Source: Pseudomonadota bacterium (lineage in GTDB: Bacteria; Pseudomonadota; Gammaproteobacteria; Burkholderiales; Gallionellaceae). Taken from it: a stretch of DNA of 64,000 nt. The first letter of the stretch is position 1, and each line of letters starts with the position of its first letter. The notes below the pieces were generated by a model that was not told where the DNA came from, searched no databases, and saw nothing but the letters and a program-made list of their open reading frames with translations. The stretch lies in the NCBI GenBank assembly GCA_021821945.1, contig JAJZTF010000003.1, positions 67,615-131,614 of the forward strand. The letters are read 5' to 3'. This document shows, in pieces, positions 1-64,000 of the stretch. Made by a program: the position numbers and the translations under genes.

Positions 1-352
1 CCATCGCGATGCTCATCGCGAGGTTGATGGTGCTGAATGTCTTGCCTTCCCCCGGCAGCGAGCTCGTCACCATGATCAGGTTCCCGTTCCTGACCCTGGC
101 GCTGTTCTGCCCGAATGCATGGTCCAGCAGGGGGCGCTTGATCATCCTGAATTCCTCGGCCATGTTCGAATGCTCGGCCTCGGGGGTGATGAAGTTCTGG
201 CTCTTCAGCCTTGAGAGGTTGAGCTCGTGCCTCGGGGCATCGGTCTCGGGCTGAACCTGAACCGGCGCCTCCGGGATGCTGTCCGGAGGAGGTGCTGGCC
301 TCATGGGTGGCTGCTGGTTGAGTTTGCCTGCGGCTTTTTCGATTATGCTCAT
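1..352 (-). CDS. Exopolysaccharide/PEP-CTERM-locus tyrosine autokinase (BY-kinase), N-terminal part; the gene runs off the window start
   Basis: Not in the ORF track because it is truncated. My minus-strand translation from the ATG at 352 reads MSIIEKAAGKLNQQPP...EEFRMIKRPLL...LIMVTSSLPGEGKTFSTINLAMSIAM, with a BY-kinase P-loop (GEGKT). It starts 8 nt after the stop of the chain-length determinant gene. Confidence 0.7.
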   Translation of the reverse strand, partial: MSIIEKAAGKLNQQPPMRPAPPPDSIPEAPVQVQPETDAPRHELNLSRLKSQNFITPEAEHSNMAEEFRMIKRPLLDHAFGQNSARVRNGNLIMVTSSLPGEGKTFSTINLAMSIAM

Positions 353-360
353 GGTCTGCC

Positions 361-1926
361 TCATGCGCCCTTGTTCGTGATGAATTGAAAGGCCATCAGG
401 GCGCCGTAGACGGCCAGGAGTGCGACAAGAGCAGAGGCATAGGACTTCATCTCTTTCCTCGCCCTGACCTTGGCTTCATGGGTCTCTATCAGCGAGACCG
501 TTCCCAGGAGGGGCAGGTCGGTAAGCCCGTTGAGGTCCAGCCTGTTGTTGATGGTGGGCCTGATCTGGCTCAAGAGGAAGGCCAGCGCGATTCCTGTCGC
601 AAGCCCTCCAAGCAGAACGAAGGAGATCAGCATCGGGCGCTTGGGAAAGGACGGGGTGAGGGGGACCCTGGGGGGGTCTATGATCCTGAAATCCACCGAG
701 TCCGTCTTCGTGTCAACCGCGCTCGACATCTGCGCCGATTCGCGTCTTGCAAGCAGGGAGTCGTAGTTCTTCTTGTACACGTCGTAGTTTCTGGTGAGCT
801 GGCTCAGTTCCGCATCGACCTCGGGCAGCCTGTTCGCTGCCGCACGGAGCTGGGCATAGCGCGCCTGGTATTCGCCGAGCCTCGCCTTCATCGAGGCGAC
901 GTTGGCCTCGGCCTCGGCAAGCGATATGTTGATCTGCTGGTAATAGGGGCTCTGCGCCATGCCTGAGGAAGGCTTCTTGATGGATGCCTCCTTGGCCTTT
1001 TCCGCCTCGAGCTGCGCGATCAGCCGCTTGGTTGCGACCACATCGGGATGCTGGTCAGTGTATTTAAGCCGCAGGGAATCCAGTTCCTTGTTGAGCGCCT
1101 CTATCCGGGTATCGTATTTCGAGCTCGCGACTGTCTCGGATGCGTTTTCCATCAGGGTCGGATCTGCCCCGGATAGCTGCTGCTTCAGGGAATCCCGCCT
1201 GTCCTGCGCTTCCTTCAAGGCCAGCGTGGCGTCGTCGACCAGCCCCTTCGCGTCCGCAAGCTCTGCATAGTAGTCCTGCCCGGTCTCCCCGCGCATCAGG
1301 CCTATGTTGCGCTGCTTGAAGTCCTTCAGCGCGTTGTCCGCGTCGTTGAGCTTGGCCTCGTATTCCTTGAGCTGCTCCTCTATGAATTTCTGGGACGAGG
1401 CGATGTCCTTCCTGTTGTTGCCGAGTCCCCCCTCGACGAAGATGTTGAGCAGGGACTGGACGACCTTCTTCGCCATCGCGGGGTCCCTGTTCTCGTAGGA
1501 GATCGTGTAGTCGTCCGAACCTATGGATCTGAGCTTGATCATGTCCGAGAGGCCGTTGACGATGGACTCCATCTGCGCCGGGGTCTTGGCACCCAGGTCC
1601 ATGTCCGTCATCCTCGCGACCTTCTCGAGGTTGGGGCGGCTGATCAGCGTCCTTGCCATCACCTCGACCTGCTGGTTGGTGTTGGGCTGCACGGCAAGCC
1701 CGGCCAGCAGGGGTCTCAGCAGGGACTGGGTGTCCACATAGACGCGGGCGGTCGCTTCATAGCGGTCCGGTATGAAGTGCACCCAGGTCCAGCCAGCGAT
1801 CGAGACCACCCATGCGGCGATCAGGGCTTGCCAGCGGTAGCGCCATGCGGACACCGCATATCCAGTCAGTTGAGCCAGCAATTCATGCATTTTCGGATCC
1901 CGGAATTGTTTTGAGCATGCCCCCAT
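361..1926 (-). CDS. Polysaccharide chain-length determinant protein (Wzz-like), PEP-CTERM locus subfamily
   Basis: 521-aa ORF. It has an N-terminal TM segment (ALIAAWVVSIAGWTW), a long coiled-coil middle and a C-terminal TM segment, the typical PCP architecture. It sits between the export protein and the BY-kinase. Confidence 0.8.
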   Translation of the reverse strand: MGACSKQFRDPKMHELLAQLTGYAVSAWRYRWQALIAAWVVSIAGWTWVHFIPDRYEATARVYVDTQSLLRPLLAGLAVQPNTNQQVEVMARTLISRPNLEKVARMTDMDLGAKTPAQMESIVNGLSDMIKLRSIGSDDYTISYENRDPAMAKKVVQSLLNIFVEGGLGNNRKDIASSQKFIEEQLKEYEAKLNDADNALKDFKQRNIGLMRGETGQDYYAELADAKGLVDDATLALKEAQDRRDSLKQQLSGADPTLMENASETVASSKYDTRIEALNKELDSLRLKYTDQHPDVVATKRLIAQLEAEKAKEASIKKPSSGMAQSPYYQQINISLAEAEANVASMKARLGEYQARYAQLRAAANRLPEVDAELSQLTRNYDVYKKNYDSLLARRESAQMSSAVDTKTDSVDFRIIDPPRVPLTPSFPKRPMLISFVLLGGLATGIALAFLLSQIRPTINNRLDLNGLTDLPLLGTVSLIETHEAKVRARKEMKSYASALVALLAVYGALMAFQFITNKGA

Positions 1927-1947
1927 TCTGGAGGCATGAGGTTACAA

Positions 1948-2559
1948 TCAGAAGTAGCTTTCCGGGATGATCAGCACGTCTCCTGGCAGCATCTGCACGT
2001 TGGCCTTCACGTCGCCGTCCCTCATCAGGCTCTCGAGCCTCACGTTGAGCTGCTCGCTCTTGCCGTTCACCGTGCGCAATATGGTCGCCTTGTTGCCTGC
2101 CGCGAAGTCCGTGATGCCGCCCACCGCGATCATCACGTCCATCAGCGTCATGTTCTCCCTGTACTGCAACGCCTGGGGCTTGGCTGCCTGCCCTATCACC
2201 CTGATCTGCTGGCTGTAGGGTCCGACGAAGCCTGTCACGATCACCGTCACGACGGGATCCTGTATGTATTTGGAGAGGGATTTCTCGAGGTCCCGTGCGA
2301 GATGGGACGGGGATTTGCCCGCGGCCTGTATGTCCTCGACCAGAGGTGTGGATATCTTGCCGTCGGGGCGCACGGGTATCGTCTGGGAAAGGTCAGGGTT
2401 GTGCCATACGGCGATGTTGACGTTGTCGCCTGGCCCTATGATGTAGTTGTATTCGCCAGGTTTCACGACCTCTTTGGGTGCTGGCGGATAATTCGATGCG
2501 CATCCGGCAAGCGATGCGCCAAGCAAAACCAATGTCCACACACCCGCCATCCCGTTCAT
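1948..2559 (-). CDS. Polysaccharide export outer-membrane lipoprotein (Wza/EpsE-like)
   Basis: Within ORF 1948-2775. I place the start at the internal Met (MNGMAGVWTLVLLGASLAGC), which gives a lipobox signal peptide. The PGDVLIIPE and SLB-like motifs fit the Poly_export family. Confidence 0.8.
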   Translation of the reverse strand: MNGMAGVWTLVLLGASLAGCASNYPPAPKEVVKPGEYNYIIGPGDNVNIAVWHNPDLSQTIPVRPDGKISTPLVEDIQAAGKSPSHLARDLEKSLSKYIQDPVVTVIVTGFVGPYSQQIRVIGQAAKPQALQYRENMTLMDVMIAVGGITDFAAGNKATILRTVNGKSEQLNVRLESLMRDGDVKANVQMLPGDVLIIPESYF

Positions 2560-2664
2560 TCTTGATATCACAATGCCCCCTGTCGATTGTTGAGTATCTG
2601 TGCGGACGGCCGGACCGTTAGTCCCGTGTTTGGCGGGAAGCGTGTTTTTCGGTCTGCCCGATCC

Positions 2665-2681
2665 GGAGACCCCGGGTCTCC
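2665..2681. promoter_or_regulatory. Perfect 8-bp inverted repeat GGAGACCC-c-GGGTCTCC; candidate enhancer/UAS or operator in the divergent eps intergenic region
   Basis: Palindrome read directly from the sequence. It lies about 165 bp upstream of the sigma-54-like promoter at 2841. Confidence 0.3.
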
Positions 2682-2840
2682 CATGATGCGCAGCCGCATT
2701 GTAGTGTGGGTTTTGATGACGGTCAACGAAAGCAGTCACGGTGTTCTTGGAATCAAACGGTCGGGCGCGATGCACCCGCTTTCGTATAGAATCCCATCCG
2801 TTGCATGGGTCGGCGGTGGCATCAGGACCCTTTCCCCATC

Positions 2841-2856
2841 CGGCATGGGCATTGCT
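2841..2856 (+). promoter_or_regulatory. Candidate sigma-54 (RpoN) -24/-12 promoter for the sugar transferase-prsK-prsR operon
   Basis: cGGCATG-GGCA-TTGCT matches TGGCACG-N4-TTGCW with the correct GG-N10-GC spacing. It lies 68 nt upstream of the ATG at 2924. The operon encodes a sigma-54 activator carrying GAFTGA. Confidence 0.55.
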
Positions 2857-2923
2857 TTATAATCCCGTGGCAGGATCAAAAATAAAAAGCGCAGTTTGAG
2901 CGGAAGCGAGGATGGTGCACTAA

Positions 2924-4318
2924 ATGATCATACGGTTTTTTCGGCAGTACATACCCGGCAGCGTCCTGTTGCTTCTGATGCTCGAGGCCCTGGTATTCGG
3001 GGGGGCGGTCTATCTTGCGGCATATCTCGTGACCGGCGATGCGGCAGGGTTTTCCTTCTTCCTGAATTTCCTTCCGAAGTCCCTGCTCTTTGCTGCGGCG
3101 ATGACCACCAGCCTCATGCTCTTCCGCCTCTATGACTACTGGCAGTGGAGCGGAGGGATCCAGTACCTTCTGCCGAGGCTTGGTGCGGCGCTGACGCTGG
3201 GCTTCGTCGCGATGACGCTCATCTTCTATCTCTTCCCGGATACCTTCATGGGAAGGGGCGTGTTCGCGATCGCATATCTTGCATCCGCCTTTCTCGTCAC
3301 CCTGCTTCGCCTGATCGTGTTCAGGTGGGCGAACTTCGAGGGGCTCAAGCGGCGCGTGCTCGTTCTTGGAACGGGAAGCCGCGCTGCAAGGATAGGCGCG
3401 ATGTTCAGAAGCGGCACGGTATCGCACAGGCTCAAGGTCGTGGGCTACCTTCCGCTGAACGGAACCCATCACTTCGTCGAGCGCTCGTCCATGCTGAACG
3501 ACAAGGGCCGCCTGCTCGACATCGCAAGGCGGCACAATGTCAGGGAGATCGTGATCGCGATCAGGGACCGCAGGGGAGGGCTACCCCTGGCAGAACTCCT
3601 GGAATGCAGGATGATGGGGATCAGGATCACCGAGCTTTCCGCCTTCTTCGAGCGCGAGACAGGGCAGCTTCCCGTCGAGTCCCTCAATGCGGGGTGGATC
3701 ATCCATGCGGACGGATTCGAGAACGGGATCGCGAGGGACATCAGCAAGCGCATCTTCGATCTCTGCGCCAGCGGCCTGCTCCTCGTCGTGTCGCTTCCGG
3801 TGATGCTCGTCGCGGCGCTTTTGATCTATCTCGAGAGCGGCGCTCCCGTCCTCTACCGCCAGGAGAGGACCGGGCAGGACGACTGTCCCTTCACCATCTA
3901 CAAGTTTCGCAGCATGAGGAAGGATGCCGAGAAGGGCGGGAAGCCCCAGTGGGCGGCGGCCAACGACGACAGGATAACGCGGGTGGGGCGCGTGCTGCGC
4001 AAGCTGCGCATAGACGAGCTTCCGCAGATATTCAACGTGTTCAAGGGGGACATGAGCTTCGTGGGTCCCAGGCCCGAGCGCCCCTTCTTCGTCGAAAAGC
4101 TCGCAAAGGAAATACCGTATTACAAATACAGGCACAGCGTGAAGCCGGGCATCACCGGCTGGGCGCAGGTGCGCTATGCCTACGGCGCATCGGTCGAGGA
4201 TTCGATGGAGAAGCTCCAGTACGATCTTTACTATGTCAAGAATCACGGTCTGTTCCTCGATCTTCTGATACTGTTTGCCACGGTCCAGGTCGTGCTCTTC
4301 GGCAAGGGGGCGAGATAG
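2924..4318 (+). CDS. Priming sugar transferase (undecaprenyl-phosphate hexose-1-phosphate transferase), PEP-CTERM-associated EpsB-like
   Basis: 464-aa ORF with N-terminal TM helices and a C-terminal bacterial sugar transferase domain (KFRSM, DELPQ, GDMSFVGPRPERP). Confidence 0.85.
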   Translation: MIIRFFRQYIPGSVLLLLMLEALVFGGAVYLAAYLVTGDAAGFSFFLNFLPKSLLFAAAMTTSLMLFRLYDYWQWSGGIQYLLPRLGAALTLGFVAMTLIFYLFPDTFMGRGVFAIAYLASAFLVTLLRLIVFRWANFEGLKRRVLVLGTGSRAARIGAMFRSGTVSHRLKVVGYLPLNGTHHFVERSSMLNDKGRLLDIARRHNVREIVIAIRDRRGGLPLAELLECRMMGIRITELSAFFERETGQLPVESLNAGWIIHADGFENGIARDISKRIFDLCASGLLLVVSLPVMLVAALLIYLESGAPVLYRQERTGQDDCPFTIYKFRSMRKDAEKGGKPQWAAANDDRITRVGRVLRKLRIDELPQIFNVFKGDMSFVGPRPERPFFVEKLAKEIPYYKYRHSVKPGITGWAQVRYAYGASVEDSMEKLQYDLYYVKNHGLFLDLLILFATVQVVLFGKGAR

Positions 4319-4324
4319 TCCGCG

Positions 4325-6334
4325 ATGGACATGTCCTTGACCGCAGCAAGCTACCTCGCAGCCGCACTGGCCTATGCCTTTCTCGGAGTCTCGCTGCTCG
4401 CAAGCTGGCGCGGGCAGTACCGCGGGGCGCTGCTGGTTCTGGCATGCCTGGTCACGGCGGCATGGGGAGCGCTGAACGCCCATGGCGGCCTCGTCCTGCT
4501 GAACGGGGCGATGGAGGTCACGAGGAGCGCGCTCTGGCTGCTCTTCGTCTGGGAGGTGCTCGCCGCCTCAAAGGGGTTCGTCGCCTCTTTTGCCTTCAGA
4601 TCGGTACTCGTCGCTTTTTCCCTGCTGCTTCTGGCGCTTTCGCTTTACGTCGAGGACAGGCATTCAGGGCTCGGGTTATTCGTGATCATGGGGCATGTGA
4701 TCCTCGCCATTCTCGGCATGGCCATGGTCGAGCAGCTTTTCAGGAACACCCATCCCGATTCGAGATGGGGCATCAAGTTCGTCTGTCTTGCGATAGGCGC
4801 GATGTTCGCATACGACTTCTTCCTCTATTCGGATGCGATGCTGTTTCACCGCATAGACCCGGACATCTGGATGGCCAGGGGGATCGTGAACGCGATCGTC
4901 GCGCCGCTCGTCATGGTGTCGGCAGCGCGAAATCCCCAATGGTCGCTGCGCGTGCACATGTCCCGCCATGTCGTCTTCCATTCCGCTGCCCTGCTCGGGG
5001 CGGGCGTCTACCTTCTTTTGATGGCGGCTGCGGGCTATTACATACGCATCTTCGGCGGAACCTGGGGCTCCGTCCTGCAGATCGCATTCTTCTTCGGCGC
5101 GAGCATCCTGCTTCTCGCGGTGCTGTTTTCCGGAAGCATGAGGGCAAGGCTGAGGGTGCTCCTGAGCAAGCATTTCTTCACGTCCAGGTATGACTACCGC
5201 GAGGAATGGCTGAAATTCACCCGCACGCTCCTGACTTCCGAGAAGAGCGGGCAGATATACGAGGCGGCGATCAGGGCGCTCGCCGCCCTCGTCGAGAGCC
5301 CTGCCGGCGCGCTGTGGCTTTCAAAGGAAGAAGGCGGCTCCTATGCGTGCGTTGCCAGATGGAACATGCCGATGCCGCAGGGCACGGTGCCTGCCGATGA
5401 CCCCGTCGCGCAGTTCATGAGGAATACGCAGTGGGTGATCAATCTCGATGAGCATGGGCCGGATCGCGAGCGCCACCGGGATCTCGAGATTTCCAGATGG
5501 CTTTCGGAGATGAAGGATGCGTGGATCGTGGTGCCCTTGATGGCGCAGGAACGCATGCTGGGCTTCATAGTGCTCAATCAGCCGCGCAGCGAAATCCAGT
5601 TCAACTGGGAGGTCAGCGACCTGCTGAAGACGGCAGCCCACCAGCTCGCCAATCACCTCGCGCAGAAGCTCGCGACGGACGCCCTTCTGGTGGCGAGGCA
5701 GTTCGACTCCTTCAACAGGATGTCCGCGTTCGTCGTTCACGATCTCAAGAATCTCGTGGCGCAACTGTCGCTGATGCTTTCCAACGCGGAGAAGCACAGG
5801 GACAATCCGGAATTCCAGGAGGACATGCTGAACACGGTGCAGAATTCCGTGGACAGGATGAATCGCCTGCTTTCCCAGCTGCGAAGCGCGAAGCCATCCT
5901 CGGTGAGCGAGGTCGATCTTCGCGGCATGCTGGAATCCGTCATCGCGCAGAAGTCGGCCCTTAAGCCCCGCCCGGTCCTGGTTGCGCCGGACAGGAAGAT
6001 CATGGTCAGGGCGGACGCGGAGAAGCTGACGAGGGTCATGGGGCACATCGTGCAGAACGCCTGCGAGGCGACCCGTTATGACGGAAGGGTGGAAATCAGG
6101 CTTTCGGAAAGCGAGGGATATGCGGCGATGGAGGTCGAGGATGACGGGCGCGGCATGGATGAGGATTTCGTGCGGGAGCGCCTTTTCAAGCCCTTCGATT
6201 CGACCAAGAGTTCGGGCATGGGGATAGGCGCATACGAATGCCAGGAATACATCCGCGAGCTCGGAGGAACCATAGAAGTGAAAAGTGCCCCGGAACAGGG
6301 TACACTGTTCAGGATTTTGATTCCTCGGACATGA
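4325..6334 (+). CDS. prsK: PEP-CTERM system sensor histidine kinase PrsK
   Basis: 669-aa ORF. It has a polytopic N-terminal membrane domain, a GAF-like region, an H-box (FVVHDLKNLV) and a HATPase_c domain (DDGRGMD, GMGIGAYE). It sits immediately upstream of prsR. Confidence 0.8.
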   Translation: MDMSLTAASYLAAALAYAFLGVSLLASWRGQYRGALLVLACLVTAAWGALNAHGGLVLLNGAMEVTRSALWLLFVWEVLAASKGFVASFAFRSVLVAFSLLLLALSLYVEDRHSGLGLFVIMGHVILAILGMAMVEQLFRNTHPDSRWGIKFVCLAIGAMFAYDFFLYSDAMLFHRIDPDIWMARGIVNAIVAPLVMVSAARNPQWSLRVHMSRHVVFHSAALLGAGVYLLLMAAAGYYIRIFGGTWGSVLQIAFFFGASILLLAVLFSGSMRARLRVLLSKHFFTSRYDYREEWLKFTRTLLTSEKSGQIYEAAIRALAALVESPAGALWLSKEEGGSYACVARWNMPMPQGTVPADDPVAQFMRNTQWVINLDEHGPDRERHRDLEISRWLSEMKDAWIVVPLMAQERMLGFIVLNQPRSEIQFNWEVSDLLKTAAHQLANHLAQKLATDALLVARQFDSFNRMSAFVVHDLKNLVAQLSLMLSNAEKHRDNPEFQEDMLNTVQNSVDRMNRLLSQLRSAKPSSVSEVDLRGMLESVIAQKSALKPRPVLVAPDRKIMVRADAEKLTRVMGHIVQNACEATRYDGRVEIRLSESEGYAAMEVEDDGRGMDEDFVRERLFKPFDSTKSSGMGIGAYECQEYIRELGGTIEVKSAPEQGTLFRILIPRT

Positions 6335-6358
6335 CCCATTCGGCTGCGCGGAGAGATC

Positions 6359-7711
6359 GTGAATTCAACAAAAGAAACCTTGCTCCTTGTGGAGGATGAT
6401 CCCGGGCTGCAGAAGCAGGTGCGCTGGAGCCTCGACGGATACGATGTTCAGATCGCGGGCGACAGGGAGAGCGCGCTTGCTCAGATCAGGCGCTTCGAGC
6501 CCTCGGTGGTGATCCTCGATCTCGGCCTGCCTCCTGACGAGAACGGAGCGAGCGAAGGGCTCGCGACTCTGGAACAGATCTTGATGCTCTCGCCAACCAC
6601 CAAGGTGATCGTCGTGACAGGAAACCAGGACATGGGCAATGCGGTGAGGGCTATAGGCACGGGCGCATATGACTTCTACCAGAAGCCCTTCGAGTCCGAG
6701 ATGCTCTCGCTGATAGTCGGGCGTGCACTCAGATTGCACAAGCTGGAACAGGAAAATTTCAGGCTGCGTATGAGGCAGAGCGATGCAGCGACTCAGGGCA
6801 TCATCACGAGCGACCCTCAGATGCAGAAGATGTGCCGCACTGTCGAAAGGGTCGCCCCGTCTGATGCGACGGTGCTCGTCACGGGCGAGAGCGGGACGGG
6901 AAAGGAGCTGTTCGCAAAGGCCCTTCACCAGCTGAGCAACAGGGCTGATAGCCGCTTCGTCGCGATCAACTGCGCTGCCATACCGGAGAATCTCCTCGAG
7001 AGCGAGCTTTTCGGATACGAAAAGGGCGCCTTCACCGGAGCCGCAAAGCAGACCATAGGCCGCATCGAATATGCAAACGGGGGGACGCTTTTCCTCGACG
7101 AAATCGGGGATCTACCGTTTTCCCTTCAGGCGAAGCTGCTGCGCTTCCTGCAGGAGAGGGTGGTGGAGCGCCTGGGAGGGAGGGGGGAGATCCCTGTGGA
7201 TACGCGCGTGGTCTGCGCGACCCATCAGAATCTGCCGGAGCTGATCAGGCAGGGTAGATTCCGAGAGGATCTGTATTACCGTTTGAGCGAGATCACGCTC
7301 AGCATCCCCCCCTTGAGGCAGCGGGACGGGGATGCGGCCCTGCTCGCGCACGCATTCCTCGAGAAGTTCAACAGCCAGCAGGGAAGGTCCATACGCGGCT
7401 TCAAGCCCGACGCGATAGAGGCGATAGAGAACCACCCCTGGCCCGGCAACGTGCGCGAGATGCAGAATGTCATCAAGCGCGCGGTGATCATGGCGGAAGG
7501 TTCGCAGATCACGCTGGACGACCTCGCCCTGAAAACGGACCAGGAGGAAGCCGAGCCGATCAATCTGCGCAAGGTCAGGGAGGATGCCGAGCGCAAGGCC
7601 GTGCTGAGAGCCATGGCGAGATCCAATGGAAATGTCGCGATGGCGGCGGACCTCCTTGGGATTTCGAGGCCGACACTTTATGATTTGATGAGCCGCCTGG
7701 ACATGAAGTGA
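6359..7711 (+). CDS. prsR: PEP-CTERM-box sigma-54-dependent response regulator PrsR
   Basis: 450-aa ORF. It has a REC domain (LLLVEDD, DLGLPPD), an AAA+ domain with Walker A (GESGTGKE) and GAFTGA, and a C-terminal Fis-type HTH. Confidence 0.85.
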
Positions 7712-8790
7712 TGCGCGTCACCGCTTACGAGAGTCTTGACGAACTGCCGCCAGGTTGTGAACCTCTCTTCGAGGAAGCGGGAATTTCCAGTATTTTCCTC
7801 ACCCTTTCATGGTATCGCAATCTCACGGCCCATGCGTTGCCGGAAGACTGCAGGCTGCGCATCTATGTGGCGGATGAAGGTGGGAAAGTGCTCGGTGTCC
7901 TGCCGATGAAACATGGATCGAGGCGCAGCGGTCCTTTCAAGGGCAGGAAGCTAGAGGCGCTTGCAAACTATTATTCATCGTATTTCATGCCGCTGATCGC
8001 ATCAAGGGATTGCCTGCAGGCAATCGTAAACGAGATCGCAAAAGAGCGCTGGGACATCGTGGACCTTCATCCAATGCCCCGGGATGCGCCTGTCTTCAAG
8101 GAAGTCTCCTCCGCGATGAGAAATGCAGGGGTGTCAGTTCAACAGTATTACTGTTTTGGAAACTGGTATCTCGATGTCGCTGGCCGTTCCTATTCCGAGT
8201 ATTCGGGCTTTCTTCCATCGAAGCTCAGGAACACTTTGAAGCGAAAGGCCAAGCATTTTTCGACCCTGAAATCCAGGGTCGAGGTCATCAAGGGCAGGGA
8301 AGGATTGGAGCGGGCGATCGCCGCATACCAGAAGGTCTACCGCTCGAGCTGGAAAACGGATGAGCCATATCCTGAATTCATGCCGGGCCTGATCAGACTG
8401 TGCGCCGAGCATGGGTGGCTGAGGATGGGACTCGTCTATATGGAAGAAGAGCCGATTGCAGCCCAGCTCTGGATCGTGAAGGACGGCATAGCCTCGATCT
8501 ACAAGCTTGCCTACGACGAGAAATTTTCCAGGCTTTCCGCAGGCACGATACTCACGGCAAGCCTGATGGAGCATGTGATCGACGTCGATCGCGTGAGGGA
8601 AGTCGACTATCTTGCAGGGGACGAGGATTACAAGAAGGACTGGATGTCCCATCGTCGCGAGAGGTGGGGATTGTATGGCTGCAACATGCGCACGCCGCGC
8701 GGGATGGGCGCGGGTATGCTGAACCGCATTTCCGGATATGTAAAGCGCATCGTCTGGAATCAGGATCCGCTTCAGGGGCATCACGGATGA
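7711..8790 (+). CDS. CelD/BioF2-like GNAT (Acetyltransf_6 / FemAB-related) acyltransferase
   Basis: 360-aa ORF. The ATG at 7711 overlaps the prsR stop. Its architecture is paralogous to ORF 9968-10960. Confidence 0.6.
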   Translation: MRVTAYESLDELPPGCEPLFEEAGISSIFLTLSWYRNLTAHALPEDCRLRIYVADEGGKVLGVLPMKHGSRRSGPFKGRKLEALANYYSSYFMPLIASRDCLQAIVNEIAKERWDIVDLHPMPRDAPVFKEVSSAMRNAGVSVQQYYCFGNWYLDVAGRSYSEYSGFLPSKLRNTLKRKAKHFSTLKSRVEVIKGREGLERAIAAYQKVYRSSWKTDEPYPEFMPGLIRLCAEHGWLRMGLVYMEEEPIAAQLWIVKDGIASIYKLAYDEKFSRLSAGTILTASLMEHVIDVDRVREVDYLAGDEDYKKDWMSHRRERWGLYGCNMRTPRGMGAGMLNRISGYVKRIVWNQDPLQGHHG

Positions 8791-9971
8791 GTTTGCCCGA
8801 GAAGATTCCGAAAAATCCGGTATTGTCGTGTCAGTCTTTCGGCAGGGACGAGCGGGGTTACCCGTCCGTACTCGACGCAGGCGAATTCCTGTTCCTAAAC
8901 AGGGGAAGCCTCGCGATCGCGTTTGCGCTGAAGCATGTAGGCATCGCCGGAGGGGATGAAGTGCTGATTCCCGCATACCATTGCATGGCCATGGTTGAGC
9001 CTGTTCTGTGGAGTGGCGCCAAGCCCGTCTTCTTTCGCATATCGGAAAGCACCAGGCTCGATCTCGAGGACGCCGGACTGAGGCTGAGTTCCAGGAGCCG
9101 GGCATTGATCGCCCCGCATTATTTCGGGTTTCATCAGGATATGCCGGAGATACGCGCATTCTGTGACCGTCACCATCTCGTATTGATAGAGGACTGCGCG
9201 CATGCCTTCCTTGGCGAAACCGGGGGGCATCCTGTTGGATATTACGGGGATTATGCGATAGGCAGCGCATGGAAGTTCTTTCCTGTCGACGAGGGCGCCT
9301 GCGTCGTTTCTTCTAAAGGGAGGCTTGCAGGTGCATCGACAGAACCCATGGGGCTTTTCTCCGGGATCAAGTCCTTCGTAAACACCCTCGAATATGCGGT
9401 GGAATATCGTCGCATGGGGTGGCTCAATCCGGTTTTCCGGCTGGCCTTCCGGCTGAAGGACGGACTCTGGAAATCGGTGAAACAGAATCCGCCTGCTTCG
9501 ACTCCTCCCGACAAGAATGAGAATCGCGGAGGCCATACGGGATTCGACGGAAGCAGGGTGACTCAAAGCATCTCAAGATCTTCCCGCATGATCGTGTCCG
9601 CTGCTTCCAAGTCTAGGATGGCGAAGAGAAGGAGGGAAAACTATCTGAAACTCCAATCGCGCCTGGGCCCCCTGCCGGGATGCCGACCGCTTTTCGGTTC
9701 TCTTCCGGAAGGCGTGGTGCCGCATGTCTTCCCGCTACTTGTGGACAATCCGGAAAAGGTGTTTCCGAGGTTGAAGGAGGAGGGGGTTCCCGTGATCCGT
9801 TTCGGCGAATATCTATCCCTGGACATGGAAAAGGGTTTGTGCAGGGTCAGCGAGGATTACTCGAGGAGGGTATTCCAGTTTCCCTGCCATCAGGATCTGA
9901 AATCTGAAGAACTGGAATGGATGATGAACAGAATTGCAAACATACTCGAGAGTGCGCAAGCGCAGGGATGA
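8787..9971 (+). CDS. DegT/DnrJ/EryC1/StrS-family PLP-dependent sugar aminotransferase
   Basis: Within ORF 8400-9971. The start at 8787 (MSLPEKIP) forms an ATGA overlap with the upstream stop. Family-like motifs include GDEVLIPAYHC and IEDCAHAF. Confidence 0.7.
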   Translation: MSLPEKIPKNPVLSCQSFGRDERGYPSVLDAGEFLFLNRGSLAIAFALKHVGIAGGDEVLIPAYHCMAMVEPVLWSGAKPVFFRISESTRLDLEDAGLRLSSRSRALIAPHYFGFHQDMPEIRAFCDRHHLVLIEDCAHAFLGETGGHPVGYYGDYAIGSAWKFFPVDEGACVVSSKGRLAGASTEPMGLFSGIKSFVNTLEYAVEYRRMGWLNPVFRLAFRLKDGLWKSVKQNPPASTPPDKNENRGGHTGFDGSRVTQSISRSSRMIVSAASKSRMAKRRRENYLKLQSRLGPLPGCRPLFGSLPEGVVPHVFPLLVDNPEKVFPRLKEEGVPVIRFGEYLSLDMEKGLCRVSEDYSRRVFQFPCHQDLKSEELEWMMNRIANILESAQAQG

Positions 9972-10960
9972 ATATGAACTGGAAGCTATACCCTATAGAC
10001 GAATTCGAGCGCCATCGGGATGCCTGGCAGAGGCTGAATCGGGAAGCATTGCTCGATGCGGATTTCGTTGTTCCCGCATTGAAGGTGTTCGGTTCGGGAG
10101 GCGAATTGCTGGCTGTGTATGGGGGCGAGCCATGTGCAATGGCCATCCTGATGCCCAAGGGCAGAATGGGATGGGAGACTTTTCAGCCTTCCCAGGCTCC
10201 CATCGGTGCCTGGTTGCAAAAGGGCGACATGGATTTGCGGCACTTGCTTTCCGGTTTGCTAAAGTCGCTGCCAGGATTCTCGCTGATACTCGGACTGACG
10301 CAGCAGGATCCCGATCTGCTTCCGAGGCCTGACGAAAAACCTGATCTGAAGACTCTCGATTACATCGACACTGCGAGAATCACCGTTGCAGGTAGTTTCG
10401 ATGAATACTGGCAATCGCGCGGAAAGAACCTGCGGCACAACATGAAAAAGCAGAGGAACAATCTGGAAAAGTTGGGCATCGTTACCCGGCTTGAAATGAT
10501 CGCCAAACCCGAAGGCGTGGCCCAGGCCATTGCGGATTACGGGCGAATCGAAAGCGCAGGCTGGAAGGCTGAGGGAGGTACAGCCATCCATGTTGACAAC
10601 GATCAGGGGCGGTTCTACAGGGAAATGCTAGAGGCATTCTGCCGGCGCGGGGCTGGAAGGATATACCGGTATTGGTACAATGACGAGATTGCCGCGATGG
10701 ATCTGTGCATCGAAGGGAACGGCAGCATCATCATACTGAAGACCACATACGACGAGTCGGTGAGCAATGGAACATCCCCTGCGTTTCTCATGCGTCAGGA
10801 TTCGTTCAGGCAGATTTTCGACGAGGGAAGGCTGAAGAGGATCGAATTCTACGGAAAGCTGATGGAGTGGCATACGAAATGGAGCGACGAAGTGCGCACC
10901 ATGTATCATGTAAACTGTTTCAGATGGGCCATTATTCCTCGCTTGCGCCGCTTCGTGTGA
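9968..10960 (+). CDS. Second CelD/BioF2-like GNAT acyltransferase
   Basis: Within ORF 9917-10960. The start at 9968 (MNMNWKLYP) forms an ATGA overlap with the DegT stop. The motif SFDEYWQSRGKNLRHNMKKQ parallels SYSEYSGFLPSKLRNTLKRK in the first GNAT. Confidence 0.6.
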   Translation: MNMNWKLYPIDEFERHRDAWQRLNREALLDADFVVPALKVFGSGGELLAVYGGEPCAMAILMPKGRMGWETFQPSQAPIGAWLQKGDMDLRHLLSGLLKSLPGFSLILGLTQQDPDLLPRPDEKPDLKTLDYIDTARITVAGSFDEYWQSRGKNLRHNMKKQRNNLEKLGIVTRLEMIAKPEGVAQAIADYGRIESAGWKAEGGTAIHVDNDQGRFYREMLEAFCRRGAGRIYRYWYNDEIAAMDLCIEGNGSIIILKTTYDESVSNGTSPAFLMRQDSFRQIFDEGRLKRIEFYGKLMEWHTKWSDEVRTMYHVNCFRWAIIPRLRRFV

Positions 10961-10990
10961 CGCAAGCCAATAACAGGAGCTTCCCGCCAC

Positions 10991-12556
10991 ATGGCTGAAC
11001 TGTTGCATGAACTGATACTGGAATCCGCAAAGAGAAGCCCCGGGCGGGAGGCGCTCGTCTATCAGAAGTCGCGCCTTGACTACGGGGCGCTTGCCGCAGA
11101 AGTGTCAGATGCCGCAGATGCATTGATCGGTCTCGGTCTGGCAAGATCCGAGCGGGTCGCAGTCTATCTCGAAAAACGCATCGAAACGGTCGCGGCCATG
11201 TTCGGGACCTCGGCCGCAGGCGGCGTCTTCGTGCCGGTGAATCCGATACTCAAAGCAGAGCAGGTCGCGTACATACTCAAAGACTGCAGCGTGCGCATCC
11301 TGGTCACTTCAATGGACAGGCTGAGGCTGCTTTCCGAATCGCTCAAGGATTGCCGGGATCTTCATACCGTGCTCGTCGTGGGTGATGGCGACCTCCCAGA
11401 AATCTCCGGGATCAATTTGCATCGCTGGGGTGGCGTTGCAAGGAAAAGCTGCAGGAGGCATCGCGTGATCAATGCCGACATGGCGGCGATACTCTACACC
11501 TCAGGCAGCACCGGCAAACCCAAGGGGGTCGTGCTCTCCCATCTCAATATGGTGACAGGGGCGAAGAGCGTTGCGCAGTATCTTAAGAACAAGCCGGATG
11601 ACCGCATCCTGTCGGTTCTGCCTCTGAGCTTCGATTACGGATTCAGTCAGCTGACGACCGCGTTTCATGTGGGCGCAACGGCAGTGTTGATGAATCACCT
11701 CTTGCCTAGGGATATCGTGAAGGTTGTGGAAAAGGAGAGGATCACGGGACTTGCGGCGGTGCCTCCTCTCTGGATACAGCTCTCCCAGCTCGAGTGGCCA
11801 CTTGAAGCGGCTTCAAGCATCCGCTATTTCACCAATTCCGGCGGCGCGATGCCGCTGACCACGCTTGCCGAATTGCGTTCGAGATTCCCTAATGCGAGCC
11901 CCTATCTAATGTATGGCCTCACGGAGGCATTCCGCTCGACCTATCTTCCACCGGAAGAGGTCGATCGCCGCCCCGACTCGATAGGCAAGGCGATCCCGAA
12001 TGCGGAGATCATGGTGGTGAGGGAGGACGGTTCTCCCTGCTCGCCTGGAGAGCCGGGCGAGCTCGTGCATCGCGGCGCGCTGGTCTCCCTTGGCTATTGG
12101 AACGACCATGAAAAGACTGCGGAGCGTTTCAAGCCTGCGCCAAACAGGGAGGGCGGGCTTACCATGCCCGAGATGGCTGTATGGTCGGGAGACACCGTGA
12201 GGATGGACGATGAAGGATTCCTTTACTTCATCAGCCGCAGGGATGAGATGATCAAGACCTCGGGCTACAGGGTGAGTCCGACAGAGGTCGAGGAAGTGAT
12301 CTATGCCACGGAGATGGCGGGTGAAGTGGCCGCAGTCGGTGTGCCTCATCCCGTGCTGGGGCAGGCGATCGTCGTGATCGTGTCTGAACGCCCGGGGCAA
12401 CCCCTGGATTTGGATGCGTTGATGGCAGAATGCAAACAGCGCCTGCCTGCCTACATGGTGCCATCAGAGATAAGGCGGCATCACGGGAGCCTTCCGCGCA
12501 ACCCGAACGGAAAGATAGACAGAAAGCTCCTTCTGAACGGGCTGCTTGAAGGCTAG
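10991..12556 (+). CDS. AMP-forming acyl-CoA ligase / adenylation enzyme (exosortase-A-system-associated type)
   Basis: 521-aa ORF with AMP-binding motifs YTSGSTGKPKGV, YGLTE, SGD and KTSGYRV, and a C-terminal PRNPNGKIDR. Confidence 0.85.
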   Translation: MAELLHELILESAKRSPGREALVYQKSRLDYGALAAEVSDAADALIGLGLARSERVAVYLEKRIETVAAMFGTSAAGGVFVPVNPILKAEQVAYILKDCSVRILVTSMDRLRLLSESLKDCRDLHTVLVVGDGDLPEISGINLHRWGGVARKSCRRHRVINADMAAILYTSGSTGKPKGVVLSHLNMVTGAKSVAQYLKNKPDDRILSVLPLSFDYGFSQLTTAFHVGATAVLMNHLLPRDIVKVVEKERITGLAAVPPLWIQLSQLEWPLEAASSIRYFTNSGGAMPLTTLAELRSRFPNASPYLMYGLTEAFRSTYLPPEEVDRRPDSIGKAIPNAEIMVVREDGSPCSPGEPGELVHRGALVSLGYWNDHEKTAERFKPAPNREGGLTMPEMAVWSGDTVRMDDEGFLYFISRRDEMIKTSGYRVSPTEVEEVIYATEMAGEVAAVGVPHPVLGQAIVVIVSERPGQPLDLDALMAECKQRLPAYMVPSEIRRHHGSLPRNPNGKIDRKLLLNGLLEG

Positions 12557-12557
12557 T

Positions 12558-13226
12558 TCAGCTCGGGCGCTGCTTCATGCGGCCTAAAGCCAGTCCAGAA
12601 AGACCGATTCCCAGGAGCAGGATGCTGCTGGGTTCCGGGACGACGAAGGAGTTGTCGGCATGCAGGAAAGTGCCGTTATTGGTTGCGGCAAAGCTGTCGG
12701 TCACTGTCAATGCTCCCGTATAAAAAGGCAGCGGCGTTTCAGGGGCGTTGCTCCCATTGGTGCTCGTCAGGGTCAGCAGCGTATTGCCGGCACTGTCGCT
12801 TAGCGTTTTTGTCGCAGAAGTAGTTCCGATGACCACGGTATCGAAATTCACCCCGGTTACTTGGGGGTTGCTGCCTATCGGAGACACTGAATAAACGAGG
12901 TTGCCTCCCCCTGAATAGCCGTTGGGAAAGCCGGAAGCGGCATGCCAGTCAAGACCGAGATCGTAATAATCGCTTCCGCCGATTTCAGTTTCAGTAACGT
13001 CGAAGCCGGTATTAGCTCCCCCGACAGTGTTCGGTATGGTCGCGCTGCCGTAAGTGAAGGTCATGTCGTTGTCAGCATCGGTGCAGGACCCGGCCGCTGC
13101 CCAGTCGCCAACGGTGGTCATGCCAGCTGAGCCGCAGACAGCGGCGGATGCTGCGCCGCTGGCCAGGAGGGCGCCGGCAGCCAGAATGCCGGACAGGGTT
13201 TTTCTATTCATCATAAGCTTTTTCAT
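12558..13226 (-). CDS. PEP-CTERM sorting-domain secreted protein (putative exosortase cargo)
   Basis: Within ORF 12558-13286. The start at the internal Met gives a signal peptide (MKKLMMNRKTLSGILAAGALLASGAASA). The C-terminus, VPEPSSILLLGIGLSGLALGRMKQR, has the PEP motif, a TM segment and a basic tail. Confidence 0.85.
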   Translation of the reverse strand: MKKLMMNRKTLSGILAAGALLASGAASAAVCGSAGMTTVGDWAAAGSCTDADNDMTFTYGSATIPNTVGGANTGFDVTETEIGGSDYYDLGLDWHAASGFPNGYSGGGNLVYSVSPIGSNPQVTGVNFDTVVIGTTSATKTLSDSAGNTLLTLTSTNGSNAPETPLPFYTGALTVTDSFAATNNGTFLHADNSFVVPEPSSILLLGIGLSGLALGRMKQRPS

Positions 13227-13350
13227 GATATTGCTCCTTAAATTTGGTTGAATTTTAAGTGAGAGATCTTGAATTTCAGCTTGCAAGGAATGTTGAATTC
13301 CTTGTAGAAATGAAAAAACCGGGGAATTTTGCTTCTACGCATCATGAATA

Positions 13351-13366
13351 AGCACAAATCGGACCA
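13351..13366 (-). promoter_or_regulatory. Candidate sigma-54 -24/-12 element upstream of the PEP-CTERM cargo gene
   Basis: The minus strand reads TGGTCCG-ATTT-GTGCT with correct GG-N10-GC spacing. It lies about 125 nt upstream of the ATG at 13226, and the match is weaker than the one at 2841. Confidence 0.35.
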
Positions 13367-13600
13367 TGGATATTATTCATATATAATCAATATGTTGGTG
13401 TTATTTTTTGGCTCCCTGTAAATTTTTTCCGTTAAAAATGCCGACAGCACGGCCCCGGGGTGGGCGGCAAGATGATGCATTGCCAGAGTCTTTCGGGCGC
13501 AGAAAACAGGCTATTCCTCAGACTTTTTGGGGGTATGGCAGAATGTAAATTCTTCCGACAGGCAAAGCTGCTTGGCTGTCAGATTTGCGAAAGAAATCGT

Positions 13601-13629
13601 TTGACAGCACGGGGTGGTTGTACTAGAAT
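13601..13629 (+). promoter_or_regulatory. Sigma-70 promoter of rplM-rpsI
   Basis: TTGACA, a 17-nt spacer, then TAGAAT. It lies about 45 nt upstream of the rplM ATG. Confidence 0.7.
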
Positions 13630-13672
13630 TCGCGCCCTTCGAAGTTCCAATACAGAATTTAGGATAGTGGCT

Positions 13673-14110
13673 ATGAAAACATTTTCCGCTAAGGCACATG
13701 AAGTCCAGCACGACTGGCTTCTGGTAGATGCCGCTGATCAGGTGCTCGGCCGTCTGGCTGCACAAATCGCCTCGCGTCTGCGCGGCAAGCACAAGGCGAT
13801 ATACACGCCTCATGTGGATACCGGCGACTTCGTCGTCGTGGTCAACGCCGAGAAGCTGCGCGTGACCGGCAACAAGTCCAAGGCCAAGCTGTACCATCGC
13901 CACACCGGCTATCCCGGCGGCCTCTACACGACCAATTTCTCAAAGCTGCAGGCCCGCCATCCGGCGCGTATCCTGGAAAAGGCCGTCAAGGGCATGCTTC
14001 CAAAGGGGCCTCTCGGCTATGCGATGCTGCGCAAGATGAAGGTCTATGCGGGTGCGACTCATCCCCATGCGGCGCAGCAACCCAAACCCATTAACTTGTT
14101 GAAGGCTTAA
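13673..14110 (+). CDS. rplM: 50S ribosomal protein L13
   Basis: Internal Met of ORF 13460-14110. [20 protein letters not shown]...GMLPKGPLG is canonical L13. Confidence 0.95.
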
Positions 14111-14112
14111 TC

Positions 14113-14505
14113 ATGGCGGTCACTTATAACTACGGCACGGGTCGTCGCAAGAGCGCGGTAGCCCGCGTGTTCATCAAGGCAGGCAAGGGCGATTTCGTCG
14201 TCAACGACAAACCAGTGGACGTATTCTTCTCTCGCGAGACCGGCCGCATGATCGTGCGCCAGCCGCTCAATCTGACCGATACGCTGGGCAAGTTCGACAT
14301 CATGGTCAACGTGACGGGCGGCGGCGAAAATGGCCAGGCTGGCGCGGTTCGCCACGGCATCACCCGCGCGCTGATCGACTACAACGCGGACTTCAAGCCG
14401 GTGCTGAAGGCTGCAGGTCTGGTCACGCGGGATGCGCGCGAAGTCGAGCGCAAGAAGGTCGGTCTTCGCAAGGCGCGTCGCAGGAAGCAATTCTCCAAGC
14501 GCTGA
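14113..14505 (+). CDS. rpsI: 30S ribosomal protein S9
   Basis: 130 aa ending in [11 protein letters not shown]. Confidence 0.95.
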
Positions 14506-14531
14506 TTTTCCGGCGCCTGCAACGGAACACA

Positions 14532-14560
14532 CAAAGCCGCCTTCGGGCGGCTTTGTTGTA
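14532..14560 (+). terminator. Rho-independent terminator after rpsI
   Basis: Stem CAAAGCCGCC, loop ttcg, stem GGCGGCTTTG, followed by TTGT. Confidence 0.65.
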
Positions 14561-14591
14561 TCATGTGGTCTGATATTCGATGGGAGCTCAA

Positions 14592-15620
14592 ATGATCAAG
14601 GTTGGCATAGTCGGCGGAACGGGATATACGGGGGTTGAGCTGTTGCGCCTCCTGGCACTGCATCCCGAGGTGCAGCTTCACGCGATCACTTCCCGCGCCG
14701 ATGCGGGCACGCCAGTCAGCCAGATGTTCCCCAGCCTGCGCGGCCTTGTCGACTTGAAGTTCGTTCATCCTGATGAGGCCCACCTCGAGACCTGCGATCT
14801 CGTATTCTTCGCAACCCCCAACGGAATCGCGATGCAGCAGACCAAGGCGCTGCTCGATCAGGGCGTGAAGGTGATCGATCTGGCTGCGGACTTCCGCATC
14901 AAGGACATCGCGCTGTGGGAGAAGTGGTATGGCATGACCCATGCCTGCCCGGACCTCGTCGAAGAAGCCGTGTATGGCCTGCCCGAGATCAACCGTGAGA
15001 AGATAAGATCAGCGCGGCTGGTCGCCAATCCGGGCTGCTATCCTACTGCCGTTCAGCTGGGCTTCATACCGCTCCTCGAGGCGGGCGTCATCGAGGAAAC
15101 AGGGCTGATCGCGGATGCCAAGTCAGGTGTTTCCGGCGCGGGACGCAAGGCCGAGATTCATACCCTGTTCGCTGAGGCGAGCGACAACTTCAAGGCATAT
15201 GGCGTCGCGGGCCACAGGCACCTTCCGGAGATCCGCCAGGGACTCTCCGGCATTGTCGGTCGCGAGGTCGGGCTTACCTTCGTCCCTCACCTGACGCCCT
15301 TGATCAGGGGCATACACGCCACGCTCTACGGAAAACTGACCCGCGATGTTGACCTGCAGGCGCTTTTCGAGAAGCGCTACGAGAGCGAATTTTTCGTCGA
15401 CGTGATGCCCCCGGGCAGCCATCCGGAGACGCGCACGGTCAGGGGCTCGAACCGCTGCCGCATCGCCTTGCACAGGCCTCAGGGGGGCGATACCGTCGTC
15501 GTGCTTTCCGTGATCGACAATCTGGTCAAGGGCGCTGCAGGGCAGGCTGTCCAGAACATGAACATCATGTTCGGATTCGCAGAGGACACGGCCCTGAACA
15601 TCGTTCCGCTGCTTCCATGA
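14592..15620 (+). CDS. argC: N-acetyl-gamma-glutamyl-phosphate reductase
   Basis: [21 protein letters not shown] at the N-terminus and the catalytic GCYPT motif. Confidence 0.9.
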
Positions 15621-15647
15621 TGCGTAAAGCAGGGGTTCGAGATTAAG

Positions 15648-16385
15648 GTGCTGCGCAAGGCCAAACGCAGGTTTGGCATAACAGCCCCCCGCCTGGCTGT
15701 CAGGCCTCATGTCGCATGGTATCTGCGCTGGGGCATGATGATCCCTTTTTTGCTTGCGGTTCTGGCACTGGTCTGGTTTGCCTACAACAGCGGCCTCGAA
15801 TTTGCAGGCTTTGAAAGGGGGGCGACCCGGCAGGAACTCGACAGCCTCAGGGCCATGGTAGCCCAGCTGAGCATTGAAAATGCCGACCTCAACAGGAAGG
15901 TCGCTCAGTTCGAGCAGCAGCTCCAGATGGACAAAGGGCAAAGCGCAGAGACGGCGCGACAGATGAAGAGCCTTAGCGACGAGAACATGAAGCTGCAGGA
16001 GGATCTGAATTTCTTCCGCGACCTGACTGCAGCGAACGGCAAGGAAGGCGAGCTCGCGATCCACAGGCTGACGCTTGAGCGCGACAGGATGCCGGGAGAA
16101 TATCGGGTGCGCATGCTGCTTGTGCAAAGCGGTGTGCGCGTCAAGGAATTTGCGGGCAGCTATCAGCTCATCGCGACCGTCTTGCAGGGCGGGAAGAAGA
16201 CGACCCGGATATTCCCCTCCGTTAATTCCGGGAATGAGCCTTTTCAGTTGAATTTCAAGTATTATGTGAGGCTGGAGAAAAGCTTCAGCCTGCCGCAGGA
16301 TGTGCAGCTTCTGAATGTCGAGGTCAGGCTGTACGAGCACGGCGTGACCGAACCCAGGGTGCGCCAGAGCGTGAACCTTGGCTGA
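15648..16385 (+). CDS. Hypothetical membrane-anchored coiled-coil protein, the upstream partner of bactofilin
   Basis: 245-aa ORF with a GTG start. It has one TM segment (MMIPFLLAVLALVWFAY) followed by a coiled coil. Its stop overlaps the bactofilin start. Confidence 0.5.
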   Translation: MLRKAKRRFGITAPRLAVRPHVAWYLRWGMMIPFLLAVLALVWFAYNSGLEFAGFERGATRQELDSLRAMVAQLSIENADLNRKVAQFEQQLQMDKGQSAETARQMKSLSDENMKLQEDLNFFRDLTAANGKEGELAIHRLTLERDRMPGEYRVRMLLVQSGVRVKEFAGSYQLIATVLQGGKKTTRIFPSVNSGNEPFQLNFKYYVRLEKSFSLPQDVQLLNVEVRLYEHGVTEPRVRQSVNLG

Positions 16386-16795
16386 TGGGAGGAATCTTGT
16401 TCAACAGGAAGCACAGCAAGCCGCAAAACCGGATAGACACGCTGATCGGCGCAGGAACGGTGGTTGATGGCAACTTCAGTTTCAGCGGTGGGATGCGCAT
16501 AGATGGCGCAATAAACGGCAACGTGATCGCTGAGCCTGGCAAGCCAAGCACGCTGGTGATAAGCGAGCAGGGCAGGGTGGTAGGCGAGGTGAGCGTGACT
16601 CACCTGGTCGTCAACGGCGGGATCCGGGGACAGGTGACCGCCAGCGAGTATCTGGAACTTCATGCGAAGGCCAGGGTCACAGGCGACGTGAACTACAAGA
16701 TTCTGGAAATACAGATGGGCGCGATACTCGAAGGGCGTCTGATCAACATGAATGCTGCTGACCAGGATAAAGTGGTGGCGTTGAAAACGGGCTAG
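16385..16795 (+). CDS. Bactofilin (CcmA-like polymer-forming cytoskeletal protein)
   Basis: Repetitive beta-helix sequence: GTVVDGNFSFSGGMRIDGAINGNV...VNGGIRGQV...VTGDVNY. Confidence 0.8.
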   Translation: MGGILFNRKHSKPQNRIDTLIGAGTVVDGNFSFSGGMRIDGAINGNVIAEPGKPSTLVISEQGRVVGEVSVTHLVVNGGIRGQVTASEYLELHAKARVTGDVNYKILEIQMGAILEGRLINMNAADQDKVVALKTG

Positions 16796-16813
16796 TTAAT
16801 TTAAGGAGAAAAC

Positions 16814-17167
16814 ATGAATGCAATGAATGAAATGACCGCCGAAGTGCTGATCTTCACGGACAGCGCGGCGACCAAGGTGAAGCAGCTGATAGACGAGGAA
16901 GGCAATGCGGATCTCAAGCTGCGCGTGTTCGTCACCGGCGGCGGATGCTCTGGCTTCCAGTATGGCTTCACCTTCGACGAGGTGGTGAACGAGGACGACA
17001 CGGTCCTTGACAAGAACGGCGTCAAGCTCCTGATCGACCCGATGAGCTTCCAGTATCTGACGGGCGCTGAGATCGACTATCAGGAAGGCCTGGAAGGCGC
17101 GCAGTTCGTGATCAAGAATCCGAATGCGACGACGACCTGCGGCTGCGGTTCTTCCTTCTCGGTTTAA
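16814..17167 (+). CDS. erpA: Iron-sulfur cluster insertion protein ErpA
   Basis: An A-type carrier with [11 protein letters not shown] and C-terminal CGCGSSFSV. Confidence 0.9.
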
Positions 17168-17186
17168 CTGGGCTTTGCTCGATGAG

Positions 17187-17217
17187 CAGGGCGGGTTTTA
17201 CCCGCCCTGTTTTTTTG
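17187..17217 (+). terminator. Rho-independent terminator after erpA
   Basis: Stem CAGGGCGGG, loop tttta, stem CCCGCCCTG, followed by T7. Confidence 0.8.
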
Positions 17218-17274
17218 GCTATGTGCATTTTGAGGTTGAAACCAACCTTGGATTGCACATTACGGGACATGTGG

Positions 17275-17532
17275 TTAGTAATGGTATCGACACTGAGCAA
17301 CAAGGATGGTGTCATCCTGAACTGCATAAACCAGACGATGCTCCTCATCTATGCGTCTGGACCAAAAGCCTGAAAGATTGTGTTTCAGCGGTTCGGGCTT
17401 CCCAATTCCTTCAAACGGGGATCGCTGTATGTCTTTCAGCAGTGTATGGATCCGCTTGAGTGTAGCTTGATCTTTCTTCTGCCAGAACAGGTAATCTTCC
17501 CAAGCCTGATCTGAAAATTTAATCGGCATCAA
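17275..17532 (-). CDS. yoeB: Type II toxin YoeB (Txe/YoeB mRNA interferase)
   Basis: 85 aa containing WEDYLFWQKKD...RRIDEEHRLVY...CRYHY. It overlaps the 3' end of yefM. Confidence 0.9.
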   Translation of the reverse strand: MMPIKFSDQAWEDYLFWQKKDQATLKRIHTLLKDIQRSPFEGIGKPEPLKHNLSGFWSRRIDEEHRLVYAVQDDTILVAQCRYHY

Positions 17533-17776
17533 TCAGCTCTCGGGTTTTACCTCCGTTTGCAGCAATTTGTTCGATCGACTCCATGAGTCGCTTCGCATTC
17601 TTCGGGCTACGCATCAGGTATGCGGTTTCTTCAAGGGCATTGAAGTCTTGCAATGACATCATGACAACTGGCTGCCCTGCCTGGCGGGTAATCAGAACTG
17701 GAGCGTGGTCATCTGCAACCTTGTTCATGATTTCCGCTAAATGCTGGCGAGTGTGGCTATACGTTATGGCTTCCAT
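17519..17776 (-). CDS. yefM: Type II antitoxin YefM (Phd/YefM family)
   Basis: 85 aa containing ITYSHTRQHLAEIMNKV...PVLITRQ. Confidence 0.9.
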   Translation of the reverse strand: MEAITYSHTRQHLAEIMNKVADDHAPVLITRQAGQPVVMMSLQDFNALEETAYLMRSPKNAKRLMESIEQIAANGGKTRELIDAD

Positions 17777-17789
17777 TCTTGCCTCCTTT

Positions 17790-17811
17790 ATTGTACGTAT
17801 ATTAGTACAAT
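17790..17811. promoter_or_regulatory. Probable YefM-YoeB operator
   Basis: ATTGTAC-gtatatta-GTACAAT is a perfect 7-bp inverted repeat containing GTAC cores. It lies 14-35 nt upstream of the yefM ATG. Confidence 0.55.
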
Positions 17812-17883
17812 TTCAGCGGGGATTCAAGTGGGGCCGACTGGTTGATTCCAACCAGATTTTGCACATGGCCGTTTTTTTTGCCT

Positions 17884-17911
17884 CTTGAAATCGGAGATGT
17901 CGTCCGCATAT
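17884..17911 (+). promoter_or_regulatory. Candidate sigma-32 (RpoH) heat-shock promoter for hsp20
   Basis: CTTGAAA, 13 nt, then CCGCATAT, compared with the consensus CTTGAAA-N13-15-CCCCATNT. It lies about 55 nt upstream of the hsp20 ATG. Confidence 0.5.
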
Positions 17912-17966
17912 CGCATCCAAGTCCGGCGAGAGCCGGTTTGTGACCAACTCGAATATGGAGGATATC

Positions 17967-18389
17967 ATGACAAGCCTGATCCGCTACAACACCGTCGACA
18001 ATGCGCTTGACGACCTGTTTCAGGGTTTCTTCATGCGCCCTGTCCGTATGGAAGGTGCATCCGAATTGCAGATGAAGCTGGACGTCAGTGAGGATGACGG
18101 CGCATATACGGTGCATGCCGAAATCCCCGGCGTGAAGAAAGAGGACATACACGTCAGCATCGAAGGAAACCAGGTTGCGATCAGCGCGGAAGTGAAGAAC
18201 GAGAAGGAAGTGAAGGAAGGCGAGAAGGTGCTGCGCAGCGAGCGCTATTACGGCAAGGTTTCGCGCGCCTTCACGCTGGGTCAGGATGTCGACGAGGCCG
18301 AGTCCCATGCCAGGTACAACAACGGCATCCTGGAGCTCGTCCTGAGGAAGAAGATCGCTTCATCCGCCAAGCGCCTTACCATACAGTAA
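17967..18389 (+). CDS. Small heat-shock protein (Hsp20/alpha-crystallin, IbpA-like)
   Basis: Within ORF 17940-18389. The ATG at 17967 is preceded by GGAGGA. Alpha-crystallin core: YTVHAEIPGVKKEDIHVSIEGNQVAISAE...GILELVLRK. Confidence 0.85.
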   Translation: MTSLIRYNTVDNALDDLFQGFFMRPVRMEGASELQMKLDVSEDDGAYTVHAEIPGVKKEDIHVSIEGNQVAISAEVKNEKEVKEGEKVLRSERYYGKVSRAFTLGQDVDEAESHARYNNGILELVLRKKIASSAKRLTIQ

Positions 18390-18433
18390 GCAATTTGAGT
18401 ATTGCCCGCAACCCGAGTAGAATGCGCGGGTTC

Positions 18434-18507
18434 GCGGGTGTAGCTCAATGGTAGAGCAGAGGCTTCCCAAGCCTACGACGACGGTTCGATCCCGTTCACC
18501 CGCTCCA
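18434..18507 (+). tRNA. tRNA-Gly (anticodon CCC)
   Basis: Cloverleaf folded by hand. The acceptor stem is GCGGGTG/CACCCGC, the D-arm GCTC-AATGGTA-GAGC, the anticodon loop TTCCCAA and the T-arm GACGG-TTCGATC-CCGTT. The 3' CCA is encoded. Confidence 0.9.
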
Positions 18508-18510
18508 ACC

Positions 18511-18846
18511 TCACTGCTTGGGCAAAGACCAGTCATATCCCTGAACGATGCCGCGCGTATCGAACTTGATCTGCAGCGTCTTCAGCCTGGTCGCCGACAC
18601 GTCGGAAAAATTCCCGGAGGCGTAGTAGTAAGTCCATTCGTCGTATCTCTGCCCGTCCGTTTCGATCCTAACTCCCGTTCCGTTGGGTTCGCCCAGCCAT
18701 GAGCGGACCTGGTCTTTTGAGGTCGAGCCTCGTTCGACCCTGCTGGTGAAAGAGGCTGCGTTGAAGTCGCTGCCGACGGTGAAGCTGGTCGCGCTGCATG
18801 CTGAAAGCAGAAAGGCAGCGGCGATCATGAAAAGTTTGCGCATCAT
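18511..18846 (-). CDS. Small lipoprotein with a SmpA/OmlA (BamE-like) domain
   Basis: 111 aa. It has the lipobox LLSAC and the BamE-like motif KDQVRSWLGEP. Confidence 0.5.
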   Translation of the reverse strand: MMRKLFMIAAAFLLSACSATSFTVGSDFNAASFTSRVERGSTSKDQVRSWLGEPNGTGVRIETDGQRYDEWTYYYASGNFSDVSATRLKTLQIKFDTRGIVQGYDWSLPKQ

Positions 18847-18937
18847 CGAAGCGATCTCCTCTTATGTTTAATTGCGATATTCTACTTCATATGGCGCAAG
18901 GTATGCTATGGAGTGTGCTACAATGTGACCACTATAT

Positions 18938-19183
18938 ATGACCATGGGGGTGGTAATGCAAACAGCCATTGGAGCGGGGGAGTTTAAGGCAAAGTGCCTG
19001 CAACTTCTTGACGACATTGCCGAACAACGCGGAACCTTAATCATCACAAAGCATGGCAAACCTGTCGCCAAACTTGTGCCGGTAGAGCCAGAACAACGGT
19101 TATTCGGTGCGCTGAAGGGGAGCGTTGTTGAAGAGCCGGATATCCTTGCCCCTATCAACGTCGACTGGGAGTCTGCCAAGTGA
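18938..19183 (+). CDS. Type II antitoxin, Phd/YefM-type (partner of VapC)
   Basis: 81 aa containing EFKAKCLQLLDDIAEQRGTLIITKHGKPVAKLVP. The start could instead be the Met at 18956. Its stop overlaps the vapC start. Confidence 0.75.
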   Translation: MTMGVVMQTAIGAGEFKAKCLQLLDDIAEQRGTLIITKHGKPVAKLVPVEPEQRLFGALKGSVVEEPDILAPINVDWESAK

Positions 19184-19599
19184 GTTTGGTGTTGCTGGAT
19201 ACACACGCTTGGGTATGGTTGTTGAACGGCGACTCCAAACTCAGTCCCAAGGCCGTGAAAGCTATTGAACGCTCGTTATCCAAAGAAGCCGTATTGTTGT
19301 CGGCTATTTCTCCTTGGGAGGTGGCCATGTTGGTGGGAAAAGGAAGACTCACATTGGATCGTGATGTCGGAGAATGGGTAAGTGCGGCTGTATCTATTTC
19401 AGGCATCCGACTTGAGCCCATTTCGCCGGAAATTGCCGTCGCCAGCACAAGGCTTCCAGGAAATATTCATCCCGATCCGGCTGATCGTTTGATTGCTGCG
19501 ACAGCCCGCCATCATGGCGCATTGCTGATTACAGACGATCAATTGTTGCTTGACTATGGCGCAGCCGGGCATCTGAAAATTTTGAAGGCTGGGCGTTAA
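19180..19599 (+). CDS. vapC: PIN-domain toxin VapC
   Basis: 139 aa with a GTG start. Contains LLDTHAWVW and DPADRLIAATA, the acidic PIN residues. Confidence 0.8.
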   Translation: MSLVLLDTHAWVWLLNGDSKLSPKAVKAIERSLSKEAVLLSAISPWEVAMLVGKGRLTLDRDVGEWVSAAVSISGIRLEPISPEIAVASTRLPGNIHPDPADRLIAATARHHGALLITDDQLLLDYGAAGHLKILKAGR

Positions 19600-19612
19600 G
19601 AATTTATCGATC

Positions 19613-21157
19613 ATGAATCTGCTCAAATCACTTGCCACGATCAGCGGGCTGACGCTGGTGTCGCGCATCATGGCCTTCGCGCGCGACGTGCTGGTCGCCA
19701 AGGTGTTCGGCGCCGGCATGGCAACGGATGCGTTCTTCGTCGCATTCAAGCTGCCCAACCTTCTGAGACGGATGTTCGCCGAAGGCGCTTTCTCGCAGGC
19801 ATTCGTTCCCATCTTCGGCGAGTACAGGAATAGACGGGGGCACGATGAGACTAGGCTGCTTCTGGATCACGTCACGACGATGCTCGCGATCGTGCTTTTC
19901 CTGGTGACGCTGATCGGCATCATCGCGGCCCCCTATCTCGTCTATCTCAGCGCTCCGGGCTTTGCGAAGGACGCAGAAAAATTCGATCTGACCGTCTTGC
20001 TCTTACGCTACACATCCCCCTATATCTTCTTCATCTCGCTGGTCGCGGTCGCAGCCGCCATCCTCAACACCTACAACAAGTTCTGGGTCCCGGCCTTCGC
20101 GCCCATACTGCTCAACGTCTGCTTCATAGCAAGCGCGCTCTGGGTTGCCCCCTATTGTCATCCGCCGATACTGGCGCTGGCGATAGCGGTCCTGGTCGCA
20201 GGCATCGTTCAGCTCGCATTCCAGATTCCTTTCCTGAAAAAGATAGACATGCTGCCCAGCATCCGCCTCAGCCTTAAGGACGAGGGCATGAGGCGGGTCA
20301 TCAGGCAGATGGGGCCTGCGATGTTCGGCGTGTCGATCACCCAGATCAGCCTGATCATCAACAGCATCTTCGCTTCCTTCCTTGCGGGAGGCAGCGTATC
20401 CTGGCTTTATTACGCGGACAGGCTGATGGAATTTCCCACTGGCCTTCTGGGCGCGGCCCTTGGCACGATACTCCTTCCCTCCCTTTCCAAGTGCCATGCG
20501 AACGGGGACAGCGTCGAATATTCCAGACTCCTGGACTGGGGGCTCAAGCTTACCTTCATGCTGGCCTTGCCTGCAGCGTTAGCGCTAGGCATGATCGCAG
20601 TCCCGCTGCTTTCGACATTCTTTCAGAGAGGCGCCTTTTCGGCATCGGATGTGCTGATGACGAGCCATGCTCTGGTTGGCTACAGCGTGGGATTGATAGG
20701 ATTGATACTCGTGAAGATACTGGCGCCCGGCTTCTATGCCCGGCAGGACATCCGGACTCCCGTGAAGATAGGCCTTGCAACGCTTTTCGCGACCCAGATG
20801 ATGAATGTTCTTTTCATCTATGTCATGCATCTTCAGCATGCTGGCCTCGCATTGTCAGTGGGCTTGGGCGCATGCCTGAATTCCGCGATCCTCTTCTATT
20901 TCCTGCGCAGGAAGAAAATCTACCAGCCGGAGCCTGGATGGGCAGTCTATTTCCTGAAGGTGGGAATCGCCGTGCTCGCGCTCGCAATCACGCTCTGGTT
21001 CGGCATGGGCAGCCAGGATGGATGGCTCACTGGCTCAGGCCTTTCACGCATCCTGCGCCTCTCAGTCCTGGTCGCCGAAGGAATCGCGGTCTATTTTTCA
21101 GTTCTGGCGATTCTGGGTTTCAGGCCGAAGGATTTTTCAAGGCGGGCGATAGGCTGA
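19613..21157 (+). CDS. murJ: Lipid II flippase MurJ (MviN)
   Basis: 514 aa, polytopic. The N-terminus MNLLKSLATISGLTLVSRIMAFARDVLVAKVFGAG is typical of MurJ. Confidence 0.9.
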   Translation: MNLLKSLATISGLTLVSRIMAFARDVLVAKVFGAGMATDAFFVAFKLPNLLRRMFAEGAFSQAFVPIFGEYRNRRGHDETRLLLDHVTTMLAIVLFLVTLIGIIAAPYLVYLSAPGFAKDAEKFDLTVLLLRYTSPYIFFISLVAVAAAILNTYNKFWVPAFAPILLNVCFIASALWVAPYCHPPILALAIAVLVAGIVQLAFQIPFLKKIDMLPSIRLSLKDEGMRRVIRQMGPAMFGVSITQISLIINSIFASFLAGGSVSWLYYADRLMEFPTGLLGAALGTILLPSLSKCHANGDSVEYSRLLDWGLKLTFMLALPAALALGMIAVPLLSTFFQRGAFSASDVLMTSHALVGYSVGLIGLILVKILAPGFYARQDIRTPVKIGLATLFATQMMNVLFIYVMHLQHAGLALSVGLGACLNSAILFYFLRRKKIYQPEPGWAVYFLKVGIAVLALAITLWFGMGSQDGWLTGSGLSRILRLSVLVAEGIAVYFSVLAILGFRPKDFSRRAIG

Positions 21158-21177
21158 ACCTGTCAGGCTGGGCTAGA

Positions 21178-22032
21178 ATGCAGACCATGAAATTTGCAAT
21201 CGCGACCAGTGACTCCTACCAGTGCGTGCTCGAGGCTTTCCTGAGAGCAGGCTGGCAGCTCGAGAAGCTCTTTGTGTCTCCCGACAACTGGATGTACAGC
21301 AACCAGCAGGTGATCGCGCGCGCGCTTGAGCTCGGCGCCTCGGTGCAGCATTCCCCGGTGAAGGAAAGAGATCTTGCCGAACTGGACAGCGATCTCTTCG
21401 TCGTTTCCTGCTACCAGTGGAAGATTCCATCCTGGGAGAAGCATGTCCCCCGTGCCGTCAATTTCCATCCTTCCCCATTGCCCGAAGCGCGCGGCCCCTA
21501 TCCTTTCGTCAGGGCGATCCTGGAGAACAGAACGAACTGGGCTGCGTCCTGCCACCGAATAAGCGAGGAATACGACCGCGGCGACATACTTGCTTCCGAG
21601 CATTTTGCGCTGGATGCGGACGAGAACCATGAGTCTCTGAGGCTCAAGACCCAGATGGCGACGGGAAGGCTTGCTTCAAGGATCGCGACCAATCTCGAAA
21701 TTCTCTGGAATTCCGCCCTTCCCCAGGGGGAGGGAAGCTACTGGTCGAAATGGTCGGAGGACGACCGCATCATAGACTTTGCGGCGCCTGTGGAATCCAT
21801 CATGAGGAAGGTGCGGGCATTCGGAGACATAGAGTGCGCGGCCAGGGTCAACGGCATCATGGTCTTCATACACAGGGCAAAGGGCTGGGTCGAGCAGCAT
21901 CAGGTTGTTCCCGGAACGGTGGTGCATGCAAATAATTTCGTGATGGTGGTCGCGGCAAGCGACGGCTATATCGCGATCACGGAATGGGGCCTCAATGCGC
22001 CCGGAGCAGTCATCTCGAATTCGAGGCGCTGA
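21178..22032 (+). CDS. Formyltransferase-family protein (Fmt/ArnA-N-like)
   Basis: This is the 3' part of ORF 20491-22032, with the start at MQTMKF (21178 or 21187). The core VNFHPSPLPEARG and the downstream YDRGDIL fit the Formyl_trans N- and C-domain pattern. Confidence 0.65.
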   Translation: MQTMKFAIATSDSYQCVLEAFLRAGWQLEKLFVSPDNWMYSNQQVIARALELGASVQHSPVKERDLAELDSDLFVVSCYQWKIPSWEKHVPRAVNFHPSPLPEARGPYPFVRAILENRTNWAASCHRISEEYDRGDILASEHFALDADENHESLRLKTQMATGRLASRIATNLEILWNSALPQGEGSYWSKWSEDDRIIDFAAPVESIMRKVRAFGDIECAARVNGIMVFIHRAKGWVEQHQVVPGTVVHANNFVMVVAASDGYIAITEWGLNAPGAVISNSRR

Positions 22033-23840
22033 TGCATCCTGATGCCGAAGCCCTGCTTTCCGCCTATGCTGCAGGCAGGCTTGAAGAAGCCGCAGGTCTG
22101 GCAAGATCCTTTGCCGAAAAGTTTCCGGACCATGGCCTTGGCTGGATGGTGCTGGGCGCTGCTCTCATGCAGCTGGGAAGGGATGCGGAGGCGTTGCATT
22201 GCCTGAAGAAGGGTGCAGAACTTTCACCTGAAAATGCGGATGCGCACAACAACCTGGGTGTCGCGCTTCTAAGTCTCGGCCGCTTGGATGAGGCAAGGAA
22301 TAGCCTAGAGCGCGCGTTGCGGATCGCCCCAGATTATGCAGAGGCCCACAACAACCTTGGCAATCTTTTCAGAAGGCTTCAGCGTTTCGATGAGGCGGAG
22401 ATCTGCTACCGCAGAGCGCTTGAGATATCGCCTGGTTATGCCGAGGCTCATGGCAATCTGGGCATATTGCTGAGGGATGCGGGAAGGCTTCATGAAGCCA
22501 AGGAGTGCGCGCATCGCGCACTGCAGCTCGCACCTGAAGTCGCGGATGCACACAACAATCTCGGAGCCATACTTCTGGACATGGGTCTTTTCCTTGATGC
22601 GGAAAAGAGCCTGCGCCGAGCATTGCAGATCGAGCCGGATCATCCGATGGCGCACAACAATCTGGCCTCAGTATTGAAGGAGATGATGAGGCGGGACGAG
22701 GCGGAGGCTGTCTACAGGCATGCGCTTTCCATCAGGCCATGCGATGCAGATGCGCTTCACGGGCTTGCGAATCTTAATCTCGAAAGGGGCGAGGTCGATG
22801 ATGCGGTTCTCATGTACGGAAAAATACTGAAGGACCATCCTTCAAACATCGAGGTCAGATACAGCCTCGCGCTATCGGGCAAGGGGAATGACGAAAATTT
22901 TTCGGTGCTTGCCGGAATGGACGAACCTTTGAACGTCAAGGATGCGGTATTCAGGCATTACGCATTGGGAAAGTGTTTTGATGAAAGGGGTGATTACGAA
23001 AACGCGTTTCTTCATTATTCCAAAGGGGCAGGGCTCAAGCGCTCTATGCTTGACTATCGTCCGGAAGCTGAGCGCTTTGAAAGAATTGCGCGCGACTTCG
23101 ATGCATCCGCGATAGAACGTCTAAAGGGGGCTGGCAATCCGTCTGAGCTTCCTGTGTTCGTGCTTGGCATGCCCCGATCTGGCACCACGCTGGTAGAGCA
23201 GATCATCGCAAGCCATCCCGGGGTGCAGGCAGGAGGAGAGCTTCCGGACCTCCTTCATGTCGTGGAGCGGAATCAGAGCGGGTCAGAGCTTGAAAGGATC
23301 GCGGGCTGGGGAAAAGAGTATATACGGTCACTCAGGGCGAGGGCGCCTGATGCGAAGCGCATCACCGACAAGATGCCCGCAAATTTCTTCGCGATCGGGC
23401 TGATACACGCGATGCTGCCCAATGCGAGGATCATACATGTGAGGCGGGACCCGCTCGACACCTGTCTTTCCTGTTACACCCAGCTCTTCAGCCGGGGGCA
23501 TGAATACAGCTATGATCTTTTTGAGCTTGGAAAATATTACCGGGGCTATGCGTTTCTCATGGAGCACTGGAGAACGACCCTGCCTCCCGGCTCCTTCCTC
23601 GAAGTAAGTTACGAGGACGTGGTCTCGGATCTCGAAGGGCAGGCGCGCCGCATGCTCGAATACTGCGGCCTGGACTGGGACCGAGCCTGCCTCGATTTCC
23701 ACAGGAATGAAAGGCCGGTGCAGACGGCGAGCCTGATGCAGGTCAGAAAGCCCGTTTACGGCTCCTCTGTCGGGCGCTGGCGGTGCTACGAGTCCCACCT
23801 GGGGCCGCTTATCGAATCGCTGTCTGGCGCATGGCCCTGA
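22032..23840 (+). CDS. TPR-repeat / sulfotransferase fusion protein
   Basis: Within ORF 21984-23840. The ATG at 22032 shares 1 nt with the upstream TGA. About 7 TPR repeats (AEAHNNLG recurs) are followed by a PAPS 5'-PSB loop (GMPRSGTTL) and a 3'-PB motif (RDPLDTCLS). Confidence 0.75.
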   Translation: MHPDAEALLSAYAAGRLEEAAGLARSFAEKFPDHGLGWMVLGAALMQLGRDAEALHCLKKGAELSPENADAHNNLGVALLSLGRLDEARNSLERALRIAPDYAEAHNNLGNLFRRLQRFDEAEICYRRALEISPGYAEAHGNLGILLRDAGRLHEAKECAHRALQLAPEVADAHNNLGAILLDMGLFLDAEKSLRRALQIEPDHPMAHNNLASVLKEMMRRDEAEAVYRHALSIRPCDADALHGLANLNLERGEVDDAVLMYGKILKDHPSNIEVRYSLALSGKGNDENFSVLAGMDEPLNVKDAVFRHYALGKCFDERGDYENAFLHYSKGAGLKRSMLDYRPEAERFERIARDFDASAIERLKGAGNPSELPVFVLGMPRSGTTLVEQIIASHPGVQAGGELPDLLHVVERNQSGSELERIAGWGKEYIRSLRARAPDAKRITDKMPANFFAIGLIHAMLPNARIIHVRRDPLDTCLSCYTQLFSRGHEYSYDLFELGKYYRGYAFLMEHWRTTLPPGSFLEVSYEDVVSDLEGQARRMLEYCGLDWDRACLDFHRNERPVQTASLMQVRKPVYGSSVGRWRCYESHLGPLIESLSGAWP

Positions 23841-24948
23841 TGAGCATGGAGCGGAAGGCGGAGAAGACCTTTTCCATGTGTTCCTGCTTGTACGGGAAGA
23901 GGTCCATGGGGTCCGTCGCATGCACCCAGCCGCGGTTGTCAGCCTCGAATACGAGCAGCTTCTTATCGTCAGTCTCGGCGCAGTCTATCACCACGTAGTC
24001 CAGCCCTGTGCGCCTTGAAATCTCGTTCAGGGCGCCGCGATGGCGGGGCAGGAATTCGCCCTCGAAGCGCTTCATGAAGCCCGCCTCCTCGCATCGCTTC
24101 TCAGCGCTCATGCCCATGTTCGATGTGCCGTAGTGGACTATCCAGTGTTCATTGATCGCAAGGTGGCAGACATGAGGCTCCCCGTCGATCAGAACGATGC
24201 GGATCTTGCGATAGCGCCCATCCCGGCTCCTGCAGTCGATGAAGCGCGAGACATGGAAGAATTCGGCGTCCGATTTTGTGAGATATTCCTTCAGATCCTC
24301 CGCATCCTCTATCCTGGAAAGCCCCTGTCCCGCCTGCGAGTCCAGCGGCCTGATCGTCATCGGATAGTTGGCTGTCAGGCTCTGCCTGCTTTCTATCGTC
24401 GTGGGCGCGATCTCGAGTCCCGGAATGTCCCTGAGGATTTGCCAGAGAATTTCGCGGGCGCAGCGCCTGATGCCGTCCACAGGGTTCAGTACCGGCCGCG
24501 GCCAGTTCGCAATGATTTCCTCCATCTCGTCGAGAGATGACCTTTTCCCGGCCGCAACGATCGCGACGTCGTGCTCCGGTATCGCTTCAGGAAGCGGCAT
24601 GCCCGGCAGAATATAGAGGAGGTCCAGCTGTATGTCCGAATTCTCTGTCAGGTATTCGATGGGCGTATTGTCGGAGGAGTCGCCCGGCGTCATCAGCGCG
24701 AGGAGCCTGATGGCGGGATTTCTGACCGCGTCTATCCTGAATGCCGTCGAGAGCGCCAGCGCCTTTTCCTGCATCGCGAGCGCGAAGCCGCGATTGCCCA
24801 GGGTGGAGAATATCTGGTACTGGTTCATGAAGAAGCCTGCGTCGGGCGGCCTTCCCTCGATCAATTCTGCTATCTCGGCAGCACTCATGCGCACCAGCCG
24901 GGGCATGGAGACGATGGGGGGAGGCGCCATTGCGATCAGCCTGATCAA
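23809..24948 (-). CDS. ATP-grasp-like (RimK-type) domain protein, function unknown
   Basis: 379-aa ORF. The C-terminal half resembles an ATP-grasp fold (RPLDSQAGQGL...FIDCRSRDGRYRKIRIVLIDG...VVIDCAE). This assignment is made by eye only. Confidence 0.4.
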   Translation of the reverse strand: MIRLIAMAPPPIVSMPRLVRMSAAEIAELIEGRPPDAGFFMNQYQIFSTLGNRGFALAMQEKALALSTAFRIDAVRNPAIRLLALMTPGDSSDNTPIEYLTENSDIQLDLLYILPGMPLPEAIPEHDVAIVAAGKRSSLDEMEEIIANWPRPVLNPVDGIRRCAREILWQILRDIPGLEIAPTTIESRQSLTANYPMTIRPLDSQAGQGLSRIEDAEDLKEYLTKSDAEFFHVSRFIDCRSRDGRYRKIRIVLIDGEPHVCHLAINEHWIVHYGTSNMGMSAEKRCEEAGFMKRFEGEFLPRHRGALNEISRRTGLDYVVIDCAETDDKKLLVFEADNRGWVHATDPMDLFPYKQEHMEKVFSAFRSMLIRAMRQTAIR

Positions 24949-24958
24949 GGCAGGCAGG

Positions 24959-25900
24959 TCATTCCTCGTCCATTTCGCAGGACAGGTGCATGATGTCTGC
25001 GACGACCTTCTTCGTCAGATGTGGGGCGAAGAGTTCGATGAAATCGTAGGTGAATGCGCGCAGGTAGCCGTTCTTGCGTATTCCGATCTTGGTCGTGCTG
25101 GGTTTGAAGAGATGGCCGGCATCCAGCATGCGAAGATTGGGCTCGTGCTCCGGATCGAATGCGATGTCCGCCATGATGCCAACGCCCAGACCAAGCTCTA
25201 TATAGGTCTTCATCACGTCGGCGTCTATCACCGTGAGCGCGATGTCCGGCGTGATGTTCGCCTTCTTGAATGCGTCGTCTATCTTGCTTCTTCCCGAAAA
25301 GGCCTGGTCATAGGTGATCAGTGGATACTTGGAGAGCGCCCTCAATGTCAGCGTCTTCTCCTTCAGCAGGGCGTGGTTGGGCGGCACGATCACGCAGTGG
25401 TGCCAGTCGTAGCAGGGCAGGGTGACGAGCCCCTCGTAGGAGGAGAGGCTCTCGGTCGCGATGCAGATGTCGGCCTCACCGTGCAGCACCTGCTCGGCTA
25501 TCTGCGTGGGACTGCTCTGATGCAGGTTCAGTTTCACCTTGGGGAAGCGTTCTATGAATCTCTTCACGACCGGCGGCAGGACGTAGCGGGCCTGCGTGTG
25601 GGTTGTGGCTATCGTCAGCTGGCCTACGTCCCTTGCGTGGAATTCCTGCGCATACTGCTTGAAGTTCTTCGTCTCCAGCAGTATCTGCTGGGCGATCGCA
25701 AGCAGCCCCTTGCCGGGCTCGGTGATCGCGGCGATGCGCTTTCCGTTGCGCACGAAGATTTGTATGCCGAGCTCCTCCTCCAGCAGCTTGATCTGCTTGC
25801 TGATCGCCGGCTGCGATGTGTAAAGCGCCACTGCGGCGTCCGAGATCTTGAGATCCCGCCTCGCGATTTCGTTGAGATAGCGCAACTGTTGCAGGTTCAT
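24959..25900 (-). CDS. cysB: LysR-family transcriptional regulator, CysB/Cbl type
   Basis: MNLQQLRYLNEIARRDLKISDAAVALYTSQPAISKQIKLLEEELGIQIF closely parallels the CysB N-terminus. Confidence 0.7.
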   Translation of the reverse strand: MNLQQLRYLNEIARRDLKISDAAVALYTSQPAISKQIKLLEEELGIQIFVRNGKRIAAITEPGKGLLAIAQQILLETKNFKQYAQEFHARDVGQLTIATTHTQARYVLPPVVKRFIERFPKVKLNLHQSSPTQIAEQVLHGEADICIATESLSSYEGLVTLPCYDWHHCVIVPPNHALLKEKTLTLRALSKYPLITYDQAFSGRSKIDDAFKKANITPDIALTVIDADVMKTYIELGLGVGIMADIAFDPEHEPNLRMLDAGHLFKPSTTKIGIRKNGYLRAFTYDFIELFAPHLTKKVVADIMHLSCEMDEE

Positions 25901-25963
25901 TGACGCTCCTGAGCTCGTTTATGTGTCTGTGATGGTAACATGAAGCGGTCTGTGGCGAGTCGG

Positions 25964-28381
25964 TCAGGCTTGCGATCCAAGCAGCGGCTCCGGCTTGTGG
26001 ATGTGGTATCCTTGGGCGTAGTTCACGCCGATTTCCCGCAGTCTCTCCAGCGTGGCCTCGTTCTCGACGAATTCCGCGATGGTCTTGATGCCCATCACAT
26101 GGCCGATGTGGTTGATGGATTCCACCATCGCGAGGTCCACCGGATCGTTCGCCATGTCCTTGATGAAGGATCCGTCGATCTTCAGGAAGTCCACGTCCAG
26201 GTTCTTGAGATAGGAATAGGAAGACATGCCGCTGCCGAAATCGTCCAGCGCGAAGCTGCACCCGCGCGCCTTCAGGGCGTCTATAAATTCCATCGCCTGG
26301 CCTATGTTCGCGATGGCTGCGGTTTCGGTGATCTCGAGGCAGATCTGCTGGGCCGAGACGCCGGTCTGGTCGAACTGGTCCAGGAGGTATCCCAAAAACA
26401 GCTCGTCGCTCAGCGATTGCCCGGATATGTTGATCGAAAGCGAATTCGGGCGGTCGTTCCTGCCGAGCGGATTCGCCTTTAGCCATTCGAGGGAATTCTT
26501 GAACACCCAGCGGTCTATCAGCGGCATGATGCTGTAGCGTTCCGCGGCAGGGATGAAGGCCATGGGCGGCACGAGCGAGCCGTCCGTGTCCTCCATGCGC
26601 AGCAGGATCTCCGCGTGGTCTGTCGTGTTGTCCGGGGAAATGGGGACGATGTCCTGGCGGTAGAGGTGCAGGCGGTTTTCATCCATCGCCTTGTGTATCC
26701 TCGGCACCCACTGCATCTCGCCGTATTTCTTGCCGCGCCGCTCATCGCCCATGAAAACCTGCACGCGATTGCGCCCGCCGTCCTTGGCGACATAGCATGC
26801 CGCGTCCGCGGCACTCATCACCTCCGCGGAATTCTCGCTTGCGGAGGTCACGGGCACCAGGCCTATGCTGACGCCGACCTGGAATATCTTGTCGTCCCAA
26901 ACGAACCTGAAGTCTGAAATCAGGGTGAGGAAGGTTTCGGCAACCTTCTTGCCATATTCGACATCGCATCCCACGAGCAGAACGCCGAATTCGTCGCCTC
27001 CCAGCCTTGCCAGCACATCGTTCTTGCGTATCTTGTGGCTCAGCAGCACGGCCAGCTGGAGCAGGAGCTTGTCGCCTGCGCTGTGCCCGCAGGTGTCGTT
27101 GACGATCTTGAACTGGTCGAGATCCAGATAGAGCAGCACATGCTGCCGGCCTGTCAGCTTCGCATTCTCCAGAAGCTCGACCAGCCTGTTGTCGAATTCG
27201 CGGCGGTTGTAGAGGCCGGTCAGCGCGTCGTGCCCTGCCTGATAGGAGAGCTGGTAGGCGAGCTTGCGCGCCTGGCTCACGTCCTGGCAGACCATGACCA
27301 CGCCTATGATCCTGCCCTGGTCGTTGTGCATCGGGGCGGCGGTGGCCTCGATCGCGATCGATTCCCCGTCGCGGCGCAGCAGGGATGCGTGGGTGGAGAG
27401 GGTCTCGACCCGGTTGTTCTCGAGGCAGAGCTGAACGGGTGTCAGCAGGGGAAGTCCGCTGTTTTCCTGCACGATCTTGATGATGGCGTTGATGGGCAGG
27501 CCATGGGCATCGGCGTTTTCCCAGCCCGTGATGCGCTCCGCGACCGGATTCAGATACTGCACCTCCCCGTTCGCGTTGGTCGTGATGACCGCTTCCGCAA
27601 TGGATTGCAGCGTGACTTCGGCAAGTTCCTTCTCGCGGGACAAAGCCGCCTCGGAAGTGGTCGCGCGTTTGAGCGCCTCGCTCAAGTCCTTCTGCTGCAG
27701 GGCGATCGCATCCAGCGCCTTGTTGATGAATTTGGAAAGGAATCCGAATTCGTCCCGGTTGGTTTCATCGAAACGGGAATCCGGATTGCCTTCGGCGAAG
27801 GCCTTTGCGGTCGCGACCATCCTTGAGAAGGGTTGCGAGAGCAGCCTGTTGAGTATCTGCTGAATCACCAGCGCATAGACCACGACCATGACGCCTATCG
27901 CGGTCAGTATCTCCTTGCGCTGTTTCGAGAGCGTGTCCTTGAGTTTGGGAAAGTAGGCCTTCAGCGTGACATCCACATCCTGCGAATTCGGCGGTCGGAT
28001 GTGCAGGGTGCGCGTGATGGAGTCCTGTGCTCCGCGCGTGTTGCCGATCAGCAGGGTGTCTCCCTGGCTGTCAAGTTCGATGGCCTCGAAGCGGGATCTT
28101 GTCTGCAGATCCTTGATGACTTGTTCCAGCTTCTCGCGGTTGCTCTGCAGGAGGGGGAGGGAGGGGTGCTGCTGCAGCACGTCCTCTATCTTCATTTCTG
28201 CGATGATCGTGTCGTCTTCCTGGAGTGCCGAGCGCTCGCTCTTCTTTCCCTGCATGATGAAGAGCGCGATCAGAACGCCGACCAAGAGCGTTCCCCAGAA
28301 GACGATGCCAGTGATCTTGGTTGGCAAACTGCCCGAATCGGATGCTGCTTCGATCCTGGTGGCGTTTGCCAGAGGGGTCAT
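25964..28381 (-). CDS. Membrane sensor HAMP-PAS-GGDEF-EAL protein (c-di-GMP turnover)
   Basis: 805 aa. It has two TM segments flanking a periplasmic region, a PAS domain, RLGGDEFGVLL, an EAL-domain signature EILLR, and EITE and DDFG motifs. Confidence 0.85.
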   Translation of the reverse strand: MTPLANATRIEAASDSGSLPTKITGIVFWGTLLVGVLIALFIMQGKKSERSALQEDDTIIAEMKIEDVLQQHPSLPLLQSNREKLEQVIKDLQTRSRFEAIELDSQGDTLLIGNTRGAQDSITRTLHIRPPNSQDVDVTLKAYFPKLKDTLSKQRKEILTAIGVMVVVYALVIQQILNRLLSQPFSRMVATAKAFAEGNPDSRFDETNRDEFGFLSKFINKALDAIALQQKDLSEALKRATTSEAALSREKELAEVTLQSIAEAVITTNANGEVQYLNPVAERITGWENADAHGLPINAIIKIVQENSGLPLLTPVQLCLENNRVETLSTHASLLRRDGESIAIEATAAPMHNDQGRIIGVVMVCQDVSQARKLAYQLSYQAGHDALTGLYNRREFDNRLVELLENAKLTGRQHVLLYLDLDQFKIVNDTCGHSAGDKLLLQLAVLLSHKIRKNDVLARLGGDEFGVLLVGCDVEYGKKVAETFLTLISDFRFVWDDKIFQVGVSIGLVPVTSASENSAEVMSAADAACYVAKDGGRNRVQVFMGDERRGKKYGEMQWVPRIHKAMDENRLHLYRQDIVPISPDNTTDHAEILLRMEDTDGSLVPPMAFIPAAERYSIMPLIDRWVFKNSLEWLKANPLGRNDRPNSLSINISGQSLSDELFLGYLLDQFDQTGVSAQQICLEITETAAIANIGQAMEFIDALKARGCSFALDDFGSGMSSYSYLKNLDVDFLKIDGSFIKDMANDPVDLAMVESINHIGHVMGIKTIAEFVENEATLERLREIGVNYAQGYHIHKPEPLLGSQA

Positions 28382-28758
28382 TTACAGCCGACCTTCTTCA
28401 TTGCGATGAGCCCGGGGCAGACATCGCTCGCACCCGCGCCGAAGATCACGAATGCCAGAAACCAGGGGACGAACCAGAGCGGTTCGGAGAAGAAGGCATA
28501 GGTCAGGAGGAAGGTCAGGCCTATCATCAGGCGCCAGACCCGCTCGGCCTCGACCGGTATCCTGCACTTCGAATTCGAATTGACATCCACCTTCGGGGAT
28601 ATGCCGCGCAGCCTGTTGATCAGAAGCGGAACGCGCCAGTTGGTGATCCCCTCGAAGATCATCAGCGCGATCAGGAAATAAATAAGATAGTTGATGCCGA
28701 AGTAAAGCGCGACCAGCATTGCGCTCCCATAGATCAGTCTGTACATCCGGTCCGTCAT
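28378..28758 (-). CDS. Small membrane protein, DUF2892/YgaP-TM-like
   Basis: 126 aa with four hydrophobic segments. The C-terminal GAGASDVCPGLIAMKKVG resembles the DUF2892 G-x-C-P motif. Its stop overlaps the GGDEF-EAL gene start by 4 nt. Confidence 0.45.
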   Translation of the reverse strand: MTDRMYRLIYGSAMLVALYFGINYLIYFLIALMIFEGITNWRVPLLINRLRGISPKVDVNSNSKCRIPVEAERVWRLMIGLTFLLTYAFFSEPLWFVPWFLAFVIFGAGASDVCPGLIAMKKVGCK

Positions 28759-28851
28759 GTCTCCTCCCCCATGTTTTGCCGCCTTTCCGGCGGTCTGTTA
28801 TGTGTCATCCCGTTTAAGGACAAACCATCATACTATTTAACCGCGCAACGC

Positions 28852-29622
28852 TCAAGCAGCCGGAAGGCGCAGCACGGACATGGCGTTTTCGCCCGTGGCG
28901 AGCACAAGCTTCTCCGGGGAAATCATGCGCAATCCGGCCAGGATTTCCGCAATGCGGGGCAGGTATTCCGGCCTGTTCGGGTTGGGGCGCGCGAGAAACG
29001 AGGGCGGCATGTCCGGCGCATCGGTTTCCAGCACGATGCTGGAAAGGGGCAGTTCGCGGATGAGGCTGTGCAGCCGGGTGGCCCTCGAATAGGTCGCGGC
29101 CCCGCCGAAACCAAGCTTGAACCCGAGTTTGATGAATTCCCGGGCCTGATGCATGCTGCCGTTGAAGGCATGGGCGATGCCGCCCCTGACCCTTATCCTG
29201 CGCAAATGCTTGAGCACCCGGTCCTGGGACCTTCTGACATGGAGCAGCACGGGAAGGTCGAATTCGCGCGCGAGTTTGAGCTGTTCTGCGAAATAGTATT
29301 CCTGCCTCTCCTCGTCGCGATTCTCGACGAAGAAATCGAGGCCGATCTCGCCTATCGCGACGGGATTTTTTTTTGCAAGGTATTCGCGAAGCACGGCGAG
29401 GTCGTCAATCCTGGCATGATCGACATACATCGGATGTATGCCGTAGGCCGGGAGGCAGTCCGGGAATCTCGCGCAAAGAGTGTAGACGGTTTCGAAGTTG
29501 GCGCGCTCGACCGAAGGCACGATGATGCGCCCGACACCGGCTATTCTGGCCGAACTGATGAGTTCGGCCTGGTTGTCGCCAAATTCGGCCGCATCGAGAT
29601 GGCAGTGGGTGTCGATCAGCAT
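28852..29622 (-). CDS. TatD-family metal-dependent hydrolase
   Basis: MLIDTHCHLD start, plus GEIGLD and HAF motifs. Confidence 0.85.
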   Translation of the reverse strand: MLIDTHCHLDAAEFGDNQAELISSARIAGVGRIIVPSVERANFETVYTLCARFPDCLPAYGIHPMYVDHARIDDLAVLREYLAKKNPVAIGEIGLDFFVENRDEERQEYYFAEQLKLAREFDLPVLLHVRRSQDRVLKHLRRIRVRGGIAHAFNGSMHQAREFIKLGFKLGFGGAATYSRATRLHSLIRELPLSSIVLETDAPDMPPSFLARPNPNRPEYLPRIAEILAGLRMISPEKLVLATGENAMSVLRLPAA

Positions 29623-29624
29623 CT

Positions 29625-30599
29625 TCAGTCCATGGTCAGGATGATCTTGCCCATGACGCCACCGGCCTCGATCAGCCTGTGGGCCTCTTCAGCCTCTTCC
29701 AGGGGAAGGCGGTGCGAGACCAGCACGCCGAGTTCCCCCGCCTTGATCTGGCGCGCGCATTCCTCGAGTATTTTGCGCTGGCGGATGCGTTCCTCATGGA
29801 GATTCATGATGTCGGGGGGCGGCATCATCTCAAAAAAGATGGAGAGATTGCGCAGTCTGGCGAGCTCCGCGCCTTCGGGGGATGGGGAAAGCAGGGTGAC
29901 GATACTGCCGCCGATGCACGCGGCATTCATGGACCGCAGGAAAGTTGCTCCCCCCATCGTGTCGTACACGACGTCGACGCCTTTCCCATCGGTCCACTTC
30001 ATCGTCTCTTCGACGAAGTCCTGTTCCTTGTGAAGGATGATCTTCTCGGCGCCCAGCGCGTGCACCAGGCCTGCCTTCCTTTCGTCGCCCACGGTGACGG
30101 CGATTCGCGCGCCCATGCTGTGCGCCATCTGCAGTGCAACATGCCCGGCTCCGCCTGCGGCATCGTGTATGAGCACCGTCTGCCCCCTTTCGATGTTTGC
30201 GCGTTCCTTCAGGGCATTCCGGCCGGTGATGCAGACGAGCGGTAGCGCTGCTGCGTCCTGAAGCGGGATGTTGCATGGGCTTCTTGCGCAGTAGTCTTCG
30301 TGCAGCGTCGTGTATTCGGCATAACACCCAGGCTCGCTCCCCAGTCCTCCGTTGCAGAAATACACCGCATCGCCGATCCTGAACCGGGTAACCTTGCGCC
30401 CGGTGGCAACTATGATGCCGGCCCCGTCGCAGCCCGGTATCGCGGCGTCCCGAAGATATGGCGCGCGCGGCTTCACATCCATGGGGTTGACGCCTGCTGC
30501 AGCCAGCCTTACCAGCAGGTGGTGTTCGGATGGAAGTGCGGGCTTTTCAATGTCGGAAATCTGCAGCGCGCCGGCTGCATCCCTCAGTATGGCTTTCAT
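29625..30599 (-). CDS. Zinc-type alcohol dehydrogenase-like NADPH:quinone oxidoreductase
   Basis: 324 aa, MDR superfamily, with an AAGGAGH nucleotide-binding loop. Confidence 0.75.
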
Positions 30600-30663
30600 C
30601 GTCAGTCGGGATTTTTGCAGTCAGGCTATGTTAAACTCTGGACAATTTTTTTGCGAGACACCC

Positions 30664-31764
30664 ATGTCAGGAAATACATTCGGCACGCTCTTCACCGTCA
30701 CTTCTTTCGGCGAATCCCATGGCAAGGCGATAGGCTGCGTGGTCGACGGGTGCCCGCCCGGGATGGCGCTGGCCGAATCGGACATACAGTTCGATCTCGA
30801 TCGCAGGAAACCCGGCACATCCCGCCATGTCACCCAGCGCCGCGAATCGGACAGCGTCGAAATCCTCTCGGGCGTGTTCGAGGGCAGAACCACGGGCACG
30901 CCGATCGCGCTGCTGATCCGCAACGAGGACCAACGCAGCAAGGACTACGGCAACATCAGCGAGACCTTCCGTCCCGGGCATGCCGATTACACCTATACGC
31001 AGAAATACGGCTTCAGGGATTACCGCGGAGGAGGCCGCTCTTCCGCGCGGGAAACCGCGGTGCGGGTCGCCGCCGGCGCGATCGCGAAGAAATGGCTCAA
31101 GGAGCGTCATGGCATCGTGATACGCGGCTATCTCTCGCAGATCGGCGAAATCGAGATGCCCTTCAGGAGCTGGGATGGCGTGAACGACAATCCCTTCTTC
31201 TCCGCCGACCCCGATCTGGTGGCGCCGCTCGAGGACTACATGGATGCGCTGCGCAAGTCCGGAGACTCGGTGGGGGCCAGGCTCACGGTGGTCGCCGAAA
31301 ACGTGCCCGTCGGCTGGGGGGAGCCGGTATACGACAGGCTGGATGCGGAGATCGCATATGCGCTGATGGGGATCAATGCGGCCAAGGGAGTGGAGATAGG
31401 CGCGGGCTTTGCCTCTGTCATGCAGAAGGGGACGGAGCATGGGGACGAGATGACGCCGGAGGGATTCCTCTCCAACAATGCAGGCGGCATACTGGGCGGC
31501 ATCTCGACCGGACAGGACATCGTCGCCCGCGTTGCGATCAAGCCCACCTCAAGCATCCGCCTGCCACGCCGCTCCATCAATCTTCAGGGTGAGCCCGTGA
31601 TGGTGGAGACGCACGGGAGGCATGATCCCTGTGTGGGCATACGCGCAACCCCGATTGCCGAGGCGATGCTCGCACTCGTGCTGATCGACCATGCGCTGAG
31701 ACACCGCGCGCAGAATGCGGATGTAAGCTGCGATACCCCGAAAATACCCGCGAGGCCGAAATGA
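30664..31764 (+). CDS. aroC: Chorismate synthase
   Basis: Internal Met of ORF 30352-31764. [20 protein letters not shown] and [10 protein letters not shown] are canonical. Confidence 0.95.
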
Positions 31765-32231
31765 TCGAATTTGCGACGATAGTCACGCTTTCCATCCTGT
31801 TCCTGATCTTCTTCCGCCCGGGCAAGACGCCTCCCCTCGAGAATCCGCTGGTCATCGAGCGTCCCGGGCAATACCACATGACGCTCGCGCCCCAGCTGAA
31901 TCTCGCCCAGCCGTTTGTCGAGGAACTGGCAGGCCGCCTGGGCGGCATGGCTGCATCGGATTGCGATACGGTGTATTTCGAGGTGAAGGACAGGCAGGTC
32001 GCTGCCCACGGCTTCGATTTCTATCTGCTTGCGATCACGCGGAGAAACGGCATGCTGCTTTTCCAGGCGGCACGCCCCTCCTCCAAAGGTGGCGATCAAG
32101 TCGAGACCATCAGGGAGTTTGCAGAGGGCGTGCTGAAGCGTTTTCCCGGGGAGGGGAGGCGATGCGACGAAATCGCCGAAATCGCGATTCAGGCGGCAGG
32201 GGACAGGGGAATCGGGATCAGGACGCTCTGA
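31761..32231 (+). CDS. Hypothetical protein with an N-terminal TM segment, translationally coupled to aroC
   Basis: 156-aa ORF. Its ATG forms an ATGA overlap with the aroC stop. I recognise no family. Confidence 0.45.
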
Positions 32232-33911
32232 TCAGTCGGCCACATGCTGGTATAGCCTGTACTGTTCGTCCTTGTCCGCCTTGCGGCTTCCTTCCCATAT
32301 CTTCCTGTACTGGCTCTCGTCCATCAGCGGGCGGGATATCCTGGTGCCCTGGATCAGGCGCAGCTCGCAGATGCGATCCGGGTCCCGCCTCGTGACGATG
32401 CCCCCGAAGTACTGCAGCATCGCACGTTGCCCCTCTCCAAGCGTCGTGTTGCGGGCTATGCAGTTGTACTTTTCGGGCATTGCCTGTTTCAGCGATGCGA
32501 TCATGTTGCGATAGCTCTTTCCGCTGTCGAGCCAGGGCAGCCATAGCGTCATTGCCAGCACCCAGATCAGCGTGATGCCCGCAGCCCAGTTCACCACCGC
32601 ACGGCGCATAGATCGCCCGATCCGCCACACCAGCAGTATCCAGAGCAGCGTTGCGGCAAGGGCCAGGCCAAAGGGCCAGGCGCGGAAGGCTGGTTCGAAG
32701 CCCGGCTGGTAGTCCTTCAGCCATCTCGTGATCTTTGCATGGTTGTCCAGAAGCAGGCCCGCCCATCCCCACCACATCAGGATCGCGATCAGCGCAAAGG
32801 TCATGAGGCCGAATGCGTCCAGCGCGTTTGCGGCCCCGCGCTTCAGCATGGTAAGGGAGGCGGTCGCGAGCAGGGTCAGGGGAAGCAGCATCGGCAAGGC
32901 GAAGACCTCCCTGATATGGGGGGCGAGGCTCAGCACGAAAAACATCACGAGAAAGCTGACCAGGGGCAGTTGCAGGTCGTCCCTCTGCATCAGCCTGCGG
33001 CGCTCGCGCCATATCGTCCATCCTGCAAGAGGAAGTGCCGGCCATGCGAGCCAGGTCAGGTTCTTGAGATAGTAGAAGGTGTCCTTGCCGGGCCCGGCCT
33101 TCATGTAGGCAAGCCAGTTGCCGATGTTGTGCTGCCATGCCCATTCATGGAAGAGCCCGGGCGAGCGTTCATGGAGGAGATAAGGCCAGATTGCGAGCCA
33201 GGGAAGCGCGAAGAGAACTGCCGTGCCCATGCTCTTCGCATATTCGCGCCTGCGCCAGCTTGGAAAAAGGGCCGGCAGAACCGGCGCGATCAGCAGAAAC
33301 GTCACCGGGGATACGAAGCCCTTGGACATGAAGCCGATGCCGCAGCCCGTCCCCATCCAGATGCCGGCGCGCAGCCACTTTTCCTGGCTGTGCGCATAGC
33401 CATAAAGCATCATCGAAAATCCTGCGAGCAGCGCAAGGTCGGTGATCATCTGGTGCGCGCGCACCAGCATGCCAAGGCAGCCTATCAGGATGATCGCGGC
33501 GGCCCAGCCGCGGTTCTCCCCGTAAAGCTTGCGTCCTGTAAGACCCAGAAAGAGCAGCGTGAGGGCGGTATAGAATCCGCTGGCCAGCCTGGCTGCGTCA
33601 TGCAGGGGCAGAAGTCCAGAAAAGAGACGCGCAGCAAGCGCCGCGGTCCAGTAATAGAGCGGCGGGTTGGCCATGGACGGTTCGCCGGCGAGCATGGGGA
33701 CCAGCCAGTCATGGCTCTGCAGCATCGAATAGACAAGGCCGAAGCTGTATGCGTCGTCGGGTTTCCATGGGTCATGGCCGATCAGGCCCGTGCCCAGCCA
33801 GACCAGGCAGAGCATGCCCAGCATCGCGGCCTTTGCGGGGGTGATGGGATGCGGGTCTGTGGGCTTGATGAAATACATGTTTTGCGAGGGCCGAAAACAC
33901 AAGGGCAGCAA
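32232..33911 (-). CDS. Glycosyltransferase family 39 (ArnT/PMT-like, polyprenyl-phosphate-sugar dependent)
   Basis: 559 aa, polytopic. The N-terminal motif GHDPWKPDDAYSFG is typical of ArnT-like enzymes. Confidence 0.75.
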   Translation of the reverse strand: MLPLCFRPSQNMYFIKPTDPHPITPAKAAMLGMLCLVWLGTGLIGHDPWKPDDAYSFGLVYSMLQSHDWLVPMLAGEPSMANPPLYYWTAALAARLFSGLLPLHDAARLASGFYTALTLLFLGLTGRKLYGENRGWAAAIILIGCLGMLVRAHQMITDLALLAGFSMMLYGYAHSQEKWLRAGIWMGTGCGIGFMSKGFVSPVTFLLIAPVLPALFPSWRRREYAKSMGTAVLFALPWLAIWPYLLHERSPGLFHEWAWQHNIGNWLAYMKAGPGKDTFYYLKNLTWLAWPALPLAGWTIWRERRRLMQRDDLQLPLVSFLVMFFVLSLAPHIREVFALPMLLPLTLLATASLTMLKRGAANALDAFGLMTFALIAILMWWGWAGLLLDNHAKITRWLKDYQPGFEPAFRAWPFGLALAATLLWILLVWRIGRSMRRAVVNWAAGITLIWVLAMTLWLPWLDSGKSYRNMIASLKQAMPEKYNCIARNTTLGEGQRAMLQYFGGIVTRRDPDRICELRLIQGTRISRPLMDESQYRKIWEGSRKADKDEQYRLYQHVAD

Positions 33912-33949
33912 ACGCCGCCCTTAGATGTGCTGCCGCAGGATTTCCGCCC

Positions 33950-34162
33950 TTAAGCTGTCTTGGCTGCGTACTTCTGACGGAACTTGTCGATGCGGCCCGC
34001 GGTGTCGACGATCTTCTGAGTGCCGGTGTAGAAAGGGTGGCATTCCGAGCAGACCTCGATGTTCAGCGCGTTCTTGGCCATGGAGGAGCGTGTCTTGAAG
34101 CTGTTTCCGCAGCTGCAGGTCACGGTGATTTCGTGATAATCGGGATGGATGGTGGCTTTCAT
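33950..34162 (-). CDS. rpmE: 50S ribosomal protein L31 (zinc-ribbon type A)
   Basis: Internal Met of ORF 33950-34204. The sequence reads [22 protein letters not shown]...[10 protein letters not shown]. Confidence 0.95.
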
Positions 34163-34375
34163 TTCTTTTCCTTGCGGGTGAATGGGTGCGGCGGGTGTAC
34201 GCACCCGGGTTATAAGCTAGGCCGGGCATTATCCATGAATCCCGGGTTTGGCGCAAGCGCGCCATGCCATCAGCTGGAGTGCCTTGTTTGGCCTAACGAC
34301 GCATGTCATAAACTTCATCTTCGACGATCATCTTAAAATTCGAACGAGCTTCAGTTTCTGCGCATTCGGCATCGG

Positions 34376-35011
34376 CTACAAATCCATCGACGCCTCAAGC
34401 AGCGCTTTTGAAAACACCTCAACCGACTGTGCGCCAGATATACCGGTTTTCTCATTAAAGACGAAGAACGGTACGCTGGCAATGCCCAATTCTGCGGCGC
34501 GTGCTTCATTCGCTCGAACATCATCAGAATAAGTGCCGCTTTCCAGCATTGCCAGCACTTCATCTGCGGTCATGCCGAATTTTGGAGCAAGACGCGCCAG
34601 TGCCATTCGGTCGCTGACCACTAATCCTTCACAAAAATAGGCATGCATGATGCGCTCTGTGGCTTGGTCTGCAAGTTGCCGTGAAGCAGCAAAGTGCAGC
34701 AGACGATGAGCGTCGAAGGTATTGCCTGGGTGCGCTTCATTCAGGTGATATTCCAGCCCGACTTCCTTGGCAACTCCGGTCACGCGTTCAATCATTTCTT
34801 TAGCCTGCTGCGAACTGTAACCGTATTTGCGTGACAAATGCTCCTCCAGAGTCCCGGGATGCTGCGAAGGTGCGTTCGGGTCAAGTTCAAAACTACGCCA
34901 GATCACGCGTACACTATCTCGTTGCGAGAAGTCTGCAAGCGCCATTTCAAAGCGCTTCTTGCCGATGTAGCACCAGGGGCAAATCATGTCTGACCAGATT
35001 TCAACTTGCAT
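34376..35011 (-). CDS. DsbA-family thiol oxidoreductase (FrnE/HCCA-isomerase-like)
   Basis: Internal Met of ORF 34376-35044. MQVEIWSDMICPWCYIGKKRFE contains the CPWC active site. Local GC is about 52%, below the flanks. Confidence 0.8.
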   Translation of the reverse strand: MQVEIWSDMICPWCYIGKKRFEMALADFSQRDSVRVIWRSFELDPNAPSQHPGTLEEHLSRKYGYSSQQAKEMIERVTGVAKEVGLEYHLNEAHPGNTFDAHRLLHFAASRQLADQATERIMHAYFCEGLVVSDRMALARLAPKFGMTADEVLAMLESGTYSDDVRANEARAAELGIASVPFFVFNEKTGISGAQSVEVFSKALLEASMDL

Positions 35012-35088
35012 GGCATATTTTCCTTTCTGCGATCCACATGGCATCGTTGCTAACGGAACGATTATAGCCGCGTAATGCCCATCGGCGT

Positions 35089-35129
35089 CTTATAAAAGGA
35101 ACGCCACCCCAACGAATGGGATGGCGTCG
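35089..35129 (-). terminator. Rho-independent terminator downstream of the 35197 sensor gene
   Basis: The minus strand reads ACGCCATCCCA-ttcgt-TGGGGTGGCGT with one mismatch, followed by TCCTTTTATAA. Confidence 0.5.
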
Positions 35130-35196
35130 GTACTGCATCAGCGGTCTATGCCGCACGTCCCATATCGGGCTACGTTTCAGCTACGGTGCAGGTTGT

Positions 35197-38085
35197 TTAA
35201 GAGGGTGCTGATTCGCTGTAACCCTTGTCCATACTGGCTAGCAGGTCCTCGAAGGCCTCGAGGGGAACCGGTCTGCTGAACAGGTATCCCTGATAGTCGT
35301 CGCAGCCATGTTGCTCGAGGAAGGCGCGCTGCTCTTCCGTTTCCACCCCCTCCGCGATCACGTCCAGGCCGAGGTTTCTGGCCATGCCTATGATGGTCTG
35401 AACGATCGCGGCATCGCTGGGGTCCGTGGTGATGTCCCGCACGAATCCCTGGTCTATCTTGATCTGCTGCAGGGGCAGGCGCTTGAGGTAGCTTAGCGAA
35501 GAATGGCCTGTGCCGAAATCGTCCACCGAGAAGCGCACGCCGATCGCGCGCAAAGCCTGCATCTTCTCGATGCAGCTGGCGACGTTCTCGAGCATCAGGC
35601 TTTCCGTGAGCTCCATCTTGAGCTTTAAAGGGTTCGCGCCGGTTTCCTCGAATATGCTGATCACCCGGCTTACGAAATCCGGCTGGCGGAACTGGCGTGC
35701 GCTGACGTTGACCGCGATCTGCAGGTGATGGGTAAGCGGGTTGCCCTGCCATGCCCTGAGCTGCAGGCAGGCGCTCTTCAACACCCATTCGCCGATCTGT
35801 ACGATGAGACCGCTCTCTTCAGCCACCGGTATGAATTTGACCGGGGAAACCAGCCCGCGCAGCGGGTGCTGCCAGCGCAGGAGCGCTTCAGCGCCCATCG
35901 CATCCCGGCCGTTGACCTGTATCTGGTAGTAAAGCTGGAACTGGTTGTTGGGCAGCGCCATGCGCAGGTCTTCCGCCATCGCCGTGCGTATCACGAGTTC
36001 TGCCTGCATACCGGGGTCGAAGAAGCAGATGGTGTTGCGCCCCTGTGTCTTGGCCTGGTACATCGCGTTGTCCGCATGCTTGAAAAGATCGTCCATGCTC
36101 GTCGCATTGCCGAGAAACAGGCTGATGCCTATGCTGCACGAGCTGTGATACTCGAACTCCTGGAGCGTGAAGGGCTGGCGCATCAGCGCGAGCAGTTTTT
36201 CCGCAATCTCCCTGGATGCGGCCGCCGCCTTCGCGCCATCCTCGTCCATTTCTTCGAGCATCACCACGAACTCGTCACCGCCCAGCCTCGCCACCGTGTC
36301 GGTGTCTCTCACGCAGCCCTGCAGGCGCCTTGCTGCTTCCATCAGCAGCAGATCGCCGATGTTGTGCCCTTTGGTGTCGTTGAGTATCTTGAAGTTGTCG
36401 AGGTCTATGAAAAGCAGCGCGCCGTACTTCCTGCGCCTTGCGCTGTTGTTCAGCGCCTGCTGCAGACGATCCTGCAACAGGCTGCGATTGGGCAGTCCTG
36501 TGAGCGGATCGTAGAATGCAAGCCTGTGTATCTCTTCTTCCGATTTCCTGCGCAGGGTGATGTCCGAGAACACGGAGACATAGTGGGTCACCCTGTCGTC
36601 TGCATCGGTCACTGCAGTCGTGGTCAGGGATATCGGGTAGATCTCCCCGTTCTTTCTCCTGCTCCACACTTCCCCCTGCCAGTATTTGTCGCGGTGGATG
36701 ACTTCCCACATGTCCGCATGGAAAGCCTCGTCGTGCCTTCCCGACTTCAGCATGGCGGGCGTCCGGCCCACTGCCTCCTCCATGCTGTAGCCGGTGAGCT
36801 GGGTGAAGGTCCGGTTGACCTTGAGTATCACGTGGTTCAAATCGGTGATCAGTATGCCTTCGCGGGTCTCGAATGCGGTGGCCGCGATGCGCAGATCCTC
36901 CTCGTTCCGTTTGCGCGCGCTGATGTCCCTGACCGATGCAAGAAAGAGCCGCCTTTCCTCTATGTTAACCTCGGTCACCTTGATGGCGATGGGGAAGGTG
37001 CTGCCATCCTTGCGCAGGGCATTCATCTCCGTGGTCACGCCGATGATGGCCGATTCCCCGGATTCGAGAGTGAGGGGCTTTCCCGTTTCACGGTAGCGCT
37101 TGAGCGCTGCATCGTGCCGATCGCGGTCAGATTCTGGGATCAGCATGCGGACATTCCGTCCTATGATTTCGTTCGGGGAATGGCCGAAAATCTCGTCCGC
37201 CGCGGGATTGCAGGCTTCGATGATTCCGTTCTCATCCATCACGATGACACCCACGCCAAGATTTTCGAGCAGCGCGCGCGCTCTTGATTCGGCGCTGCGC
37301 AAGGCCTGTTCGATGCGGTCGCGTTCGGCGTTGCTGCTTTGCAGATTGGAAACCAGGGAATTGAACGCCGCCGCCATCTTGGCCGTTTCGCTTGCGCCTT
37401 CGACTTTTACCCTTCTGGACAGGTCGCCGTCTGCCTGCATCTCCGTCATGGTCTCCTGCAGCGCCTTGACGGGGCGTATGAAGGAACGGACCAGATTCCA
37501 GATGATGAAGAAGAGCGTTGCCTGCAACAGGATCTGTCCCGTCCAGAGGCGTATCTTCGCAAGATGGATCCGTTCTTCTGCGCCGGAGAGGTCGATCAGC
37601 ATGCTGGCAGCCCCGTTCACGCTGCCGTTTGCGACATGGTGGCATCTCAGGCAATCCGTTCCCCTGAAGTTATGGCTCGCGATGAAAGGAACGACGACGC
37701 GCAGCATCGACTTGCCATTGACCTGCTGCGTGTAGATCTTCCCCGACTTCAGGACTTCCTTTTCGATCGGGTCGGCAGGCTGTTCTTCAGGAAGGCCCGG
37801 GCCGAACTGGTCGGATACCTGCTTTGCGCGGACGATGCGCAGGGATACGATGTCATTGGATTGCGCCATCTTGCGGATGAGGAGGGTGCGGTTGGCTGCA
37901 TCCGAGACCGTCCCCGTTTCCATCAGCATGTTCATGCCGTTGATCACGCCGTCTGCCGTGACCAGCGCGCGCTGACTCGTTTCGAACAGGATCTGATGCT
38001 CGGCCCGGGATACCAGCCATTGCAGGGCAAAAAAAAGCATGATGGCGATCACCCCCTGTATCAGGAGGGCAAGTTTCACCTGCAT
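35197..38085 (-). CDS. Sensor protein: periplasmic CxxCH (haem-c, DUF3365-like) domain, HAMP, 2-3 PAS domains, GGDEF and EAL
   Basis: The ORF track gives 35197-38199 with a TTG start. I prefer the ATG at 38085 (MQVKLALLIQGVIAIMLFF). Motifs seen: CLRCH, RLGGDEFVVML, EALLRW, ELTE and DDFGTG. Confidence 0.85.
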   Translation of the reverse strand: MQVKLALLIQGVIAIMLFFALQWLVSRAEHQILFETSQRALVTADGVINGMNMLMETGTVSDAANRTLLIRKMAQSNDIVSLRIVRAKQVSDQFGPGLPEEQPADPIEKEVLKSGKIYTQQVNGKSMLRVVVPFIASHNFRGTDCLRCHHVANGSVNGAASMLIDLSGAEERIHLAKIRLWTGQILLQATLFFIIWNLVRSFIRPVKALQETMTEMQADGDLSRRVKVEGASETAKMAAAFNSLVSNLQSSNAERDRIEQALRSAESRARALLENLGVGVIVMDENGIIEACNPAADEIFGHSPNEIIGRNVRMLIPESDRDRHDAALKRYRETGKPLTLESGESAIIGVTTEMNALRKDGSTFPIAIKVTEVNIEERRLFLASVRDISARKRNEEDLRIAATAFETREGILITDLNHVILKVNRTFTQLTGYSMEEAVGRTPAMLKSGRHDEAFHADMWEVIHRDKYWQGEVWSRRKNGEIYPISLTTTAVTDADDRVTHYVSVFSDITLRRKSEEEIHRLAFYDPLTGLPNRSLLQDRLQQALNNSARRRKYGALLFIDLDNFKILNDTKGHNIGDLLLMEAARRLQGCVRDTDTVARLGGDEFVVMLEEMDEDGAKAAAASREIAEKLLALMRQPFTLQEFEYHSSCSIGISLFLGNATSMDDLFKHADNAMYQAKTQGRNTICFFDPGMQAELVIRTAMAEDLRMALPNNQFQLYYQIQVNGRDAMGAEALLRWQHPLRGLVSPVKFIPVAEESGLIVQIGEWVLKSACLQLRAWQGNPLTHHLQIAVNVSARQFRQPDFVSRVISIFEETGANPLKLKMELTESLMLENVASCIEKMQALRAIGVRFSVDDFGTGHSSLSYLKRLPLQQIKIDQGFVRDITTDPSDAAIVQTIIGMARNLGLDVIAEGVETEEQRAFLEQHGCDDYQGYLFSRPVPLEAFEDLLASMDKGYSESAPS

Positions 38086-38195
38086 GCTCAGGGCATGCCA
38101 GCGATTCAGGATGCGCGCTGGTATGGAAATGGGGGGCTCCACAGTGGATTCACACCGGCCCGCATCATACTGAACAAGCGCGCTCTTGCAAACAG

Positions 38196-38954
38196 TCAAA
38201 GGCTGATCGCCTTGAGTTCGCTTCGCAGCCTGTGATAGTTTGGGCAGGCGATTTCCACTATGCGCCAGAATGCCTGAGAATGATTCATCTCGCGCAGATG
38301 GGCCAATTCGTGCACGATGACGTAATCGATCAGATAGTAGGGGAGCTTGACGAGCTGCACATTGAGCCTCACCTCCCCCAGTGACGTGCAGCTTCCCCAG
38401 CGCGTCTTCGCGGTCGTCAGCCTGATCGAGGAGGGGCTTACATCGAGTATCCTTGCATAGTGTTCTGCGCGTTCAATGAAAAGGGGAAGCGCCTGTTCCC
38501 GATACCAGCCCGACACCCTCTTCTCGATGCGCGATTCGCTTCCCTCGTCCCGCACCAGGAGCTCGTCTCCTGCCAGTTGCACGGCCTTGGGGAATGGGCC
38601 CAGGCGCAGCGTCAGTATCTCGCCCAGATAGTGGATGATCTCGCCGTCCTTCCATACCGGCTTCTCCGGCGCATGGGCCTGCCAGTCCTCAAGCTTGTCT
38701 ATCACCCAGCCCGCCCTTTGCTGCAGCACTTCATGAAGCCAGCTTTCGCTTGCCTTCAGCGGCATGCTGACGGTGAGGCCGCGGCCGTCGATGCGCAGGC
38801 CTATGCTACGTCGCTTGCCGCTGCGCTTCAGGGTGTAGGTGACATGCCGGCCTTCAAGCACCACGGAGCGCTGCTCGGCGGAATCAGCCGGATTGCCCAG
38901 CGCTTTTGACATCGGGTTGTTCATGTATGATTGGACTATGAAGCGGTGATGCAA
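38196..38954 (-). CDS. YgjP-like (DUF45/M48-related) zinc metallohydrolase
   Basis: HELAHLREMNHSQAFW is the HExxH motif in the typical YgjP context. The start is uncertain among several N-terminal Met codons. Confidence 0.7.
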   Translation of the reverse strand: MHHRFIVQSYMNNPMSKALGNPADSAEQRSVVLEGRHVTYTLKRSGKRRSIGLRIDGRGLTVSMPLKASESWLHEVLQQRAGWVIDKLEDWQAHAPEKPVWKDGEIIHYLGEILTLRLGPFPKAVQLAGDELLVRDEGSESRIEKRVSGWYREQALPLFIERAEHYARILDVSPSSIRLTTAKTRWGSCTSLGEVRLNVQLVKLPYYLIDYVIVHELAHLREMNHSQAFWRIVEIACPNYHRLRSELKAISL

Positions 38955-39018
38955 ATTTTACAAGAACTTCCGAACTGCACATAATGGTCCGGCATGGCCT
39001 GCTGACCTGGGGGGGAAC

Positions 39019-39906
39019 ATGATCAGATGGCTTTCCATTTTCATCCTGATGTTTTGCAGCGCCGCATACGGCGGTCCGCCTACACATCTCAAAGTCTACA
39101 TCTCGGCGGACATGGAGGGCGTAGGCGGCGTCAGTTCCGAGAAGGACCAGTCCAAGCCCGGAAGCGCCGATTACGAGAAATTCCGCAGGCTGATGACCGA
39201 GGAAATCAATGCGGCGATTTCTGGCGCCTATGATGCGGGTGCGACTGAGGTGCTTGTCAGCGATTCTCATTGGGCCGGCGATAACGTGGATCCGGAAATG
39301 CTCGATCCCAGGGCCGGGATGGTGCGCGGGTTTCCGCGGCCATTGGGCATGATGCAGGGCATCGATGCAAGCTTTGACGCGATTGTTTTCATAGGCTACC
39401 ACGCGAGCGAAGATGTAGAGGGTGCGATCCTCGCTCATCTGGAAGACGCAGACAAGATTGCCGGAGTGAAACTCAACGGGGTTGCCGTTCCGGAAGCCGG
39501 TTTCAATGCGGCGATCGCCGGTGATCTTAACGTGCCCGTGGTGTTTCTTTCCGGTGACAAGGCTGCCGCAGACGAGGCGATGCGCCTTCTCGGCCCCATC
39601 GACACCGTTGTCGTAAAAACCGGGTCGGGCTCCTATTCAGGCATGATGCTGCATCCCGAAAAAGTCCGGCGCATGATCCGCGAAGGGGTGAAACGCGGAG
39701 TCGAGAGGAGGCGGCAGCTGAAGCCTTACAGGGTCGCACATCCTGTAAGGCTCGAAATCGCATTCAAGGATACATTCTATGCGGAGATTGCTTCCTATTT
39801 CAGGCATGTCGAGCGGCCGACCCCGCATTCGATCGTTTACACCGCGAATGACATGGCGGATGCATCTCGTTTCTTCAACGCAATCGGCTATCTGGACGAG
39901 AAGTAG
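39019..39906 (+). CDS. M55-family D-aminopeptidase (DppA-like) with an N-terminal signal peptide
   Basis: KVYISADMEGVGGV and GYHA motifs. The N-terminus MIRWLSIFILMFCSAAYG looks like a signal peptide. Confidence 0.7.
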   Translation: MIRWLSIFILMFCSAAYGGPPTHLKVYISADMEGVGGVSSEKDQSKPGSADYEKFRRLMTEEINAAISGAYDAGATEVLVSDSHWAGDNVDPEMLDPRAGMVRGFPRPLGMMQGIDASFDAIVFIGYHASEDVEGAILAHLEDADKIAGVKLNGVAVPEAGFNAAIAGDLNVPVVFLSGDKAAADEAMRLLGPIDTVVVKTGSGSYSGMMLHPEKVRRMIREGVKRGVERRRQLKPYRVAHPVRLEIAFKDTFYAEIASYFRHVERPTPHSIVYTANDMADASRFFNAIGYLDEK

Positions 39907-39984
39907 CCGGCCTGTCTTCCATCCGGGTTGCAATGAAAGGGCGATCGACGGATCGCCCCGGTGCGGCCTGATTCGCCGCAAGAT

Positions 39985-40215
39985 CTAAAGGCCTGCCATG
40001 GCTGCTTTTGCATCGTATTGACGCACCATCTGCAGTATCTGCATGCCCTCTATTGCATCCGGATCGTACTTCACGATCAGCGCGTGGGGATGGGCGTGAT
40101 GGTTGAATTCTGCACAATCCACGCCTTCGCAGCTTTCCAGTTTTCGCGTCACGCCGGCCCTTTCGTTTTCATCCAGTTCTGGATGTATGTGAATGAGTAT
40201 ATCCGCTATGTTCAT
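39985..40215 (-). CDS. Small hypothetical protein (76 aa), His/Cys-containing
   Basis: Internal Met of ORF 39985-40299, reading MNIADILIHIHPELDENERAGVTRKLESCEGVDCAEFNHHAHPHALIV. It follows the 38-aa peptide gene. Confidence 0.45.
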   Translation of the reverse strand: MNIADILIHIHPELDENERAGVTRKLESCEGVDCAEFNHHAHPHALIVKYDPDAIEGMQILQMVRQYDAKAAMAGL

Positions 40216-40295
40216 GATGATCTCCACAGGTCGAGTTTCCTCCTGAAAAGGCTTGCAGGCTGGACTCCTTCCGGAGCCATGCCTGCTTGTTGTGG

Positions 40296-40412
40296 TCATA
40301 CGGCGGCCAGGAAAACAACGCCAAGCAGGCTGATGATGACGAGCATGGCGATGAAGAACCCGATGCTTTGCAAGACTTCGCTGTGCGGGTGATGGGAGAG
40401 ATGGAAGTTCAT
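40296..40412 (-). CDS. 38-aa small membrane peptide (not in the ORF track)
   Basis: My translation is MNFHLSHHPHSEVLQSIGFFIAMLVIISLLGVVFLAAV. A strong AGGAGG sits 7 nt upstream of the ATG. The peptide has a His-rich N-terminus and one TM segment. Confidence 0.4.
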   Translation of the reverse strand: MNFHLSHHPHSEVLQSIGFFIAMLVIISLLGVVFLAAV

Positions 40413-40488
40413 GATGGTAACCTCCTGTATTGGGATTTCAGGGTTTGCGATGGGGGGCGATCCCATTATGAACTTCCGAGTGGAATAG

Positions 40489-41205
40489 TCAAGTATGCGA
40501 CTGGTCGATGCGTTCGATCTCGGTTTCTATCCAGGACTCTGCCCGTGCGTTGATCTCCTCCGCCTTGAGGCCTGATGAGGGGATGAGGGGGCCTATGCTG
40601 ATGGTGATCACCCCGGGGCGCTTGATGAAGGAATTGCGTCCCCAGAGGCGCCCTGCATCGTGGGCGATGGGCAGAACCGGAACCTTGCTGGACGCGGAAA
40701 GCAGTGCACCGCCTATCTTGTATTTTCCGCGCTGGCCATACGGTATGCGCGTGCCTTCAGGGAAGATCACCACGAAGAAGCCCTGTGCCAGCCTCTTCTT
40801 GCCCTGGCTCAGGAGCTGCTTGACCGCACCCTTGCCGTCGCTGCGGTTGATCGCGATCGGGCTCGTCATCGCAAGCCCCCAGCCGAAGAAGGGCAGCCAC
40901 AAGAGTTCGCGCTTGAGCACCCATACCTGTGGCGGCAGGATCACCTGCAGGGCCAGCGTCTCCCACGCCGACTGGTGCTTGCAGAGCACGACGCAGGGTT
41001 CCTTGGGGATGTGCTCCCTGCCTATCACCCGGTGGCTTATGCCGCACACGGGGCGAAGCAGCCAGATCATCGTGCGCGCATAGCTCGAGATCAGCCGGTA
41101 GCGCGTGACCGGCGAGAAAGGGAAGGTCAGTATCGCCAGAGTGGAAAAGATCGGGGTCAGCAGAAGTTGCAGCAGCAGGAAAATCAGCGAACGTAGAAAC
41201 AGCAT
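40489..41205 (-). CDS. plsC: 1-acyl-sn-glycerol-3-phosphate acyltransferase
   Basis: 238 aa with KHQSAWET (an HX4D-type block) and FPEGTR. Confidence 0.8.
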   Translation of the reverse strand: MLFLRSLIFLLLQLLLTPIFSTLAILTFPFSPVTRYRLISSYARTMIWLLRPVCGISHRVIGREHIPKEPCVVLCKHQSAWETLALQVILPPQVWVLKRELLWLPFFGWGLAMTSPIAINRSDGKGAVKQLLSQGKKRLAQGFFVVIFPEGTRIPYGQRGKYKIGGALLSASSKVPVLPIAHDAGRLWGRNSFIKRPGVITISIGPLIPSSGLKAEEINARAESWIETEIERIDQSHT

Positions 41206-41206
41206 G

Positions 41207-41755
41207 TCAGGCCTGCGTGACGGGGTTCAGCAATCGGGTGACCAAGGCGGCGAGATCGCAGAACACCTGGGTTCCTTCGGGAAGATTGCCCGAGGCCTGG
41301 GTTCTTGCGCCCTTGCCGGTCAGGACGAGGCAGGGATGAGCGCCCAGTGCGGCCGCAGGAAGAAGGTCGCGCAGCGAGTCTCCCACCACGGGCACGCCGG
41401 CAAGGCTGGTGTTGAACCGCAGCGCGATTTCCTCCAGCATCCCCGTTTCAGGCTTGCGGCAATGGCAGCGGCTGTCCGCAGTGTGCGGGCAGAAAAAGAC
41501 AGCATCTATGCGCGCGCCGACCTGGGCGCATGCCTTGTGCATCTTGTCGTGTATCGAATTGAGCGTCGGCATGTCGAAAAGCCCCCTCCCTATGCCGGAC
41601 TGGTTCGTCGCCACCACCACGCGATAGTCCGCCTGATTGAGCCTGGCGATCGCCTCGAGGCTGCCGGGGATGGGGTACCACTCCGATGCGTTCTTGATGA
41701 ACTGGTCTGAGTCCTGATTGATCACGCCGTCCCGGTCCAGGATGATGAGTTTCAT
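41207..41755 (-). CDS. gmhB: D-glycero-beta-D-manno-heptose-1,7-bisphosphate 7-phosphatase
   Basis: [13 protein letters not shown] (HAD motif I) and a CxHx..C Zn motif (FFCPHTADSRCHCRKP). Confidence 0.85.
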   Translation of the reverse strand: MKLIILDRDGVINQDSDQFIKNASEWYPIPGSLEAIARLNQADYRVVVATNQSGIGRGLFDMPTLNSIHDKMHKACAQVGARIDAVFFCPHTADSRCHCRKPETGMLEEIALRFNTSLAGVPVVGDSLRDLLPAAALGAHPCLVLTGKGARTQASGNLPEGTQVFCDLAALVTRLLNPVTQA

Positions 41756-43878
41756 GACGCGAGCCTTGAGATGTCGGCAACGCGGTTCATCGCGCGATGC
41801 AATTGCAAAAGCAGCGCAAGGCGGTTGTTTCTCAGGTCAGCATCGTCGACATTCACCATCACGCTGTCGAAAAAGGCGTCCACAGGGGTCCTGAGTCCGG
41901 CGAGCGCCTGCAACGAGGACGTGTAATCGCCGGCAGCAAAGGCTTGCTCGGCACGCGGTGCGATTTCGATCAGCGAGCGATGCAAGGCCTGTTCGGGCGC
42001 TTCCAGAAGCCGCGCGACATCGACCGCTTCGCTGATCGCGCCTTCGGCCTTCTTCAGGATATTGCCCACCCGCTTGTTGGCGGCGGAAAGCGCGGGTGCC
42101 TCCGGCAGCGATGCGAAGGAGCGCACTGCCGCAAGGCGTCTTGCCGCATCGCTGAAATTCTGGATGCGCATGGAAAGCACCGCATCCACTTCCTGAGCCG
42201 TGTATCCCTGTTCGCGCATCATCCCGCCCAGACGTTCGAAGACGAATGTTTCGAGCCCGGATTGCGCATCGCTGAGCAACCCCGGGGGGAAGGCAGCAAA
42301 AGCGCCTTTCAGCAGATCTCCGATTTCCAGGGGGAGCTCCTTTTCGACAAGGGTGCGTATGATCCCCAGCGCGTGGCGGCGGAGCGCGAATGGGTCCTTG
42401 TCTCCCGTCGGCACCTGGCCTATCCCGAAGAGCCCTGCAAGGGTTTCGAGCTTGTCTGCCAGTGCAACGCAGATCCCAACTTCGTTGCGCGGCAACTCGT
42501 CGCCGGAAAAGCGCGGCCTGTAGTGATCCTCTATCGCATGGGCGATGTCGTCATGCTCTCCGTCGTGCTGCGCGTAATAGCGCCCCATGATGCCCTGGAG
42601 TTCGGGGAATTCGCCCACCATGTCAGTGAGCAGATCGGCCTTGGCAAGGAGCGCTGCGCGATCGGCGAGCCTTGCCAGCGCTTCGCCTCCAAGTTTCTCT
42701 CCTATGCTGCGCGCGATCGCCTGAACGCGCTCGACGCGCTCTCCCTGCGAGCCCAGTTTGTTGTGATACACGACCTTGGACAAGCCGAGCACGCGGGCAT
42801 CCAGCGGCTTTTTCCTGTCCTGGTCGAAGAAGAACTTCGCATCGGCAAGGCGGGGCCTGACCACGCGCTCGTTTCCGCCGATCACGAGGCTTGCATCCTG
42901 CGGCCTGATGTTGGAGACGATCAGGAACCTGTTGGTGAGTCTGCCATTTCCGTCCAGCAGTGGAAAATATTTCTGGTTCGCCTTCATGGTCAGGATCAGG
43001 CATTCCTGCGGAACCTCGAGGAAGGCTTCGTCGAAGGTACCGACGAGCACGTTGGGGCGTTCGACCAGCGACGTCACTTCGTCGAGCAGCGCCTCGTCCT
43101 CTATCGGTTTCAGGTTCAATTTTCCAGCGGCCTCTGAAAGCTGGCGTTCTATATCATTGCGGCGCTTTGCAAAGCTTGCGATCACAGCGCCTTCGCCTTC
43201 CATCTGCGCTTCGTAGCTGTCGGCATCTCGGATGACGATGGCATCAACGGCCGCCTCGAAGCGGTGGCCCTGTGTCTCGCGTCCAGCCTGCAATCCGAGG
43301 ATCGAGACCGGGACGATTTCGTCGCCGTGGAGCGCGACGAGAGAGTGGGCGGGGCGCACGAAATTGACCGTGGCCCATCCGTCGGCTGCGGGATCGGGGT
43401 AGGTCATTACCTTGGCGATAGGCAGCTTAGAGACAACATATTCCAGTGCCTTCTGCAGGCCTTCAGCAAGCGTTTCCCCGGTTTTGACTCTGTCCAGATA
43501 AAGGCTGCCATCCTCGCTTCTAAGAGAGGAAACGCACTCTTCACCCGCACCCAGAGAAGCAAGTTTTTTCAGCAGTGCGGGCGTGGGACGGCCTTCTGCA
43601 TCGAGGCCGACTTTCACAGGCATCAACTTGATGTTTTCGGTTGTGTCATGCGCCTTCTCCAGCACGTTCTTGATATATACAGCCAGTCTCCTGGGTGAGG
43701 CAAACCGTTTGACGTAATTTTCCTCCACCTCTGGGAAGGCCAAATCTATAGTGACCAATCCTCCTTGCAACATCAGGCTGCGTATCAATTCATCGGCAAA
43801 GCTCTCGCCCAGCTTCTTCAGGGATTTGGGCGGAAGCTCCTCGACGAAGAGTTCGATCAGAAGGCTTTTCGCGCTCAT
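41752..43878 (-). CDS. glyS: Glycine--tRNA ligase beta subunit
   Basis: 708 aa starting [13 protein letters not shown]. It is coupled to glyQ. Confidence 0.95.
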
Positions 43879-44789
43879 GCCTCAATCTCCATTCTTGCCA
43901 GCATTTCCTTGGCCCATGCCTTGGGCGCCATCGGGAATCCTAGGCGCGCGCGGCTTTCGAGATAGGAGCCAGCCACGCTCTTGGCCAGATTGCGTATCCT
44001 GCCTATGTAGGCTGCGCGCTCCGTCACGGAAATCGCGCCTCTTGCATCCAGGAGGTTGAAGCTGTGCGCGGCCTTCAGCACCTGTTCGTATGCCGGGAGC
44101 GCAAGCCTGTTCTCCATCAGGTGCTTGGCCTGTTTCTCGTGGCTTGCAAAGGCATGCAGCAGGAATTCCACGTCGCTGTGCTCGAAGTTGTAGGTGGACT
44201 GCTCGACTTCGTTCTGGTGGTAGACGTCCCGGTACGATACACCCTCGGTCCAGGTCAGATCGAAAACGCTCTCCACCCCCTGAAGATACATCGCCAGACG
44301 TTCAAGCCCGTAGGTGATCTCGCCTGTGATCGGCCTGCAGTCTATTCCGCCCACCTGCTGGAAATAGGTGAACTGCGTGACTTCCATGCCGTTCAGCCAC
44401 ACCTCCCAGCCCAGCCCCCATGCGCCCAGCGTCGGATTCTCCCAGTCGTCCTCGACGAAGCGGATGTCGTTCTGCTTTAAGTCGAAACCCAGCGCCTCGA
44501 GCGAGCCGAGATACAGTTCGAGGATATTGGCCGGTGCCGGCTTCAGCACGACCTGGAATTGGTAGTAGTGCTGCAGGCGGTTGGGGTTCTCGCCGTAGCG
44601 GCCGTCCTTGGGGCGGCGCGATGGCTGAACATAGGCGGCCTTCCAGGGCTCAGGTCCCAGCGCGCGAAGGAAGGTCGCGGTGTGGGAGGTGCCCGCGCCG
44701 ACTTCCATGTCGTAGGGCTGCAGCAGCGCTGCGCCCTGCCTGTCCCAGTAGTCCTGCAGTTTCAGTATGATTTGCTGGAAGGTGAGCAT
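43875..44789 (-). CDS. glyQ: Glycine--tRNA ligase alpha subunit
   Basis: [27 protein letters not shown] is canonical. Confidence 0.95.
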
Positions 44790-44951
44790 GAGTGATACCG
44801 GCAGTTGTCAAAGTCGCCATTTTAAGGGTTTTATCCCTGCCGCGTCAGCCCCGCGGATGATTTTTGCAGGTCGGGCTGGCGCTTCTTTGAGAACGCCCGT
44901 ATATTTGGCGTCACGCCTCGGGCGATAAAAACAATTCATCAGGGAGAGAAC

Positions 44952-45980
44952 ATGAAACTACGCATCGCATTGCTGTTTGCATTGGCTTTTGGATTTGCAG
45001 GCGCTGCAAATGCCGCTGGCGAGATCGTCATCAAGTTCAGCCATGTGGTCGCCCCGGACACGCCCAAGGGGCAGGCTGCCGAAAGATTCAAGCAGCTTGC
45101 GGAGAAGCTGACCAGGGGGCGCGTCAAGGTCGAGGTCTATCCCAACAGCCAGCTATACAAGGATCGCGAGGAGATCGAGGCGCTGCAAAGCGGCGCCGTG
45201 CAGATGCTGGCACCTTCCCTTGCCAAGTTCGGTCCCATGGGCGCGCGCGAATTCGAGCTCTTCGATCTTCCCTATCTTTTCCCCGACCAGGAAGTGCTGC
45301 ACCGCGTGATGGATGGCGATGTGGGCAGGAAGCTCTTTGCAAAGCTGGACGCCAAGGGCGTGACGGGGCTTGCCTTCTGGGACAACGGCTTCAAGCAGAT
45401 GAGCTCGAACAGGCCGATGCACAGGGTGTCCGATTTTTCCGGACTCAAGATGCGCATACAATCCTCCAAGGTGCTGAGCGCACAGATGAAGGCGCTGGGC
45501 GCGAATCCCCAGGTGATGGCGTTCAGCGAAGTCTATACCGCACTGCAGCAGGGTGTGGTGGACGGCACGGAAAATCCCGTTTCCAATTTCTACACGCAGA
45601 AGATGAACGAGGTGCAAAAGCACATGACCATCTCCAACCATGGTTATCTTGGCTATGCGGTGATCGTCAACAAGAAGTTCTGGGAAGCACTGCCTGCCGA
45701 TGTGCGAGGGCAGCTGACGGAGGCGATGAAGGAATCGACCGAGTTTGAGCGCGCCATCGCCCAGAAGGACAACGACGATGCGCTGGCCAAGGTGATCGCG
45801 GCCAAGACCACCACCGTCTATCAGCTGACGCCGGCAGAGCGCGCCGAATGGCAGAAAGTGCTGCTGCCGCTGCAGAAGGAATTCGCGCCGGTGATAGGCG
45901 CGGATTTGATAAGCAGCGTGAATGCGATCGCAGCGCAATATGAAAAGGAAAAGGCCGCAAAGCCCGCGAAGAAGATCTGA
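44952..45980 (+). CDS. dctP: TRAP transporter periplasmic solute-binding protein, DctP family
   Basis: It has a signal peptide and IKFSHVVAPDTPKGQAAERFK. Confidence 0.85.
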   Translation: MKLRIALLFALAFGFAGAANAAGEIVIKFSHVVAPDTPKGQAAERFKQLAEKLTRGRVKVEVYPNSQLYKDREEIEALQSGAVQMLAPSLAKFGPMGAREFELFDLPYLFPDQEVLHRVMDGDVGRKLFAKLDAKGVTGLAFWDNGFKQMSSNRPMHRVSDFSGLKMRIQSSKVLSAQMKALGANPQVMAFSEVYTALQQGVVDGTENPVSNFYTQKMNEVQKHMTISNHGYLGYAVIVNKKFWEALPADVRGQLTEAMKESTEFERAIAQKDNDDALAKVIAAKTTTVYQLTPAERAEWQKVLLPLQKEFAPVIGADLISSVNAIAAQYEKEKAAKPAKKI

Positions 45981-45987
45981 CGCCTTT

Positions 45988-46494
45988 ATGATCAACCGCC
46001 TGCTCAATCGCCTCGAGGAATTCCTGATCGCGAGCTTCATGGCGATCGCTACGCTGGTGACCTTCGCCGCAGTGGCGATGCGCTATACGACGGGAACAGG
46101 AATAGACTGGGCACAGGAACTCACCATCTATCTCTTCATCTGGATGGCCAAGTTCGGCGCGGCCTATGGCGTGCGCACCGGCATACACATAGGCGTGGAT
46201 TTCCTGGTCAACTGGGTGCGCCCCTCGATACGCAGAATGATGGTCATCGCGGCACTTTCCCTGGGCGCAATCTTCACCGGCGCCATCGCCTTCTTCGGCG
46301 CGCGCTGGGTGATCTTCATCCACGGCACGGGGCAGGTGTCTCCTGACATGGAGATGCCGATGTGGATCGTCTATCTCGCGATCCCCTTCGGATCGGGGCT
46401 CATGTGCTACCGCTTCATCCAGGTGCTTGCGGGTTTCATCAGGCACGGCGAACTGCCTATCCACAGCTTCGGCACCGACGAGGCGGCTGCATGA
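45988..46494 (+). CDS. dctQ: TRAP transporter small permease
   Basis: Internal Met of ORF 45922-46494. About 168 aa with 4 TM segments. Confidence 0.8.
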   Translation: MINRLLNRLEEFLIASFMAIATLVTFAAVAMRYTTGTGIDWAQELTIYLFIWMAKFGAAYGVRTGIHIGVDFLVNWVRPSIRRMMVIAALSLGAIFTGAIAFFGARWVIFIHGTGQVSPDMEMPMWIVYLAIPFGSGLMCYRFIQVLAGFIRHGELPIHSFGTDEAAA

Positions 46495-47780
46495 CTGCGC
46501 TCGTCATCATTGCAATCCTGCTGGTCTTGCTGCTCACCAGCACGCCTATCTCGATCGCGCTGGGAACCACGGTCCTGATCTATCTCCTTGCATTCTCGTC
46601 GTTCTCCATGGACACCGTCAACATCATTTCGCAGCGGCTGTTCACGGGACTCGAAAGCTTCTCCATCATGGCCGTGCCCTTCTTCGTGCTTTCCGGCCAG
46701 TTCCTGATCGACGGGAAGATCGCCGCGCGCATCGTGCGCTTCGCATCCAACCTGGTGGGCTTCCTGCCTGGCGGCATCGCGATGGCGGCCGTTCTGGCCT
46801 GCGCGTTTTTCGCGACCATCTCGGGTTCCAGCCCCGCGACCGTGATGGCGATAGGATCGGTGATGCTGCCCGCGATGGTCAAGGCGGGCTATCCCAAGCG
46901 TTTCGCCGTGGGTGTGATCACGACTTCGGGTTCTCTTGGCATCCTGATCCCGCCCTCCATCGTGATGATCATATACGCGGTCGCCACCTCGGAGAGCGCG
47001 GGCAGGATGTTCATCGCCGGCATCGTGCCCGGCCTGCTGCTCGCCGCTATCATGATGGCGCTGGTCTTCGTGCAGGCCAAACGCAGGCATTTCCCGACCG
47101 CACAAAAACCCGATGCAAAGGAATTCTGGCTTTCGCTCAGGGATGCGCTGGGCGGCATCTTTCTCGTCGTGATCGTCATAGGCGGCATCTACGGCGGCAT
47201 CTTCACGCCCACCGAGGCTGCCGCGGTCGCGGCGGTCTATGCGTTCATCGCGGCCAAGTTCTTCTATCGCGACCTTAGCTGGCGGCAGGTTCCAAAGTCG
47301 CTACTGGGCGCTGCCAATACCAGCGCGATGCTGCTCTACATCATCACAAACGCGATCCTCTTCTCGTTCCTGATGACCTCCGAGCAGATCCCCCAGGCGA
47401 TGTCGCAGTGGGTGATAGACCAGCATCTTCAGCCCTGGATGTTCCTGCTGATGGTGAATCTTGCGCTCCTCGCGGCAGGCCAGTTCATGGAGCCGACATC
47501 CATCGTGCTGATCCTGGCGCCGCTCTTTCTGCCGATTGCAAGGACGCTGGGCATAGATCCGATACACTTGGGCATCATCATGGTGGTGAACATGGAGATC
47601 GGCATGATCCATCCGCCTGTGGGTCTGAACCTCTTCGTCGCAAGCCACCTTGCAAGGGAGGGGCTGACCGAGGTGTCGATCGCGACGCTGCCCTGGGTGG
47701 GCGTGATGCTGGTCTATCTTGCGCTGATCACCTATGTGCCGGCGATCTCGACCTGGCTGCCGCATCTGCTGTACAGGTAG
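46491..47780 (+). CDS. dctM: TRAP transporter large permease
   Basis: Internal Met of ORF 46362-47780, forming an ATGA overlap with dctQ. About 429 aa, polytopic. Confidence 0.85.
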   Translation: MTALVIIAILLVLLLTSTPISIALGTTVLIYLLAFSSFSMDTVNIISQRLFTGLESFSIMAVPFFVLSGQFLIDGKIAARIVRFASNLVGFLPGGIAMAAVLACAFFATISGSSPATVMAIGSVMLPAMVKAGYPKRFAVGVITTSGSLGILIPPSIVMIIYAVATSESAGRMFIAGIVPGLLLAAIMMALVFVQAKRRHFPTAQKPDAKEFWLSLRDALGGIFLVVIVIGGIYGGIFTPTEAAAVAAVYAFIAAKFFYRDLSWRQVPKSLLGAANTSAMLLYIITNAILFSFLMTSEQIPQAMSQWVIDQHLQPWMFLLMVNLALLAAGQFMEPTSIVLILAPLFLPIARTLGIDPIHLGIIMVVNMEIGMIHPPVGLNLFVASHLAREGLTEVSIATLPWVGVMLVYLALITYVPAISTWLPHLLYR

Positions 47781-47784
47781 CCCA

Positions 47785-48369
47785 TCAGTCGAGATCGTCC
47801 TCCAGCGAGTCGCGCACTTCCTTCTGCAGCACAGTCTGCGCCTGATAGTGGGGATGGTCTATGCCGGCGCTTATCGCCGCACCCTGTTTGACGGCATTGA
47901 TCATTCCGGGCGTGAGCTCGAATCGCAAGAAGTGCACCGCCGAGGTCTTGCCCTCCGTCTCTCTGTCCATGTCCTCGTTCGCGATCGCATACACCCGCCC
48001 GTATTCTCCGATCTCCATCCAGACCTTCTTCTCGATCCCCGCAAGGCGCAGCAGTTCTTGGCGTCTTTCTTCGGGATCCTCGTATTCGATCATGAAGGTC
48101 GCCTTCCAGTTGGTGCCGTCGGGGATCAGCGGGTTGTAGACCTCGAGCTCCTGTTCTATGCCGCCTGCATCGAAGATGCGCTCAAGCCGGAGCATTTCCT
48201 GGACCTGATACTGCATGGTCAGGCTGTCCTCGAAATGCAGCGTTGCGTGTTCTCCGAGCCCGACTCTGCGGCTTTCCTTGTGCTCGATCACGGTCATGCG
48301 GAATTCCGGCCGGATGCGCGAGTACTGTTCCAGGCTGAAAAGTGTTTCCCTCTTCAATGGCATGTTCAT
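47785..48369 (-). CDS. DUF3501-family protein
   Basis: Internal Met of ORF 47785-48669 (MNMPLKRETLFSLEQY...). It forms an ATGA-type overlap with the upstream Fe-S gene. Confidence 0.6.
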   Translation of the reverse strand: MNMPLKRETLFSLEQYSRIRPEFRMTVIEHKESRRVGLGEHATLHFEDSLTMQYQVQEMLRLERIFDAGGIEQELEVYNPLIPDGTNWKATFMIEYEDPEERRQELLRLAGIEKKVWMEIGEYGRVYAIANEDMDRETEGKTSAVHFLRFELTPGMINAVKQGAAISAGIDHPHYQAQTVLQKEVRDSLEDDLD

Positions 48370-49694
48370 ATTCCGTAGGCCTTTCTCAATAGGGTGATGG
48401 GATGCTCTGGCGCTCTTCCATCCTTGAGTGCGTTTTCGATATGGTGGCCCGCCATCGCACAGTCGCTGCCGAAGTGCTGTGCATCGGCATTCTTCACGCG
48501 ATCCGCCACGGGCCTCACGATCCTCATCGCATGCTCGTGAAACTCCTTCTTCACCGCATAGGTACCGTCGTGTCCGGAACAGCGTTCTATGATCTCGACC
48601 GTGGTCGCGGGAACGAGTGACAGTGCCTCGCGCGTCTTCTGTCCGATGTTCTGCACGCGCTGGTGGCATGCCGCATGGTAGGCGATGTTCCCAAGAGGCT
48701 GCTTGAAGTCGGTCTTGAGGAGGCCCTCCCTGTGGCGCAGCATCAGATACTCGAAGGGATCGAAGAAGGCCTCCTTCACCTTCCGCACGTCGGGATCGTC
48801 CGGATACATCAGCGGGAGCTCCTGCTTGAACATCAGCACGCAGGAAGGAACCAGCGCGGTCAGGTCCCAGCCCTCATCGACGAGCCTTGAGAGCAGCGGG
48901 ATGTTGTGCTCCTTGGCCCTGGCCACCGATTCGAGGTCTCCGAGTTCCAGCTTGGGCATGCCGCAGCAGCGTTCCTTTCCGGCAAGCCTGACTGGAATGC
49001 CGTTGTGCTCGAACACTTCGACAAGATCGAGGCCGGGCCCAGGCTCGTTGCGGTTCATGTAGCAGGTTGCGAAGAGCGCGATCCTTCCCCTGGTCCTGCC
49101 GGCGGAGACTGCCATGTTCTCGCTTCTGTGGGATGACAGGCGGCTCTGCAGGGACCTGCTGTGATATTCCGGAACCCATGCCTCCGCGTGTACCCCCGCG
49201 ACGGTTTCCAGCGCCTTGCGCGCCCAGCCCATCTTGTTTGCCGCATTGACTGCCTGGGCCACGACGGGGATGCCCGCGATGCTGCCCACTGCATCGGTGC
49301 TGGTCAGCATCCTGTCCCTGAGCCTGACTTTCCCGCTTCTGAATTTCACGGCCTTGGCCCTCAGCATCAGATGGGGGAAGTCCACATTCCACGCATGGGG
49401 AGGAACATAGGGACATTTGGTCATGTAGCAGAGATCGCAGAGATAGCAGTGATCCACGACCTTGATGTAGTCCGACTTTGCGACTCCGTCCACTTCCATC
49501 GTCGAGGATTCGTCCACGAGGTCGAAAAGCGTCGGAAACGACTGGCAAAGGCTCACGCAGCGGCGGCAGCCGTGACAGATTTCGAAGACGCGTTCCAGTT
49601 CCCTGTCGAGCGATTCCCCGTCGTAGAAGTCGGGGCTCTTCCAGTCCAGCGCATGACGAGTGGGCGCCTCAAGATTGCCTTCGCGAGCAGCCAT
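48366..49694 (-). CDS. Heterodisulfide-reductase-related (HdrD/GlpC-like) Fe-S protein with two 4Fe-4S motifs and CCG domains
   Basis: Internal Met of ORF 48366-49940 (MAAREGNLEAP). Motifs seen: CHGCRRCVSLC, CYLCDLCYMTKCP, and the CCG motif in KERCCGMP. Confidence 0.75.
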   Translation of the reverse strand: MAAREGNLEAPTRHALDWKSPDFYDGESLDRELERVFEICHGCRRCVSLCQSFPTLFDLVDESSTMEVDGVAKSDYIKVVDHCYLCDLCYMTKCPYVPPHAWNVDFPHLMLRAKAVKFRSGKVRLRDRMLTSTDAVGSIAGIPVVAQAVNAANKMGWARKALETVAGVHAEAWVPEYHSRSLQSRLSSHRSENMAVSAGRTRGRIALFATCYMNRNEPGPGLDLVEVFEHNGIPVRLAGKERCCGMPKLELGDLESVARAKEHNIPLLSRLVDEGWDLTALVPSCVLMFKQELPLMYPDDPDVRKVKEAFFDPFEYLMLRHREGLLKTDFKQPLGNIAYHAACHQRVQNIGQKTREALSLVPATTVEIIERCSGHDGTYAVKKEFHEHAMRIVRPVADRVKNADAQHFGSDCAMAGHHIENALKDGRAPEHPITLLRKAYGI

Positions 49695-49714
49695 GGCATC
49701 TTCCCTGTCAGGGT

Positions 49715-50134
49715 TCAGGACTTGAATTCGTTGAGCGCCTTCTGGTAACGGTTCGCGTGGGAACGCTCGGCCTTCGCGAGCGTCTCGAACCAGTCTGCCA
49801 CCTCGCTGAAACCCTCCTCGCGCGCGGTCTTGGCCATGCCGGGATACATGTCGGTATATTCGTGCGTCTCGCCTGCGACGGCGCTCTTGAGGTTGTCTTC
49901 GGTGCTTCCGAACGGCAGGCCTGTCGCGGGGTCTCCGCACTGCTCGAGATATTCCAGGTGGCCATGCGCATGGCCCGTCTCGCCTTCCGCAGTGGATCTG
50001 AAGAGTGCCGAGACATCGTTGTAGCCTTCGATGTCAGCCTTGGCCGCAAAATAGAGGTAGCGGCGGTTGGCCATGGATTCGCCGGCGAAGGCGTCTTTCA
50101 GGGATTGCTCGGTCTTGCTTCCTTTCAGTTTCAT
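49715..50134 (-). CDS. Rubrerythrin-family diiron protein (no rubredoxin domain)
   Basis: 139 aa with a ferritin-like fold. ExxH pairs are seen in [11 protein letters not shown]...[10 protein letters not shown]...ETHEY...AERSHANRY. Confidence 0.8.
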
Positions 50135-50284
50135 GATATTTCCCCTCGGTTAAATAATTAAACGATAGAACCACCATAAACCACGGTTACAGCCTTGCGA
50201 TTTGAATTGCCTTGATTTGACTGCTTGATGAAGCTGCATTCTACCACCTGAAAGGTGGCTTGCAATAGCCTGGCCAGGAATGGA

Positions 50285-50536
50285 TCAGACCGATCCGATC
50301 AGCGCGAGCTTTTCGGCACGCGTGAGCTTCTTGATTTCCATCTCGCGCCTCAAAGCGGAAGAACGGTCTGCACAATATTCATGGAACACCAGCGCAACCG
50401 GTCTGCGCGCGCGGGTGTACTTCGCCCCTGTTCCTTCGTTGTGCGCATGGAGGCGTTTTTCGATGTCGGTGGTGATGCCGCAGTACAGCGTGCCGTCGGC
50501 GCATTGCAGCATGTAGCACAGCCAGTCAGAGGACAT
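50285..50536 (-). CDS. GIY-YIG nuclease-domain protein (UPF0213)
   Basis: 83 aa containing CYMLQCADGTLYCGITTDIEKRLHAHN. Confidence 0.8.
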   Translation of the reverse strand: MSSDWLCYMLQCADGTLYCGITTDIEKRLHAHNEGTGAKYTRARRPVALVFHEYCADRSSALRREMEIKKLTRAEKLALIGSV

Positions 50537-50607
50537 TGCATGTTTCCGTTCGGTCGGGGCATGGGCATTCTACGGCGATATGAATGTGCGCGCCAATCCT
50601 TGGGTCG

Positions 50608-51300
50608 TTACAGCGCCTTACAGATCGTGACCAGCGACGTGCCGGTGTCGGTATAGCTGCCGCTCATCGCCGCGGTCTGTATGGGGTCTGGTGATGCCGT
50701 GAGCTGGGCGCGTATGCTGCCGGTGTTGGGTATGCCATCGTCGAGTTGCCGGTCGACCGCTGCGGCCACCCTGTCGGAAAGCCCTGAAGAGCAGATCATG
50801 AAGCCCGTGAATCCGGTGCCTGCGCCGTTGCTTTGCAGCACTTCACCCGGGGGGATCGCGCCGTTTCCGGTCTGTACGCCCAGGATGCCGCCTGCCGCAT
50901 TGAGCGGCTGCAATGCGGAAGCGGCAGAACCCGTCACGAGGCCTGCTGCCCTGAGATGCATCCAGAAATATTGCGATTCGATGGCGGCAGCACCCGTCGC
51001 ATTGTATGCCCCAGAGATGGTGCCATCGCTGTTGCCGCTCGCATTTGCCGGCAATGCAGGCCATCGCGCATTCGCCTGGCTGTCGTCGCCTGGCAGCGCC
51101 TTGTAGCGGTCGAGATAGGCATAATAGGCGGCGGTGATGCCGGAGAGATCGTTGATCGCGGACTTGATCCTGCCCTGCGTGATCATCTCCTGTCCCTTGA
51201 ATACGCCACCCAGAAGAAGGCCGATGATCACCAGCACGATCGCGATCTCGACCAGCGTGAAGCCCCGGTTTCCAGGCCTTGCGGTCAGATCTTCATGCAT
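50608..51300 (-). CDS. Prepilin-type (type IV pilin-like) protein, copy 1
   Basis: Leader MHEDLTARPGNRG, then FTLVEIAIVLVIIGLLLGG (class III signal with Glu+5). It has a C-terminal Cys pair. Confidence 0.8.
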   Translation of the reverse strand: MHEDLTARPGNRGFTLVEIAIVLVIIGLLLGGVFKGQEMITQGRIKSAINDLSGITAAYYAYLDRYKALPGDDSQANARWPALPANASGNSDGTISGAYNATGAAAIESQYFWMHLRAAGLVTGSAASALQPLNAAGGILGVQTGNGAIPPGEVLQSNGAGTGFTGFMICSSGLSDRVAAAVDRQLDDGIPNTGSIRAQLTASPDPIQTAAMSGSYTDTGTSLVTICKAL

Positions 51301-51959
51301 AGCGTGTGCAGCTCGTCAGGAGAGGCCGGGGCCGCAGCACCCTTGCCGTAGACCAGCGAGGCAGCGGTCGCAGTCGCATCGTTGGGCGTGGTGCTCGCTG
51401 CCCCCGTCCTGACATTGCCCGTGTCGCTGTTCCCGTCATCTATCATGAGATCGACCGCCTGGGCGATCTTCCAGGGTATGCTGCCAGCGCACACCACCGG
51501 TCCCGTCATGCCGTATATCGCGGCGGCACTCCCGTCCTGAACGCCCAGAAGCCCTCCCATCGCATTGGTGCCGGCAGGCGCAGTGTTGCCGGTCGCGGGG
51601 CCAGACAGGAAACCTGCCATGCGCGCATGCTGCCAGAACGCCTGGCTTTCCGTGCTGATGGTCGCATTGTTGTCGGTATATGCGCCGCTGATGATGCCGT
51701 CCCCGTTTCCATCATAGGCGGCCTGACCGAGATGGCTGGCGGCTGCGCTGTCGTCTCCGGGTATCGCCTTGTAGCGGTCCTGGTAGGAATAGTACGCCGC
51801 GGACACGCCCTTAAGGTCGTTGACGAGATTCTTGGCCTTGGCGTTCTGTATCATCTCCTGTCCCTTGAAGACGGCGGCAAGCAGCAGCCCGATGATGACC
51901 AGCACGATGGCGAGTTCGACCAGCGTGAAACCGGATGGTGAATTCCTGACAGTCCGCAT
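51285..51959 (-). CDS. Prepilin-type (type IV pilin-like) protein, copy 2
   Basis: Internal Met of ORF 51285-52190, preceded by AAGGAGA. Leader MRTVRNSPSG, then FTLVELAIVLVIIGLLLAA. It is a paralogue of copy 1. Confidence 0.8.
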   Translation of the reverse strand: MRTVRNSPSGFTLVELAIVLVIIGLLLAAVFKGQEMIQNAKAKNLVNDLKGVSAAYYSYQDRYKAIPGDDSAAASHLGQAAYDGNGDGIISGAYTDNNATISTESQAFWQHARMAGFLSGPATGNTAPAGTNAMGGLLGVQDGSAAAIYGMTGPVVCAGSIPWKIAQAVDLMIDDGNSDTGNVRTGAASTTPNDATATAASLVYGKGAAAPASPDELHTLCMKI

Positions 51960-52030
51960 GTCATTCTCCTTGTCGTTTGATGGTTGAAGGACTGTATGAT
52001 TTGAAGGGCCTGGAGAGAAGTAAAAAGGTT

Positions 52031-52648
52031 TTACACCGATTGCGAACGGCTCGGGCGTATGCCGTATTTTTTCAGGTAGTAGTAGAGGTTCTCCCGCACA
52101 AGTCCCAGGCGCCTCGCGGTTTCCGATACATTGCCGTTCGTGCCGGAAAGCGTGTTGCGGATGATCAGTTCCTCGACCGCCTCCGCGCATTCGCGCGGCC
52201 CGTCGGATATCTTTATCGTGACGTGCAGCCTGGCCTCACCCGATTCGGAAAGCCTTGCTTCATGGTGCAGAAAAAGGGAGGCGCGCCTGGTCGCGGACTT
52301 GATGTCGCCGAGGTCAGAAGGCTTGGTCAGGAAATCGAATGCGCCCCGGCGCACGGCCTCGAATGCCGCGTCTTCATGGCCGGTTATTGCGATGATCTTG
52401 CTTCCCGGGGAATCCGCCAGCAGGGCGTCTATCAGAAAGAGCCCTTCGCTGATTTCATGCCTCGCCGGTGGCAGGCCCATGTCCAGCAGCACGATCATAG
52501 GTTGATGATGGCATGCCAGCGCCTCGGTCCGGTTATGCGCGCTGTGCACCCGATAGCCTTCGATCGCCATGACCTGCGAGAGATGGCTGCAAACCGGCTC
52601 GTCGTCCTCGACGATGAGCAGCTCGCGATGGGGCATGGAATCCTTCAT
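52031..52648 (-). CDS. Response regulator: REC plus Fis-type HTH (ActR/RegA-like architecture, no AAA+ domain)
   Basis: 205 aa. REC motifs seen: IVEDDE, LLDMGLPP, ITGHED and LTKP. The C-terminal NGNVSETARRLGLVRENLYYYLKKYG is an HTH_8. Confidence 0.75.
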   Translation of the reverse strand: MKDSMPHRELLIVEDDEPVCSHLSQVMAIEGYRVHSAHNRTEALACHHQPMIVLLDMGLPPARHEISEGLFLIDALLADSPGSKIIAITGHEDAAFEAVRRGAFDFLTKPSDLGDIKSATRRASLFLHHEARLSESGEARLHVTIKISDGPRECAEAVEELIIRNTLSGTNGNVSETARRLGLVRENLYYYLKKYGIRPSRSQSV

Positions 52649-53382
52649 GGCAGCCTTCCTGCCTGAACCAGGCGGTTGAAAAGCGCATACTGGGAAAGCC
52701 AGATGACCTGATCGTCGAAGTAGCCGCCGGCGGCTCCCGGCGGGGAGGCTGTATGGCTCACGAAATTGACGGTGATGTCGGCATTGGCCAGTTCATTGGC
52801 GCCATTCGGCATGGGGTTGGGAAGTCCTGCCGAGTTGATCGCACTCATGCCGTTTTTGCCGTGAGAGAGTATTATGGCCGGGACATTCAGCGCGATGCTG
52901 TTCCCGCCAGATGCGGCATCCAGTATGTTGATGTCACCCATATAGGAGAGCTGCATGCCTGCATTGCGGTTGGAGAAGTTGCCGCTTACCCGGTAGCGCA
53001 GGCGGTTGGCCCATGCGTCGGACTGCGGTGTCAGCCCCAGCGTGACCCAGGGCAGATTGCCTTCCTGCGTGTCGCAGGCGCCGGTAGCGGCATTGCGGTC
53101 TTCCTGCCCGTCGTTGGCGACATTGCCAGCCGAAACCGAAGCTCCCGGCCTTGCGTCGGGGCAGGGCAGGTAAGGGCGCCCGTCGCCCGTCGCCGCATGG
53201 GAGAGCGCATAGCCTAGCACCATCTCGCGCGCATCGATCAGCCTGTCGTGCGTGTCTTCGACATGGCGCTGTTCGAGTTCGCTGGAAAGCAGGCTGAGTC
53301 CGGTTCCCAGGAGGAGCGCCAGCATGAACAGCGCGATGGCCATCTCGATCAGGGTGAATCCGCTGTCAGGCAGTATCTTCAT
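52645..53382 (-). CDS. Minor pseudopilin-like protein with prepilin N-terminus and a YLPCPD module
   Basis: Internal Met of ORF 52645-53442 (MKILPDSG then FTLIEMAIALFML). It forms ATGA overlaps on both sides. Confidence 0.7.
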   Translation of the reverse strand: MKILPDSGFTLIEMAIALFMLALLLGTGLSLLSSELEQRHVEDTHDRLIDAREMVLGYALSHAATGDGRPYLPCPDARPGASVSAGNVANDGQEDRNAATGACDTQEGNLPWVTLGLTPQSDAWANRLRYRVSGNFSNRNAGMQLSYMGDINILDAASGGNSIALNVPAIILSHGKNGMSAINSAGLPNPMPNGANELANADITVNFVSHTASPPGAAGGYFDDQVIWLSQYALFNRLVQAGRLP

Positions 53383-54821
53383 GGGCAGGCAGGGGTGGCC
53401 GCGGGGTTTCCCCTGACCACGGTCAGATCTTCTCTTATGCAATAAAGGATGTCGTTGAAAGTGCTGCTTTCGACATCCGACTGATAATTCTCGGTTCCGG
53501 ATGCGGAAGGATTTGCGATGTTGAGCGCATTGCTTCCCTCGAGATAATTCGAGACGATGCCGCGCTCAGGATCGGTCGGGCTGCTCGCGCGGATCTGTCC
53601 GGAAAGCTTCCGGTTCGCGAAGACGATCACTGCGGCATACTTGCCGGCATGGTTCACGGAGAGGCAATTCCCGCAGGGAGGCGTCGAACGGTTCGCAGGC
53701 CTGTATTCCTGGGAGAGGGCATAGAAGAGATGGTCCTTCCAGTTGTTCCACCAGGGGTAGTAAAGATAGGCCCAGCCGGAAGGGTCGGGGCAGTTGTTGG
53801 TGCAGATGCCGGCATTGCATGTGCCGCTCGTGAGCAGGAAATCGCTGGCGATCACATTGCCGGATGCGGTTCTGGAAGTGTTGACCCTGTATGGCGTGCG
53901 CCCGGAAAACAGATTGGCCGAGTCGTCGTAGTTCGCGTTTTCCGAATAGTCTGCCAGTGAAATGGGGGCGGGCCATGGAAGGCTCATGTTGGATGGATCG
54001 GGGACTCCGTCGATCGAATTCTTCGTGCCGTAGCCTGCGATGCATTCGGCAGTCTTCTTCGTCATCGCATCCAGGGTCGCAAGAAAATTCCTGCGTCTTT
54101 CGAGCGCATTCCATATATCCCGTTTCGTGATGAAGACCAGCCTGTCGCCGGTCAGGGTATGGTCCCCGATGCGGAAATCGCTGGTCGCGCCGGCAACGTT
54201 CGATACGGTCGCATTGTTGTATCCGGATGATGCATCGAGATAATTGCTGGCCGTGTAATTGCCCCCGCATATGGGAGCCGATGTGCCCGAGCGGTTCTGT
54301 CCTGGCAGCGCCATGCCGGGGGAAAATATCACCGCCACTGCCTGATTGTCCGCGGGCGTGAGCAGGACCCCGTCGGTATCGTATACCCTGATCTGCCCGT
54401 TGGTGTCCCAGTTCAACAATCCCGTCTTTGGGTTGTTCTTGTAGTTGCCCGAGACCGCATACCAGAGGCATTCCCCGTCGCTTCCGCGCAGCGGGCCGAT
54501 GTCCAGCGTGCGCCAGGGTAGTCTTCCGAGCTGGCTGACATCCTGGCTGCCGCAGGTCGGTTCTGCGCTGCCTTCCGGATTGCCGCCGGCCTGATCCGGG
54601 CATGGAAGATATCCGTGAACCTGACCTGCATGGGTATCACCATAGGTGATCGCATAGCCGATCAGCGCATCCTTGGCTTCCGCAAGCGCGTCATTCGTGA
54701 TGCTTTCCCTCATGGGCCTTCCGTCTTTCAGACCGCTTACAAAAACCATTGCAACCGCGCCCGTCAGCAGGGTGACGAATACCAGAAGGGCGATGCCATT
54801 TTGTCTCTTCTGCATCTTCAT
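53379..54821 (-). CDS. Large PilX_N-like (non-cleavable hydrophobic N-terminus) filament-associated protein with a YLPCPD module
   Basis: 480 aa. The N-terminus is MKMQKRQNGIALLVFVTLLTGAVAMVF. It shares about 120 aa of similarity with the 52645 ORF and is Cys-rich. Confidence 0.55.
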   Translation of the reverse strand: MKMQKRQNGIALLVFVTLLTGAVAMVFVSGLKDGRPMRESITNDALAEAKDALIGYAITYGDTHAGQVHGYLPCPDQAGGNPEGSAEPTCGSQDVSQLGRLPWRTLDIGPLRGSDGECLWYAVSGNYKNNPKTGLLNWDTNGQIRVYDTDGVLLTPADNQAVAVIFSPGMALPGQNRSGTSAPICGGNYTASNYLDASSGYNNATVSNVAGATSDFRIGDHTLTGDRLVFITKRDIWNALERRRNFLATLDAMTKKTAECIAGYGTKNSIDGVPDPSNMSLPWPAPISLADYSENANYDDSANLFSGRTPYRVNTSRTASGNVIASDFLLTSGTCNAGICTNNCPDPSGWAYLYYPWWNNWKDHLFYALSQEYRPANRSTPPCGNCLSVNHAGKYAAVIVFANRKLSGQIRASSPTDPERGIVSNYLEGSNALNIANPSASGTENYQSDVESSTFNDILYCIREDLTVVRGNPAATPACP

Positions 54822-55129
54822 GGTCTGTTCCGGGATTCTGGTTTGCCTTTAGGGACCTCCTTCGATTCCCCGGGCCTGATGATCACGCCATTCAGCAATA
54901 TGTGATCGCTGTAGATGCCAAGCGCGGGGAAGTCGGGATCATTGTCAAAAACCGCACGGCCGTTGATCCAGGCGACGCTTCTCCCTGCGCTGCGCTTGAC
55001 GATGCCTTCCAGCCTGTAGACTTCCACCGCCCTGCCTTGCAGCCTGCGTTCGGCAGGAGAATAGAACAACGTCCCCAGCGCGTGGGCCAGCGCCGGAATC
55101 ATGAGGCAGAGCAGCATCGCGTATCTCAT
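54818..55129 (-). CDS. Small periplasmic protein, PilP/MshK-like by position
   Basis: Internal Met of ORF 54818-55165 (MRYAMLLCLMIPALAHA signal peptide). It forms ATGA overlaps on both sides. Confidence 0.45.
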   Translation of the reverse strand: MRYAMLLCLMIPALAHALGTLFYSPAERRLQGRAVEVYRLEGIVKRSAGRSVAWINGRAVFDNDPDFPALGIYSDHILLNGVIIRPGESKEVPKGKPESRNRP

Positions 55130-55689
55130 GTCCTGCCCTGCATCGAGTAGAGCTGCAGGGTGCATCTGATCTCCAGATCCGTTTCCTGTTCCCGGACAAT
55201 CTGGCAGCCTTCAACGAGGTAGGGGATTTGCCAGTCAGCGGACAGCCTTTCCATGAAGTCCAGGAATTCCAGATCGTCCATTCCCGAAATTTCCATCGTC
55301 AGTTCATGGTAGAGGATGCGATGATTCCCCGGCCTTTCATCGACCGGTCGCCCGGGCAGCAGGGTGTATCTCAGGTTTGCCGGAAGACCGGTTTTTCGAT
55401 AGATGTCTTCGAGGCGCTGCATCCATTCGTTCCTGTCCGGCTCGCCCAGAAATCTCCTGAGCATCAGGTATCGCCCGTCCGGTTTTTCTGCAGCCTCGAG
55501 ATCCAGCCTGCTTCTTTGGTTTTCGGCGCGCATGGCAGAAAGGCGGCTTTCCATCTTCCGTATCTGGGCCATTCTTCTTTCGTGGTGGCCGTGCAGGATG
55601 AAGACGAAAAGGCAGGATGCGGCGATGGATGCGGCAAGCGCAATCAGCGCGGATTTCGATGCTTTCACAAGCTCAATGAGATCGTTCAT
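55126..55689 (-). CDS. PilO/MshJ-like bitopic alignment-complex protein
   Basis: Internal Met of ORF 55126-55734 (MNDLIELVK). It has one TM segment, a coiled coil and a C-terminal domain. Confidence 0.45.
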   Translation of the reverse strand: MNDLIELVKASKSALIALAASIAASCLFVFILHGHHERRMAQIRKMESRLSAMRAENQRSRLDLEAAEKPDGRYLMLRRFLGEPDRNEWMQRLEDIYRKTGLPANLRYTLLPGRPVDERPGNHRILYHELTMEISGMDDLEFLDFMERLSADWQIPYLVEGCQIVREQETDLEIRCTLQLYSMQGRT

Positions 55690-57032
55690 GGCCTGCTCGT
55701 CCGCAATGCGGCCCATGGAATGATCATGCACCACGGATCAGTGGTGCTGGCGGAACGGTATCCGTCCTGGATTGCACGCGTATGCGAGGCGGGGTCCTCG
55801 ATCAGGCGCAGAGACGGGTTCTGTCTGATGTTGTATGAAATGCGCTTCTGGATCTCGGCGATTCTTGAGGCCGGCGGCCTGTCCGTCAGCAGGATGGAAA
55901 ATTGCAATCCCAGTTGGCGTCCGTCTGCAGGCGGCAACGACTTCCCGCAATAGCCTTCGTTGGGCTTCAGAAGCTTGTAACTCAGGCTCCTTATGCGAAC
56001 CTCCCGCATGCCCGCGATGCAGCCTGCGACGAGATTGAAGACGGCGTCTATCGCGGGAGCGGCGTCGAATCCGGATGATGCGAATTCCTTGATTTCGCGT
56101 ATCAGCGCCGGGTCCGCGCCATTTTTTTCGATGCGTCTTGCAAGCTCTCCTTGCCTCGATGCTTCCTGCTGCACTTCCTTCTGCAGCAGGTTTTCCCTGG
56201 CAGCCATGCCGGACAGGTCGCGCATGTCGCGCTGCGAGACAAGGAGCACGGCCATGAGGCAGGTGCCGGCAGAAATGACGGCGGCCCTTTTAATCCGCAT
56301 GCCCACGTATCTGCTGCGGAATTTCATGGGGGCAAGCTGCCCCATGCTGGACGAGGAAGCCGTCTCGAACAGCGCGTGCAGATAGGATGCGTCGCCTTTT
56401 GGTTTCATCGCATCCGGCAGGGGCAGGACATCCGCCATTCCTTCCGGATCGCCAAGATACAAGACGGGGGGTGCCGGCTCCTGCCCAAAGGTCTGATGAT
56501 TCTCGAGATGCAGCAGGGTGAGCCGGATCTCCTCGGCGGGGCTTCCGTTGTAGCGATGTATGCAGCGGGTGACGACGGGTGTGCCGTGCCTGATGACCAG
56601 GATGCGCAGATGTTGGCGGCCTGGGTAAACGAGCATGACGTTTTCCATGCGTTGTCTTCGCATGGCGGCAGCCAGCAGCATGAACATGCCCCATACGCCA
56701 GCGACAGGATTTGCCAGCCTTTCGAGTTCGCTGCCGATCGCATCGTCTGTGTCGAATCCGGTCAGCAGCGCGGTCTTGCCGAACAAGCCGTCTGGAACGG
56801 CAGCCCGGAAGCGGCTGTTCGGAAATGCCTGATTCAGCCTTCGCCGCATGAGGTGAGCCCTGTCCGGACCAAAAGATACCGGAAGGGCTATGCTTTGGAG
56901 GGATTCCTCGGGAAGATCGGCGATGACCAGGAGGATTTCGCGTTCATCCGGCTTTCCGGCTTCTTGCCACTGGCCGCGTTGTCGCCTGAAATACCGGATG
57001 CCGGAAGAGTCGATGAGCAGAATGGTCTTCAT
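55686..57032 (-). CDS. PilM-PilN fusion-like (MshI-like) assembly protein
   Basis: 448 aa. A cytoplasmic N-domain (MKTILLIDSSGIRYF) is followed by a TM segment near residue 260, a coiled coil and a periplasmic domain. Confidence 0.45.
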   Translation of the reverse strand: MKTILLIDSSGIRYFRRQRGQWQEAGKPDEREILLVIADLPEESLQSIALPVSFGPDRAHLMRRRLNQAFPNSRFRAAVPDGLFGKTALLTGFDTDDAIGSELERLANPVAGVWGMFMLLAAAMRRQRMENVMLVYPGRQHLRILVIRHGTPVVTRCIHRYNGSPAEEIRLTLLHLENHQTFGQEPAPPVLYLGDPEGMADVLPLPDAMKPKGDASYLHALFETASSSSMGQLAPMKFRSRYVGMRIKRAAVISAGTCLMAVLLVSQRDMRDLSGMAARENLLQKEVQQEASRQGELARRIEKNGADPALIREIKEFASSGFDAAPAIDAVFNLVAGCIAGMREVRIRSLSYKLLKPNEGYCGKSLPPADGRQLGLQFSILLTDRPPASRIAEIQKRISYNIRQNPSLRLIEDPASHTRAIQDGYRSASTTDPWCMIIPWAALRTSRP

Positions 57033-58225
57033 GTCAGTCTGATCCTCGATACCGTGTCGTAAATCGGGCCCAGCACCGCCGTCATGATCCAGCCCAGCAG
57101 AATGCCGAGCACCACGGTGAGTGCAGGCTCTATCAGGGATTGCATGCGGGCGATGGAATCGTTGATGTCCCGGTTGTAGAAATAGGAGATGTTCTTGAGC
57201 GCCCCTGAGAGATCCCCCGTCTCCTCTCCGGTCTTGATCATGCGTATGATCAGCGCGGGAAAAAGCTTCTGCTCGGCGAATCCGCGACTGATGGGCGCCC
57301 CGTTGGCGATCGCGGTCCTGGCATGATCTATGGCCTCCTTAATGATCAGATTGCCGGTGACGTCGCTGCAGTAGACCAGACCGTCGAGCAGGGGTATGCC
57401 TGTCTTGTAGGTGAGCCCCAGCGTGTCTCCTGCCCGTGCGAGCATGATCTTCTTGATGATGGGGCCGATGAAGGGAAGGCCGAGCAGGGCTGCATGCACC
57501 ATGCGCCTTGCTCGCTGATTGCTCCTTGCAAGCAGGGAAAGCAGGATGAGCATGGCAGCAGCGGTCGGCAGGATGAACCAGACATATCTTGCGAACGCGC
57601 CGGATATCGAGATCAGCAGCCTCGTCTGCAGCGGGATGGCTCCTCCCATGTTCTCGACGAAGCCTACAATCTGCGGGACGAGATAGGTCATCAGGAATAT
57701 CACGACGATGCTCACCACGAGCGTGACAAATGCCGGATAAATAAGGAGCTGGCGGGTCCTGGCCAGAAGCTCGTCCTGCCATTTCAGAGATCTGACGATT
57801 TCCGCCAGCACGTCGGGCAGCTGGCCTGTCGCTTCTCCCGCTTTCACGAGATTGATCACCAGTTCCGGAAAGGCGCCCGGGTTGGCCGCGAGCGCTTCTG
57901 AAAGCGTCGATCCGGAATCGATCTTCTCGTGAAGGCTTGCGCAAAGATTCCGTATCCTGGCGGTCTCCGTGGTGTCGCGCAGATCGGCCAGTATGGAAAG
58001 TATCGGCACGCCCGCCCTCAGCAGCATCTCGAGTTCGAAAAGCAGTTCTATCAGCTCGCGGCGCGCAATTCTGTGCAGGGTGCTGCGCTTGGTTTCCTGC
58101 GAGCGTATCAGTTCAAGGTTTATCTTCCCGAGCTGGGCGGCGAGATCCTGTTCGTTGAGCGCATTGCTCTCCCCTTTGGATATTTTTCCAGAGGCATCGA
58201 TTGCGCGATAGCGGTAGAGAGGCAT
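57029..58225 (-). CDS. Type II secretion / type IV pilus platform protein (GspF/PilC/MshG family)
   Basis: 398 aa with duplicated T2SSF domains and three TM segments. Confidence 0.85.
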   Translation of the reverse strand: MPLYRYRAIDASGKISKGESNALNEQDLAAQLGKINLELIRSQETKRSTLHRIARRELIELLFELEMLLRAGVPILSILADLRDTTETARIRNLCASLHEKIDSGSTLSEALAANPGAFPELVINLVKAGEATGQLPDVLAEIVRSLKWQDELLARTRQLLIYPAFVTLVVSIVVIFLMTYLVPQIVGFVENMGGAIPLQTRLLISISGAFARYVWFILPTAAAMLILLSLLARSNQRARRMVHAALLGLPFIGPIIKKIMLARAGDTLGLTYKTGIPLLDGLVYCSDVTGNLIIKEAIDHARTAIANGAPISRGFAEQKLFPALIIRMIKTGEETGDLSGALKNISYFYNRDINDSIARMQSLIEPALTVVLGILLGWIMTAVLGPIYDTVSRIRLT

Positions 58226-59931
58226 TATTCCGCCAGCCTTTCGCTGAAATCGACCACGCGCCTGACCTCGTCAAGCGAGGTGATGCCTTCCTTCACCCGC
58301 CGCATGCCGTCGTCGCAGAGCGGAATGAACTGGTGGGCCAGCGCGTATTCGGTGAGCTCCTTGAGGCCGGCGCGTCTTGCGACAAGCTCGGTCAGTCCCT
58401 GGTCAAAGCGCAGGATCTCCATGATCGCAAGCCTGCCCTTGTATCCCTGATGGTCGCATTTTGCACAGCCTCCCGGGCGAAATAGCGTGACATCCCCTCC
58501 CCTGAGCCTGCGCTCTGTCCCGTCAGGTTCGTGGATTTTCTTGCAAAGCGGACAGAGTTTGCGCACCAGCCGCTGTGCGATGATGCCGATCAGGTTGTCT
58601 GCAAACATGCTCTCCAGCATGCCAAGATCATGAAGCCTCGCGATCGACCCCAGCGCCGAGTTGGTGTGCAGCGTGGAAAAGACCTGATGACCGGTCATGG
58701 CCGCGCGCAGCGCCATCTCGGCCGTGTCGCGGTCGCGGATTTCTCCGACCAGTATGATGTCGGGATCCTGGCGCATCAGCGACCTTATCCCGCTGGAAAA
58801 ATCCAGCTTCACGATCTCGGCAATCGAAGTCTGTCTCGCAAGCGGCAGCGGGTATTCGACGGGATCCTCGAGCGTCATGATGTTCACGGTGTCTTTGTTG
58901 AGGAAATTGAGTATCGAATAGAGCGTGGTGGTCTTCCCGGATCCCGTGGGGCCTGTCACCAGCAATATGCCTTCCGGCCTTTGCAGCATGCGCTCGAGCA
59001 GGGAAAGCTGCATGGGAGTCATTCCCAGCTTGTCCAGATTCACGATGCCTGCCTTGCGGTCCAGTATGCGAAGCACGAAATTCTCACCGTGCATGGTGGG
59101 GTGGGAAGCTGCGCGAAAATCGATCTGGCGGCCGAACAGTGAAATGGAAAACCGCCCGTCCTGGGGCGCGCGCGTCTCGGCGATGTTCATGCCGGACAGC
59201 ACCTTCAGGCGCACCAGAAGGGCCGCCCAGTTGGATTTTGCAAGAGACCTCACGGGTCGCAATACGCCGTCTATGCGGTAGCGCACGCGCAGGAACTGCT
59301 CTTCTGGCTCGAAGTGGATGTCGGATGAGCCGCTGCTCACTGCGTCCGAGAGCAGCGCATCGGTAAGCCTCACGATGGGGTGGCTGTATGAGGCGCCTGT
59401 CTGGGTCAGCGCATTGAAATCGAATTCCCCGTTCTCGAGTTCGGAGAGTATCCCTTCTATGGAGAGCTCGTGGTCATAAAACCTGTCTATCGCCGCCAGC
59501 ACCTCTGCGCTGGGCGAGATGCGCCATTCGCAGCCTATGCGCTGCCCTGCAACCCCGCTTGCCTCAGCAAGAAAGGCGGAGGCGGCATCCCGGGTCCGGA
59601 TGTCGTCCGGATTTGCCGCGGCGATCACGAGATTTCCGCTCGCCGCATCGAAACTGACCGGGAAGATGGCATGGCGGATCGCGACTGGCTTCGGGATCAG
59701 AGACAGTGCGGTCGCATCTGCCACGAATCCCGAGAGATCCACGGCCTTGTACCCCGCCGCTTGGGACACCGCCTCGCGCATGGCCTGTTCGGTGATGAAA
59801 TGCAGGGCAAGCAATTCTTCACCCAGGGGCCTCCCGTCTTCCTTCTGCCGCTTGAGTGCGATGTGCAGCTGATCGTCGGTGATCTGACCGCGCGCCTTCA
59901 GCACTTCTCCGATGCGCGGGCGAGGGTTCAT
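58225..59931 (-). CDS. GspE/PilB/MshE-family assembly ATPase with an MshEN-type N-terminal domain
   Basis: 568 aa. It has Walker A GPTGSGKTTT, Asp and His boxes, a tetracysteine motif (CPLC...CAKC) and the N-terminal RIGEVLKARGQITDDQLHIALKRQ. Confidence 0.9.
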   Translation of the reverse strand: MNPRPRIGEVLKARGQITDDQLHIALKRQKEDGRPLGEELLALHFITEQAMREAVSQAAGYKAVDLSGFVADATALSLIPKPVAIRHAIFPVSFDAASGNLVIAAANPDDIRTRDAASAFLAEASGVAGQRIGCEWRISPSAEVLAAIDRFYDHELSIEGILSELENGEFDFNALTQTGASYSHPIVRLTDALLSDAVSSGSSDIHFEPEEQFLRVRYRIDGVLRPVRSLAKSNWAALLVRLKVLSGMNIAETRAPQDGRFSISLFGRQIDFRAASHPTMHGENFVLRILDRKAGIVNLDKLGMTPMQLSLLERMLQRPEGILLVTGPTGSGKTTTLYSILNFLNKDTVNIMTLEDPVEYPLPLARQTSIAEIVKLDFSSGIRSLMRQDPDIILVGEIRDRDTAEMALRAAMTGHQVFSTLHTNSALGSIARLHDLGMLESMFADNLIGIIAQRLVRKLCPLCKKIHEPDGTERRLRGGDVTLFRPGGCAKCDHQGYKGRLAIMEILRFDQGLTELVARRAGLKELTEYALAHQFIPLCDDGMRRVKEGITSLDEVRRVVDFSERLAE

Positions 59932-60614
59932 CGCTTCGCTTCCCCGGATCCGTTTATCTCCCTTATCCGCCGCCTGACCGGATGGGGATCGAAAAGCCCG
60001 GGGGCCTGCATGGACAGGCTGAGCGATTTCTCGTAATAGGGGAGGGCTTCATCTGGCCTGTGCAGGCGGTCCAGCGATACGGCGAGGTTGTATGCATAAA
60101 GCGCATTGTCCGGTGCAAGCGTGTGGGCGATGAGGTAGGCATGTTCCGCTTCCCCCATGCGAAATTCAAATGCCAATGCATTTCCCAGGGCATATTGCAG
60201 TTCGGGTGATGAAGGCTGGATGTCGAGCAGCTCCTTCAATTCGCTTTCCGCGCCTGCCGGGTCTGCGGGAATGGAAAGGCCGATGAGGCCCGCGGCGGCC
60301 GCCGCATTCCCCATGTCCTCGTTCAATACCTGTCTGTAGTACCTCGCAGCCTGGTCTGGCTGATGCTTGCGCTGGGAGATCACGGCCAGCCCCAGGAGCG
60401 CGTCGATTTCGTGGGGGCGCTCCTTCAGGACCTGTCTGTATTCGGTCTCGGCTGCATCCAGCATTCCGCCTGAAAGGTCGCGGTAGGCTGCCAGGAGTTT
60501 CTGCGCCCCATTCATGGGAGGGCTGCCGGGCGGATGCCAGCCGCTTGCGGCTGCGCCTTGCTGCAGACAGCACGCCAGGAAAACAAGGAAACTGGCTCTT
60601 GCAGGCAAGCTCAT
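59928..60614 (-). CDS. TPR lipoprotein (PilF/PilW/MshN-like pilotin candidate)
   Basis: 228 aa. It has a signal peptide with the FLAC lipobox and several TPR repeats. Confidence 0.6.
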   Translation of the reverse strand: MSLPARASFLVFLACCLQQGAAASGWHPPGSPPMNGAQKLLAAYRDLSGGMLDAAETEYRQVLKERPHEIDALLGLAVISQRKHQPDQAARYYRQVLNEDMGNAAAAAGLIGLSIPADPAGAESELKELLDIQPSSPELQYALGNALAFEFRMGEAEHAYLIAHTLAPDNALYAYNLAVSLDRLHRPDEALPYYEKSLSLSMQAPGLFDPHPVRRRIREINGSGEAKR

Positions 60615-62377
60615 TGCATTTCCCCGCTGCCTTCCCGCCTGTCTTCGACCACGTTCCTGAAATTCCTGACCAGTTCATACTGGCTGTCCTGGTTGAGTAT
60701 CAGCGGGCGCAGGAATATGACCAGTTCGGTCTTGCGATTCGTGTCGTTGCGTGCCCTGAACAATTCGCCGGCTCCTGGAATCCTGCTGATGCCGGGTATC
60801 TGCCCGGTGTTGCCTGTGCTTGTGTCCTGCATCAGGCCGCCCAGCACCGCGATGTCTCCGTCGTGAACGGACAGGATGGATTCCATTTCCCGCGTCTGTA
60901 TCTCGGGGATGAGATTGGAGACGGACAGGGAGGGATTGACGGGGTTGATGAGCGCGGGATTGGGATCCGGCACATAGCCCAGGATGCGCGTGATCGTGGG
61001 CCTCAGGTTGAGCGTGACTTCCTGATCCTTCCCCACTTCAGGCGTGACATACATCATGAAACCGATGGGAACCGTGTGTATCGTCGAAGTGTAGGTGGGC
61101 GAGGTGAGCAGGGCGCCCGCCGTGCTGTAGGAACCCTGGGTGACATCGATCGTGAAGTAGACCAGTTCGTCCACCACCTTGAGCAGGCTGGTCTGATTGT
61201 TGAGCACGGAAAGCGTGGGGCTGGAAAGCACATGGGTCTTCCCGAAGTTTTCCAGCAGCTGTATCGAGCCATTGAGGCTGAAGCTTCCCGGCTTTCCCGG
61301 GTTCGCATAGCTGATGGTGCCGAGCGCGGTGACCGGGGACGATGGCGGCGGGACTGTGGATGTCTGCTGCAGGCTAAGACCCAGGGCACGCAGGAGGGAC
61401 CAGTTGATGCCCTGCTGGTACTGGTCGGACAATTCGACTTCGACGATGGTCGCTTCGATGAAAACCTGGCGGCGCGCATTGCCCATCACCTTGTCGATGA
61501 ACCTGCGAACGGCCCTGTGCTGGCGCGAAGTGGCGCGCACGCTGATGATGCCGGCCTCGGGATTGGCAATGACCGAAGCAGCCTCGCGGTAGGTCACGCG
61601 GCGGTCGCGCCTGGTGTTCTGGCTCTGGATCTGTGCGGGCGGAGGGGTGGCCGACTTCTTCCTTGGCTCCGCGCCCAGCTGGGTGATCTGCTGCTGGTTG
61701 CTCTGTTCCGAGACGGTCTCGCTCGATCCTTCCGGAAGCTTCTTGTCGGTCTCCCTCAAAAGGTCCTTGATGTTCTCGGTCAGCGTTTTCCAGAAGTCGT
61801 TGTTCGACAGGTTCGCGATTGCGGAATTCGCGCCGTTGCTGCCGGCTGCAGCGCCTTCGCTCTTGCCTATCACCGCGATGTTGGTGGACATGTTGATGTT
61901 GTTTCTGGCATCCCTGGATACGTTGGGATATTCGATCTGGTAGGCCTTGAGGTAGGGAGTGTCCGGCATGATAGAAAGATTCCTGCCGTTGAACTCGTAG
62001 CGCATGTCCACCTGCCGGGAAATCGCATCGAGTATTTCGGGCAGCGTGCAGTCGACCATGTTCATCGTCACGGTCCCGGTGATGCCAGGATGGATCTCTA
62101 TGTTGAGTTTCGCATCACGGGCCAGTGCAAAAAGCATCTCCTGTGCGGGCACGCTGTTCACGACCACGTTGTAGCGCTCGGCATTCGGCCTTGCGGAAGG
62201 GGGAGGAGGAAGCGGGGGCACGCCTGCAAGGGGCGGGATGTCTGGTGATGATGGTGCCGCATCCGGTGTTATGTGCTGCGCGGAAACGGGGATGGGTTCT
62301 GGAAGATCCGTGCAGCCGGCGAGGGCCAGGCATGGCAAGGCGGCACAGAGCCAGTTTCTTTCAAAGAACATGATCAC
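60611..62377 (-). CDS. Secretin (MshL/PilQ/GspD family), lipoprotein type
   Basis: 588 aa. It has the lipobox LALAGC, a Pro-rich linker and the C-terminal secretin core (GGLMQDT...IPGISRIPGAGELFR...ELVIFLRP). Confidence 0.85.
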   Translation of the reverse strand: MIMFFERNWLCAALPCLALAGCTDLPEPIPVSAQHITPDAAPSSPDIPPLAGVPPLPPPPSARPNAERYNVVVNSVPAQEMLFALARDAKLNIEIHPGITGTVTMNMVDCTLPEILDAISRQVDMRYEFNGRNLSIMPDTPYLKAYQIEYPNVSRDARNNINMSTNIAVIGKSEGAAAGSNGANSAIANLSNNDFWKTLTENIKDLLRETDKKLPEGSSETVSEQSNQQQITQLGAEPRKKSATPPPAQIQSQNTRRDRRVTYREAASVIANPEAGIISVRATSRQHRAVRRFIDKVMGNARRQVFIEATIVEVELSDQYQQGINWSLLRALGLSLQQTSTVPPPSSPVTALGTISYANPGKPGSFSLNGSIQLLENFGKTHVLSSPTLSVLNNQTSLLKVVDELVYFTIDVTQGSYSTAGALLTSPTYTSTIHTVPIGFMMYVTPEVGKDQEVTLNLRPTITRILGYVPDPNPALINPVNPSLSVSNLIPEIQTREMESILSVHDGDIAVLGGLMQDTSTGNTGQIPGISRIPGAGELFRARNDTNRKTELVIFLRPLILNQDSQYELVRNFRNVVEDRREGSGEMQ

Positions 62378-62652
62378 TCCCTCTGCAAACGTGCAGATTC
62401 CAAAGTTTATGAAATTGGGGTATTGCCGGAAGTGCGAGCCTGCGATGATGACGCGGGCTTTCTGATGGAGCTCATGGATTCAGTTTTTCATTTTGGACTT
62501 TCAGGGTCAATATGCCGGAATGCATAGGCAATCGGTCTGGCTGCAATTGAAAGCGGCGAGGGTTCGTGGTAGCTTAGCCGGGCGTTGACTGTGAACTTTT
62601 GTGGTGCGGCTGCGTCTATTCCGTCGCAGTCCGTCAAGTGAGGAATACTTAA

Positions 62653-64000
<1,348 letters not shown>

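Follow-up and report, generated by a model that had tools for sequence, protein, structure and literature searches.

Gene layout and junctions

The window, the whole 64-kb stretch of DNA analyzed here, comes from a Gallionellaceae relative of iron oxidizers and carries 12 co-directional minus-strand ORFs running from 62377 to 50608, all in frame and each with a single terminal stop. The cluster is flanked on one side by a Gly-zipper lipoprotein and monomeric IDH and on the other by a GIY-YIG ORF and rubrerythrin. Its genes and associated features are listed in the direction of transcription.

62505..62517, minus strand: promoter-like motif CGGCATATTGACC, with a −35-like TTGACC inside, ~130 nt upstream of the secretin start
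60611..62377, minus strand: secretin, MshL-like outer-membrane lipoprotein (PF00263 Secretin, 112.6 bits)
59928..60614, minus strand: TPR protein, 228 aa, in the MshN position (several TPR Pfam matches)
58225..59931, minus strand: MshE-like extension ATPase with an N-terminal MshEN domain of the c-di-GMP-binding type (PF00437, 422.6 bits; PF05157, 43.8 bits)
57029..58225, minus strand: inner-membrane platform protein, MshG/GspF/PilC family (PF00482 T2SSF, two stretches, 159.5 bits)
55686..57032, minus strand: g5, fused alignment protein in the MshI position (AF2 model and Foldseek)
55126..55689, minus strand: g6, bitopic protein, 187 aa, in the PilO/GspM/MshJ position (topology and position)
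54818..55129, minus strand: g7, small secreted/periplasmic protein, 103 aa, in the MshK/PilP position (family alignment)
53379..54821, minus strand: g8, 480-aa pilin-like protein of PilX/GspK/MshP type (N-terminal features and AF2 model)
52645..53382, minus strand: g9, minor pilin, 245 aa (PF07963 N_methyl, 23 bits; TIGR02532)
52031..52648, minus strand: response regulator (RR), REC plus Fis-type HTH_8 (PF00072, 58.4 bits; PF02954, 34.2 bits)
52020..52034, minus strand: 15-bp palindrome GTAAAACCTTTTTAC, half-sites GTAAAA and TTTTAC, candidate operator
51991..51996, minus strand: −10-like hexamer TACAGT (family consensus TAnAnT, from an alignment of 13 loci)
51285..51959, minus strand: pilin 1, 224 aa, leader MRTVRNSPSG followed by FTLVE (PF07963, 30.3 bits; TIGR02532, 26 bits)
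50608..51300, minus strand: pilin 2, 230 aa, leader MHEDLTARPGNRG followed by FTLVE (PF07963, 31.2 bits)

The tight packing described in an earlier note on this DNA was confirmed for all 12 ORFs. Four-nucleotide ATGA overlaps join secretin/TPR, TPR/ATPase, platform/g5, g5/g6, g6/g7, g7/g8, g8/g9, and g9/RR; the ATPase and platform genes overlap by 1 nt at 58225, and the two pilin genes by 16 nt at 51285–51300. The sole gap does precede the pilin pair (51960–52030), but it measures 71 nt rather than 72 nt. For g6, g7, g9, and pilin 1 the longest ORFs begin upstream of the overlapping-ATG starts; these starts, the ones originally chosen, match homologue N-termini. For g6 one gene caller instead chose 196 aa and an overlap of 31 nt. 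The secretin gene is present as proposed, but its start is more likely ATG 62371 (586 aa) than GTG 62377, because an RBS (GAGGGAG) lies 6 nt upstream of the former and independent gene calls on metagenome contigs also give 586 aa.

Components of the envelope machine

Profile and fold evidence supports assignment to the MSHA-like type IV filament clusters, and the motif-based calls on which that assignment was first made proved essentially right: an MshL-best secretin, an ATPase with MshEN, a platform with two T2SSF domains, a PilX_N-like 480-aa protein, a pseudopilin, a REC-HTH regulator, and two pilins. Profile searches with each ORF recovered the expected secretin, MshEN/T2SSE, T2SSF, N_methyl (three genes), and REC/HTH_8 families and left g5, g6, and g8 unmatched. 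No component passes an MSH-specific trusted cut-off, with MshL 6 bits short.

MshL (TIGR02519) is by far the best model for the secretin, at 243.8 bits against a cut-off of 250.2, compared with 150 for GspD and 99 for PilQ. The protein carries a canonical lipobox (L-A-G-C), and homologues at 64–84% identity are labeled MshL by JGI and NCBI. The adjoining TPR protein, found between secretin and ATPase in most loci covering that stretch, shows weak matches to the PrsT, Tgl, and PilW models; its description as a TPR lipoprotein holds for the repeats and a hydrophobic N-terminal segment, but the lipobox, F-L-A-C, is not canonical. The ATPase exceeds the cut-off of NF053729, a c-di-GMP motif model (54.5 bits; cut-off 38), but shares only 38% identity with its counterpart in an annotated Legionella MSH locus. 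Its residues 4–152 align with V. cholerae MshEN (5HTL), with motif I preserved and three key consensus positions of motif II altered. In V. cholerae, MshE binds c-di-GMP (PMC4624765, PMC7096442, PMC9815625).

With GspE and PilB alike the ATPase scores 473 bits, and the platform protein reaches 290.6 bits with GspF; this parity of GspE/GspF with pilus models is one ground for a type II secretion-like device, in which a short periplasmic pseudopilus would drive folded proteins, such as outer-membrane or extracellular redox or EPS-related proteins, through the secretin with no surface pilus. We regard such a device as unlikely. The lipoprotein secretin is of MshL-like type, and the T2SS equivalog models fall well under their cut-offs (GspD 150/351, GspG 28.7/88.9, GspE 473/630, GspF 291/424).

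The alignment proteins were resolved mainly by structure and position. The PilM-PilN-fusion-like reading of g5 is borne out by its AF2 model (pLDDT 82.6): an actin-like domain of PilM/GspL fold on the cytoplasmic side is joined through a TM helix and a long coiled coil to an alpha/beta domain in the periplasm. The g5 sequence has no Pfam or NCBIfam match in profile searches. Foldseek against the PDB returned PilM (3jc8, 5eou), EpsL/GspL cytoplasmic domains (1yf5, 4pht), and FtsA at E ~3e-7, and the EpsL/GspL domains, among the best matches and with the highest target TM-scores, favor the secretion-like device insofar as g5 is a GspL-like fusion. The g6 protein, in which a TM helix at the N-terminus precedes a coiled coil and a C-terminal domain, has no profile match and no PDB sequence match, and its family is kept between g5 and g7 in most loci covering that stretch; topology and position suggest a PilO/GspM/MshJ-type partner. 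A signal peptide and the family motifs LGxLF(F/Y)(T/S)PxxR and G..xWING mark g7 as a candidate MshK/PilP-type partner. Over the xxING motif, hhalign matches it weakly to the protein that occupies the MshK position in the Legionella MSH locus (E = 0.004, probability 8%). Sequence similarity of g6 and g7 to MshJ/MshK went undetected, and hhalign against the Legionella locus was not significant.

Newly noted here is that the 480-aa g8 is one member of a large protein family (1,358 clusters at E ≤ 1e-30) for which neither Pfam nor the PDB offers a match. Its N-terminus (QNG followed by IALLV) lacks Glu5 and is GspK-like, a point for the type II-like pseudopilus, and leads into an N-terminal helix of 60 residues and then a Cys-rich globular domain; nine Cys are invariant across a 26-sequence alignment. 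Profile searches of g8 gave no Pfam or NCBIfam match, and Foldseek with its AF2 model (pLDDT 75, pTM 0.75; C-terminal half 80–97) gave no PDB match (best E 2.9). The neighboring g9, with prepilin motif G followed by FTLIE, shares with g8 a paralogous N-domain (YLPCPD ... LPW.TLG; BLASTP 31% identity over 116 alignment columns, E = 4e-11). Judged by its N-terminal features and its place in the gene order, g8 is a candidate tip or initiation subunit.

The two pilins are paralogous (48% identity, E 2e-55) and constrained (dN/dS 0.04–0.10 for pilin 1, ~0.10 for pilin 2). Their best NCBIfam matches are weak N-terminal ones to GspG (28.7 bits; cut-off 88.9) and GspH, again in the direction of type II secretion, yet at 224–230 aa they far exceed canonical GspG (NCBIfam model, 134 positions), and the cluster has neither GspC nor a GspH-I-J set. 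Both also carry a Cys pair at the C-terminus, a trait of pilins rather than of pseudopilins.

Regulator and proposed pilin transcription unit

A regulator inside the structural operon had been taken as an anomaly; it is instead conserved in a Gallionellaceae subclade and normally paired with a histidine kinase. In relatives the RR gene is followed by one for a 364-aa PrsK-like kinase that resembles PrsK across its core, H-box included; this gene is absent beside the RR in the window, leaving the RR an orphan here. The RR has no sigma-54 AAA+ module. Its REC domain best fits PrsR (TIGR02915, 97.8 bits) and is 40% identical (E 1e-20) to that of the PrsR encoded in the same window. A second new observation is that the RR is a truncated PrsR paralogue.

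The palindrome GTAAAACCTTTTTAC overlaps the RR stop codon, lies 61 nt upstream of the pilin 1 start codon, and occurs once in the 64-kb window (0.00 expected). Of 14 RR-bearing loci, 13 have it ahead of the first pilin gene; it is repeated before the second in five loci with separate pilins, and was found upstream of the pilins in none of the RR-less loci. The RR probably binds this candidate operator; the association comes from a single clade and may reflect common descent, not binding. The hexamer TACAGT lies downstream of the palindrome at a constant spacing, 23 nt in the window, and a 5′ leader and the RBS AAGGAGAA come after it. In the 13-locus alignment the T, A, and T columns of the hexamer and the GGAGAA RBS are invariant, which makes the hexamer a putative promoter element of the pilin genes. 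The motif CGGCATATTGACC, a candidate promoter of a 10-gene assembly operon, occurs once in the window (0 expected by chance) and recurs at the equal position upstream of the secretin in loci L007, L008, L011, L013, and L015.

Because the palindrome upstream of the pilins is confined to RR-bearing loci, transcription of the pilin genes is probably separate and regulated, a further point newly noted here. The earlier picture of one 12-gene translationally coupled operon is probably wrong, since a conserved promoter-like region and a candidate operator stand directly before the pilin pair. Under a two-unit arrangement, the first unit would comprise ten tightly coupled genes, secretin through RR, and the second the two paralogous pilin genes under their own promoter. 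The built-in RR probably switches on the pilin genes, so that pilin supply would be set by a phosphorylation signal acting through the RR at the palindrome. In relatives this signal would come from the adjacent PrsK-like kinase; here, with that kinase absent, it would have to come from one encoded elsewhere, possibly the PrsK encoded at the window's PEP-CTERM exopolysaccharide locus.

Gene order in relatives and the predicted pilus

The gene-order survey suggested in the earlier note was carried out on 80 loci, fetched from 462 species genomes encoding a relative of g8. The order (MshM-like ATPase)–secretin–TPR–ATPase–platform–g5–g6–g7–g8–g9 recurs in essentially all 80, and the cultured Gallionella capsiferriformans ES-2 shares it, followed by RR–HK–pilin–pilin. 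Emerson et al. (2013) had already described a rearranged MSH cluster in ES-2, and such clusters occur in both ES-1 and ES-2 (PMC3770913). The order once judged unlike known MSHA, Pil, Tad, or Gsp layouts is therefore the normal layout of a widespread beta/gammaproteobacterial family, noticed before yet unstudied.

The reported absences are for the most part ordinary as well. An MshM/ExeA-type ATPase gene is missing here, as claimed, but adjoins the cluster in 35 of 48 informative relatives' loci; it has been lost or moved in the window's sub-lineage. Its pairing with the TPR gene in relatives is the MSH arrangement and speaks against a type II-like device, whatever the lack of a canonical T2SS in ES-2 (PMC3770913) may offer in its favor. 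The missing prepilin peptidase is no anomaly, as all MSH loci are without one (PMC6668835), nor is the missing retraction ATPase, as Vibrio PilT acts on MSHA in trans (PMC7096442, PMC9815625).

That the retraction ATPase is absent from the cluster also weighs against a divergent type IVa pilus for twitching motility or DNA uptake, a reading we hold to be quite improbable. Type IVa pili are the ancestor of MSH systems (PMC6668835), the PilB model aligns across the full ATPase length, N-domain included, the g5 fold matches PilM, and the pilins combine short T4a-like leaders with the Cys pair; yet PilQ reaches just 99 bits against a cut-off of 284, PilB stays under its cut-off, and the single-locus organization, fused PilM-N, and ExeA-like ATPase of relatives are MSH/T2SS traits. 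Moreover, ES-1 and ES-2 encode a canonical type IVa set (pilMNOPQ, pilVWXY, pilT, pilU) elsewhere, besides the cluster (PMC3770913).

We therefore favor, with fair confidence, a complete, functional MSH-class (MSHA-like) type IV pilus machine of a conserved beta/gammaproteobacterial subfamily. In this machine, the MshL-like lipoprotein secretin and its TPR partner would act with the extension ATPase and platform, and the GspL-like fusion g5 would, with g6 and g7, connect the inner-membrane motor to the secretin. The MshEN domain probably makes assembly c-di-GMP-dependent. g8 and g9 would prime the filament and occupy its tip, probably standing in for MshO, MshP, and MshQ. Prepilin cleavage and any retraction would be supplied in trans by the cell's type IVa pilus genes, in the manner of Vibrio MSHA; the analysis covered 64 kb of this genome. 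The predicted pilus would be adhesive and would likely serve in attachment to surfaces, aggregation, or the initiation of biofilms.

That the cluster is a remnant, decaying or silent, is very improbable. Compared with ES-2 and many other loci, the window is missing the MshM-like ATPase and the cognate 364-aa kinase; its TPR protein is shortened (228 aa versus 306–361 aa in relatives), and pilin 1 of the metagenome variant L005 is split (150 + 74 aa). Nonetheless, the cluster is intact in all 12 ORFs, and dN/dS of 0.04–0.42 across the 12 genes, against the two nearest relatives, which share the reduced layout, indicates purifying selection. Seventeen metagenome contigs from several samples carry the locus at 98–100% identity, and the RBS, promoter-like motifs, and candidate operator are all conserved.

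Cluster layout and conservation of gene order

The earlier note had described 12 tightly packed minus-strand open reading frames between 62377 and 50608, and all were confirmed at those positions. In order they encode a secretin, a TPR protein, an ATPase, a platform protein, five proteins designated g5 to g9, a response regulator, and pilins 1 and 2; g5 is a PilM/GspL-fold fusion, g6 and g7 occupy the MshJ/PilO and MshK/PilP positions, g8 is a 480-aa pilin-like protein, and g9 is a minor pilin. A script-based check recovered the eight 4-nt ATGA start/stop overlaps, the 1-nt overlap at 58225, and the 16-nt overlap at 51285–51300. The sole intergenic gap also stood (51960–52030), with a corrected length of 71 nt instead of 72. 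For the secretin, ATG 62371 is the most probable start codon, giving 586 aa: A GAGGGAG ribosome-binding site lies 6 nt 5′ of this codon, and an independent gene caller returned the same 586-aa protein on a metagenome copy. The overlapping ATG starts of g6, g7, g9, and pilin 1 match the N termini of their homologues.

One flank of the cluster carries a Gly-zipper lipoprotein and a monomeric isocitrate dehydrogenase. On the other, a small GIY-YIG ORF (83 aa; 50285–50536, minus strand) sits between the last pilin and rubrerythrin, a position kept in metagenome copies; directly 3′ of the cluster lies a trio of rubrerythrin, a GlpC-like CCG/4Fe-4S oxidoreductase, and DUF3501 (47785–50134, minus strand), followed by a divergent TRAP transporter (DctPQM) and glyQS. 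An Rfam search of the whole window found no riboswitch near the cluster; its sole match was a tRNA (18434–18504, plus strand).

To our knowledge, nearly all work on MSHA-type pili (MSH class) has been done in Vibrio and a small number of other Gammaproteobacteria. The present locus stands for a large, conserved, uncharacterized branch, found in no fewer than 462 species genomes and with its signature protein falling into 1,358 clusters at 50% identity; its hosts are Gallionellaceae and other environmental Beta- and Gammaproteobacteria colonizing mineral and root surfaces. Nearly all named homologues of g8, g5, and the secretin come from Gallionella, Ferrigenium, Sideroxydans, or Gallionellaceae. 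The identical g8 protein occurs on 17 metagenome contigs, and the six loci fetched from these carry the cluster at 98–100% identity. A scan of one genome per species placed g8 relatives in 462 species, among Gallionellaceae, Sterolibacterium, Rhodocyclaceae, Sulfuricellaceae, Burkholderiales MAGs, Chromatiaceae, and other Gammaproteobacteria. An iron-oxidation-specific role, as a stalk or conductive pilus, was set aside on this distribution, the family being present also in Sterolibacterium and in Rhodocyclaceae, Sulfuricellaceae, and Chromatiaceae MAGs.

Synteny was assessed with iterative local HMMs for each gene, run on 80 fetched related loci and on Gallionella capsiferriformans ES-2. The order (M)–secretin–TPR–ATPase–platform–g5–g6–g7–g8–g9 held across loci, bar occasional genes undetected by the local HMMs; M encodes an ExeA/MshM-like AAA_22 ATPase (89.4 bits for the ES-2 protein) and lies 5′ of the secretin in 35 of the 48 loci with room to show it. 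A Gallionellaceae subclade then continues with the regulator, a 364-aa kinase, and two pilins, exactly as in ES-2. M and the kinase are lacking in the window and in the three MAG loci closest to it (L007, L008, and L015), and MshM is absent from both the window cluster and its flanks. The earlier note had singled out the rearranged order. It is real relative to Vibrio but not idiosyncratic: Because the same order recurs across the fetched loci and ES-2, it is a fixed arrangement shared by a large family. The canonical Vibrio-type I-J-K-L-M-N-E order was seen in an annotated Legionella MSH locus (L089).

Emerson et al. (2013) reported that Sideroxydans lithotrophicus ES-1 and ES-2 carry MSH-homologous clusters of unknown function whose order, compared with Vibrio and P. 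tunicata, shows “a significant gene rearrangement” (PMC3770913), and a 2023 study listed an MSHA cluster in Gallionellaceae MAGs. The ES-1 and ES-2 clusters belong to the same family as the window cluster and share its order. In ES-2 (CP002159.1, 2.49–2.51 Mb), secretin, TPR protein, ATPase, platform, g5 to g9, regulator, and two pilins follow one another, with the same palindrome 5′ of both pilin genes. Unlike the window, ES-2 has M 5′ of the secretin, a 364-aa PrsK-like histidine kinase between regulator and pilins, a longer TPR protein, and two separate pilin genes; an IS200-like Y1 transposase gene immediately follows the second pilin gene (15818–16555 of the fetched ES-2 locus, L087). The cluster belongs to an MSH-like variant that is conserved and had been noticed before but is uncharacterized. 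Nothing is overturned, the rearranged cluster having been reported in 2013; what is new is the g8/g9 module, for which no family or structure was matched apart from the g9 prepilin motif, and the regulator of PrsR ancestry together with the palindrome at the putative pilin promoter.

Class membership and the assembly machine

The locus most likely belongs to the MSH class and works like an MSHA-type pilus. None of its components passes an MSH-specific trusted cut-off. The TFF-SF MSH model needs only three of the mandatory mshA, E, G, L, and M (Denise et al. 2019, PMC6668835), and the window has candidates for four of the five, mshM lacking, MshL falling below its cut-off, and MshA likeness being weak. 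The secretin matches PF00263, and its best family model is MshL (TIGR02519; 243.8 bits, cut-off 250.2), ahead of GspD (150) and PilQ (99) by more than 90 bits. Its homologues at 64–84% identity are named MshL by JGI and NCBI, others GspD; a tblastn search of PLSDB plasmids returned only a distant Legionella MshL, plus GspD matches.

The ATPase is equidistant by score from GspE, PilB, and Legionella MSH ATPases (all about 350–470 bits), and class assignment by score was set aside as uninformative. It combines T2SSE with an MshEN N-domain (PF05157; 43.8 bits, cut-off 23.1), a domain not exclusive to MSH, and passes the c-di-GMP-motif model NF053729 (54.5 bits, cut-off 38). MshE is a c-di-GMP receptor in V. 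cholerae (PMC4624765), and the window MshEN aligns with the V. cholerae domain (5HTL), with motif I intact. Because motif II deviates from the consensus at three positions (R to P, G to H, and Q to A), c-di-GMP binding is probable but not certain. Two large GGDEF-EAL proteins in the window, one with PAS domains (25964–28381 and 35197–38199, both minus strand), are possible inputs to this ATPase. The platform protein matches PF00482 (T2SSF) in two stretches (159.5 bits), a generic family and so not an MSH-specific match. The TPR protein has multiple TPR repeat matches (Pfam/NCBIfam); at 59928–60614 it is ~110 residues shorter than in ES-2 (L087, 3538–4554) and most relatives, the part lost being the N-terminal region ahead of the repeats.

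In line with the earlier reading of g5 as PilM-PilN-fusion-like, structure prediction makes it a PilM-PilN/GspL-type fusion: Its AlphaFold model (pLDDT 82.6) matches PilM, the EpsL/GspL cytoplasmic domains, and FtsA at E about 3e-7, and the PilM/GspL fold leads into a transmembrane helix, then a long coiled coil and a periplasmic alpha/beta domain. In g6, an N-terminal transmembrane helix precedes a coiled coil and a C-terminal domain; in g7, a signal peptide is accompanied by the conserved motifs LGRLFFTPEQR and G..xWING. The two fit the MshJ/PilO and MshK/PilP positions by size, topology, and placement only. The window g5 to g8 proteins had no Pfam or NCBIfam match at E ≤ 0.01, and their ES-2 orthologues returned only noise at E ≤ 1, as did family-alignment profiles of g5, g6, and g7 against PDB sequences. 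The hhalign comparison of these three profiles with the I-, PilN-, J-, and K-position proteins of the annotated Legionella MSH locus was not significant, the single item being a 19-column xxING motif match in g7. Five of the 12 proteins (g5 to g9) have no Pfam or NCBIfam model beyond the prepilin N-terminal motif of g9, and one has no structural relative.

Compared with the V. cholerae MSHA pilus, the cluster is alike in being a single locus with an MshL-like secretin that is a lipoprotein, a TPR protein adjoining the ATPase, an MshEN-bearing extension ATPase, a platform, a trio in I-J-K-like positions, and pilin genes in a probably separate downstream unit, and in having neither prepilin peptidase nor retraction ATPase (PMC6668835, PMC7096442). 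It departs from the canonical Vibrio order (I-J-K-L-M-N-E-G-F; B-A-C-D-O-P-Q), reading L-N-E-G-I-J-K-g8-g9-regulator-pilins. MshM, MshF, and MshQ are missing, with no MshQ-like protein of about 1200 aa in the cluster, and I is one PilM-PilN fusion. Only two minor pilins are present, the paralogues g8 and g9, in which no likeness to MshO, MshP, or MshD could be detected. The pilin gene is duplicated, each product being about 220 aa long, and a response regulator is embedded, with a candidate operator at the putative pilin promoter.

The missing prepilin peptidase and retraction ATPase, which the earlier note had counted as anomalies, do not hold up as such. None of the 12 contiguous genes of the single locus matches a peptidase A24 model, and a single MSH locus without prepilin peptidase is a described trait of the class (PMC6668835); retraction of V. 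cholerae MSHA uses PilT encoded outside the locus (PMC7096442, PMC9815625). In ES-1 and ES-2, genes for PilT, PilU, and a type IVa pilus lie outside the cluster (PMC3770913). Overall, what the earlier note observed was confirmed and its interpretation partly supported, the supposed anomalies being family traits or known MSH traits.

[quoted passage not shown] The cluster shares with T2SS (GspC–O) a GspL-like fused cytoplasmic/periplasmic alignment protein with a GspM-like partner, a large GspK-like minor (pseudo)pilin without Glu5, and the ATPase–platform–secretin core. Unlike T2SS, it has no GspC-like gene and no GspH/GspI/GspJ set, its pilins are too long and disulfide-bearing, its secretin is MshL-like, and the Gsp equivalog models score far under their cut-offs (GspD 150 vs. 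351, GspE 473 vs. 630, GspF 291 vs. 424, and GspG 28.7 vs. 88.9). For type IVa pili, PilQ scored 99 vs. 284 and PilB 473 vs. 676, PilM and PilN are fused, and the cluster has no PilT.

Regulator and candidate operator

The embedded regulator consists of REC and HTH_8 domains, without a sigma-54 AAA+ module. Its REC is best matched by PrsR (TIGR02915; 97.8 bits over the REC only, cut-off of 502.6 not reached) and is 40% identical to the REC of a bona fide PrsR in the window (6359–7711, 737 bits), of which the pilus-cluster regulator is a paralogue. That PrsR belongs to an XrtA/PEP-CTERM exopolysaccharide locus:

361–12556: XrtA/PEP-CTERM exopolysaccharide locus
4325–6334: true PrsK, 862 bits
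6359–7711: true PrsR, 737 bits
Same locus: chain-length determinant (TIGR03007, 617 bits), export protein (TIGR03027), and priming glycosyltransferase (TIGR03013)
Same locus: exosortase-A-associated acyl-CoA ligase (TIGR03098, 810 bits)

The presence of this locus and the two GGDEF-EAL proteins in the window fits a lifestyle built on surface attachment and matrix, but proves nothing.

The regulator was rejected as a true PrsR, the AAA+ module being absent and the score far under the cut-off. The ActR/PrrA/RegA model NF033791 (REC + HTH_8, about 180 aa) has the same architecture and aligns over the full length, yet scores 66.7 bits against a cut-off of 250, and membership in that family was likewise rejected. 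In relatives, the kinase following the regulator matches the PrsK core, including the H-box. Given the REC likeness to PrsR, the lack of AAA+, and this kinase, the embedded two-component system is, judged by sequence, a truncated PrsK/PrsR paralogue of which the window kept the regulator only. It resembles PilS-PilR control of pilA in being an apparently dedicated two-component system beside the major pilin gene, and PrsK-PrsR of XrtA/PEP-CTERM systems in that PrsR and PrsK are the nearest matches of its REC domain and kinase core. Unlike these systems, the regulator has REC + HTH_8 only, as in ActR/PrrA/RegA, without sigma-54 AAA+; no −24/−12 sigma-54 promoter was seen 5′ of the pilins, and the kinase is missing from the window.

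Two conserved sequence elements accompany the cluster:

52020–52034: 15-bp palindrome GTAAAACCTTTTTAC, overlapping the regulator stop codon; unique in the 64-kb window (0.00 expected)
62505–62517: conserved motif CGGCATATTGACC, candidate promoter of the ten-gene unit

Of 14 loci with the regulator, 13 have the palindrome 5′ of their first pilin gene; the remaining one (L026) ends ahead of its pilin genes. A second copy precedes the second pilin gene in five loci with separated pilins (L013, L021, L028, L086, and L087). The search covered 1.36 Mb across all loci; regulator-less loci had no palindrome 5′ of their pilins and yielded three unrelated matches only. A conserved TAnAnT hexamer stands at a fixed distance 3′ of the palindrome (23 nt in the window), followed by a leader and an invariant AAGGAGAA ribosome-binding site. 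Relative to a start placed by the hexamer, the palindrome centre would lie around −45, an activator-like position. From this arrangement, we infer that the two pilin genes have a promoter of their own and are regulated as a unit, with the cluster regulator as the likely binder of the candidate palindrome operator. All loci showing the association belong to one clade, and common descent could therefore explain it as well. The candidate regulator–operator pair offers a testable handle on the timing of pilus production. A TGG...TTGCA string 5′ of the secretin was rejected as a sigma-54 promoter for its wrong spacing, and a generic sigma-70 and terminator scan found sites no more numerous than in shuffled controls.

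The g8/g9 pair and the pilins

The N terminus of g8 (QNG|IALLV, without Glu5) is of the PilX/GspK/MshP type; the protein also has a 60-residue N-terminal helix, and its Cys-rich globular part is modeled confidently (pTM 0.75; pLDDT 80–97 in the C-terminal half). A Foldseek search of this model against the PDB found no fold relative (best E 2.9). The N_methyl prepilin motif is present in g9 (Pfam/NCBIfam), and the N-domains of g8 and g9 are paralogous (31% identity, E 4e-11). An exhaustive profile search (E ≤ 1e-30) resolved the g8 family into 1,358 clusters at 50% identity, without a Pfam or NCBIfam model; tblastn of g8 against PLSDB plasmids gave no match. Some family members reach 767–1132 aa (P0208, P0216, P0239, and P0262), the extra sequence also being unannotated, and a Pfam search of eight longer relatives (651–1132 aa) for adhesin domains found none.

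MshQ has been proposed as a PilY1 analogue docking on MshD, MshO, and MshP, and in systems without a tip adhesin the PilK-type pilin often bears a large insertion. By analogy, g8 would fit such a large-insertion PilK-type pilin. A more far-reaching reading, which we consider unlikely, would make g8/g9 a previously unrecognized tip/initiation module that replaces the MshD/O/P/Q or PilVWXY1 complex across a large MSH-like clade and confers a new binding specificity, with a PrsK/PrsR-derived system acting at GTAAAA-N3-TTTTAC to couple the pilins to the PEP-CTERM exopolysaccharide program. On this reading, one of the two paralogous pilin-like proteins, g8, would bring in a ~400-residue Cys-rich domain whose fold is absent from the PDB; the new specificity might be for mineral or polymer surfaces, for example, in iron- and sulfur-oxidizer habitats, and the coupling would mean that pilus and matrix are deployed together.

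Both pilins carry N_methyl and Glu5, and their similarity to solved MshA is weak and N-terminal (9lab, 12.9 bits); the two are paralogues at 48% identity. All 12 genes are under purifying selection relative to the MAG loci L007 and L015 (dN/dS 0.04–0.42). In the same comparison, the pilins (50608–51959) are the most constrained (90–96% identity, dN/dS 0.04–0.10), and the alignment proteins g5 to g7 evolve fastest (48–74% identity). Exposed major pilins usually show the opposite conservation pattern. In one metagenome locus (L005, 7236–7909; Logan SRR33270678), pilin 1 was called as two ORFs of 150 and 74 aa, which may stem from a frameshift, a sequencing error, or real variation; the gene is intact in the other metagenome copies, and the equivalent window span is 51285–51959.
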